In this document: piece after piece, positions 1 through 34,634 of the stretch
How the letters are laid out: each line of letters opens with the position of its first letter
Numbering within the stretch: position 1 is the stretch's first letter
IMG/VR virus record: IMGVR_UViG_3300025466_000007
Coordinates: 1-34,634 of that record
Strand: one strand, 5' to 3'
DNA length: 34,634 nucleotides
From: a virus
Taxonomy: Duplodnaviria; Caudoviricetes
Translations under genes and position numbers: made by a program
Notes under the pieces: generated by a model
What the model saw: the letters and a program-made list of their open reading frames with translations, nothing else
What the model was told of the DNA's origin: nothing
Databases searched by the model: none

Positions 1-127
1 ACGCAAAAAAAGGCATACATCATTGCTGATAACAAGTTGGCGATGAATGCTGGATGGGATATGGAGTTGCTCAAGCTAGAAATCAGCGAATTGGAGGACA
101 AAGACTTCAATATTGAGTTGCTTGGAT
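1..127. repeat. Terminal 127-bp direct repeat, left copy (circular assembly overlap)
   Basis: 1-127 is identical to 34508-34634, and the ParB reading frame continues across the junction. Confidence 0.95.
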
Positions 128-360
128 TTGACCCGTCAGAGCTTCAGCTGGATGAGCCAGATTATTCGGTTTTAGACGATGAGGACATCGAGAAACAGCT
201 GGATGACATGGCGCAAGGGGTACGCAAAGCTATTCAAATCGAATTTGAGCCTGACCACTACGATGAAGCGGTACAGCTGGTGAAATACTGGCGTGAGCAA
301 AACGCTTATGTTGGCTACATGATTATGGATTTTCTGCGGAAAGAGAAAAACAAGGCATGA
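1..360 (+). CDS. ParB/Srx-like N-terminal domain protein, 3' part (full gene 34271..34507 joined to 1..360, about 198 aa)
   Basis: Frame 1 from base 1 reads TQKKAYIIADNKLAMNAGWD, continuous with the ORF starting at 34271. The acidic C-terminal region ends in an ATGA overlap with the kinase. Confidence 0.88.
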   Translation, partial: TQKKAYIIADNKLAMNAGWDMELLKLEISELEDKDFNIELLGFDPSELQLDEPDYSVLDDEDIEKQLDDMAQGVRKAIQIEFEPDHYDEAVQLVKYWREQNAYVGYMIMDFLRKEKNKA

Positions 361-815
361 AATGTTATTATTTGGTTGGCTATCACGGATGCGGTAAGAC
401 AACTCAAGCTAACAAGCTAGAAGCAGAACACCCTATTTTTAACTTCATAGGCGGCAAACCAGGATTGGACGCTATCCCTAATGTTCAAACCCTGATGAAA
501 GAGGTCAAATTAAGCAAAACCGATATGTTTATACACGGTTGCATCTTTCAGACCGAGCCGATGCTCAAACGTTTATCCCTAGCAACAGAGCTTCATATCA
601 TCGTTATGCACACTTTCCCCAAAGAAGTCGAAGCAAGGACATTAGCTAGGGGCGCTGACAGCTACAACATCAAAAAATACAAAACTCACTATTCATTTAT
701 TCGCAAATTAAAAATGTGGATAGACGAATACAACTTTCAGGTTCACATCATTGACAACAATAAATCTGTTGAAGACGTGTACAAACAAATTAAAAAAATA
801 TGTGTGCGATCATAG
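357..815 (+). CDS. P-loop nucleotide-kinase-fold protein, putative hydroxymethyl-pyrimidine DNA kinase
   Basis: N-terminal Walker A GYHGCGKTT after a hydrophobic strand, a lid-like RTLARG motif and an NMP-kinase-like C-terminus (IIDNNKSVEDVY). It lies in an operon with an amino acid:DNA transferase. Confidence 0.75.
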   Translation: MKCYYLVGYHGCGKTTQANKLEAEHPIFNFIGGKPGLDAIPNVQTLMKEVKLSKTDMFIHGCIFQTEPMLKRLSLATELHIIVMHTFPKEVEARTLARGADSYNIKKYKTHYSFIRKLKMWIDEYNFQVHIIDNNKSVEDVYKQIKKICVRS

Positions 816-1399
816 GCTTTGTTAGTAAAAACCCTAGTGATGAAGCGATTAAAACGCTGAAAAAGCTGTTTCTTGAGTCAAAAATTAGGGGTAAACACGC
901 ATACGGGTTTGCGGCTAAAGACAAAAACGGCATTACTGCGGTCAAAGAACACAACCTAAAAGCACTTATCAGCCATATTGATGCGCCCAATTTGCTCATC
1001 GGACATTGTCGGTACTCCACCAGCGGGGATTACAAAGATCACGCCAACAATCAGCCAATACAGTTTAAAGACGAATACATGGCATTCAACGGCACGATTG
1101 ACATGAGAACAAAAGCCGAGATGGAGAATAATTACAACATCGTAATGGAAAGCGACAACGATGGCGAAATCATGCTTCAGTCTAAAGACAGAATGCGCTT
1201 ATTAGACGGCAACATAACGTTTGCTGGGCTATTTTTGAAAGGTGATGAAATCACGGCATTCAGAAACGAACACAGACCCGCTTATTGGGCTGTCAAACAC
1301 GATTCACTCTATGTAGCGTCAACAGCCGACATAATGATTAGAAGTCTGCTTAGACCGATACCTCTGACAGCCAATGAGGTCTATAAATGGACGGCTTGA
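800..1399 (+). CDS. Class II (Ntn-hydrolase) glutamine amidotransferase, stand-alone
   Basis: Catalytic Cys2 (MCAIIG), RG motif, GHCRYSTSG, NNQP, FNGTI oxyanion motif and SDNDGE. Confidence 0.88.
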   Translation: MCAIIGFVSKNPSDEAIKTLKKLFLESKIRGKHAYGFAAKDKNGITAVKEHNLKALISHIDAPNLLIGHCRYSTSGDYKDHANNQPIQFKDEYMAFNGTIDMRTKAEMENNYNIVMESDNDGEIMLQSKDRMRLLDGNITFAGLFLKGDEITAFRNEHRPAYWAVKHDSLYVASTADIMIRSLLRPIPLTANEVYKWTA

Positions 1400-2268
1400 C
1401 TGAATACCTCAGTTATCACCGTCAATCCTCACTAGCGGGGGATATTGACCCCCAAAACGATTGTTTACAATACGTTGCCAACAGATTTGAGCTAAATATG
1501 GAACAGCGCTACTGGTTAGCATTCCTATTCGGTACTTGCTACTGCGCCCCAACAGTCTATTACATATACAACGAATTCCCTGATTACAACACTGTAAACA
1601 TTGACAGGCTTGAAAGATGGTGGAAAGCAAACAAAACACGTTTGTTGTTCCAAACCGACAGACAACGGGTGCGGAGCAACGACCAGTTTGTTCAATCTTT
1701 CATTTCATACCGTCAAATTGTGGGGAGAAATCAAGAGGAACACTTCAGTGCGTTCAAACGCAATGACCCCAAGTCTACCTATGTCAATGCGCTGGAAACA
1801 ATGTCTGAGGTGTTTTCCTTTGGGCGGTTCACCATGTTTATTTACCTAGAAATGGTATCGGTGCTTACTAACTGCAAAATGATACCGATTGACCTTGATT
1901 TAAAAAACGCTGAGAGCTGTCGCAACGGGTTAGCATTAGCATTAGACCGAAAAGACTTATTCACACACGTTGTAGACAAAAAGTTAACAAAACACAATTA
2001 TCAAGACCTAAACACGGGACTATTGAAGATAATTGACGAAGTGGCAAAGATGAACATCAACCACAAAAACCTATTTGCTATTGAAACAACTTTATGCGCT
2101 TACAAAAAAGCAAAGCTGGGTAAACGCTTTGTCGGCTACTACATAGACCGTAACAGGGAAGAAATAGAAAAAATGAGCCAAAACATTCCTCAAGGCGTAG
2201 ACTGGAGCGTATTGTGGGATTTTAGAAAGTCTAATTACGACAAAAAGTACCTGAAAGAGCTAACATGA
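1387..2268 (+). CDS. Amino acid:DNA transferase (aGPT-Pplase clade 2, HhH-glycosylase-like fold)
   Basis: DIDP motif, EQRYWLAFLFGTCY, QTDRQR, HhH-like FGRFTMFIYLE and C-terminal IETTLCAYKK...GYYIDR, all characteristic of the family. Confidence 0.8.
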   Translation: MDGLTEYLSYHRQSSLAGDIDPQNDCLQYVANRFELNMEQRYWLAFLFGTCYCAPTVYYIYNEFPDYNTVNIDRLERWWKANKTRLLFQTDRQRVRSNDQFVQSFISYRQIVGRNQEEHFSAFKRNDPKSTYVNALETMSEVFSFGRFTMFIYLEMVSVLTNCKMIPIDLDLKNAESCRNGLALALDRKDLFTHVVDKKLTKHNYQDLNTGLLKIIDEVAKMNINHKNLFAIETTLCAYKKAKLGKRFVGYYIDRNREEIEKMSQNIPQGVDWSVLWDFRKSNYDKKYLKELT

Positions 2269-3047
2269 AACGTGTAGACCTTATCAAGATTGAACATAAC
2301 GTCAAAATCGGGGATGTTTGCGGTCATATCGAACCTAACATAACAGAAGACAGCATATTTTACGATGGCGATCAACCCGTAGGCTTTTACATCAAAGAAA
2401 TCAAGGGAAAGCTCAAACAGCTGGTGGACGTAGCAAACGCAGAGCTACTCAGCGACAGAGTACCCAAAACCGAAATGAGGCGTTCTAGCGGGATGGCTAA
2501 CCCAGCAAACGAAGTAAACCAGTACAGCACCATTATTGGCTCTTGCCCACCAAAACCGCACATGAAACGCCCGTATCCGATGATTTCAGGTGTTCACAAC
2601 ATTAAATCAGCTCAAACTTTTATCAAAGCAATGCTATTGGCGTGTAAGGAATCTGAAGACTTGATAAGGGAAATTACACCAAGCATATTTGACAATCAAC
2701 TTGCCATCATCAACGAAAAAGTACCACCAAAGTTCCGATTTGGCAAATTATTTACGTCAAGCATCTCAAACTTCAACATTCCAGCGCCATTTCATCGGGA
2801 TGCGGGTAATTTAGAGGGATGCGTCAACGTAATCATCGCAAAGAAAAAAAACGCACGTGGGGGAAACACAACCGTACCCGATTACGGGGCAACAGTTGAC
2901 AGCAGAGACAATTCAATGTTAGTCTACCCAGCATGGCGAAACGTACACGGAGTAACACCGATTGTGCCAACTCAAGAGGGAGGATATCGAAACAGCCTTG
3001 TTTTCTATCCTCTAAAAGCATTCAACAACTACTGGGACGAAAAATAA
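2265..3047 (+). CDS. TET/JBP-family 2-oxoglutarate/Fe(II) dioxygenase
   Basis: HxD (PFHRDAGN), distal His (NVHGVTPI) and RxSLVFY (YRNSLVFY) 2OG-binding motif, as in TET/JBP enzymes. Confidence 0.85.
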   Translation: MKRVDLIKIEHNVKIGDVCGHIEPNITEDSIFYDGDQPVGFYIKEIKGKLKQLVDVANAELLSDRVPKTEMRRSSGMANPANEVNQYSTIIGSCPPKPHMKRPYPMISGVHNIKSAQTFIKAMLLACKESEDLIREITPSIFDNQLAIINEKVPPKFRFGKLFTSSISNFNIPAPFHRDAGNLEGCVNVIIAKKKNARGGNTTVPDYGATVDSRDNSMLVYPAWRNVHGVTPIVPTQEGGYRNSLVFYPLKAFNNYWDEK

Positions 3048-3066
3048 TTATTTCCCCTTAATAAAA

Positions 3067-3405
3067 ATGCCCGCACTTCACGTACCTACTGACAACGATA
3101 GAAAGCAAGTCGAAATATCGGCTGGGCTTGGTTTGCCTCACGAACAGATCGGGGCGCTTATCGGCATAGACGACAAAACTTTACGCAAGCATTACCGCAA
3201 AGAATTGGATTTTGGTAAGGCTAAATCAAGTGCCGCTATCGCTAGGTCACTTTACAACAAAGCAATGGGCGGGGATACAACAGCAATGATTTGGTGGACA
3301 AAAGCCCAAATGCGTTGGTCTGAGACAGTCAAAAATGAAGTAACAGGCGCTGATGGCGAACCGTTTGACATTCAGATTACCTTTGTAAAGCCAAAAGATG
3401 AGTGA
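3067..3405 (+). CDS. terS: Terminase small subunit
   Basis: HTH (EQIGALIGIDDKTLRKHY), GDTTAMIWWTK and EVTGADG tail; overlaps the terL start. Confidence 0.8.
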   Translation: MPALHVPTDNDRKQVEISAGLGLPHEQIGALIGIDDKTLRKHYRKELDFGKAKSSAAIARSLYNKAMGGDTTAMIWWTKAQMRWSETVKNEVTGADGEPFDIQITFVKPKDE

Positions 3406-4705
3406 AGTAGTCGAATACGACAAAGACGCTATTGGCAGATCACTTGCCAAAATTGAATTTCCGTTAAAGCTGGAATGCCTATTTAACCCGCCTCAAGCAC
3501 GTTACAGGGTACTTTGGGGTGGTAGGGGCGCATCTAAGTCTTGGAACGTAGCAAGGGCACTTCTCATCAAGGGATACAAGAAACAACTGAGAATACTTTG
3601 CGCCCGTGAATATCAAACATCCATTCGAGATTCTGTACATAAGCTGTTGAGCGATCAAATCATAGCTATGAACATGGAATCGTTCTATGAGATTACCCAA
3701 AACAGCATCAGGGGGCTGAATGGCACGGAGTTTGCATTTGTAGGTCTCAAAAACAACGTTGCAAACGTAAAATCATATGAAGGTATTGACATTTGCTGGG
3801 TGGAGGAGGCACAAAGCGTTTCAAAGTTTAGCTACAACGTACTCATACCGACAATACGTAAAGAAAACAGCGAGATATGGATAACTTTCAACCCTGAGCT
3901 GGAAACAGATGAAACGTATCAGCGCTGGGTAATTGCTCCACCAGCTGGGGCTGTTGTACAAAAAATCAACTGGAGCGACAACCCTTGGTTTCCAGAGGTG
4001 CTAAAACTTGAGAAGGACGCACTCAAAGCACGTGACCTTGAGGCGTACAACACGGTCTGGGAAGGCGTTTGTCGTCAAACAGTTGACGGGGCTATATTTG
4101 CAAAAGAGCTACAGATGGCAGAATTGGACGGACGCATTACCCGTGTGCCTTACGATGCAACCAAACCCGTCCATGCGATATTCGATTTGGGTTGGAGTGA
4201 CGCAACAGCCATATGGCTACTACAGTTTATTGGAATGGAAACAAGGATAATTCGGTACATAGAAAACAGCCAACAAACCATTAGTTGGTATTTGTCTCAA
4301 TTACAAACATTCGGGTATGTATATGACACACTTTGGTTGCCTCATGACGCTGAGAACAAAACGTTGGCTGGAAATGGTCGCAGTATTGAAGAAATTGTCC
4401 GAGCTTCAGGCTACAAAACCCGTATAGTGCCAAGAGTGCCTGTTGTAGATTCAATCAATGCCGCCCGTACAATATTTTCAAATTGTTATTTTGATAGAGA
4501 AAATACGCATCAAGGGTTACAATGCCTCAGACATTATCGCTATGAGGTAGACCCTGAGACGGGAATGTTCAGCAAAACGCCTCTACACGATCAATACAGT
4601 CATGGTGCTGATGCCTTTAGGTATATTGGGCTGATGATAAACGAACCTAAAAAACCTATTAGACAAAAAGCAACGATGCAAATACCTACAAGTTGGATGG
4701 GATGA
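3398..4705 (+). CDS. terL: Terminase large subunit (PBSX/Terminase_3 type)
   Basis: Walker A GGRGASKS, CARE, Walker B ICWVEEA, TFNP, and nuclease motifs DLGWSD and HGADAFRY. Confidence 0.95.
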   Translation: MSEVVEYDKDAIGRSLAKIEFPLKLECLFNPPQARYRVLWGGRGASKSWNVARALLIKGYKKQLRILCAREYQTSIRDSVHKLLSDQIIAMNMESFYEITQNSIRGLNGTEFAFVGLKNNVANVKSYEGIDICWVEEAQSVSKFSYNVLIPTIRKENSEIWITFNPELETDETYQRWVIAPPAGAVVQKINWSDNPWFPEVLKLEKDALKARDLEAYNTVWEGVCRQTVDGAIFAKELQMAELDGRITRVPYDATKPVHAIFDLGWSDATAIWLLQFIGMETRIIRYIENSQQTISWYLSQLQTFGYVYDTLWLPHDAENKTLAGNGRSIEEIVRASGYKTRIVPRVPVVDSINAARTIFSNCYFDRENTHQGLQCLRHYRYEVDPETGMFSKTPLHDQYSHGADAFRYIGLMINEPKKPIRQKATMQIPTSWMG

Positions 4706-6822
4706 TTATGGCAAGTACATACACAGCTGAAGAATTTGATGAGCGTATAACAGAAGCACAAGAATACCTTAGACTTGCTTCAGACGCTGATTCCAACAAC
4801 CGTCAAGAGGCGCTTGAAGACCTCAAATTTGCCGCTGGAGACCAATGGCCTGTCGAGATTCAGAACAGTCGTACATTGGAAGCAAGACCTTGCCTGACAA
4901 TTAACAAGATTGACCCCAACGTAAGGCAGATTACCAATCAAATTCGTCAGCAAAAACCCCGTATGAAATGTCATGGGATGAACAACGATTCAGACAAAAA
5001 GGTCGCAGACATTATTTCGGGGATATTTAGGCATATTGAAGTTCAATCGGATGCTGACCAGGCTTATGACAACGCAAACGATTTTCAAGTGCGTATGGGC
5101 TGGGGTTATTGGAGGATTGTTACCGATTACATCAGCGAAGATTCGTTTGACCAAGACATCTACATTAAGCAGATTACAAACCCTTTCACCGTTTACTTTG
5201 ACCCAAATAGCGTAATGCCAGATGGTTCAGACTCTGAAAAGTGCATGATTACAGAGGTAATCTCGAAAGACGTATTTAAATCTATGTATCCTGGAGCGGC
5301 AACAGACGGAGCTGGGTTCAACACTAGGGGTACGGGCGATTCAAACCCTGATTGGGTGATGCGTGAGGATATTCGTATTGCTGAATACTTTTACACCAAG
5401 CGGGAACAAGTCAAATTGTTACTATTGGCTGATGGACAAAAGTTTTATGAAGACAAATTGCCTAAAGAATTAAAGCCTTACGTTGTCGATTCAAGAGAAA
5501 CATTACGTAAAACAATTCATTGGTGCAAACTAACAGGAATGCAAATACTTGAGGAAGGCGTTTGGGCTGGTAAATACATCCCAATCATTCCTGTGTACGG
5601 TCAACAGCTGATAGTTGAGAACAAGCGCAAAAAGTACGGGCTAGTCAGAATGGCTAAAGACCCCCAGCGCATGTACAACTTTTGGACTACTGCGTTAACA
5701 GAATCAGTAGCACTTGCACCTAAAGCAAAATGGTTGCTTGCTGAAGGACAAGACGAAGGTCACACAGAAGAATGGGCAAACGCCAATATTAAAGCGTATC
5801 CAGTATTGCGCTACAAACAAAAAGATATTGACGGAATGCCCGCACCCCCGCCAATTCGTCAGCAACCTGAGCCACCGCCAACAGGTGTTATGGGTGCAAT
5901 GGAGGTCATTAACAATGATCTGAAGAATGTTTTGGGCGTATTTGACCCAAATCAGCTACCAACAGGCAACATTTCAGGAAAAGCGTTACAAGGTCAGCAA
6001 CAGCAGATCGACATGACGAATTTCCATTATTACGACAATTTCACAAGGTCGTTGCGCTGGACGGGTAAGGTAATATTGGATTTAATCCCCAAAATTTACG
6101 ACAAAGAGCGTGTTGTACGCATCATTGGTGAAGACGGCAAACCCGATTTGGTTACGGTAAATCAAAGAGGTCAGGACGAAAATGGCATCGAAAAAGTGCT
6201 AAACGATGTCACCGTGGGTGAATATGACGTTGTGATGGATACTGGTCCAGGGTTCAACTCTAAACGCCAGGAAGGTGCGGAAATGATGATGGGTCTTTTC
6301 ACGGCTGACCCCGCATTGCTTCAAACTGCTGGTGATTTGCTGTTCCGCAACATGGATTTTCCTGGGTCTGACATTATTGCAGACCGTCTTGCCGCCGCAA
6401 ATCCGTTGGCTCAAATTGACGACAAGTCTAACGTGCCGCCTCAAGTACAAATGCAACTGGCGCAAAGTCAGCAGACAATTCAACAGCTACAACAGCAACT
6501 TCAGGTTATGCAAATGAACCTGAAATACGGTTTAAGCGTCAAACAAATGCAAGAACAGGCTGAAACTAGCAGAGAATTGATGCGTCAAACTAACAAAGCG
6601 CATGAAGTCGAAACAATGGCGCAAGTTAAAGTTGACGATCAAAACACACGTGCTACCACGGCTCAGAACAAAATTGAGATTGAAGCGTTCACGGATTTGC
6701 TGTTACATCACATGGATACAAGGCGTTTGGAACAAAAGCTCAAAATGGAAAACGAACAACAAGCAAAAAATGAAGAGAAAGCAAACAAAGATGTTGAGGC
6801 AAATCAACCTCAAAATACTTGA
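4702..6822 (+). CDS. P22-like portal protein
   Basis: About 700 aa after terL, with GDQW, RPCLTIN, KDPQRMYN, SGKA and a Gln-rich C-terminal barrel helix. Likely start is the ATGA overlap at 4702 (or 4708). Confidence 0.92.
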   Translation: MIMASTYTAEEFDERITEAQEYLRLASDADSNNRQEALEDLKFAAGDQWPVEIQNSRTLEARPCLTINKIDPNVRQITNQIRQQKPRMKCHGMNNDSDKKVADIISGIFRHIEVQSDADQAYDNANDFQVRMGWGYWRIVTDYISEDSFDQDIYIKQITNPFTVYFDPNSVMPDGSDSEKCMITEVISKDVFKSMYPGAATDGAGFNTRGTGDSNPDWVMREDIRIAEYFYTKREQVKLLLLADGQKFYEDKLPKELKPYVVDSRETLRKTIHWCKLTGMQILEEGVWAGKYIPIIPVYGQQLIVENKRKKYGLVRMAKDPQRMYNFWTTALTESVALAPKAKWLLAEGQDEGHTEEWANANIKAYPVLRYKQKDIDGMPAPPPIRQQPEPPPTGVMGAMEVINNDLKNVLGVFDPNQLPTGNISGKALQGQQQQIDMTNFHYYDNFTRSLRWTGKVILDLIPKIYDKERVVRIIGEDGKPDLVTVNQRGQDENGIEKVLNDVTVGEYDVVMDTGPGFNSKRQEGAEMMMGLFTADPALLQTAGDLLFRNMDFPGSDIIADRLAAANPLAQIDDKSNVPPQVQMQLAQSQQTIQQLQQQLQVMQMNLKYGLSVKQMQEQAETSRELMRQTNKAHEVETMAQVKVDDQNTRATTAQNKIEIEAFTDLLLHHMDTRRLEQKLKMENEQQAKNEEKANKDVEANQPQNT

Positions 6823-6847
6823 CGCTTGAGTAATTTCGGGTTATATT
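6819..6847 (+). promoter_or_regulatory. Sigma70-like promoter for the scaffold/capsid genes
   Basis: TTGACG-17 bp-TATATT, followed by a leader hairpin CTGGTG-aggca-CACCAG (6861-6877). Confidence 0.6.
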
Positions 6848-6901
6848 GCCCTAAACCTTACTGGTGAGGCACACCAGCACAAAATCGGAGCTTGAGAAAT
6901 C

Positions 6902-7801
6902 ATGGCTGATAGAGAAGCAAGTAATGTAATCACCAGCGAAAATTCAGGTGAGTTTTATGCCAATAAACTTGGTTTAGCAACTGAAGCGCCTACTGAGGCT
7001 GTTGTCGAGAATACTCCAACAGAGCCAGTAGACACAAATCAGGCGAGTGAACCAAAGGCAGATGACGAGCCTAAAACGACAGAGGATGGAAAGCCTAACC
7101 CCAAAGTCAAAATGCGGTTCGATGAGGTAACTAAAGCCAGAGATATGGCACGTCAGGAAGCTGAACGTGAGCGTCAAAGGGCTAGTGATCTTGAGAAGCA
7201 GATTGAGGAACTGAAAAAAGCCAATAGTCCTACACAGACTTTTGACACAGACGCAGAACCTCAACCATCACAATTTGCAGATGCGTTTGAATACGCAAAA
7301 GCGCTGAGTGAATGGTCTGCTGAAAATGCTGTTAAGCAAATGAAACGGTCTGAAGCAGAGGCAAAAATTGCCGCTGAACGTGCAACAGTAATTGAAGCAT
7401 GGCAAAAGCGACAAACTGAAGCTAAAGCTGAGATACCCGATTATGAAGATGTAATTTCATCCTCAGAATTGACGGTAAGTGACCAAGTAAGGGATGCGAT
7501 CATTGAAAGTGATGTTGGACCAAGAATCTTATATCACCTTGCTGAAAACCCCGAAGTTGCTGAAGCATTGTCCAAGAAATCCGTAACAGCCGCATTGAGA
7601 GAAATTGGAAGATTGGAAGCACGGTTTGAACGTAAAGACGAACCCACAAAGCCTGTTGCAACGAAATCGAACGCACCCGCACCGATTAAACCATTGAAAG
7701 CAAGTTCAACCGTAGCTGATGTGAGAGTTGATTCAAACGGTCAATTTCACGGTACATATCAGCAATGGAAAGAATCACGCAGAGCTGGTAAGATCAAGTA
7801 A
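6902..7801 (+). CDS. Scaffolding protein
   Basis: Lies between portal and coat; acidic disordered N-terminus, coiled coil, PAPIKP motif and basic C-terminus. Confidence 0.8.
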   Translation: MADREASNVITSENSGEFYANKLGLATEAPTEAVVENTPTEPVDTNQASEPKADDEPKTTEDGKPNPKVKMRFDEVTKARDMARQEAERERQRASDLEKQIEELKKANSPTQTFDTDAEPQPSQFADAFEYAKALSEWSAENAVKQMKRSEAEAKIAAERATVIEAWQKRQTEAKAEIPDYEDVISSSELTVSDQVRDAIIESDVGPRILYHLAENPEVAEALSKKSVTAALREIGRLEARFERKDEPTKPVATKSNAPAPIKPLKASSTVADVRVDSNGQFHGTYQQWKESRRAGKIK

Positions 7802-7833
7802 CGGTAACAAACAATTTTTCATAGGAAATAATC

Positions 7834-9081
7834 ATGTCAAATAATTTATTGACGATATCGAAAATCACCAATGAAGCACTTATGGTGCTAGAAAATGAGT
7901 TGACTTTTACGTCAGAGGTCGACAGAAATTACGATGACCAATTTGCGGTTGTCGGGGCAAAGATTGGTAATACTGTGAACGTCCGCAGACCTGGTCGTTT
8001 TATTGGTACTACTGGTCCAGCGCTTAATGTAGAAGACTTCAACGAAACAAGCGTACCTGTCACACTTTCCACGCAATTCCACGTAGACACTCAATTTACT
8101 ACACAAGATCTTGCATTATCTTTAGATATGTTTAGTGATCGTGTATTGAAACCAGCTGTTGCCGCTATTGCTAACAAGATTGACAGAGACGGTTTAAATA
8201 CTGCGTTGTACAACACAGCTAACATCGTTGGTGTTGCTGGTACGCCCCCAACAGGATTGATTACCTTCCTGACAGCGGGTGCTTATCTTGACGCTGAAGG
8301 CGCACCACGTGATGGCAGACGTTCTTGTATCATTGAACCCTTTACAAGCGCAACAATCGTTGACAGCTTAAAAGGTTTGTTCGTGCCACAAGAAGCGATT
8401 GGTGAGCAATACCGCAAGGGGCTAATGGGCAGGGACAGCGCAGGGGTTAATTGGAAATTAGACCAAAACGTTGTGTCACAAACCTTTGGTTCATACTCAG
8501 GCGTTTCACTTCAAACTAACACAACAACCTTTACTGGTTCGTTGACAAGTGGCTGGTCACAATTCTCCACAATCACAATCAACACAGCGTCTAGCACAGC
8601 TACATTGAACGCTGGTGACGTGATTCAGATTGCTGGTGTATATGCGACTAACCCACAAAACCGTCAAGCATACGGCTCAGGCAAATTACGTAACTTTGTT
8701 GTTATGAGTACAACTTCTGTTGGTACTGGCGGTGCTTCCGTTCAGGTTTCTCCAGCGATTATTACTGGCGGTCAATTCCAAAACAGTATCATCATTGGTT
8801 CAACTTCCACAACAGCGGCAGTTACTCCATTCAACAACACAGGCACATTAAGTCCACAAAACATAATGATGCACCGCAATGCGTTCACGCTTGCAGTAGC
8901 TGACCTTGAGTTGCCTGAAGGTGTACATTTCGCTGGTCGTGCTAGTGATAAAGAAGTCGGTTTGTCAATGCGTGTAGTACGTCAGTACACAATTAACAAC
9001 GATTCAATCCCAACACGTCTTGATGTGCTGTATGGATGGGCACCACTCTACCCTGAGTTGTCTTGCCGTATTGCCGCTTAA
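7834..9081 (+). CDS. Major capsid protein, P22 coat family
   Basis: KIGNTVNVRRP, an inserted beta domain (LNAGDVIQIAGV) and C-terminal HRNAF...RLDVLYG. Confidence 0.93.
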   Translation: MSNNLLTISKITNEALMVLENELTFTSEVDRNYDDQFAVVGAKIGNTVNVRRPGRFIGTTGPALNVEDFNETSVPVTLSTQFHVDTQFTTQDLALSLDMFSDRVLKPAVAAIANKIDRDGLNTALYNTANIVGVAGTPPTGLITFLTAGAYLDAEGAPRDGRRSCIIEPFTSATIVDSLKGLFVPQEAIGEQYRKGLMGRDSAGVNWKLDQNVVSQTFGSYSGVSLQTNTTTFTGSLTSGWSQFSTITINTASSTATLNAGDVIQIAGVYATNPQNRQAYGSGKLRNFVVMSTTSVGTGGASVQVSPAIITGGQFQNSIIIGSTSTTAAVTPFNNTGTLSPQNIMMHRNAFTLAVADLELPEGVHFAGRASDKEVGLSMRVVRQYTINNDSIPTRLDVLYGWAPLYPELSCRIAA

Positions 9082-9102
9082 TCAACCTAAAGGAAATACA
9101 AA

Positions 9103-9549
9103 ATGAGTAATCCAGGACCAGCAACCACAGTATCGGCTCACCCAAGTAACGTCACAACGAACCAAGCGTTGCGTCTTATCGGTGTAGCCAAAGGCGTTAA
9201 CCTTAATGCTGTAGCATTTACGCCAGTACCAGTTGTTAACTCAACTGCTTATTTGCCAAAAGAAATGATTGTTACCAACGTGAATAACGCTGGTGCGGTT
9301 GTGGCTTTGTCAACAACAACAGCTTTAGGTATCACAACTACAAACGCTGGTTCACCATCCAGTTTGTTTGGAGCTTTGACAACTGCTCAAATTGCGGCTC
9401 TTTCAACATCCGTGTTGGGAACTGCTTATGTTGATTCAAGTTCAACCAGCTTGTCTTATCAAAACCAAACTCTATACGTTGATGTAACAACTGCGTCAGG
9501 CGCAACTGGTACAGGTGATGTATATGTGTATGGTTACGATTTCAGCTAA
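9103..9549 (+). CDS. Putative capsid decoration/cement protein
   Basis: Beta-rich small-residue protein directly after the coat gene, with a strong RBS and a following terminator. Confidence 0.55.
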   Translation: MSNPGPATTVSAHPSNVTTNQALRLIGVAKGVNLNAVAFTPVPVVNSTAYLPKEMIVTNVNNAGAVVALSTTTALGITTTNAGSPSSLFGALTTAQIAALSTSVLGTAYVDSSSTSLSYQNQTLYVDVTTASGATGTGDVYVYGYDFS

Positions 9550-9570
9550 TCGGGGCTGATTCCATAGGAG

Positions 9571-9600
9571 AAGTCACCCCCAAAAAGGGTGGCTTTTTTT
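9571..9600 (+). terminator. Rho-independent terminator
   Basis: AAGTCACCC-ccaaaaa-GGGTGGCTT stem followed by a T-run. Confidence 0.8.
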
Positions 9601-9642
9601 ACATTTAACAGTACAATTTAATCGTTTTTCAAAGGAAAAATC

Positions 9643-9981
9643 ATGTCATCTACAACCGTTGCCCGTGGTAATGCTCACGAGACTTTTTACATTGCCCCAA
9701 ACATCACCCCAGCTTCATTAACAACATCGTCTGTTAGTTCACTTCAAACTTTCCCTATTGCTGGTTTGCAAACAACTGATATTGTGTCTTTTCAACAATA
9801 TCAAGGTAACCAAACTTCCAACATTGCAATAACAAATGTTGATGTTGCTACAGCTGGTGTTTTGACTGTTCAATTTCAAAATATTTCAGGTGCGGCAACT
9901 GCTATTCAACCAGCCGCAGGGGTTTATCAATTTCAAGTTGTTCGTGTTGAAGGTTATCCACAAGCTACTAATGGAGCTTAA
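9643..9981 (+). CDS. Hypothetical virion protein
   Basis: AAGGA RBS, beta-rich composition, structural-module position. Confidence 0.6.
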   Translation: MSSTTVARGNAHETFYIAPNITPASLTTSSVSSLQTFPIAGLQTTDIVSFQQYQGNQTSNIAITNVDVATAGVLTVQFQNISGAATAIQPAAGVYQFQVVRVEGYPQATNGA

Positions 9982-9983
9982 TT

Positions 9984-10346
9984 ATGGCAAACACAAGCGT
10001 ATTTAGACCAGTCGGTTTATCTTATGCTGTTGCTGTTTCAACAACCGCATCAACTGCTTTGACCGTAACCCCAGCGGGTAACGATCAGATCAATTATTGC
10101 GGTTTTTTAAATACGTCTGCTAACCCTATTGCTTTGACAATAGCAGAAGCAAATGCTTTAAATTCGTTGACTGCTCCAGCCGCAGTACTTCCAACAGCTG
10201 GAAGCCCTACTAACACGGTAATTTTAGGCGTTGCTATGACTTCACCAATGGTAATTGCAGTACCTCCCAACGGGTTCTCAATGTCAGCCATTACAAGCAC
10301 AGGCACAACAACGCTTTACATTACCCCAATGGCAGACCAATCATGA
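9984..10346 (+). CDS. Hypothetical virion protein
   Basis: GGAG RBS; Thr/Ala-rich; ends LYITP; ATGA-coupled to the next gene. Confidence 0.6.
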   Translation: MANTSVFRPVGLSYAVAVSTTASTALTVTPAGNDQINYCGFLNTSANPIALTIAEANALNSLTAPAAVLPTAGSPTNTVILGVAMTSPMVIAVPPNGFSMSAITSTGTTTLYITPMADQS

Positions 10347-10702
10347 CCAATCAAGTAGCAAATACAAATACCCCCAACACGGTACTTTTGAACACGTTTG
10401 CTTCACAACCAGTTATTGCAAGCGGTTTTGGTACTGCGCCAACAATCAAAGGCGCTACGCCAAATTGTTTTGCTGTAACAGTTGGAAGCGGTGGTGCGGC
10501 AAACGGCACGATTACATTGCCAACAGCGCCAAATGGTTGGATGTGTATTGCAAACGATGTTACAAATGGTTCTGCTTTGTTTTTACAACAGACTGCTAGT
10601 AGCACTACATCAGTAACTGTAACGGGTTATGGAATTACTACTGGACTAGCGGCAAATATGTCTGCTGGTGATGTGATTGTTATGACTTGTATTCCATACT
10701 GA
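10343..10702 (+). CDS. Hypothetical virion protein
   Basis: Translationally coupled at both ends; Gly/Thr/Ala-rich. Confidence 0.6.
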   Translation: MTNQVANTNTPNTVLLNTFASQPVIASGFGTAPTIKGATPNCFAVTVGSGGAANGTITLPTAPNGWMCIANDVTNGSALFLQQTASSTTSVTVTGYGITTGLAANMSAGDVIVMTCIPY

Positions 10703-12198
10703 TGTCAAATCAAACCGCAGTCACCGTCACAACGAATATTGTCCCTGTACAGGCAATATTTGATGTAAATGGCGTTTGCGTTGGATTAGTTGGACCAGGG
10801 GGGGAGTTTTTCTCTCCCCCACTTAGTTCAGACGTTATCAATCAAGCAACGATTACAAACAGCACAATCAATAGTACTGCTATTGGTGCGACAAGCGCTA
10901 GTACGGGCACTTTTACGACAATGACGACCAATAACGCTCAAATCACGGGCGGGTCAATCACAGGCGTAAGTATTACGATTACAGCGTTAAATAATACGCC
11001 AGTTGGCAATATAACGCCATCTACGGGTGCGTTTACTACTCTTTCAGCCACAACTACAACTACAACAAATTTGGCTGTTACTGGTATAACTGGATTGCTT
11101 TACGCAAACGCAACTTCAAACGCAACTGCGGCTACAGCAAATCAAATTGTTAGCGTTATAGGTAATACATATGTTACAAACGCAACAAACGCAACAAACG
11201 CAACAAATACAACCAACATCATTGGTGGTTCTGCTGGAGCTGTTCCTTATCAATCTGCAACAGGCGTAACAGCTTTTGCTACGGGTACTGGCGTATTGGT
11301 AGGCGGTACAACACCAACATTTACAACAACGCCCACAATAACGGGCACAAATATTTCAGGAACAGCATCATCGCTGTCTATTGGTGGTAATGCCGCAACA
11401 GCAACTTCTTCAACTAATTTGGCAGGGGGTTCCACATATGCTTTCCCTTATCAAACATCTTCAGGCGCAACTGCTTTCTTATCTGCGGGCACTTCGGGAC
11501 AAATTTTACAAACGCTAGGAACTGGAGCAATTCCAGCTTGGGTTAGTCAATCTACCCTTTCAGTTGGGTCTGCTTCAAACATCGTAGGCGGTGCGGCTGG
11601 GGAAATTCCTTATCAAACCGCAACTGGTGCAACAGGGTTTACCGCAGTTGGGTCTGCGTCTCAACTTTTGCAATCAAACGGTACTTCAGCCCCAAATTGG
11701 GTGTCAGCAAACACTTTATCGGTGTCGAGTGCAACGAATTTAAGCGGGGGTGGAGCTGGGTACATTCCGTATCAATCTGCGTCAGGAAGCACGTTATTTT
11801 TGTCCGCTGGAACATCTGGATATGTTTTGCAATCAAACGGCACAAGCGCCCCCAGCTGGGTGTTGCCAACTGCTTATGCAACCATAACTGACGATACAAC
11901 TTCAACGGGCACAAGATACCCTTTGTTTGCCAATCAAACAAGTGGTAACGTAGCAACTGAATACACAAGTTCAACAAAACTACAATATCAACCTTCAACG
12001 GGTACTTTGACTGCGACTGTTTTCAGCGGGTCATTAGCGGCATCAAATTTAACTGGCACAACATTGCCCAGTACTATTGTTACAAGCAGTTTGACAACTG
12101 TTGGCACAATTGGAACGGGAACATGGCAAGGAACTATTGTTGCTACGACTTATGGTGGGACAGGAACGTCTCACGGTGTAAATGGGGGTACATTCTGA
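10702..12198 (+). CDS. Repeat-rich fibre protein
   Basis: Thr/Ser/Gly-rich with four PYQ-containing repeats. The TGATG-coupled start at 10702 is preferred over TTG at 10687. Confidence 0.7.
   Translation: MSNQTAVTVTTNIVPVQAIFDVNGVCVGLVGPGGEFFSPPLSSDVINQATITNSTINSTAIGATSASTGTFTTMTTNNAQITGGSITGVSITITALNNTPVGNITPSTGAFTTLSATTTTTTNLAVTGITGLLYANATSNATAATANQIVSVIGNTYVTNATNATNATNTTNIIGGSAGAVPYQSATGVTAFATGTGVLVGGTTPTFTTTPTITGTNISGTASSLSIGGNAATATSSTNLAGGSTYAFPYQTSSGATAFLSAGTSGQILQTLGTGAIPAWVSQSTLSVGSASNIVGGAAGEIPYQTATGATGFTAVGSASQLLQSNGTSAPNWVSANTLSVSSATNLSGGGAGYIPYQSASGSTLFLSAGTSGYVLQSNGTSAPSWVLPTAYATITDDTTSTGTRYPLFANQTSGNVATEYTSSTKLQYQPSTGTLTATVFSGSLAASNLTGTTLPSTIVTSSLTTVGTIGTGTWQGTIVATTYGGTGTSHGVNGGTF
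11176..11208 (+). repeat. 9-bp tandem repeat (ACAAACGCA x3 plus a partial copy) encoding TNA-TNA-TNA-TN
   Basis: Directly visible in the sequence. Confidence 0.9.
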
Positions 12199-12512
12199 TG
12201 TTTAATTGGAAAATACTTGAAGTTCATTCAGAAAACGAAACAATTACGCAAGTGCGTTATTTTGTTTCTGTGAATGACGGAACAAATATTGTTGCAACAG
12301 AAGGATGGTTGCCAATAAAAGAACGCACACCAAAACCCGATTTCAACAGTATTCAACATGAGACAGTATGTTCTTGGGCTAGAGAAGATTCAACTCAAAA
12401 TGGTGTAAATGCCATAGAATCTAGGTTACAAGAGCAATTAGATGCTTTGAATAAAAACGTCAATACAAAAGCACCTTGGTCTCCACCTGAAACTTTTAAA
12501 GTGAGCGTGTAA
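12198..12512 (+). CDS. Fibre-associated hypothetical protein (possible fibre chaperone)
   Basis: TGATG-coupled start MFNWKIL, C-terminal APW; sits between two fibre genes. Confidence 0.6.
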   Translation: MFNWKILEVHSENETITQVRYFVSVNDGTNIVATEGWLPIKERTPKPDFNSIQHETVCSWAREDSTQNGVNAIESRLQEQLDALNKNVNTKAPWSPPETFKVSV

Positions 12513-13657
12513 TGGCACAAACAGGGTATACCCCAATACAACATTATTATTCAATTACAGGCGGTAATACTCCTACAACTGGTAATTTGACTTTAGGTGA
12601 AATAGCTATCAATGTAGCAGATCAAAAAGTCTATATGTTGAATTCAGCAAGTAATGCTATTGTTACTCTTGTTGGTACGTTAGGCAATCAAAATTCTAAT
12701 AGCGTATCCATTACAGGCGGTTCAATAAACGGAACTACCATAGGCGCATCAACAGCATCTACTGGAGCGTTTACTACTATTTCTGCTTCAGGCGTGATTA
12801 CGTCTACGGTTTCAACAGGAACAGCGCCATTTACAGTAGCCTCAACTACACAAGTAGCTAATTTAAATTCTGCAACAGCTGGTACAGCTACAAACGCAAC
12901 CAATGTAGCAACAACAGACAATACTTCTAGTTCATCTACTTATTACCCAACTTTAGTTAGTGCAACCAGTGGTAATAATCCAATTACAACATCTAGTACT
13001 AAACTTAGTTTTGTACCTAGTACAGGGGTTTTGAGTACAACTGGACATAATTTAAGTGGTTTAACTGCCTCAAGTGCTGTTGCTACTGATGCAAGCAAAA
13101 ACCTTGTTAGTGTTACAAATACTGGAACTGGTAATAATGTATTAGCTACTTCTCCAACATTGGTCACACCAGCTTTAGGAACTCCATCTTCTGTTAATTT
13201 AAGCAATGCAACTTCTCTTGCAGTAGCCGCTTTGCCTACAGGGTCTGTAATTCAAGTTGTACAGGCAACATTAACAAGTCTTTTTTCAACAACTGCGGCA
13301 TCTTTTACATCTACTGGATTAACAGCTTCAATTACACCTCAATTTTCTACAAGTAAAATTCTTGTTTTAATTTCTACTTATGGATTGGCTTTAGTAGCAA
13401 ATGGACAAGCCAGTTACACAATTTATAGAAATTCAACAAATTTAGCATCTGGTAGTGGGTTGAATCAATCTTTTAGTGAATTAAATGCAAATTTGAGTCC
13501 TTCTCAAGCATCTTTGGCAATTAGTTATTTAGATTCACCATCAACAACATCTTCAACAACATATACTTTATATGCCGCGGCAATAACTTCTGGTGATGCA
13601 GTATATATAAACAATGCGAGTGGCACAGCAGTAATCATATTAATGGAGATTAGATAA
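12512..13657 (+). CDS. Tail fibre protein
   Basis: N-terminal PTTGNLTLGEIAIN anchor motif and C-terminal GSVIQVV...ASITPQFSTSKILV...YLDSPSTTSSTTY tip domain. Confidence 0.72.
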   Translation: MAQTGYTPIQHYYSITGGNTPTTGNLTLGEIAINVADQKVYMLNSASNAIVTLVGTLGNQNSNSVSITGGSINGTTIGASTASTGAFTTISASGVITSTVSTGTAPFTVASTTQVANLNSATAGTATNATNVATTDNTSSSSTYYPTLVSATSGNNPITTSSTKLSFVPSTGVLSTTGHNLSGLTASSAVATDASKNLVSVTNTGTGNNVLATSPTLVTPALGTPSSVNLSNATSLAVAALPTGSVIQVVQATLTSLFSTTAASFTSTGLTASITPQFSTSKILVLISTYGLALVANGQASYTIYRNSTNLASGSGLNQSFSELNANLSPSQASLAISYLDSPSTTSSTTYTLYAAAITSGDAVYINNASGTAVIILMEIR

Positions 13658-13923
13658 TGCAACCCACAATACATGATGCGGTCAGATCAGTATATTCAAA
13701 CGTAGTAACTATTTATGGTAATGACGTTAGTTCTTTAACTTGTTTAGATGTTAATGATGCTGAAGTAATAATTGTTCCTGCAACAGTAGAAACAAAATTA
13801 ACTGAATTACAAACTAACTATACTGCACAACAAATAGCAACTGCTAATGCTAAAGCATCTGCACTAGCTAAGTTAACTGCACTTGGTCTAACAGCAGATG
13901 AAATAAATTCAATAACAACATAA
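13657..13923 (+). CDS. Small fibre-associated protein (putative assembly chaperone)
   Basis: TAATG-coupled to the fibre gene; C-terminal KASALAKLTALGLTADEI motif typical of post-fibre genes. Confidence 0.55.
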   Translation: MQPTIHDAVRSVYSNVVTIYGNDVSSLTCLDVNDAEVIIVPATVETKLTELQTNYTAQQIATANAKASALAKLTALGLTADEINSITT

Positions 13924-13938
13924 TAAGGATATAAAAAA

Positions 13939-15348
13939 ATGTCTTTGACTAAAGTTTCATATTCAATGATAACTGGGGCTTACGCAAATGTGCTTGATTT
14001 TGGCGCTGTTGGTGATGGTTCAAATAATGATGCTAGTGCAATTAATAGTGCAATTTCTTATGTAAATTCTCAAAATGGTGGCACAGTTTATTTTCCAACT
14101 GGAAAATACAACATTGGTTCTACACAACTAACTATTTATCCAAGCATTCGATTAGTTGGAGCCGCAACAAGTGGCGGTGGTCAAACTGGAAATCCAGGAG
14201 CTACTATTTTATATAGTGGAACTGGTGTTTCTGGCGCACCTTTGTATGCAATAAAAGGAACAAATTTAACTAATACTTGTATTGAAAACATCACATTAAA
14301 TGGTGCTGGTAACGCATATACAAATGGAATTTATTTACAAGGTGCTTGGCTTTGTACTATTAAAAATGTAAAAGTTGGTGGTTTTATTGCTGTAAATGGA
14401 TTTGGAATATTAATTGATACTCATCAAGGTGCATTTGGCGCACAACATAATTACATTGAAAAATCAGAATGTTCAGATGGTATTGTTGCATTTATTGGAA
14501 CAAGTGGGGCAGATGAAGTAACTACAACTGTAGTTAATACTTTTAGAGGTTATATGTATCAAGCATATAACTGCCAAGTTACATTTATAAATGCCACGGC
14601 TGAAGGATTTCCAAGTATTGGTTTTGATTTTCAATACACTAATCAAAGCGTAATGATTAATTGTGATTTAGAAGGAAGTGGAACTACTGCAATAAGTATT
14701 GCAAGCGCATCTTCTGTAATGGCTTTTGGGAATACATTTGCAGGATTTACAGGTACAAATAAATATGTTGGAAATTTATCTTCATATACAACTTATGGTG
14801 GTGGACTCCAAATTACTAAAGAAGGGTTATCTTCTGGTAACAATTTTCCTTTTTTAACTTTTGGAAATTTAGCAGATTCAAATTATGTAGGTTATGGTGC
14901 TACATTGAATAGTTCAACTGGTGGCTCACAAGATGGAAGTCCGTTAATTCAAAGGTCAATTAGTGGTACTGTTACACCAGTATGGGAATTTAAAAACGGT
15001 TTAAGAATTGAATATTCTAAAACAATAGCTACAACTGCAACATCATTTTTTACATTAAACACAAACTCAACCAATGGCGGTTCAATTAAAGTTACTGCTA
15101 TTGGAGCAGACACAAGTGGTAATTCATTTTCAGTTTATAAAGAAGCGGTGTATTCTAATAATTTTGGAACTATGTTAATTTCAACTGGAAACGCATTAAC
15201 AACAACTGGAACGACTGATTCTTTCACATTTACTTCTTCAGGTTCTTCATTAATTATTCAATTTGCTGTTGCTGGATCATCTGTGTCAACTGGAGTTAAT
15301 TTTGTAATACAAGTTGATGGTACTTTTACTAACTATGTATTAAATTAA
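13939..15348 (+). CDS. Tailspike / pectate-lyase-like beta-helix depolymerase
   Basis: NVLDFGAVGDG...AINSAI...GGTVYFPTGKY signature followed by beta-helix-like repeats. Confidence 0.85.
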   Translation: MSLTKVSYSMITGAYANVLDFGAVGDGSNNDASAINSAISYVNSQNGGTVYFPTGKYNIGSTQLTIYPSIRLVGAATSGGGQTGNPGATILYSGTGVSGAPLYAIKGTNLTNTCIENITLNGAGNAYTNGIYLQGAWLCTIKNVKVGGFIAVNGFGILIDTHQGAFGAQHNYIEKSECSDGIVAFIGTSGADEVTTTVVNTFRGYMYQAYNCQVTFINATAEGFPSIGFDFQYTNQSVMINCDLEGSGTTAISIASASSVMAFGNTFAGFTGTNKYVGNLSSYTTYGGGLQITKEGLSSGNNFPFLTFGNLADSNYVGYGATLNSSTGGSQDGSPLIQRSISGTVTPVWEFKNGLRIEYSKTIATTATSFFTLNTNSTNGGSIKVTAIGADTSGNSFSVYKEAVYSNNFGTMLISTGNALTTTGTTDSFTFTSSGSSLIIQFAVAGSSVSTGVNFVIQVDGTFTNYVLN

Positions 15349-15361
15349 ACAAGGATAAAAA

Positions 15362-15862
15362 ATGACTGTATATTTATCATCTTTTGCTGGTGCTGGAGCA
15401 CAATTTTTTGATAATAATGGTGTTCCTTTGGCTGGAGGATTTATTTATACTTATTTGGCAGGCACAACAACTCCACAAGCAACTTACACTTCAAATAGTG
15501 GGTCAATAGCTCAAGCAAATCCTATTGTTTTAGATTCTAGTGGTAGAGTTCCTAGCGGAGAAATTTGGTTAAATCAACTTGTATTGTATAAATTTGTACT
15601 TCAAACATCTGCTGGAGTAACAATAGGTACTTATGACAATATAAGTAGTATTGCAGGGTCAATTCCAGTAATTTCAGATTTTACAGGCACAGGAAGCCAA
15701 ACAACCTTTACACTTTCATTATTACCAGTAGGATTAAATACAACTAATGTTTTTATAAATGGTGTCTATCAAAATAAAAATTCATATTCTATTTCTGGCA
15801 CAACATTAACATTTACTCAAGCCCCGCCTGTTACTTCTTTAATTGAAGTAAGTTATGCTTAA
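15362..15862 (+). CDS. Tailspike N-terminal/adaptor-like protein
   Basis: QFFDNNGVPLAGG..YTY.AGTTTP..TY...NPIVLDSSGR particle-attachment-type domain plus a short beta domain; no catalytic domain. Confidence 0.6.
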   Translation: MTVYLSSFAGAGAQFFDNNGVPLAGGFIYTYLAGTTTPQATYTSNSGSIAQANPIVLDSSGRVPSGEIWLNQLVLYKFVLQTSAGVTIGTYDNISSIAGSIPVISDFTGTGSQTTFTLSLLPVGLNTTNVFINGVYQNKNSYSISGTTLTFTQAPPVTSLIEVSYA

Positions 15863-15871
15863 AGGTTAAAA

Positions 15872-16849
15872 ATGACTACACCAAATGATATTATTAGCAG
15901 AGCATTAAAAGACATTGGCGCATTGGAGGCTGGAGAAGTCCCAACAGCTGATGCGGCACAAGACGCTTTTAATATGTTATTAAACATGCTTGACCAATGG
16001 TCAAATGAAGAAATGATGGTGTACTATCAGTCTGAAATAATTTGGACTCTTACGTCAGGTCAAACTCAATACACTATTGGACCAGGAGGAGAAATAGGTG
16101 CTGTGTTTACTGGTTCTATATCAGGAACAACTTTAACTGTTACTTCAATCACTTCAGGGGCAATAAACCTGAATCAGACAATCAGCGGTACAGGTATAAC
16201 AAATGGCACTAAGATTGTTGCTTTTGGTAGTGGAGCTGGGGGAAATATCAATGAAGCGGGAACATACCAACTCAATGTAAATTACCCAACAGGAGTGTCT
16301 TCAACAACAATCAACGCTTTTTATCCACGTCCATTAGCAATCAATTCGGGGTTTGTACGTATAGCTACCAATAGCAACGGTTATCCGATTGTGAATGGCG
16401 GTTTAGATTATCCTTTGACTGTTTTAGACTATGACAGCTATCAATTGATTGGTCTAAAAACGCTAAATGGACCATGGCCCAAAGCATTTTATTATCAGCC
16501 AACAGAAATTTTAGGTAACATTTTCGTATGGCCTAATCCAGCCCAAGGCGAAATGCATCTTTTTGCCGATACTTTGTTTTCTCAATATACCAATTTAACA
16601 GATACGATTACATTGCCACAAGGCTATAACATGGCTCTTGAATGGTGTTTGGCTGAATATTTAATGCCTTCATATGGCAAGGCTTCTCCAACACAAATAC
16701 AAATGATTCAACAATTTGCGGCAAAAGGCAAATCTACGGTCAAACGTACAAATATGAAACCACCCAAAGTGTCTAGATATGATGAAGTCATTACTACATC
16801 ACGTTCCAAAGATGCTGGGTGGATTTTGTCAGGCGGTTTCTTTAGATAA
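15872..16849 (+). CDS. Head-to-tail adaptor, P22 gp4-like
   Basis: [11 protein letters not shown]...[14 protein letters not shown]-terminus and LPQGY..AL...LAEYL C-terminus; lies upstream of the gp10-like gene. Confidence 0.72.
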
Positions 16850-16859
16850 AGGAAAAGAT

Positions 16860-17132
16860 ATGATTTATTTATTTATTGTCTTTTGTTTGCTCCAATGTGC
16901 TGATATTTACACAACTTGGAAAGCCTTGTTTACAAATGTTGGACATGAGGCTAATCCAATTATGGCTTGGTTGTTTTCTGAAGTTGGATTAAAAGCAGGA
17001 TTGGTGATTGCCAAAGTTATGATTTGTGCAATTATTTATTATTTTGTTACTCAAGATTGGTTATTAGCAATATTAGATATTGCTTATGCTGAGATTATTT
17101 GGAACAACTTTAAAGTATTAAAAAATGGCTGA
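16860..17132 (+). CDS. Small membrane protein (DUF5658-like)
   Basis: AAGGA RBS before ATG 16860; D..TT...G.EANP motif and three hydrophobic segments. Confidence 0.65.
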   Translation: MIYLFIVFCLLQCADIYTTWKALFTNVGHEANPIMAWLFSEVGLKAGLVIAKVMICAIIYYFVTQDWLLAILDIAYAEIIWNNFKVLKNG

Positions 17133-18588
17133 TTTTGGCTTTGTTGGTCCATCATATGAAGCGCCTAGTATTTACCAGGATGCTCAAGAATGTATCAATT
17201 TTTATCCTGAAATAGACCCTCTTAAACAACCAGGTGTAAGAGGTGTTGTTGCGCTATATCCAACTCCAGGTTTAACGCAAATTATTCAACCTGAAATTGG
17301 TCCAGTAAGGGCTATGAGGAATTTATCGGGTAATTCAATACTTTTGGTTGTAATAAATGCTTCTGTGTATAAAGTAACAACATCTTACACATACACGTTA
17401 ATTGGCAATCTTAGAACTAGTACAGGTTTTGTATCTATATCAGACAATATTACTTCTAATAACGGTTTAACAGCATATATTGTAGATGGTCCAAATCGTT
17501 ACACATGGATTGCCAAAAGTAATACGTTTGAAATTTTGCCGTCAACTGATGGACCATGGCAAGGCGCTTCAGTTGTAGACGTTTGCGACAATTACAACAT
17601 TTATAACAACGTAGGAACTCAAAATTGGGCTTGTACAGACCTTGGATCAAGTTTATCGACAAATGCTTATTACGGTACAAAAGATGCCGCACCTGACCCT
17701 ATTGTTACTTTAATTGCAAATCACAGACAAGTTTATTTACTAGGTCAACAAACAACTGAAGTTTGGGTTGATGTTGGAAATGTCGTAACAGGTATTATTT
17801 CATTTCCATTCCAGCGTATTCAAGGAACAATGATGCAACACGGTTGTGCGGCTATCGGTTCTGTTGCTCAATTTTCTGAAATGTTTATGTTCGTATCTAA
17901 AGACAACAGAGGTCAAGGAATTATTGGGGTTGTACAAGGATACACTTTTACAAGAATTTCTACTCACGCTGTTGAACAAACGTTATTGAATCAAACCATA
18001 TCAGATGCTATTGCTTATACATATCAACTTGAAGGTCATGAATTTTATGTTGTAAATTTTCCTTCAGTCAATATAACTTGGGTTTATGATCTTGCTAGTC
18101 AAATGTGGCACAAATGGTTATCTTGGGATGGCACTCAATTTAATAGACATCGTTCTAATTGTGGTGCGTTTTTCAATAATTCTTATTTGGTGGGAGATTA
18201 TGCTAACGGAATAATTTATTCTTTAGACAACAACAATTACACAGAAAACGGTTCAACTATTCGCAGAATCAGACGTGCGCCTCACATTACAAGCGATTTA
18301 CAAAGACAATATTTTTCTGAGCTTCAAATTCAATTTCAGCCTGGAGTTGGTTTGGAAACAGGACAAGGTAAAAACCCACAAGCTATGTTGCGCTGGAGTA
18401 ATGATGGTGGATCAACGTACTCTAACGAACATTGGGTAAGTATTGGGGCTGTTGGTAAATACAAAAACCGTGCTATTTGGAGACGTTTAGGTTGGTCAAG
18501 AGACAGAATTTTTGAAGTTGCAATAACAGACCCTGTTAAAGCAGTTATTGTTTCAGCAAATTTAAAAGCTGAAGTTGGGGAAAATTGA
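17125..18588 (+). CDS. Packaged-DNA stabilization / tail hub protein, P22 gp10-like
   Basis: ECINFYPE, LYPTPGL, YQLEGHEFY and LRWSNDGG...WRRLG..RDRIFE motifs. Confidence 0.88.
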   Translation: MADFGFVGPSYEAPSIYQDAQECINFYPEIDPLKQPGVRGVVALYPTPGLTQIIQPEIGPVRAMRNLSGNSILLVVINASVYKVTTSYTYTLIGNLRTSTGFVSISDNITSNNGLTAYIVDGPNRYTWIAKSNTFEILPSTDGPWQGASVVDVCDNYNIYNNVGTQNWACTDLGSSLSTNAYYGTKDAAPDPIVTLIANHRQVYLLGQQTTEVWVDVGNVVTGIISFPFQRIQGTMMQHGCAAIGSVAQFSEMFMFVSKDNRGQGIIGVVQGYTFTRISTHAVEQTLLNQTISDAIAYTYQLEGHEFYVVNFPSVNITWVYDLASQMWHKWLSWDGTQFNRHRSNCGAFFNNSYLVGDYANGIIYSLDNNNYTENGSTIRRIRRAPHITSDLQRQYFSELQIQFQPGVGLETGQGKNPQAMLRWSNDGGSTYSNEHWVSIGAVGKYKNRAIWRRLGWSRDRIFEVAITDPVKAVIVSANLKAEVGEN

Positions 18589-18794
18589 TGGCAACACAAC
18601 CAAATTCCAACATCAACATTCCACAAGGACAATTTCTTGATCAAACAACTGGAAGACCGTCTTTACCTTGGCTGTTGTGGTTACAAAATCCTAGTTTTAT
18701 TCAAACTACAACTGGTCAACAAACAATAAACGGAAACGAATATATAAATGGCACTTTAAACGCAATAGGCGGCATCTCTGGAGGTGTATTTTGA
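18588..18794 (+). CDS. Small tail protein (needle/plug position)
   Basis: TGATG-coupled after the gp10-like gene; FLDQTTGRPSLPW motif. Confidence 0.5.
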   Translation: MATQPNSNINIPQGQFLDQTTGRPSLPWLLWLQNPSFIQTTTGQQTINGNEYINGTLNAIGGISGGVF

Positions 18795-19300
18795 TGGAGC
18801 TTGTACTTACCCCCAGTAGCGAATTATCGTTTGATTCCGATGATTCTAAGCATCAATATGAAGTTTTGGAACAGTTAGCCAAAGTCCCAAACCGTCAAGA
18901 GATTGAACAATTACAGACTGAAATTGCGAAAATGGAACAACCAGTATTTGATACTGAACATTATTTCAGCGGTGGTATGTATTGCCGAAAATTGCCAAGA
19001 AAAGCTGGAACGTTGATTGTCGGGAAAGTACACAAAAAAGAACATTTTTTTATGTGTGCCAAAGGAGAGATTATTGCTTGGACAGAAAAAGGGATGCGTA
19101 AACTGAGTGCGGGCGATATAATTGAATGCAAAACAGGCACTAAACGTGTTACTTTAGCATTAACAGATGCCATTGGAATTACGGTACACATTACCGATAA
19201 AACCAATATTGATGAAATTGAAACAGACCTGGTTGAGCCTGATGAGTTGTCAATGTATGCCCCAGGAAACGTCTTGAAAACAAAAGTTTTAGGGAGTTAG
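18794..19300 (+). CDS. Cupin-like hypothetical protein
   Basis: HYFSGGMYCR...AGTLIVGKVHKKEH...GTKR double-stranded beta-helix-like pattern. Confidence 0.55.
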   Translation: MELVLTPSSELSFDSDDSKHQYEVLEQLAKVPNRQEIEQLQTEIAKMEQPVFDTEHYFSGGMYCRKLPRKAGTLIVGKVHKKEHFFMCAKGEIIAWTEKGMRKLSAGDIIECKTGTKRVTLALTDAIGITVHITDKTNIDEIETDLVEPDELSMYAPGNVLKTKVLGS

Positions 19301-19301
19301 T

Positions 19302-20021
19302 ATGTCATTTATAACTGCGGCGGCAATCGTTGGAGGCACTTCATTAGCAGGCGCTTACATAGCAAGTCAAGCGTCAAAAAGTGCGGCTAGTACTGTTGCA
19401 AATTCAACTGCGGCTGGTCAGGAACAAATGCAAGCTAATTTGCAAGCATTGTCTCCAAATTACACGCCATATTTGCAAACTGGTGTAACAGGATTAGCTA
19501 ATTTGAATGCGGCTATGCCGTCTTTGACACAAGCACCAGCACAATATAAACCTTTTACAGCACAAGATTTAAACGCTAATTTAGCGCCAAATTATCAGTT
19601 TATGTTACAGCAAGGTCTTGGAGCGCAGTCTCAAGCCATGAATGTAGGTGGGGGTGGTTCTAACATAAACACAGCTAATACAAAATTTGCTGAAGATTAC
19701 GCTAGTAATGCATATCAAAATGCGTTAAACAATTACATGACACAGCAACAACAAGGGTTTAATCAACAGCAAACGTCTCAATCCAACATATTCAATAGAC
19801 TTGCTTCTGTTGCTCAGATTGGTCAAAATGCTGTTAGCGGTCTTAGCAATTTGGCTACTGGTACGGCTACAAACGTTGCCCAGCTAGGAGTTGGTGGCGC
19901 ACAAGCTACTGCGGCTGGTATTACAGGCTCGGCAAACGCAATTTCAAGCGGCATTCAAGGTGCTGGACAGGCTTACTCTAATGCTGTTACGTTACCCGCT
20001 ATTTTGAACGCAATAGGATAA
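19302..20021 (+). CDS. DNA ejection (pilot) protein, P22 gp7-like
   Basis: Hydrophobic Gly/Ala N-terminus, PY.Q.G and PNYQF..QQG motifs, Gln/Ala/Gly-rich. Confidence 0.7.
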   Translation: MSFITAAAIVGGTSLAGAYIASQASKSAASTVANSTAAGQEQMQANLQALSPNYTPYLQTGVTGLANLNAAMPSLTQAPAQYKPFTAQDLNANLAPNYQFMLQQGLGAQSQAMNVGGGGSNINTANTKFAEDYASNAYQNALNNYMTQQQQGFNQQQTSQSNIFNRLASVAQIGQNAVSGLSNLATGTATNVAQLGVGGAQATAAGITGSANAISSGIQGAGQAYSNAVTLPAILNAIG

Positions 20022-20024
20022 ATT

Positions 20025-21542
20025 ATGGCATCTTTTAATTTTGATACTTCAGCGATACAAGCCAAACCACCACAAGTTGAGCAAATGAAACTCAGCGATA
20101 TGCTGAACATGGCTTCAAAAGGGTATGAGCTAAAGAAAATGAAAGAGCTGTACCCAGCTATGATTGAAAAAGCTAAAGCTGAATCTGAATCGGCTCAATC
20201 TAGCGCTTTAATGAAAGATATTGAAGCATCACAAGCAACAATTCGCAACAAAGAACAAATAAAGCTCAATGCGTTCATGCAAGACCCAAAAAATTACATG
20301 GACGAAAATGGCGACATAGATTTGACTAAAGCCAACAAAGCTATACCAATTATTGCGCCAATGACAGGAACAGATCATTTAAGTAAATTGTCTACACTTG
20401 CTCAAAACAATACTCTTGCTAAAGACGCTAAACTTAAATTTAGTCAAAACGAAAGAGAAATTGTTGCGTCTACTTATGGCGCATTGGGGCGTGCTAACGT
20501 AACAGACCCAAAAGAATATGCTAGTGCTTTAGACAATTTAGTTAAAGCATTTCCCGATAGTCCTTCAATGAAACAATACGCTGATGCGGCTAAAGGTAAT
20601 TTGATGATGGTTGGAGATCATTCAAAATTACCCGCTGTTGCTATTGGTACGGCTAATCAGTTGCTTACATTGCCACAACAACAAACAGCATTTACTCCTA
20701 CAACAAATGTTGCCACAGTTGGCGGTCAACAAGTGCCCGTCACAACAACACCTTCTGCTACTGGGGGCGCACCTCAAGTTAATGTTGGTCAATTTGGAGG
20801 AACAACACCACAAACAAAACCACCAGCTAGTGCGCCTGGAATGCCTAAAATTGTTAACGAAGACCCAAATCTTACATATAGTGGACCAGCACAACCGTTA
20901 CAACTCAATCCAGTTCAAGAAGGTTTATTCAAAGCTGGTCAAGAAAACTTTAACAAATTACCCGCACTTCAACAACAGGCTCAAGAAGCTAAAGAATACG
21001 TGCGAGGCGCAACGAACGCTATTGATGCGGCTAAAGGTAGTACCCTTACTCAAAAACTGCAAGCGGGTGGCAAATATGTGTTTGAAAACCCAGAATTAGA
21101 TCGTTTAACTAAAAACTTGGCTGGTGTGCTTGTTTCTAATGCAAACACAATGGGCTTGAATCGGTCTGATGCTTCTTTTGCCGATGCTGAAAAACTAAGC
21201 GGTAGTGCCAAAATATCGAATGAAGCACTTAAAGACATATTGCAAAGGGCGGATGCTCAAGCAAGTGCGGCTGATAAGTATGCTACTGCTGTTAAAAATT
21301 ACCGTGAAAAGCGTGGCGAAATCAATGCTAGTATTCATGAAGGAAGATTCAAATCAGCATGGTCTAATGCTTATGATTCAAAAATATTCCAAATGGATAA
21401 CATTGCAAATTCTAATTTGCCTGATGAAGAAAAAACAGCACGCATACAAGATTTGACTAAAAATATGTCGCCAAGCGCATACACAAAATTTGTAAATGAT
21501 GCTAAAGTAATTCATCGTCTTGAGCAAGGAAAATACCAATGA
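20025..21542 (+). CDS. Putative DNA ejection protein (gp20 position)
   Basis: Large helical Ala/Lys/Gln-rich protein in the ejection-gene position. Confidence 0.55.
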   Translation: MASFNFDTSAIQAKPPQVEQMKLSDMLNMASKGYELKKMKELYPAMIEKAKAESESAQSSALMKDIEASQATIRNKEQIKLNAFMQDPKNYMDENGDIDLTKANKAIPIIAPMTGTDHLSKLSTLAQNNTLAKDAKLKFSQNEREIVASTYGALGRANVTDPKEYASALDNLVKAFPDSPSMKQYADAAKGNLMMVGDHSKLPAVAIGTANQLLTLPQQQTAFTPTTNVATVGGQQVPVTTTPSATGGAPQVNVGQFGGTTPQTKPPASAPGMPKIVNEDPNLTYSGPAQPLQLNPVQEGLFKAGQENFNKLPALQQQAQEAKEYVRGATNAIDAAKGSTLTQKLQAGGKYVFENPELDRLTKNLAGVLVSNANTMGLNRSDASFADAEKLSGSAKISNEALKDILQRADAQASAADKYATAVKNYREKRGEINASIHEGRFKSAWSNAYDSKIFQMDNIANSNLPDEEKTARIQDLTKNMSPSAYTKFVNDAKVIHRLEQGKYQ

Positions 21543-23926
21543 CAGACGTAGCTGATGATGTAGACGTACCTGGTCTCAAGTATTTGAAGCCTGTCGCACC
21601 TACTGCGTCAGCTACAACTGCTCCAGCTACTGAAGCGCCCCCCATCAATTCTGATTTACAAGATCGTATTTCAAGGCTTAATGACGAATGGAAAACACGC
21701 AAAGACCTTAACCCAAAAGGTTTGGATTTGCCAATCACAAGCAAATCACGCACATACGATCAAGAAAAAAAATTATATGATGCTTGGATTGCTAGTGGTA
21801 AAAAAGGTAATTTAGTCGCATTTCCTGGTACTAGCAAACACGAAAGCGGAGATGCTTTTGATCTTTTGCCAACTGTTCCTGACGAATTGTTAAGCAAATA
21901 CGATTTGCACAGACCTTTTGGAGCAAAAGACCCCGTACATGTTGAATTAAAACCTGGTACTGTCACGGCTCAAGCTGATGACATAGATGTGCCTGGACTT
22001 AAATATTTAACGCCTCCTAGCACGGTTACAGCACAAAAAACAGCCAAAACAACCCCGTCAATTACTTTGCCAACAACGCAAGAATTGAAAAAAACTGCTG
22101 GTGAAACAATATACAACCCTGAATGGTGGGCTAAAGACATTGCGGCAAAAGCTGACGTTGCTTATGGCGGTCTATTGGGCGCTGGACAATTTGTTGCTAC
22201 ACCATTTGCTAAAGCGGCAGATTATTTGACTAATTCTACGGCTGGTACAGACGTATTGAATCGTGTAGCGGATTTTGCTAGTCATCCTGTTGGTAAAGCA
22301 ATGGGCATCACTAATGACCCCGTATATCAAAAAGAAGTTGCTACAAAAATATTGGGTACGATTGCTCAATATGCTGACAAACCAATCTCATACATAGCTG
22401 AACAAACAGGATTACCCAAAGACGAAGTATCTTGGTATGCACAAGCGGCTGGTATCAAATTAGCACCAGTTGTCGGAAAAGCTGTTGCTGAAGGCGCTGG
22501 TAAAGTAAAAACTGCGGCTATTGAGGGCGCTGAAAATGTTGGCAAAGCTAAAGAACAAGTACAACAACAGTTTAAAACGCTAAAAGAAACAATGAAGCCT
22601 GAAGCAAACCCAAATTTGCGTAGCATTGGTGCGGCTGAAGCTGATAAGGTTTCTGTGCGTAAAGCTAATGCTCAAGATTTGTGGGAGCCAATGGACTTAG
22701 AAAGAAGTCAGCTGACCAGGGATTTTGGCGATGTAAATTGGGCAAGGGAACACGCAAAAGACCCTGTTGCTGGAAAATTGTTTCGTGATTTGTACGCAGA
22801 TCAAAACGCTAAAGTTGCTACCAATTTCCAAAAAGCTATTAACAATACGGGCGCTGAATTAACAGGCGTTGAGCGTTCTGAACTTGGTCAAAAAATAAAC
22901 GATGTTGTTGACACATACAAAAAAGATCGTTATCAAAAAGTTAGTGAAGCCTATAATGCGGCAGATAAAGCTGGTGAAACACTTGAACAAGTTTCATATA
23001 AACCTTTGCTTGATTACATCAACAATAAACGTCCAACCGTAAAAAAACAAAATCCTATTCTCAGTACGATTGAAGAAGAATTGGCACACAATGACCCAAT
23101 TCAAATAAGAGAAGTACTAGACAAAGAAGGAAAAAAAGTACAAGAAGAATATCAAAATGGCACAATCAATTTGCGTCAATTCGAGGATATTCGTAAACTA
23201 ATTGCTGAAGAAACAGAACAAGGCACATCTAACGGTTTTCATGGCAATCAATTGCGTAAAACCATAGACCAATTGACAGCCAACAAAGGCGGCGAATTAT
23301 ACAAAACAGCACGTAAACTCAACACAGATTACATGACTGAGTTTGAAGACACGCCTACTGTTAAAAACATTACAGCACTCAAAAAAGGCACGGTTGACAG
23401 GGTTGTTCCATTAGAACAATTACCCGAAAAATTGTTACTCAGCGCTACAAAAGATCAAGTACAACAAGTGTTTAACACTTTAACTAAAGCTGGACCAGAA
23501 GGTCAGCAAATGATAAATGAGCTAAAAGGGGTTTTGGGCGAACATTTGCGTGACCAAACATTCCAAGGCGTTAACAGAGACGTACATGGAAATTATGTAC
23601 CATCTGCGCCTAAACTTAATGCCGCATTGGAAAAGTTAGACAAAAGCGGAAAATTGGATTTGGTGTTTGGTAAAAAAGATGCTGAACGTTTTAGAACGCT
23701 TAATGAAGTTGTACAGGATATTCGTACAGTACCTGAAGGTTCAGTTAACTATTCGGGTACTGCATCTAACCTTAAAACAATGTTGGCTGATATAGCGGGT
23801 TCATACGCTTTAACAGGCGTACCAGCACCATTAATTATGGGCGCAAAATATACTGCAAATCAATTTAAAACGCTTAGAGACGTCAATAGGGTCAAAGACT
23901 TTATTGATTTTGGAAAAACAAAATAA
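21539..23926 (+). CDS. Large DNA ejection protein (gp16 position) with an N-terminal M15-type Zn peptidase domain
   Basis: ITSKSRTYDQE...PGTSKHESGDAFD...DPVHVE (SxHxxGxAxD and D/ExxH motifs) and C-terminal NYSGTA. Confidence 0.72.
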   Translation: MTDVADDVDVPGLKYLKPVAPTASATTAPATEAPPINSDLQDRISRLNDEWKTRKDLNPKGLDLPITSKSRTYDQEKKLYDAWIASGKKGNLVAFPGTSKHESGDAFDLLPTVPDELLSKYDLHRPFGAKDPVHVELKPGTVTAQADDIDVPGLKYLTPPSTVTAQKTAKTTPSITLPTTQELKKTAGETIYNPEWWAKDIAAKADVAYGGLLGAGQFVATPFAKAADYLTNSTAGTDVLNRVADFASHPVGKAMGITNDPVYQKEVATKILGTIAQYADKPISYIAEQTGLPKDEVSWYAQAAGIKLAPVVGKAVAEGAGKVKTAAIEGAENVGKAKEQVQQQFKTLKETMKPEANPNLRSIGAAEADKVSVRKANAQDLWEPMDLERSQLTRDFGDVNWAREHAKDPVAGKLFRDLYADQNAKVATNFQKAINNTGAELTGVERSELGQKINDVVDTYKKDRYQKVSEAYNAADKAGETLEQVSYKPLLDYINNKRPTVKKQNPILSTIEEELAHNDPIQIREVLDKEGKKVQEEYQNGTINLRQFEDIRKLIAEETEQGTSNGFHGNQLRKTIDQLTANKGGELYKTARKLNTDYMTEFEDTPTVKNITALKKGTVDRVVPLEQLPEKLLLSATKDQVQQVFNTLTKAGPEGQQMINELKGVLGEHLRDQTFQGVNRDVHGNYVPSAPKLNAALEKLDKSGKLDLVFGKKDAERFRTLNEVVQDIRTVPEGSVNYSGTASNLKTMLADIAGSYALTGVPAPLIMGAKYTANQFKTLRDVNRVKDFIDFGKTK

Positions 23927-24159
23927 TGGAATGGCAACAACTCATCAACATTGGTGCCTCAACACTGCTAATGGCTCTTGGCTGGTGGTGTCGTCAAATT
24001 TGGGATTCAGTACAGGCTCTCAAAAAAGACGTTCAAAAAATTGAAGTTGATTTGCCCACAAATTACGTCAGAAAAGTCGACATTGAACAAAGATTTGACC
24101 GTTTGGAAAACATCTTAGACAAGATATTTGACAAGTTAGACAACAAAGCTGACAAATGA
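23926..24159 (+). CDS. Holin-like / lysis-associated membrane protein
   Basis: One N-terminal transmembrane segment plus a coiled coil ending KLDNKADK; first gene of the lysis cassette. Confidence 0.55.
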   Translation: MEWQQLINIGASTLLMALGWWCRQIWDSVQALKKDVQKIEVDLPTNYVRKVDIEQRFDRLENILDKIFDKLDNKADK

Positions 24160-24168
24160 GGTGTTTGA

Positions 24169-24885
24169 ATTGACCCGTTTACGCTTATTGCCGCCGCAAG
24201 TACGGCTCTCAAACTCGTTAAACAGGGTTGCGAAATGTTCCGTGAGGGTCAAGCGTATGTCAAGGACGTTGTCAAGACGGCTAAAGAAGTACAAGCAATC
24301 GGTAATGAAGTTTTGGGGTTTTGGGGTGAAATAAAAGCTATTTTCGGTTTCAAAACAAAAATAACCGAGAAAATTGCAGAAAAACCGCAAAAAACAGATT
24401 TAAAACAGTCTAAACGCAAACAAGAATTCGATGCTAATGCTGTTTATTCACAAATTGGGAAAAACATAACGGATTTTTTCAAAGCATACAACGCATTAAA
24501 AGATCATATTGCAGAGGAGGAAGAAAAGTCCAAAACTGTGTATGACCCAACAGGAGATCAAACTGAAAAAGCTGTTCAACGTGTGTTAGCGCTAAGTCAG
24601 ATGGAAACAATGCAAGTAGAACTAAGGGAGTATATGGTGTATCACGTTCCACCAGAACTCAAAGATTTGTACACTCGCATCAATCAGATGATTGGTACTA
24701 TTCAAAACGAACAGGCGTTGGCTAGACAAGCTCAATTCAAAAAACGGAGACAAATTGAAGCTGAACAAAGAGAGGTTGCTGACAAAATTTGGTTTAGAAC
24801 GGCATCAACCATTGCGGTAATTTTTGTTTCAATTTACATTATGAGCTTTATGTGGGCACTAAAACAAATGACTGGGGATATGTAA
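24169..24885 (+). CDS. Coiled-coil protein with C-terminal membrane anchor; probable ATT start
   Basis: The frame opens at ATT 24169 (IDPFTLIAAASTAL...), 5 nt after a GAGGTG Shine-Dalgarno and directly after an in-frame TGA. The first ATG is at 24235. Confidence 0.6.
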   Translation: MDPFTLIAAASTALKLVKQGCEMFREGQAYVKDVVKTAKEVQAIGNEVLGFWGEIKAIFGFKTKITEKIAEKPQKTDLKQSKRKQEFDANAVYSQIGKNITDFFKAYNALKDHIAEEEEKSKTVYDPTGDQTEKAVQRVLALSQMETMQVELREYMVYHVPPELKDLYTRINQMIGTIQNEQALARQAQFKKRRQIEAEQREVADKIWFRTASTIAVIFVSIYIMSFMWALKQMTGDM

Positions 24886-25049
24886 TTGTTATTATTTGTT
24901 TAGCATTTTTGTTTGTGTTGATATTGCCTGTAATCGGTTTTATGTACATGGACATTAGACAAGAACGAATAATGATTGCATATGATTTGAAAAGAATTGA
25001 AAAGTTAAAAAAAGAGCTAGAAAAGCAAAAAGAAACAACAAAGGAGTAA
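24852..25049 (+). CDS. Small membrane protein (transmembrane segment plus coiled coil)
   Basis: Hydrophobic N-terminal segment and charged tail, within the lysis cassette. Confidence 0.55.
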   Translation: MGTKTNDWGYVIVIICLAFLFVLILPVIGFMYMDIRQERIMIAYDLKRIEKLKKELEKQKETTKE

Positions 25050-25051
25050 AT

Positions 25052-25552
25052 ATGGATTGGTTAAAAGCAATAGCACCTACCATCGCAACAGCTTTGGGTG
25101 GACCATTAGGTGGGTTAGCGTATGAAGCAGTCTCTAAAGTGCTTGGAGTGTCTCAGGATGACGCTAAAAAGATGTTAGATGACGGCAAATTGACTGCTGA
25201 CCAAATAGCGTCAGTCCAGCAAGCTGAAATTGCCCTGAAAGCCAAAGCACAAGAGTTGAATTTGGATTTTGAAAAATTAGCAGTAGAAGACCGTTCAAGC
25301 GCTAGAACGATGCAAACTGCAACACATAGTTGGATACCCCCATTTTTAGCATTTGGTATCACAATTGGATTTTTTGGTATTCTTTATGCGCTAATGACGG
25401 ACAAAGTAACCAAATCAGACGAATTGATGATTATGTTGGGTTCGTTATCAACAGCTTGGACAGGCGTAATAGCGTTTTATTTTGGCAGTTCAGCTGGTAG
25501 CCAAGCTAAAGACCAAATGTTACATCAATCAAAATTTGCGAAATTAAAATGA
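25052..25552 (+). CDS. Holin (3TM/GTA-holin-like)
   Basis: APTIATALGGPLGG, DRSSAR, two transmembrane segments and FYFGSSAGS; ATGA-coupled to the endolysin. Confidence 0.7.
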   Translation: MDWLKAIAPTIATALGGPLGGLAYEAVSKVLGVSQDDAKKMLDDGKLTADQIASVQQAEIALKAKAQELNLDFEKLAVEDRSSARTMQTATHSWIPPFLAFGITIGFFGILYALMTDKVTKSDELMIMLGSLSTAWTGVIAFYFGSSAGSQAKDQMLHQSKFAKLK

Positions 25553-25968
25553 TAAATTCAAGATCACTAGATGAACTTTTGCCTGAAGTCAAAAAACGTG
25601 TTGAAACATTTATACAATTATGTAAAGACAATAACATTGATTTATTGGTTACTTCTACATATCGTGATAACGAAAGTCAGGAGAAATTGTATGCACAAGG
25701 ACGAACAGAACCAGGACGAATTGTTACAAACGCTAAAAGCGGTGATTCTTTCCATAATTATCACTGTGCTGTTGACGTTGTTCCTCTCATTTCTGGGAAG
25801 CCTGATTGGGACGGAACTCATCCAATATGGCAAACAGTAGGACAGCTGGGGAAACAAGCTGGATTAGATTGGGCTGGTGAATGGCATTCTTTCAAAGAAT
25901 TGGCTCACTTCCAATACACAGGCGGTTTAACCATCGCTGAACTCAAATCAGGTCAAACAATAGCATAA
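25549..25968 (+). CDS. Endolysin, M15 family (L-Ala-D-Glu peptidase-like)
   Basis: TYRDNESQEKLYAQGRT, SFHNYHCAVD and W.GEW...ELAHFQ motifs. Confidence 0.9.
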   Translation: MINSRSLDELLPEVKKRVETFIQLCKDNNIDLLVTSTYRDNESQEKLYAQGRTEPGRIVTNAKSGDSFHNYHCAVDVVPLISGKPDWDGTHPIWQTVGQLGKQAGLDWAGEWHSFKELAHFQYTGGLTIAELKSGQTIA

Positions 25969-25977
25969 GGAAATATC

Positions 25978-26175
25978 ATGGCAACAAATTTTAAAATCAG
26001 CGGCAAAGAACACAAATCACCAAAATCACACTATGTTGTTTTGCGTGAACATGAAAAAGCAAATGAAAACGAAATTCACAGACTTGCGGACAAATTAAAA
26101 AAGCACGAAAGTTTACCCGCAGATAAAGCACATCCTAGGGATCAATCTAGTGCACCTCTGCCCAATATGCGTTAG
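25978..26175 (+). CDS. Hypothetical basic protein
   Basis: AAGGA RBS; His/Lys-rich; last gene of the rightward late block. Confidence 0.55.
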   Translation: MATNFKISGKEHKSPKSHYVVLREHEKANENEIHRLADKLKKHESLPADKAHPRDQSSAPLPNMR

Positions 26176-26279
26176 TTTTCAGACCAACCCCCAGCCCAGC
26201 AAATAAAAATTGCACCCGCAATGATCGAGAGCATTCCCAACAGAAAACCGATCAATAAAAATAAAATGGTATCAATCAT
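26172..26279 (-). CDS. 35-aa single-pass membrane peptide (not in ORF track)
   Basis: MIDTILFLLIGFLLGMLSIIAGAIFICWAGGWSEN*, with an AAGGA RBS upstream. Confidence 0.6.
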   Translation of the reverse strand: MIDTILFLLIGFLLGMLSIIAGAIFICWAGGWSEN

Positions 26280-26318
26280 TTTGGGTGTCCTTTTTTTTAG
26301 ACATAGGTTCTCCTAGGG

Positions 26319-26544
26319 TGGATAGTACCAACCAGCTCCATCTACCAGTATTAGTAGACTAAGTGCGCATAACGGATTTATTCATCTTATACACGATACC
26401 TAGTTTTCCACCTAAGTTATATCGTGCTTTACCAGTACCTAAATCAAGTCTGGTCACTAAATCAGGGGTGTAGCTGATTAGCGGTGTTTTCTCCCAAGCA
26501 ATCCATTCAGATTCTCTTCTCCGTGTGGGGTACGGATGCGTCAC
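26319..26544 (-). ncRNA. Highly structured multi-hairpin non-coding element
   Basis: Five hairpins plus a closing stem. The imperfect pairs are G-U on the minus strand and A-C on the plus strand. Confidence 0.55.
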
Positions 26545-26545
26545 A

Positions 26546-26640
26546 AAATAAAAAAGCCACTTAAAAAAGTACCTTGGTCGCACCCTCTTATTCAAGAGGC
26601 AAGATACTTCTGTAAGTGGCTTCAACTATTGCGTGCGACG
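26546..26640 (-). terminator. Long bulged attenuator/terminator hairpin
   Basis: AAGCCACTTA (26554-63) / TAAGTGGCTT (26613-22), inner stems 26567-76/26600-09 and 26584-89/26594-99, and a U-tract on the minus strand. Confidence 0.7.
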
Positions 26641-26667
26641 GCAACAACTTAATTATAAGCTAAATTT

Positions 26668-26823
26668 TTATTTTTTGAACCATTCTGGCTTTAAAAGTTG
26701 CAACTGCCATTGTCTCGCCATAGGAATCACCGTCCATTGACTGATTGCCGCCTGAGAAATACCAAGTAATTTAGCAAGTTTGGTCTGCCCACCCGCTAAT
26801 TTACACAATTCTTTTTTATCCAT
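26668..26823 (-). CDS. Cro-like HTH transcriptional regulator, 51 aa (not in ORF track)
   Basis: MDKKELCKLAGGQTKLAKLLGISQAAISQWTVIPMARQWQLQLLKPEWFKK*, a classic Cro/YdaS-type HTH. Confidence 0.85.
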   Translation of the reverse strand: MDKKELCKLAGGQTKLAKLLGISQAAISQWTVIPMARQWQLQLLKPEWFKK

Positions 26824-26831
26824 GCTGTAAT

Positions 26832-26847
26832 TATAAGGGTTCTTATA
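26832..26847. promoter_or_regulatory. Operator palindrome TATAAG-N4-CTTATA overlapping the leftward -10 box
   Basis: TATAAGggttCTTATA; a minus-strand TATAAT lies at 26830-26835. Confidence 0.7.
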
Positions 26848-26885
26848 GTATTTTTACGATAGCAAATCAAAACATAACCCTACGC

Positions 26886-26915
26886 TTTACTCGGGAATAT
26901 AAGTTGGCTTATAAT
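26886..26915 (+). promoter_or_regulatory. Rightward early promoter with a second operator copy
   Basis: TTTACT-18 bp-TATAAT, with TATAAGttggCTTATA at 26898-26913. Confidence 0.7.
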
Positions 26916-26963
26916 TCTTTCACCCCCCGATTTTGGGGTCTTTTAAACTTTAGGAGAAATCTG

Positions 26964-27932
26964 ATGGCACACGAAATTGCAACAAACAAGATCACTGGCA
27001 AAGCTGAAATCGCATTTGTTGGACAAACCCCCTGGCACGGTCTTGGTCAAGAACTAACAGCTGACGCATCAATCGACACTTGGAGCGTTGAAGCTGGTCT
27101 CAACTGGGAAGCATTGATTGCCCCAGCTGTCTACACACCCGCACACACACAACTTCAACTCAATTCAGGTCGCAACGTGATTTATCGTAGCGACAATTAT
27201 GAATCACTTGGCGTAATGACAGGACGTTACAAAATTCATCAACCTACTGAAATATTAGACTTTTTCAACACGCTTGTTCAGTCTGCTGGTTTCAAATTAG
27301 AAGTTGCTGGGTGTTTGCGTGGCGGTAAGCGTATTTGGGCACTTGCTAACGTTAACAAAGAAGCCTGTGTATTGAATGACGATATGGTCAAAGGTTATTT
27401 GTTGTTGTCTACATCGTTTGACGGTTCAACAGCTACTATCGGTCAATTCACTAGCGTGCGTGTTGTATGTAATAACACCATATCAATGGCAGACAACGAA
27501 AAAAATGTTGGTCGTGTTAAGTTAACACACGGTTCATATTTTGATGCTAGTTTGTTGCGTGATGAGCTTGGTATTGCGGTTAGCGGATTTGAAGGCATGA
27601 TGGATGACTTTAGATTTTTAGCACGCAAATCAGTCAAAAAAGCGCAAGTTGATAAATTCTTGAAACAGATATTTCCTATGGTTCAAAACCCTTTCAAAGC
27701 GGGTGAAATGAAAGAATCAAAGGGTTACAAAGCTGTTTTAGAGCTGTTTGACGGACGTGGACGTGGCTCAGATTTGCCTGGCGTAAGCGGGACAAAATGG
27801 GGCTTGTTGAACGCTGTTACTGAGTACGTTGACCATGAAGCTGGTCGTGAATCTGACTCCAGACTTGCTAATGCTTGGTTTGGAGATGGAAACCGCCTGA
27901 AATCGCATGCTAAAGAGCTGTTGATGGCGTAA
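26964..27932 (+). CDS. DUF932 family phage/plasmid-related protein
   Basis: TPWHGLG, AGCLRGGKRIW, LLLSTSFDGS, VRVVCNNT and WGLLNAVTEYVDH motifs; AGGAG RBS before ATG 26964. Confidence 0.88.
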   Translation: MAHEIATNKITGKAEIAFVGQTPWHGLGQELTADASIDTWSVEAGLNWEALIAPAVYTPAHTQLQLNSGRNVIYRSDNYESLGVMTGRYKIHQPTEILDFFNTLVQSAGFKLEVAGCLRGGKRIWALANVNKEACVLNDDMVKGYLLLSTSFDGSTATIGQFTSVRVVCNNTISMADNEKNVGRVKLTHGSYFDASLLRDELGIAVSGFEGMMDDFRFLARKSVKKAQVDKFLKQIFPMVQNPFKAGEMKESKGYKAVLELFDGRGRGSDLPGVSGTKWGLLNAVTEYVDHEAGRESDSRLANAWFGDGNRLKSHAKELLMA

Positions 27933-27937
27933 CTTGC

Positions 27938-27961
27938 AGAGGGGCTTGTCCCCTCTTTTTT
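27938..27961 (+). terminator. Rho-independent terminator
   Basis: AGAGGGG-cttgt-CCCCTCT followed by a T-run. Confidence 0.75.
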
Positions 27962-27991
27962 AATCCCCGTAAGGGTCTTTTAGGAGCATTT

Positions 27992-28174
27992 ATGAATGAA
28001 GATTTGAACGATACAACCCGAAAATTTCCACGCACTATGCGTGAGGCATTTCCTCAAGACGATTCCCCAATTGAACATTACGCTAACCCGAATGCTATGA
28101 ACTGGATTTTTGTTGTAGTGTATATTTTTGCTGTTGTTGTTATGTTGTTAGACTTTTTTGTTTGGAGACCTTAA
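27992..28174 (+). CDS. Small membrane protein
   Basis: AGGAG RBS; TRKFPRTMREAF motif and a C-terminal transmembrane segment ending DFFVWRP. Confidence 0.65.
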   Translation: MNEDLNDTTRKFPRTMREAFPQDDSPIEHYANPNAMNWIFVVVYIFAVVVMLLDFFVWRP

Positions 28175-28365
28175 TGAACGGAACAGACATTATCGCAGAA
28201 TTACATGAAGCGGCATTGAACACTTCAGACGACACAATCAAAGTCACTTTAAATTTGATTGATCTATATCAATTCAAAATACACGAGTTGGTAGCAATTA
28301 TTCGACAACATGAGGAGTACATCAAAGAACTCCAGTATGAAATCATCGCAAAGGAATCACAATGA
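28174..28365 (+). CDS. Hypothetical protein
   Basis: TAATG-coupled start; coiled coil. Confidence 0.55.
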   Translation: MNGTDIIAELHEAALNTSDDTIKVTLNLIDLYQFKIHELVAIIRQHEEYIKELQYEIIAKESQ

Positions 28366-28649
28366 AACATAAACACTATCACACAATTATTGATTGGGCT
28401 GAAGGTAAGCGTATCCAGCAGAAAGTTTACAACGAATGGATTGCTTGTGGTAATCCGAATTGGAATGAGAATACTGAATACCGTGTTGACCCTGCACCAA
28501 CGCCTGATTTTGCTGTATCAGCTAGGGTTATGTTTTCACAAATTTTTAAAGGTGTGGAATTTGCCGCTAATGGGGCGCACAACGTTGAATTTTTATTCGA
28601 TGGCGAAACGCATCAACTAAAAGCACTTAGGAGATTAAAAAATGATTAA
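28362..28649 (+). CDS. Conserved phage hypothetical protein
   Basis: KH...I..WAEG..IQ...PNW....EYR pattern; ATGA coupling. Confidence 0.65.
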   Translation: MKHKHYHTIIDWAEGKRIQQKVYNEWIACGNPNWNENTEYRVDPAPTPDFAVSARVMFSQIFKGVEFAANGAHNVEFLFDGETHQLKALRRLKND

Positions 28650-29217
28650 AGATTTATTAGCACTCAACGTCAACGAACATACTGAAAAGAAAAACAAATT
28701 GACGTATTTATCATGGGCTTGGGCTTGGGCTGAAGCACTTAAGGCTGACGAAAAGGCTACATACAAAGTAGAACTGTTCGACAACAGCGAGGGCGTGTTA
28801 CAGCCTTTTATGAATATCAATGGCACTTGTATGGTTTGGGTAACGGTTACGCTGTTTGATAAACCAATGACTTGCCAGTTGCCAGTAATGAACCATATGA
28901 ACAAAGCTATTCAAAACCCTGATGCGTTTGCGGTCAACACAGCCATTATGCGTTGTATGACTAAGGCGCTAAGTTTACACGGGCTGGGTCTATACATTTA
29001 CGCTGGTGAAGATTTGCCTGAAGGTGAGGAATCAGTAACAACCACTAAAGTCGATGAATCAAAGATGCTGGATTACATGGCGGCATTCGATGAAATAACT
29101 GATATGGACGGGCTGAAAAAACTTTATATTGAAGCGTATGCGTCATGCGATGGCGATACAAATTGGCAAAAACAAGTTATAGCTAAAAAAGATCAAATCA
29201 AAGGAAAACTATCATGA
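28642..29217 (+). CDS. Sak/DUF1071 single-strand annealing recombinase
   Basis: LTYLSWAWAW, LPVMN and NTAIMRCMTKA...GLGLYIYAGEDLP motifs. Confidence 0.88.
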   Translation: MIKDLLALNVNEHTEKKNKLTYLSWAWAWAEALKADEKATYKVELFDNSEGVLQPFMNINGTCMVWVTVTLFDKPMTCQLPVMNHMNKAIQNPDAFAVNTAIMRCMTKALSLHGLGLYIYAGEDLPEGEESVTTTKVDESKMLDYMAAFDEITDMDGLKKLYIEAYASCDGDTNWQKQVIAKKDQIKGKLS

Positions 29218-29459
29218 CAATACCAATAGAGGAAATTAACAATCGTATCAACTACGTTATGGACAATTTCAATTACCGTGAAAAATGGGATTATGAAATG
29301 TGTTTAGAAATGAGAGAGATAAAACTACAAAACAAAAATCTAAAGACAAGGCTGAAACGATTAGAGGGTCACAACAGCTTTATGTTCGATTTAATTCGAG
29401 ACATTTGTGAAGTTGATACAGGAGAATCTGATGGAAACACAGAACATGATGATATTTGA
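29214..29459 (+). CDS. Hypothetical protein
   Basis: ATGA-coupled to the recombinase gene. Confidence 0.5.
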   Translation: MTIPIEEINNRINYVMDNFNYREKWDYEMCLEMREIKLQNKNLKTRLKRLEGHNSFMFDLIRDICEVDTGESDGNTEHDDI

Positions 29460-29646
29460 TTATTTGTCTAAAGGAAAATCATTGACAGCAATGGACGCTT
29501 TGAAAATGTTTGGTTGTTTCAGACTTGCGGCAAGAATTGCAGAGCTAAAAACAACTGGCATCGAAATCGTGTCTTCAAGGAAGCAAGTCAAAAACCAGTT
29601 TGGTAAAGACGTAATTGTGGCAGTTTATTCATTAAAGGTGAAATGA
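29431..29646 (+). CDS. Small winged-helix DNA-binding protein
   Basis: SLTAMDAL..FGCFRLAARIAELK...Y.L pattern; AGGAG RBS before ATG 29431. Confidence 0.75.
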   Translation: METQNMMIFDYLSKGKSLTAMDALKMFGCFRLAARIAELKTTGIEIVSSRKQVKNQFGKDVIVAVYSLKVK

Positions 29647-30263
29647 TGGAACAAAGAACAGAAGAATGGTTTGCGGCAAGAATGGGCAAAGTGACAGCTA
29701 GTCGTGTCGCAGACGTGATAGCAAAGACCAAGACAGGGTACTCTACATCCCGTGAAAATTATTTGGCTCAATTGGTGTGTGAGGTTCTTACGGGTAAACC
29801 CGCTGAATCTTTTACCAATGCGGCTATGCAATGGGGAGTAGATCAAGAGCCACTAGCACGTGCGGCTTATGAAAGTCATCAAAACGTTTTGGTTGATGAG
29901 GTTGGATTTTTGGTTCATCCAACTATATGGGAATCAGGCGCAAGTCCTGATGGATTGGTTGGAGATTTTGGGATGGTAGAAATAAAATGCCCAAATACAG
30001 CTACTCACATTGACACGCTTTTGACTCAGACCGTTTCAGGAAAATACAACACACAAATGCAATGGCAGATGGCTTGTGCTGGACGTCATTGGTGCGATTT
30101 TGTGTCATTTGACCCACGTATGCCAACAGACCTACAACTGTTTGTTAAGCGTGTTGAATATGACCCGCCTTATGTAGCTATGTTGGAAAAAGAAGTAATG
30201 TCATTTTTGAATGATTTAGATAGTAAAGTGAAACAATTAAACGAACTAAAGGTAACAAAATGA
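29643..30263 (+). CDS. YqaJ-like / lambda-exonuclease family nuclease
   Basis: QRTEEWFAARMGKVTAS, GASPDGLV, EIKCP and QMQWQM motifs. Confidence 0.93.
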   Translation: MMEQRTEEWFAARMGKVTASRVADVIAKTKTGYSTSRENYLAQLVCEVLTGKPAESFTNAAMQWGVDQEPLARAAYESHQNVLVDEVGFLVHPTIWESGASPDGLVGDFGMVEIKCPNTATHIDTLLTQTVSGKYNTQMQWQMACAGRHWCDFVSFDPRMPTDLQLFVKRVEYDPPYVAMLEKEVMSFLNDLDSKVKQLNELKVTK

Positions 30264-30505
30264 GCAAAACAGTCTATGAAGTAAAAGTTGTATCAGGTAA
30301 ATACACCGACAGAGAAGGAAAAGAAAAGTTGCGTTACACACAAATTGGTAGCGTAATAGACACCAGAAACGGTCTTATGTTAAAACTCAGCGCATTCCCT
30401 GTAACAGACGAACATTGGAATGGCTGGGCTTATTTAAACACACCGTTGCCTAAAGATTCAGCGCCCCCGAAGCGTAATGAACAAGAGGATGACATACCGT
30501 TTTAA
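30260..30505 (+). CDS. Small SSB-like protein
   Basis: Beta-rich body with the acidic SSB-type C-terminus EDDIPF; follows the exonuclease. Confidence 0.6.
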   Translation: MSKTVYEVKVVSGKYTDREGKEKLRYTQIGSVIDTRNGLMLKLSAFPVTDEHWNGWAYLNTPLPKDSAPPKRNEQEDDIPF

Positions 30506-30538
30506 TGTAGGGGGTACGCCCCCTTTCAAGGAGCAAAC

Positions 30539-30763
30539 ATGGATGATGCAGAATTAGTATTAAAAATACTTCAAGATTACTACGGGCACAAATGGTCTGG
30601 TGTTGAAAATTATATTTTAGCTAGACAAAAATACGCACAGGGTAAAAAATCACAAGCACAGATGTATATGCACATTTTGTTATGGGCTGAACATCTTTAC
30701 ACAGCAAAAGAAATTATGGATTCACTCAATCGGGAGGGTTTGTATGTTAGAGACGGGCTTTGA
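30539..30763 (+). CDS. Hypothetical protein
   Basis: AAGGAG RBS. Confidence 0.55.
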   Translation: MDDAELVLKILQDYYGHKWSGVENYILARQKYAQGKKSQAQMYMHILLWAEHLYTAKEIMDSLNREGLYVRDGL

Positions 30764-31109
30764 TAGATTTTGGGCGGCATGGCCAAAAAACCCACGTAAG
30801 GGAGCAAAACAAGAATGTCTCAAAAAATGGAAAAAATACTATTGTGAGACTTGTGCTGACCAAATCATAAAACACGTTGACTGGATGAAAACCACAGATC
30901 AATGGCGTAAGGATAACGGGGCGTTCATTCCCGCACCATTGGTTTACTTGAATGGTCAACGCTGGGACGGGGCAGAGATACCCGAAACAACTGATATTGC
31001 TCAAGACCGTGACCCGTATTTGATTAAATTAGAGGAGGAACGTAAGAAATTTGTTCCAATGCCAGATCATATAAGAGAAAAGATGCAGAAAATCAGAAAC
31101 AAATTATGA
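30744..31109 (+). CDS. Stand-alone C-terminal domain of a phage replication initiator (replisome organiser type)
   Basis: FDRFWAAWPK...K....KKW...FIPAP..YLNG.RW motif; no N-terminal origin-binding domain. Confidence 0.65.
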   Translation: MLETGFDRFWAAWPKNPRKGAKQECLKKWKKYYCETCADQIIKHVDWMKTTDQWRKDNGAFIPAPLVYLNGQRWDGAEIPETTDIAQDRDPYLIKLEEERKKFVPMPDHIREKMQKIRNKL

Positions 31110-31393
31110 GACGTGGACGAATTGATGACAACCAACGAATTATTGTTGACACACTACGCACAGCTGGTGCTACGGTTGTTTTGCTTTCAGACGTTGGTAG
31201 AGGTGTTCCTGACCTTTTGGTTGGATTCAGAGGAGTAACATTGTTAATGGAAGTCAAAGACGGTAAAAAACCACCGTCAGACCGTCAATTAACACCTGAC
31301 CAACAAAGATGGCACGCAGAATGGAGAGGAGGGGCGCTTGCAATCGTAGACAGCGCTGATTCTGCTTTAAGAATGATAGGAGTAATCAAATGA
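31106..31393 (+). CDS. VRR-NUC-like PD-(D/E)xK nuclease (putative resolvase)
   Basis: GVPDLLVG...LMEVKDG...LTPDQ..W motifs. Confidence 0.8.
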   Translation: MRRGRIDDNQRIIVDTLRTAGATVVLLSDVGRGVPDLLVGFRGVTLLMEVKDGKKPPSDRQLTPDQQRWHAEWRGGALAIVDSADSALRMIGVIK

Positions 31394-31635
31394 AATATTT
31401 AATTGCAATTTTAATTTTAGCTGGGTGCGCTGATAACAAACCCCCAATAGTACCCGTAAAAGTAGAGCCACAAGCTCAACAGATGAGCCGCAATGAGGTT
31501 GTACAGGCTTCAATGGAATGTGAGGCGGGTAATTTAAGACCAGTACCAATCATATCGAAACGTATTGTGTCAGGAATGTACAGCGACATTGTGATAGATG
31601 TTCAATGTATGCCTAAACGTTCATCAATGTACTAG
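31390..31635 (+). CDS. Putative lipoprotein
   Basis: MKYLIAILILAGC lipobox plus two further Cys residues. Confidence 0.65.
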   Translation: MKYLIAILILAGCADNKPPIVPVKVEPQAQQMSRNEVVQASMECEAGNLRPVPIISKRIVSGMYSDIVIDVQCMPKRSSMY

Positions 31636-31644
31636 GGGACAAGA

Positions 31645-31869
31645 ATGACTAAAGAAGAAATAATTAGATTAGTTAAAAAAACTGATTTACTAGGAATTAT
31701 TGATAGTCAATATTACGACAATGAACTATGGATTTTTGATGTAATGGAGTTTGCAAAACTAATAGCAGAAAAAGAGCGTGAGAAGTTTTGCGCTGTACTT
31801 CGGCAATTACATGATTCATATTCATTGACAAGCGATTCAAACGCCATCAGAGCAAGGGGACAAGAATGA
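31645..31869 (+). CDS. Hypothetical phage protein
   Basis: FAKLIAEKERE..C...AIRARG motif common in phage early regions. Confidence 0.6.
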   Translation: MTKEEIIRLVKKTDLLGIIDSQYYDNELWIFDVMEFAKLIAEKEREKFCAVLRQLHDSYSLTSDSNAIRARGQE

Positions 31870-32123
31870 AGTTTAGAAAAAAACCCATTGAGATTGAAGC
31901 CACTCAGTGGTTCAAGATGGGCGACCATCCTGCTGTTATTGAGAGTCAAGGCAACAATGGTCTTTATCCATTTATTGACACACTTGAAGGAACGCATCTT
32001 GTGACTACAGGCGATTGGATTATCACTGGCGTAAAGGGTGATCACTACCTATGCAAACCAGACATCTTTGAGGCAACCTACGAACCCGTTGAAATCGTTT
32101 TTGAATATAAAAGCTACCCATGA
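31866..32123 (+). CDS. Conserved phage protein (PGDYG-like)
   Basis: KFRKKP..IEA.QW...TLEG....GDWIITG..G..Y.CKPDIF..TY pattern. Confidence 0.7.
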   Translation: MKFRKKPIEIEATQWFKMGDHPAVIESQGNNGLYPFIDTLEGTHLVTTGDWIITGVKGDHYLCKPDIFEATYEPVEIVFEYKSYP

Positions 32124-32136
32124 AGGAAAAGAACAC

Positions 32137-32487
32137 ATGACAGAACAAGATTTGATGGATGCTCATCACAGAGCTGTTGATTTTATAAGAGACAACGCTA
32201 AAGTTTACGCAAAAGCTAAATCAGAGCGTGTTTATCTTGAAGAATTCAGAAAATCAAAAAAAGCGCTGTTAATGAAAGATGCTATGGAACAAGGCATACA
32301 GGCAGTCAACCAGCAAGAACGGGAGGCGTACAGTCATCCCGAATATATTGAGTTGTTGATGGGGCTGGGGCACGCAATCGAAGTTGAAGAAACCATAAAA
32401 TGGAAAATGGAGGCGGCAAGACTCAGAGTAGAGATTTGGCGCACCGAGGAAGCCACTAATCGGGTCGTAGACAGGGCGCACACATGA
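32137..32487 (+). CDS. Conserved helical phage protein
   Basis: LEEFRKSKKALLM...QEREAYSHPEY...IWRT pattern; ATG 32137 with an AAGGA RBS. Confidence 0.65.
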   Translation: MTEQDLMDAHHRAVDFIRDNAKVYAKAKSERVYLEEFRKSKKALLMKDAMEQGIQAVNQQEREAYSHPEYIELLMGLGHAIEVEETIKWKMEAARLRVEIWRTEEATNRVVDRAHT

Positions 32488-32813
32488 TACCCAAGCGAAC
32501 CTATGTTAGATCAAAAAAATTGCTAGAAAACGCCCGTAGTTTGCCTTGTCAACATTGCGGTAAAGACGATGGAACTGTGGTTGCGGCTCATACCAACTGG
32601 GGCGGGGGCAAAGGACGTGGCATCAAGGCTGACGATAATCTTATTGCCAGTTTATGTTTTTATTGTCATGCCCAAGTAGATCAGGGGCGCAAATCTTCTG
32701 AGGAGCGTAAGCAGATGTGGTTGAATGCCCACAAAAAAACCATAGAATTGATGCAAAAACAAGGGTTATGGGTAGTTGACGTACCCGTACCTGATGTGTC
32801 AGAATTGCGGTGA
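32484..32813 (+). CDS. Zn-binding His-Me finger nuclease-like protein (DUF968/DUF1364, YbcO-like)
   Basis: CQHC...VVAAH.N...KG.GIK..D...LCFYCH..D motifs. Confidence 0.75.
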   Translation: MIPKRTYVRSKKLLENARSLPCQHCGKDDGTVVAAHTNWGGGKGRGIKADDNLIASLCFYCHAQVDQGRKSSEERKQMWLNAHKKTIELMQKQGLWVVDVPVPDVSELR

Positions 32814-32831
32814 GATAATGCAGTTGTCTCT

Positions 32832-32857
32832 TTGGGGTATAACAGCCCCAATTTTTT
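32832..32857 (+). terminator. Terminator-like hairpin at the early/late boundary
   Basis: TTGGGG-tataacag-CCCCAA followed by TTTTTT. Confidence 0.55.
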
Positions 32858-32881
32858 ATTTTCTTTGCAAAGGAAAAAATC

Positions 32882-33223
32882 ATGGGTTATCCCAAAATGG
32901 AAGTTGAGCCTAAAGGCGCTAAAGCTAGTGACCGTACAGGCGAGAAAAAAATCGGCGCGTCTAAAGTAGACCGTGAAATGGGCGGTGTACCGTCTACAAC
33001 AGGGGCTAAAGCACCTAAAGCCGCACTATCTAGCGACACTACTGGTGAGCGTAAAATGCCCATCGCTGGTGGCGTAGGTATGGGTAAAATGGACGGCATC
33101 GGTTCACGTGACGGAAGTCACATGGGTCGTGTTGACGGACGTTGTGGCGAAATGAATGATGGTTCAATGGAGCGTGAAGTGTATTCACACAAACGCATGC
33201 CTCACGTTCAGGACGGTATGTAA
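32882..33223 (+). CDS. Gly/Met/Lys-rich low-complexity protein
   Basis: AAGGA RBS; internal repeat PKGAKASDRTGEKK / PKAALSSDTTGERK. Confidence 0.65.
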   Translation: MGYPKMEVEPKGAKASDRTGEKKIGASKVDREMGGVPSTTGAKAPKAALSSDTTGERKMPIAGGVGMGKMDGIGSRDGSHMGRVDGRCGEMNDGSMEREVYSHKRMPHVQDGM

Positions 33224-33262
33224 AAAGCGAAACGCCCTGGTGGGAGCGCACCAAGGCATTTC
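33222..33262 (-). terminator. Minus-strand terminator
   Basis: 14-bp stem (33229-42/33249-62) whose two imperfect pairs are G-U only on the minus strand, followed by gcUUUUU. Confidence 0.6.
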
Positions 33263-33287
33263 TAACCAAACAAAAGGGAGGTTTTGA

Positions 33288-33524
33288 ATGGCTGAGACAG
33301 ATTCTACAAAGACTTGCAAAGACTGTACATACTTGCAACAGCAACAAAATACGCATTTAGGCGTGTGCAGAAGATACCCGATATATCAAAGTCGGCATAT
33401 AAATGAATGGTGCGGTGAATTTTCCCCACTAATGCTCGAATTACCCGTTATTTCTCTACCAATGTTAGACATTGAGGAAAACGACAAACCAAAACGCAAA
33501 ATGTCTAGGAGGGTTCAACCATGA
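33288..33524 (+). CDS. Small Cys-rich (Zn/Fe-S-binding-like) protein
   Basis: CKDC...CRRYP...WCGEF pattern; GGAGG RBS. Confidence 0.65.
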   Translation: MAETDSTKTCKDCTYLQQQQNTHLGVCRRYPIYQSRHINEWCGEFSPLMLELPVISLPMLDIEENDKPKRKMSRRVQP

Positions 33525-33799
33525 AACCCTTAAGAGACAAATTATTTGTTAGACCAGAAAAACGCATCAAATCAGAGCTGTATGTACAAACAGCTGAAGT
33601 TGATACTGTCGGCATCGTGGTCGCAGTTGGGGATGAAGCCCAAGCAGAAGGGCTAAATGTAGGTGATAAGGTCTATTTTGGCACTTTAGCCAAGGATTAC
33701 AAAGACGAATATCTCAAATACACAGAGTTTAAAGACAAAGGCGAACGCCTGATTGTCATGTCTTGGCAAGACGTTTGTTTTGTTGAGGAGCAAGAATGA
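33521..33799 (+). CDS. groES: GroES/Cpn10-like co-chaperonin
   Basis: MKPLRDKLFV, GIVVAVG, VGDKVYF and ..DV C-terminal motifs. Confidence 0.8.
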   Translation: MKPLRDKLFVRPEKRIKSELYVQTAEVDTVGIVVAVGDEAQAEGLNVGDKVYFGTLAKDYKDEYLKYTEFKDKGERLIVMSWQDVCFVEEQE

Positions 33800-33999
33800 A
33801 AGAAGTCTTTACTGTTAGCTATGACCCTCTCAGTAAAGCTGGTTCAATCAAGTTTACTGACGAATTCAAAACATGGGATTCAAAGTATCATGTCGAAGTG
33901 GCTCAAATGAGCCTTAAATTATTCACCAAAATGAACAAGGAGTTAGACAATGCCATTAAAAAAGTCAAAAAGCCCACAAGCATTCAAGGAAAACATTAA
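33796..33999 (+). CDS. Hypothetical protein
   Basis: ATGA-coupled to the groES-like gene; GAGGAG RBS. Confidence 0.5.
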   Translation: MKEVFTVSYDPLSKAGSIKFTDEFKTWDSKYHVEVAQMSLKLFTKMNKELDNAIKKVKKPTSIQGKH

Positions 34000-34099
34000 A
34001 ACCGAGGTTAAAGCGGGTAAACCCGTAAAACAAGCTGTTGCCATAGCGTACAGCGAGAAACGTGAAGCCGAAAAACGTGACCAAAAGAGGAAAAAATGA
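33950..34099 (+). CDS. 49-aa basic conserved phage peptide (not in ORF track)
   Basis: MPLKKSKSPQAFKENIKTEVKAGKPVKQAVAIAYSEKREAEKRDQKRKK*; AAGGAG RBS; ATGA overlap with the next gene. Confidence 0.7.
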   Translation: MPLKKSKSPQAFKENIKTEVKAGKPVKQAVAIAYSEKREAEKRDQKRKK

Positions 34100-34299
34100 T
34101 TACATTCAAAAGTTTAACTGTTAAAGAAGTCGAAACAATCCTGGCTGGGTTGATGGAATTGCCTAAAAAGCTGTCTGATGAGTTACACGCCAAGCTACAC
34201 GCTGACGCAACTGCTCAATATCAAGCTGTTGTAAAAGCAACAGAACAAACCGCCCCAGCTGAAGCCGCCAATGAAACACCCTCAACAGCGCAAAGTTAA
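34096..34299 (+). CDS. Hypothetical protein
   Basis: GAGG RBS; LTVKEVETILAGLMELP motif. Confidence 0.55.
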   Translation: MITFKSLTVKEVETILAGLMELPKKLSDELHAKLHADATAQYQAVVKATEQTAPAEAANETPSTAQS

Positions 34300-34634
34300 C
34301 GAACTAATCCCCTACATTAACAATAGTAGGACGCACTCTGATGCTCAAGTCGCACAAATAGCGGCAAGCATCAGGGAGTTTGGCTGGACAAACCCGATAC
34401 TGATTGACGGAGAAAACGGCATCATAGCGGGACACGGACGGCTCAAGGCGGCAATGCTATTGAATATGGAGGAAGTGCCCATCATAGAGCTGTCTCACTT
34501 GTCTGAAACGCAAAAAAAGGCATACATCATTGCTGATAACAAGTTGGCGATGAATGCTGGATGGGATATGGAGTTGCTCAAGCTAGAAATCAGCGAATTG
34601 GAGGACAAAGACTTCAATATTGAGTTGCTTGGAT
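34271..34634 (+). CDS. ParB/Srx-like N-terminal domain protein, 5' part (continues through the circular junction)
   Basis: MKHPQQRKVNELIPYINNSRTHSDAQVAQIAASIREFGWTNPILIDGENGIIAGHGRLKAA..., a ParB-like domain with the GHGR motif. Confidence 0.88.
   Translation, partial: MKHPQQRKVNELIPYINNSRTHSDAQVAQIAASIREFGWTNPILIDGENGIIAGHGRLKAAMLLNMEEVPIIELSHLSETQKKAYIIADNKLAMNAGWDMELLKLEISELEDKDFNIELLG
34508..34634. repeat. Terminal 127-bp direct repeat, right copy
   Basis: Identical to 1-127. Confidence 0.95.

Follow-up and report, generated by a model that had tools for sequence, protein, structure and literature searches.

The window is the whole stretch of DNA that was analysed, the genome of a small uncultured phage, 34,634 nucleotides long. 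It forms a circle with a 127-nt terminal repeat. Its class is direct terminal repeat, with a completeness of 100%; the original prediction, too, had taken the genome to be complete. A cassette of five genes lies across the circular junction, with a total length of 3284 bp (about 3.3 kb in that prediction). The features of the locus are as follows.

34271..34507, + strand: ParB-like protein, 5' part, with the nucleotide-binding domain and GHGR at 34430-34441 (ParB_N E 2.2e-5, phrog_620 E 1.9e-52)
34508..34634, no strand: terminal repeat, 127 nt, identical to 1-127 (circular assembly)
1..360, + strand: ParB-like protein, 3' part, with an acidic linker and a C-terminal domain of the KAIQIEF type; predicted dioxygenase activator
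357..815, + strand: small P-loop kinase, 152 aa, GYHGCGKT; predicted 5-hmU DNA kinase of a divergent subfamily
800..1399, + strand: stand-alone class II (Ntn) glutamine amidotransferase (GATase) domain without a synthase domain, 199 aa, Met-Cys start
1387..2268, + strand: amino acid:DNA transferase (AADT) of the GATase-linked lineage, 293 aa; DIDP, FGRFTMFIYLE, ETTLC
2265..3047, + strand: TET/JBP-type Fe/2OG dioxygenase of an uncharacterised subfamily, 260 aa; H177-R-D179, H228, R242-N-S-L-V-F-Y
3067..4705, + strand: small and large terminase, directly downstream of the cassette (Pfam/PHROG family scans)

The five genes were first described as overlapping and intact in their motifs, and the + strand ORFs bear this out. 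From ParB through kinase, GATase and AADT to the dioxygenase, neighbours overlap by 4, 16, 13 and 4 nt. The ParB gene (34271-34507 plus 1-360, 198 aa) spans the circular junction, and it is unbroken and 100% identical in two relatives (L001 and L002). The cassette had been placed within 1..3047, but that interval holds only the 3' part of ParB, and the GHGR motif falls outside it. Nor is the description as a self-contained operon sustained. A gene at 34096-34299 overlaps the start of ParB, the small terminase begins 19 nt after the dioxygenase stop, and promoter-like sites are at or near shuffle level (7 vs 9.5; 13 vs 8.1, sd 2.7, in a second scan). Promoter and terminator scans gave no operon boundary.

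A six-frame search of the genome returned no match to PF00145 (C5-methyltransferase) or PF00303 (dUMP hydroxymethylase), and PHROG scans of the called ORFs gave no polymerase family, in agreement with what had been read from the sequence. The portability that was claimed for the cassette is also supported by 80 terminase relatives: 38 of the 42 that could be judged have no dioxygenase upstream.

The family identities held up under profile and structure checks. The AADT matches PF18724 (ADDT; aGPT-Pplase2) at E 2.9e-19 and the GATase matches GATase_6 at E 1.9e-8, both above cut-off. The sole Pfam match of the dioxygenase is PF12851 (Tet_JBP), at E 3.4e-8 and 33.3 bits, just below the cut-off of 34.9; the ParB_N match is likewise just below. 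The kinase gave weak P-loop matches and none to Pfam HMUDK_HMUD1 or Ploopntkinase3. The proven PaMx11 gp49 kinase also falls below the Pfam cut-off (E 0.002).

The dioxygenase, its ParB partner and the kinase

The predicted model of the dioxygenase (pLDDT 92) has human TET2 as its best fold matches, with TM scores of 0.67-0.70 compared to 0.37-0.50 for FTO/AlkB. This ranking rules out an AlkB or prolyl-hydroxylase identity, a grouping that the original prediction had named as contrary to its reading. The iron triad (H177, D179, H228) and the 2OG-binding R242 are invariant in 29 sequences. The enzyme is 17-21% identical to representatives of 5mYOX clade C1, while the tested C1 enzymes are 26-62% identical among themselves. 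Identity to the dioxygenase of a related locus, L059, is 33%, over 90 aa only. Among cultured phages, Prochlorococcus phage MED4-184 has a dioxygenase that shares 54% identity with it. The cassette enzyme has no C-terminal extension: its chain runs 19 residues from R242, as opposed to 31-46 in eight C1 representatives, and 5mYOX176 needs its extension (O'Toole 2026, PMC13229309). Two motifs of the cassette's subfamily are absent from all 12 supplementary files of that study. Judged by sequence and fold, the dioxygenase is of the TET/JBP type and belongs to a subfamily separate from the tested clade C1. A profile search at E 1e-5 recovered 3970 clusters, though other subfamilies may account for some of them. 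The subfamily is abundant and, to judge by the supplements of the 2026 screen, was not among the enzymes assayed there.

The cassette ParB consists of nucleotide-binding and C-terminal domains with no DNA-binding domain, and C5-methyltransferase (PF00145) is absent, as in the ParB-dependent C1 subclass. Across 112 ParBs the C-terminal type tracks the dioxygenase type (55/66 vs 0 for the cassette's subfamily, 37/40 vs 0 for C1), while N-terminal types are mixed between the two. The profiles of the two C-terminal types gave no alignment in hhalign (0.1%). In clade C1, 5mYOX176 reaches about 1% alone and 35% with ParB; several of the C1 pairs assayed, 5mYOX173 among them, showed no activity (O'Toole 2026, PMC13229309). 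The contig of 5mYOX173, L272, carries the GATase type of the cassette. By analogy with 5mYOX176, ParB is likely the activator of the cassette dioxygenase and not the bystander it was first taken for, and the expectation that TET alone would yield 5hmdU is probably wrong.

The kinase aligns in hhalign (96.4%, E 1.2e-9, without a negative control) to a profile that includes M6 gp54 and PaMx11 gp49. It has a predicted NMP-kinase fold, with GxxGxGK[TS] and a downstream G36-x-D38 that is common to the proven kinases. His60 (H60-G61) occupies the position of Glu in their E-G motif. Among 98 unique AADT loci of the same AADT lineage, 28 have the cassette-type kinase, 59 the canonical kinase and none both; in L142 the cassette type also adjoins an AADT that has no GATase. 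Together, the profile match, the fold and the position among the cassette genes predict a 5-hmU DNA kinase of a divergent subfamily.

The glutaminase and the amino acid:DNA transferase

The GATase aligns to PurF and GlmS, and its C2, R30, R71, Y72, N97, G98 and D121 are invariant in 45 sequences. These include the equivalents of Arg73, Asn-Gly and Asp123, signature residues of class II GATases. In the alignment, R30 and Y72 correspond to Arg26 and Trp74 of GlmS, which, according to the part of PMC7000685 consulted, link both active sites and open the ammonia channel.

PDB sequence searches with the AADT returned nothing, and PUGT itself was not recovered. The catalytic residues of PUGT (D24, E243, T244, C247) are matched by D21, E233, T234 and C237 of the AADT. 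F148 and I152 stand at the glycine-binding positions W146 and K150 of PUGT. The glycine-site lysine is missing in 81/81 GATase-linked AADTs and is retained by the M6, PaMx11, phiW-14 and SH-Ab 15599 amine transferases. However, the serine O-transferase of ViI also does without W146/K150 (L/N), and the AADT is nearer to ViI-type proteins (about 28% identity) than to M6 or PaMx11 (13-14%). Loss of the lysine alone therefore does not mean ammonia.

The two proteins occur together almost without exception. An AADT is present at 79/80 loci sampled by GATase, the one exception being cut by the contig end. This figure is preferred to the 103/103 under AADT-first sampling, which is biased by that sampling. 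The GATase-linked AADTs form one lineage in a quick tree (support 68; 31 rows, with phiW-14 and SH-Ab 15599 outside it and scored in the residue comparison only), so the correlations reflect one origin and not many. The same five-gene order, with the genes conserved, recurs in 28/103 unique GATase loci.

A GNAT that is matched to PaMx11 gp48 (98%, E 2.6e-13) lies beside at least 54/103 GATase-linked AADTs, a lower bound because divergent GNATs (L138, L220) escaped the profile; L032 is one relative that carries a GNAT. The substrate of such an enzyme could be any amine, and a transferred amino acid would offer one too. Two loci have an amidoligase instead. No cultured phage with the GATase/AADT subfamily of the cassette was found: the best AADT identity is 29%, and the best GATase identity among the 25 of 160 matches listed is 30.7%, in LUZ24-like phages. 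P12024L has a glycosyltransferase instead. One match from a genome collection is identical in length and gene to L225, a viral contig.

Docking models can be drawn to conserved patches. The pass mark used for predicted complexes is reached by 116/157 solved complexes and 2/215 mismatched pairs, counts that apply no more than roughly to the alignments built for this analysis. AADT and GATase scored 0.92 in three runs, compared to 0.00 for the best of three controls; the runs share at least 96% of contacts and the partner pLDDT is 94. The GATase side of the predicted interface includes residues 28-33 and 72-74, the ammonia-channel face of GlmS. Interface residues are more conserved than the remainder (0.88 vs 0.74, p 0.003; 0.82 vs 0.59, p 0.0001). 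Two motifs at the surface of the AADT, R[FY][ED] and G[VI]xW, are found in 21/22 GATase-linked representatives and 0/9 unlinked ones. The models thus predict that the GATase docks on the AADT through its ammonia-channel face.

A proposed route to 5-aminomethyl-dU and its alternatives

The original prediction named no product. We propose, as the more probable reading though well short of certain, that the cassette turns T in DNA into 5-aminomethyl-dU (5-NmdU), with ammonia from the glutaminase attacking phosphorylated 5hmU. The pathway would be post-replicative, acting on phage DNA replicated by the host and converting some thymines. The dioxygenase, with its cognate ParB as the likely activator, would oxidise T to 5hmU, a step demonstrated in another subfamily. 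The kinase would phosphorylate the hydroxyl to give 5-PmdU, as M6 gp54 does. Cys237 of the AADT would then add to C6, the phosphate would leave and an exocyclic methylene would form; this mechanism was proposed, with support from mutants, for the M6 and ViI enzymes, and its residues are conserved here. In the last step the docked glutaminase would hand NH3 to the methylene, as the modelled interface suggests. The phage has no acylating enzyme, so a free amine would be the end product, while many relatives would extend the pathway with an acetyltransferase or amidoligase. Its place just ahead of the terminase genes suggests that the DNA would be modified late, before it is packaged, and the most likely purpose would be protection from host nucleases.

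T remains the most likely substrate, as first proposed, given the absence of a C5-methyltransferase and the retention of the O4-coordinating E/T pair. In addition, L059 has an AADT 57% identical to that of the cassette, and the adjoining dioxygenase is a near copy of the proven 5mYOX176, with about 16 differences over 302 positions when compared by eye. In vitro, the enzymes assayed so far act on 5mC and T to a comparable extent (PMC13229309), the cassette subfamily is outside that set, and the best fold matches are 5mC enzymes, from a match list that held no thymine-dioxygenase structure. Sparse aminomethyl-cytosine derived from the 5-methylcytosine of host methyltransferases is nevertheless very unlikely. 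A C5-methyltransferase is absent from this genome and from 8/8 records with the same gene order (5/40 related records have one), the PUGT residues that contact uracil O4 are retained, and the same AADT lineage travels with the near copy of a T-dioxygenase.

In an alternative reading, the AADT would move an intact amino acid or small nucleophile, either serine as in ViI or glutamine via its alpha-amine, with the docked Ntn enzyme tailoring the product or catalysing a side reaction; the base would then be larger than 5-NmdU. Among cultured phages, the closest homologues are serine transferases of the ViI type, with common FGR[LF]S and EFP motifs, and the GNATs could accept an amino-acid amine. 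We regard this as unlikely, because neither a PLP decarboxylase nor the flavoenzyme that makes 5-NmdU from glycine is near any of the 103 GATase-linked AADTs, and because the glutaminase retains its glutamine-site and channel residues in a cassette that holds no other synthase partner. In a further scheme, T would be oxidised on to 5-formyl- or 5-carboxy-U, the kinase would make an acyl-phosphate, and ammonia would give 5-carbamoyl-U or an imine-derived base. Tested phage T-dioxygenases do oxidise iteratively in vitro (PMC13229309), and His60 sets the kinase apart. This is the least probable of the alternatives, since the AADT retains the Cys and Glu needed for methylene chemistry on 5-PmdU, no locus of this AADT lineage combines the two kinase types, and an amide would offer the GNATs no amine.

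An anti-restriction role is plausible, as originally suggested, but gains no support from composition. Avoidance of T-containing palindromes is 0.755, not weaker than the 0.76 of relatives without the cassette. The genome strongly avoids CCGG, CGCG and GGCC. However, of the four terminase relatives that bear the cassette three belong to one species, relatives without it show the same avoidance (median 0.515), and in distant cassette phages the values range over 0.26-0.89 and 0.0-1.07. Palindrome avoidance was judged host-driven and set aside as uninformative on the modified base. The chemistry could be as proposed but sparse and sequence-specific, serving packaging, DNA mechanics or regulation and not restriction evasion, or the dioxygenase/kinase pair could be scarcely active. 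O'Toole 2026 (PMC13229309) take the low and context-limited oxidation as an argument that modification is targeted, the cassette adjoins terminase genes, and avoidance of T-containing palindromes is not relaxed. We hold this to be decidedly unlikely: the five genes are intact and in conserved order, and the cassette is accessory among terminase relatives and so not needed for packaging.

There is about an even chance that AADT and glutaminase are the two subunits of a glutamine-dependent amidotransferase whose acceptor is a base within the DNA polymer, and that thymine is thereby given a free aminomethyl group, likely cationic. The amidotransferase would be fed by a large dioxygenase/ParB subfamily and a minimal kinase, and 3.3 kb would suffice for amine tagging from host DNA, O2, 2-oxoglutarate, ATP and glutamine. 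The prediction is sharp: one mass (257 u), one nitrogen source, one heterodimer and the smallest cassette. If true, ammonia-channelling amidotransferase chemistry would extend to DNA, and a short enzymatic route to amine-labelled DNA would be available.

Relationship to known systems

The novelty first claimed for the cassette was overstated. The parts of Lee 2022 (PMC8989533) consulted already propose TET/JBP in place of a dUMP hydroxymethylase, and O'Toole 2026 (PMC13229309) report that ParB-activated phage dioxygenases make 5hmU from T on DNA. In the metavirome TET_JBP, 5-HMUDK and AADT clusters of Lee 2022, amidotransferases and amidoligases are noted as co-associated, and the 2026 study lists a GATase, a P-loop kinase and an AADT among the genes that regularly lie nearby. 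Both name the amidotransferase and assign it no role, nor is a product given in those parts of Lee 2022. The 5mYOX clade C1 clusters resemble the cassette in ParB plus TET/JBP, the lack of a C5-methyltransferase and the GATase/kinase/AADT neighbours. They differ in ParB C-terminal type and kinase subfamily, and step 1 alone was assayed.

In PaMx11, gp49 is the kinase, gp46 the glycine transferase, gp47 the flavoenzyme and gp48 the 5-NmdU acetyltransferase (PMC8989533, PMC11472151, in the parts consulted). The predicted intermediate and base are the same, the catalytic D/E/T/C are kept, and many relatives of the cassette have a gp48-like GNAT. PaMx11, however, makes 5hmU at the nucleotide level and obtains the amine via glycine and the flavoenzyme, whereas the cassette would start on DNA and take nitrogen from glutamine in one step, with no GNAT in the genome. 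The nearest characterised AADT by sequence is the serine:DNA transferase gp247 of Salmonella phage ViI (5-NeOmdU), which shares the absence of W146/K150. ViI uses a PLP decarboxylase, its AADT has neither R[FY]E nor GVxW at the surface, and no GATase lies within the 10 kb examined. The cultured Rhodococcus phage Tonitrus and Mycobacterium phage Zemanar (PMC11955845, in the part consulted) carry genes for ParB, TET/JBP and AADT at the beginning of the genome, ahead of the terminase. They have no GATase in the regions examined, and the Tonitrus AADT keeps W/K.

A glutamine-dependent route to 5-NmdU was not found in the literature searched, which lay outside subscription journals. A parallel to that step is with PurF and GlmS, which have the same Ntn glutaminase with an N-terminal Cys and channel residues equivalent to Arg26/Trp74. 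In PurF, ammonia replaces a phosphate-type leaving group, resembling the proposed AADT/glutaminase chemistry. Unlike in these enzymes, the glutaminase of the cassette is a polypeptide of its own, and its ammonia would go to a base within the DNA polymer. Gene sets of this kind and their first step are already in the literature; the predicted new part is the glutaminase-fed amination.

Gene content of the window

The window holds one circular phage genome, 34,507 bp long and apparently complete, plus a terminal repeat of 127 nt. The genes found include portal, scaffold, head, head-closure and ejection sets, as well as a Sak annealing protein, an exonuclease and a replication initiator. The cassette comprises five overlapping + strand genes immediately upstream of the terminases:

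34271-34507 and 1-360, +, ParB
357-815, +, kinase
800-1399, +, class II glutamine amidotransferase (GATase)
1387-2268, +, amino acid:DNA transferase (AADT)
2265-3047, +, TET/JBP-type dioxygenase

All of the motifs listed in the original prediction were found, although GHGR had been misplaced and lies at the window end. The claim that the genome carries no recognisable hydroxymethylase, C5-methyltransferase or polymerase agrees with the searches made. Six-frame searches of the window, in which the controls matched, detected no C5-methyltransferase and no thymidylate synthase/hydroxymethylase, and no polymerase family was detected among the window ORFs scanned. A C5-methyltransferase occurs in 5/40 related records (0/8 of those with the window's gene order), and in a second set of 40 records a thymidylate-synthase-family gene was present only in the PaMx11 control.

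On both strands, CCGG (0 versus 84 expected), CGCG (4 versus 129) and GGCC (8 versus 115) are strongly avoided and GCGC is not; this avoidance probably reflects host restriction enzymes. Genome composition in the window, the terminase relatives and distant cassette phages does not support the idea that T-containing sites are protected. A GroES-like co-chaperonin (33521-33799) lies a short distance upstream of the cassette. GC content is low (0.33-0.38) across 13000-19000, which spans the tail spike and fibre genes. A 795-aa protein (21539-23926) follows the ejection gene, and its residues 66-145 weakly match an endolysin family.

Dioxygenase, ParB and kinase

The predicted dioxygenase model (pLDDT 92) places TET2 first in the fold ranking with FTO/AlkB lower, so the enzyme does not group with AlkB, an assignment named as fatal to the original prediction. 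It falls outside the tested C1 clade of ParB-dependent phage T-dioxygenases, having 17-21% identity to C1 representatives and lacking their C-terminal extension. A gene of Prochlorococcus phage MED4-184 is 53.7% identical to it. The family is mislabelled queuine tRNA-ribosyltransferase in the database (phrog_6059).

T is the likely substrate because there is no methyltransferase, the AADT retains its O4-binding residues, and at locus L059 an AADT 57% identical to the window's is coupled to a near copy of 5mYOX176, a proven C1 member (about 16/302 differences, by eye). As a counterpoint, the contig of the tested 5mYOX173 (L272), an enzyme inactive in E. coli, carries a GATase of the window's subfamily together with an AADT.

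Among 112 unique ParBs adjoining a dioxygenase, the C-terminal type tracks the dioxygenase type with zero cross-over (55/66 by strict motif for the window's type, the remaining 11 being unclassified, and 37/40 for C1), while the N-terminal types are mixed (42 and 19). This tracking fits a role for ParB as the cognate dioxygenase activator. Four loci (L240, L255, L269 and L282) have a tandem pair of ParB genes upstream of the dioxygenase.

The 152-aa kinase has a predicted NMP-kinase fold. It shares the G-x-D motif with proven 5-hmU DNA kinases, but His replaces the E-G glutamate. Its profile gave a 96.4% match, with no negative control, to one holding M6 gp54 and PaMx11 gp49. Of 98 unique AADT loci, none has both this kinase type and the canonical one, and this type is also found beside a GATase-free AADT (L142). 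Most likely the two types occupy the same slot. The proven kinases of PaMx11 and M6 are themselves misnamed terminase small subunit (L155:11218-11787 and L156:11686-12249).

The predicted nitrogen step

The GATase is a glutaminase domain alone, nearest to PurF and GlmS, and 79/80 GATase-first loci contain an AADT. In the glycine:DNA transferase PUGT, D24, E243, T244 and C247 are described along with W146/K150, which bind glycine (PMC11472151). The window AADT keeps counterparts of the first four and has lost W146/K150.

The AADT-GATase complex model scored 0.92 versus 0.00 for the best control, with contact agreement of at least 96% and a partner pLDDT of 94; the pass mark is met by 116/157 solved complexes versus 2/215 mismatched pairs. 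A profile search recovered no solved sequence relative of the AADT lineage, so this score is not obviously explained by resemblance to known structures of a pair. The predicted GATase docking face (residues 28-33 and 72-74) holds the equivalents of GlmS Arg26 and Trp74, which are reported to couple the active sites and open the ammonia channel. The AADT docking surface is restricted to the GATase-linked lineage (21/22 versus 0/9).

On the simplest reading of sequences and models, the dioxygenase and kinase would prepare thymine and the AADT/GATase would aminate it directly to 5-aminomethyl-2'-deoxyuridine (5-NmdU). In PaMx11 the amine is freed by a flavoenzyme, whereas the GATase-linked relatives never carry one (103 loci). 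Where these relatives add an amine-acylating enzyme, it is a gp48-like GNAT (at least 54/103) or an amidoligase (two loci). Against direct amination, the W/K loss is common to the window AADT and ViI gp247, its closest characterised AADT. The GATase-linked lineage, judged by sequence, has a single origin, and correlations across it are therefore not independent.

Several loci vary this gene set. L226:581-4260 and L227:4001-7696 read GATase-AADT-amidoligase (PF12224)-LMWPc phosphatase fold-kinase, with no dioxygenase within the fetched DNA. At L140:2075-3594 the N-terminal half of a GNAT lies in frame with the AADT, and the kinase encoded next falls between the two types. A 63,694-bp contig binned in a Paceibacterota MAG carries kinase-GATase-AADT-GNAT, and its length and GATase equal those of a viral contig (L220 / L225). 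In L149-L152 the place between ParB, a kinase and the window's dioxygenase type is taken by a divergent AADT-like protein. It matches no Pfam family, its catalytic positions are changed (P for D, I for E), and GATase is absent.

Modularity and relationship to published cassettes

The original prediction required that the genes co-occur in other genomes, and the five-gene order is indeed found in 28/103 unique GATase loci, the window included. Elsewhere the AADT lineage is accompanied by either of two other types of dioxygenase and by another kinase type, and the gene order differs; the commonest of these orders is ParB-dioxygenase(C1)-GATase-GNAT-AADT-kinase (29/103). The window's dioxygenase type, for its part, occurs with other AADTs, FkbM methyltransferases or a TET-associated glycosyltransferase. 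Among 80 terminase relatives, 42 could be judged (sufficient upstream DNA, or dioxygenase present); the dioxygenase is absent upstream in 38, and three of the four carriers belong to the window's own species. Given these absences and changing partners, the cassette is an accessory, modular insert.

In MED4-184 (L153:3620-5744) and 34 loci (e.g. L087, L102-L115) the window's dioxygenase type adjoins ParB and an FkbM-family methyltransferase, an arrangement that suggests O-methylation of 5hmU. MED4-184 is a cultured phage in which this idea can be tested.

Lee et al. 2022 (PMC8989533) report that the kinase adds one phosphate, that AADT requires Cys and Glu, and that metavirome clusters carry TET_JBP in place of dUMP hydroxymethylase; amidotransferases stand nearby in these clusters and are left unexplained. 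O'Toole et al. 2026 (PMC13229309) report that phage enzymes oxidise T post-replicatively, 5mYOX176 giving about 1% 5hmU alone versus 35% with ParB, and describe the ParB-dependent subclass as consistently linked to GATases, P-loop kinases and AADTs. The proposal that TET/JBP replaces the hydroxymethylase agrees with both papers and, being already in print there, is not new. Clade C and D enzymes are reported mostly inactive on 5mC (Burke 2021), and a cultured phage with a similar cluster has been described (Daspit 2025). No paper determining the product of GATase-containing clusters was found in the literature searched. The cassette is a real, intact and minimal case of a published type. Beyond published cassettes it offers a divergent dioxygenase and kinase subfamily and, as modelled, an unpublished, testable nitrogen step.

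Follow-up and report, generated by a model that had tools for sequence, protein, structure and literature searches.

What does a stand-alone glutaminase do beside a DNA-base transferase in a phage genome? The question is raised by a window of 34,634 nt (the whole stretch of DNA analysed here, IMG/VR record IMGVR_UViG_3300025466_000007), in which the gene of a class II glutamine amidotransferase (GATase) overlaps the start of a gene of the amino acid:DNA transferase (AADT) family. A preliminary description of this DNA had proposed that the transferase is the synthase partner of the glutaminase and that ammonia displaces phosphate from the activated base. We found that the two proteins are members of the class II glutaminase family and the AADT family, respectively, and that their genes are part of a published ParB-dependent cassette. 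We consider it probable that the two proteins act as one glutamine amidotransferase, which would place NH3 onto an activated thymine to give 5-aminomethyl-dU. The gene pairing has already been published (PMC8989533, PMC13229309); only the mechanism is new.

A five-gene cassette next to the terminase genes

Because its ends overlap by 127 bases, we read the window as a circular phage genome of 34,507 bp. A Pfam scan of its 57 ORFs identified a P22-like portal, coat and terminase, and recognised no DNA polymerase, thymidylate synthase or C5-methyltransferase among them. Five overlapping or closely packed genes, in the order ParB-kinase-GATase-AADT-TET/JBP, lie upstream of the terminase genes:

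34271..34634, + strand: ParB-like activator, N-terminal part (ParB_N E 2e-5, under the Pfam cut-off)
1..360, + strand: ParB-like activator, C-terminal part (the piece matched by ParB-like PHROGs)
357..815, + strand: P-loop kinase of 152 aa, likely a 5-hmdU DNA kinase (Walker A; PHROG guanylate/thymidylate kinase E 5e-5)
800..1399, + strand: stand-alone class II (Ntn) glutaminase, predicted ammonia-donor subunit (Pfam GATase_6, model)
1387..2268, + strand: AADT-family enzyme (PF18724), predicted synthase subunit (Pfam ADDT, model)
2265..3047, + strand: TET/JBP 2OG-Fe(II) dioxygenase, likely a thymine hydroxylase (Tet_JBP E 3.4e-8)
3067..4705, + strand: terminase small and large subunits, directly 3' of the cassette (context)

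The ParB-like ORF of 198 aa crosses the 127-bp terminal overlap into positions 1-360; a whole ParB ORF of 197-198 aa was found in the nearest relatives with sufficient upstream flank (for example, loci L001-L003). The kinase has 7 invariant columns in common with PaMx11 gp49, and no Pfam match above the cut-off was found for it. The TET/JBP protein scores just below the Pfam cut-off (33.3 against 34.9 bits) and carries the motif residues H177-x-D179, H228 and R242. The position of the cassette beside the terminase suggests that modification takes place late, near packaging; a scan for promoters and terminators gave results at chance level. The preliminary description left out the ParB, P-loop kinase and TET/JBP genes of this cassette. 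The families concerned were reportedly defined by Iyer et al. in 2013.

The cassette holds the complete gene set of the ParB-dependent clade C1 (TET/JBP, ParB, kinase, GATase, AADT), and, as in that clade, a C5-methyltransferase gene is missing from its neighbourhood. O'Toole et al. (2026; PMC13229309, available text) describe a consistent link of ParB-dependent T-dioxygenases with GATases, kinases and AADTs; the reaction tested there was only that of T to 5hmU, and several members were weak (<5% 5hmU). Three TET motifs of this window do not appear in the construct table of that paper as available. Lee et al. showed the addition of glycine or serine to phospho-5hmU DNA by AADTs, and they list amidotransferases as co-occurring genes of unknown function (PMC8989533, available text). 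A role for the glutaminase, or a final base, was found in the available text of neither paper, and our literature search found no report of this product or of ammonia as a donor.

The preliminary description had also stated that the genome has no recognisable tailoring gene, which our searches bear out. Pfam found no PLP, radical-SAM, flavin, GNAT or amidoligase family among the 57 ORFs of the window. Six-frame searches of the window at E<=0.5 gave no match to our own GNAT, amidoligase and radical-SAM profiles or to PaMx11 gp47, gp48, gp50 and gp51.

Glutaminase, transferase and their predicted complex

The GATase ORF (800-1399) encodes 199 aa and consists of the glutaminase domain alone, with nothing fused to it. 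It opens with Met-Cys and matches Pfam GATase_6 above the cut-off (E 1.9e-8). The structural model (pLDDT 93.8) has the Ntn-hydrolase fold, and in a Foldseek search it matched the glutaminase domains of PurF and GlmS (1ao0, E 4.3e-11, TM 0.77; 1xff, E 6e-10). The gamma-glutamyl hydrolase EgtC was also among the fold matches (E 8e-9), with PurF and GlmS ranking higher. The nucleophile C2 directly follows the start Met, as it does in 125 of 126 clustered relatives. C2, R30, G31, H69, R71, Y72, T74, N97, G98 and D121 are intact and align to B. subtilis PurF; these ten catalytic or glutamine-binding positions are invariant in all 125 clustered relatives with an intact start. The class II signature is present (Arg26-Gly27, a His-x-Arg-(Tyr/Trp)-x-Thr loop, the Asn-Gly oxyanion pair and Asp123), in which the Asn-Gly pair and Asp123 have roles known from class II glutaminases. 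The ORF is a member of the class II glutaminase family, and its sequence predicts glutamine hydrolysis.

The AADT ORF (1387-2268) encodes 293 aa and matches Pfam ADDT with 70.1 bits against a cut-off of 26.2 (E 2.9e-19). It overlaps the GATase ORF by 13 bp (the gap is -13 in the identical locus L001), which confirms the overlap of a stand-alone class II GATase with the transferase start as first described. A PDB sequence search with the AADT returned nothing useful. The AADT model superposed on PaMx11 gp46 (8z2m) with Z 19.1 and an rmsd of 3.2 A over 253 residues in a structural aligner, while the Foldseek match between the two was weak (E 3e-3). C237, E233, T234, D21 and D91 are intact, of which C237, E233, T234 and D21 correspond to gp46 C247, E243, T244 and D24; the catalytic Cys and the metal ligands Glu, Thr and Asp of the family are all present.

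The AADT donor pocket was mapped by Li et al., whose main text, as available, is silent on amidotransferases (PMC13458397). In the phage enzyme the pocket residues are I152, A238, K241, R247 and Y252, in a register taken from sequence alignment rather than superposition. The lysines that hold the glycine carboxylate in YuA (K159, K248) are replaced by I152 and A238. Where the glycine subtype (gp46, YuA, M6) has two lysines, Tyr257 and Asp262, this AADT has I152, A238, R247 and Y252, and R247 and Y252 stand in place of the acidic pair D238/D243 of the diamine subtype (15599, PhiW-14). The AADT is of neither the glycine nor the diamine subtype, and the genome does not encode the PaMx11 pathway. 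At the position where all five characterised transferases have an Asp, this AADT has Tyr252, and a Tyr is found there in 129 of the 129 GATase-bearing clusters. The nearest characterised AADT is the serine transferase ViI gp247 (E 3e-30 to our own profile), which in the alignment has equivalents of K241, R247 and R255 and differs at positions 238 and 252. Since these three residues are common to the two enzymes, the pocket may still bind a carboxylate. SP10 gp185, tried as a glutamyl transferase for the pocket comparison, lies beside the SP10 kinase but gave no AADT match and was set aside.

A model of the GATase-AADT complex had been named as a check on the proposed partnership. The predicted complex reached an ipSAE of 0.91, against 0.00 for the best of three controls. 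The prediction runs agreed in at least 96% of contacts, and both partners had a pLDDT of at least 93. The mark for such complexes was reached by 116 of 157 solved pairs and by 2 of 215 mismatched pairs, a calibration that is only rough for complexes predicted with our own alignments. PDB searches found no solved structure of a GATase-AADT complex. The predicted interface includes residues 28-33 and 72-74 on the glutaminase side and consists of residues 33-39, 62-74 and 269-275 on the AADT side. By way of the PurF alignment, the two GATase loops correspond to GlmS Arg26 and Trp74. In GlmS, Arg26 is thought to couple the two sites and rotation of Trp74 opens the ammonia channel (PMC7000685, available text). 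The model thus predicts that the AADT docks on the ammonia-gate loops of the glutaminase.

Pairing, interface loss and companion genes in relatives

In 79 of the 80 nearest loci the GATase adjoins the AADT, and the remaining one is truncated by the end of its contig; the pairing is therefore not due to chance. We then pooled the fetched loci after removal of 14 records that were reference, off-target or self. Clustering at 90% identity sorted the 383 loci with a near-full AADT into 142 clusters, of which 129 have a GATase; the remainder show none, 4 despite full flanks and 9 on short flanks. The locus queries were drawn from one clade, so these counts describe that clade and not all AADTs. Gene order in the cassettes varies between clusters, and the GATase abuts the AADT in 50 clusters, lies one ORF off in 53 and farther away in 25, and is fused to it in 1. 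Among the best 150 of 544 AADT relatives in a 50%-identity library, 8 were GATase-AADT fusions, recognised by Pfam (7) or by our own profile (1). On the AADT tree, built with FastTree, they fall in 3 places, 2 of which are forced by strong branches. A search for longer homologues with the GATase as query found no fusion at E<=1e-8, a result that we read as a miss given the 8 fusions found from the AADT side. No cultured phage with this cassette was found among the best 60 of 377 AADT and the best 40 of 160 GATase records; the best cultured-phage matches in these sets were about 29% identical for the AADT and 31% identical, from PaP3/LUZ24-type phages, for the GATase.

We analyzed what becomes of the predicted interface in 7 clusters without a visible GATase. 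The R33-x-E/D35 motif of the AADT interface occurs in 127 of the 129 GATase-bearing clusters and in 0 of these 7, which have also lost N62 (7 of 7) and G270 (6 of 7). Conserved interface columns were kept in 38 of 84 cases (45%), compared with 307 of 385 (80%) elsewhere in the protein. C237, K241, R247, Y252 and R255 are kept in all 7. These clusters represent 4 changes on the tree, 2 of them forced, so Fisher p-values for these contrasts overstate the independence of the cases; full flanks are available for only 4 of the 7, the upstream flank of L347 is 19 bp long, and L354 appears degenerate. GATase absence was judged from the fetched flanks, a search of whole records being insensitive (it missed the known GATase of L302). 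On the GATase side, a comparison of interface residues with PaP3 orf45 showed no clear difference. The predicted complex, the natural fusions and the interface loss where no GATase is visible all favour the transferase as the synthase partner that had been proposed, and the glutaminase and transferase likely form one two-subunit enzyme. The existence of the 7 clusters suggests that the glutaminase subunit may be dispensable. Synthase sites of amidotransferases commonly accept free ammonia.

The relatives also differ in their companion genes. An ORF of about 134 aa is inserted between GATase and AADT in 47 of the 79 nearest loci, and all 5 that were tested are GNATs (3 above the cut-off). Further GNAT families occur in loci L133 and L135 (whose AADT is 65% identical to this one), L212 and L303. 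Overall, a GNAT was found in 83 of 129 GATase-bearing clusters and a gp47-like flavin lyase in 0 of 129. When 50,697 phages were searched with two 134-aa queries of the commonest GNAT family, 15 and 18 records matched, of which 13 and 15, respectively, held PaMx11 gp48 or its kin; the E values of the gp48-type matches were 6e-7 to 0.3. The top cultured-phage match was a GNAT of a huge phage (E 1e-10) outside any such cassette; no cultured phage matched a 212-aa GNAT family. A GNAT match in a Thermocrinis virus (E 0.3) was rejected, as by annotation it is not in such a cassette. In PaMx11 the only substrate of the GNAT gp48 is the 5-aminomethyl-dU that the lyase produces (PMC8989533, available text). 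The presence of GNATs in relatives with no flavin lyase suggests that the glutaminase occupies the place of the glycine-plus-lyase route, and indirectly supports the amine product that had been proposed.

A candidate mechanism and its alternatives

We propose the following sequence of reactions. The TET/JBP enzyme, aided by ParB, would hydroxylate some thymines of the replicated DNA to 5-hmU, which the kinase, judging from related kinases, would then phosphorylate. Conversion of T to 5hmU with ParB and phosphorylation have been shown in homologues, and the Cys is needed in family members, according to the available literature. Cys237 of the AADT would next attack C6, and loss of the phosphate would leave an exocyclic methylene. 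This chemistry was proposed for M6 gp51 from mutagenesis and trapping, and the residues needed are present in the AADT; Lee et al. proposed a Cys-linked exocyclic methylene (PMC8989533, available text). In the new step, the docked glutaminase would split glutamine and hand NH3 to the exocyclic methylene. Relatives bearing a GNAT would acetylate the resulting amine to the PaMx11 base. Lacking an acetyltransferase, this phage would keep the free cationic amine as its final base, and such a base would likely shield the DNA from host nucleases, by analogy with other hypermodified phages. The evidence for ammonia as the nucleophile is of three kinds, all indirect: the docking face, the changed pocket and the GNAT companions.

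Ammonia transfer has to be weighed against other routes. The AADT may install a whole amino acid, either the released glutamate, which would yield the alpha-glutamylthymidine known from SP10, or a serine-like donor. K241, R247 and R255, common to ViI gp247, could hold carboxylates, and the pocket is kept in relatives without a visible GATase. We nevertheless regard this as unlikely, given the predicted docking on the ammonia-gate loops and given that an N-linked glutamate offers no primary amine to the GNATs of 83 of the 129 clusters. Glutamate is also abundant in cells, so a docked glutaminase would be needless for its transfer. A two-step route to the same base, in which the AADT attaches glutamine or a gamma-glutamyl amine and the Ntn enzyme trims it in the manner of EgtC, appears quite unlikely. 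The rank of PurF and GlmS above EgtC speaks against it, although EgtC is among the fold matches (E 8e-9), and an amide nitrogen is a poor nucleophile. Amidoligases, possible makers of a gamma-glutamyl donor or alternative users of the ammonia, occur in 30 of the 129 GATase-bearing clusters, but none was found in this genome or in 63 of 87 well-flanked clusters.

The ammonia could instead amidate a carboxyl group on the DNA, either that of a linked amino acid or that of 5-carboxy-U, which TET would form by oxidising the base repeatedly and the kinase would activate. We consider this very unlikely: it requires an ATP-dependent ligase, which is absent from the genome and from most clusters, and both the predicted docking and the natural fusions tie the GATase to the AADT. 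In its favour are iterative oxidation by phage T-dioxygenases in vitro (PMC13229309, available text) and a 31%-identical GATase that adjoins amidoligases in PaP3-type phages. Least probable of all is that the glutaminase is only accessory or structural and the AADT uses another small cytoplasmic nucleophile. Cassettes with a kinase, an AADT and a GNAT do persist without a visible GATase (L303, L307, L358), but ten catalytic or glutamine-binding positions invariant in 125 clusters are difficult to reconcile with a merely structural role.

We return to ammonia as the preferred nucleophile. What is new here is the minimal, acetyltransferase-free cassette and the interface-loss test. If the proposal is correct, the glutaminases noted beside thymidine-hypermodification genes in papers of 2021 and 2026 gain a specific, testable job with named residues, and ammonia becomes a third nitrogen route beside amino acids and polyamines. 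The base would be predicted for more than 100 uncultured phage clusters. The cassette would be a minimal, fully post-replicative modification system, its five genes turning ordinary T-DNA into amine-tagged DNA in any host, and DNA labelling would benefit from an enzymatic means of placing a primary amine on thymines. More broadly, we lean towards the view that these pairs represent a widespread class of amidotransferases with double-stranded DNA as the acceptor, in which NH3 is channelled from a PurF/GlmS-type glutaminase into a helical base-transferase; 5-aminomethyl-dU would be the final base here, and in relatives an amine handle capped by acetyl or possibly glutamyl groups.

The proposed enzyme would combine a nitrogen supply like that of PurF and GlmS with base chemistry like that of PaMx11 gp46. 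With PurF and GlmS it shares the glutaminase fold and residues, and the predicted AADT contacts lie at the loops of Arg26 and Trp/Tyr74. In PurF and GlmS the synthase works on small sugars, whereas the synthase predicted here is a helical DNA-base enzyme, usually on a separate chain. With PaMx11 (gp49 kinase, gp46 glycine transferase, gp47 flavin lyase, gp48 GNAT; PMC8989533 and PMC11472151, available text) it shares the transferase fold and the catalytic Cys/Glu/Thr, as well as 5-NmdU as the predicted intermediate on the pathway to 5-AcNmdU, and relatives of this phage have a gp48-like GNAT. However, PaMx11 takes the nitrogen from glycine in two steps and makes 5-hmU before replication; the glycine lysines, flavin lyase gp47, GNAT gp48 and dUMP hydroxymethylase are all absent from this phage. 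ViI gp247 has K241, R247 and R255 in common with this AADT, but it differs from this clade at 238 (Trp instead of Ala/Ser) and at 252 (Asp instead of Tyr) and lacks the interface residues R33-x-E35 and G270. The clade C1 neighbourhoods have the same gene set, with terminases among the commonest neighbours; unlike the mechanism proposed for this phage, they are described with no role for the GATase (PMC13229309, available text). Gat-QueC of phage 9g, which acts in dG+ synthesis at a stage, prior to insertion into DNA or following it, that the paper leaves open (PMC6884629, available text), is also a glutamine amidotransferase in phage DNA modification, but there the base is a 7-deazaguanine and the partner is QueC.

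Cassettes without TET/JBP

We found a form of the cassette that lacks TET/JBP, the likely thymine hydroxylase, and has the gene order ParB-kinase-[GATase]-AADT-GNAT-radical SAM-terminase, at five loci of relatives of the amino acid:DNA transferase (AADT):

L302:4307-8725, TET-less cassette
L303:4672-8656, TET-less cassette
L307:83-4149, TET-less cassette
L309:2622-6394, TET-less cassette
L347:20-2219, TET-less cassette

The class II glutaminase (GATase) was not seen in the majority of these five loci. The radical-SAM gene (~420 aa; Pfam E 4e-6) occurs where TET/JBP is missing, and it is a candidate for a thymine hydroxylase working oxygen-free.

Tailoring genes and fusions in related cassettes

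A second large clade (L221-L300) has the GATase and long TET proteins (~430-500 aa). A 212-aa GNAT acetyltransferase is present in 62 of its 80 loci and an optional amidoligase in 34 of 80; this amidoligase might glutamylate the proposed amine, 5-aminomethyl-dU, in place of its acetylation. At L353:1909-7069, a GATase-AADT fusion adjoins two paired 5-hmdU kinase genes and a gene resembling dUMP hydroxymethylase, so the GATase-AADT pair is predicted to work also with pre-replicative 5-hmU.

Some cassettes contain a gene resembling low-molecular-weight phosphatase (for example, L211:687-1118), and in the protein P0052 the AADT is fused to such a phosphatase-like protein. This gene might serve reversal or editing of phospho-5hmU. 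Another relative, P0122, joins the AADT to a TET-associated glycosyltransferase. A GP88 (PF17338) domain adjoins or is fused to the cassette kinase at two loci:

L195:5809-7095, GP88 domain with cassette kinase
L196:6348-6941, GP88 domain with cassette kinase

Remainder of the window

Outside the cassette, the following genes were identified:

18791-19300, cupin-like ORF that follows the gene for tail stabilisation
21539-23926, ejection-type protein (795 aa), whose N-terminus weakly matches a VanY-like peptidase
33521-33799, GroES-like chaperonin (Cpn10; E 1e-5, over the cut-off), in the late-gene region just upstream of the cassette

The GC content of positions 12001-18000, which hold tail-fibre and adaptor genes, drops to 33-39% compared with ~43% elsewhere. 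This suggests that the region is a host-range module that was swapped in.

Cultured phages

Lysinibacillus phage LysYB1 encodes an AADT of the wider clade (M3_0048; L213:5965-7884) adjoining 5-hmdU kinase genes. Judged by eye, the C-terminal region of its AADT appears to be shared by gp185 (L219:19652-22342) of SP10, a phage with alpha-glutamylthymidine; gp185 gave no AADT match. LysYB1 is a cultured phage, and its DNA is open to analysis.
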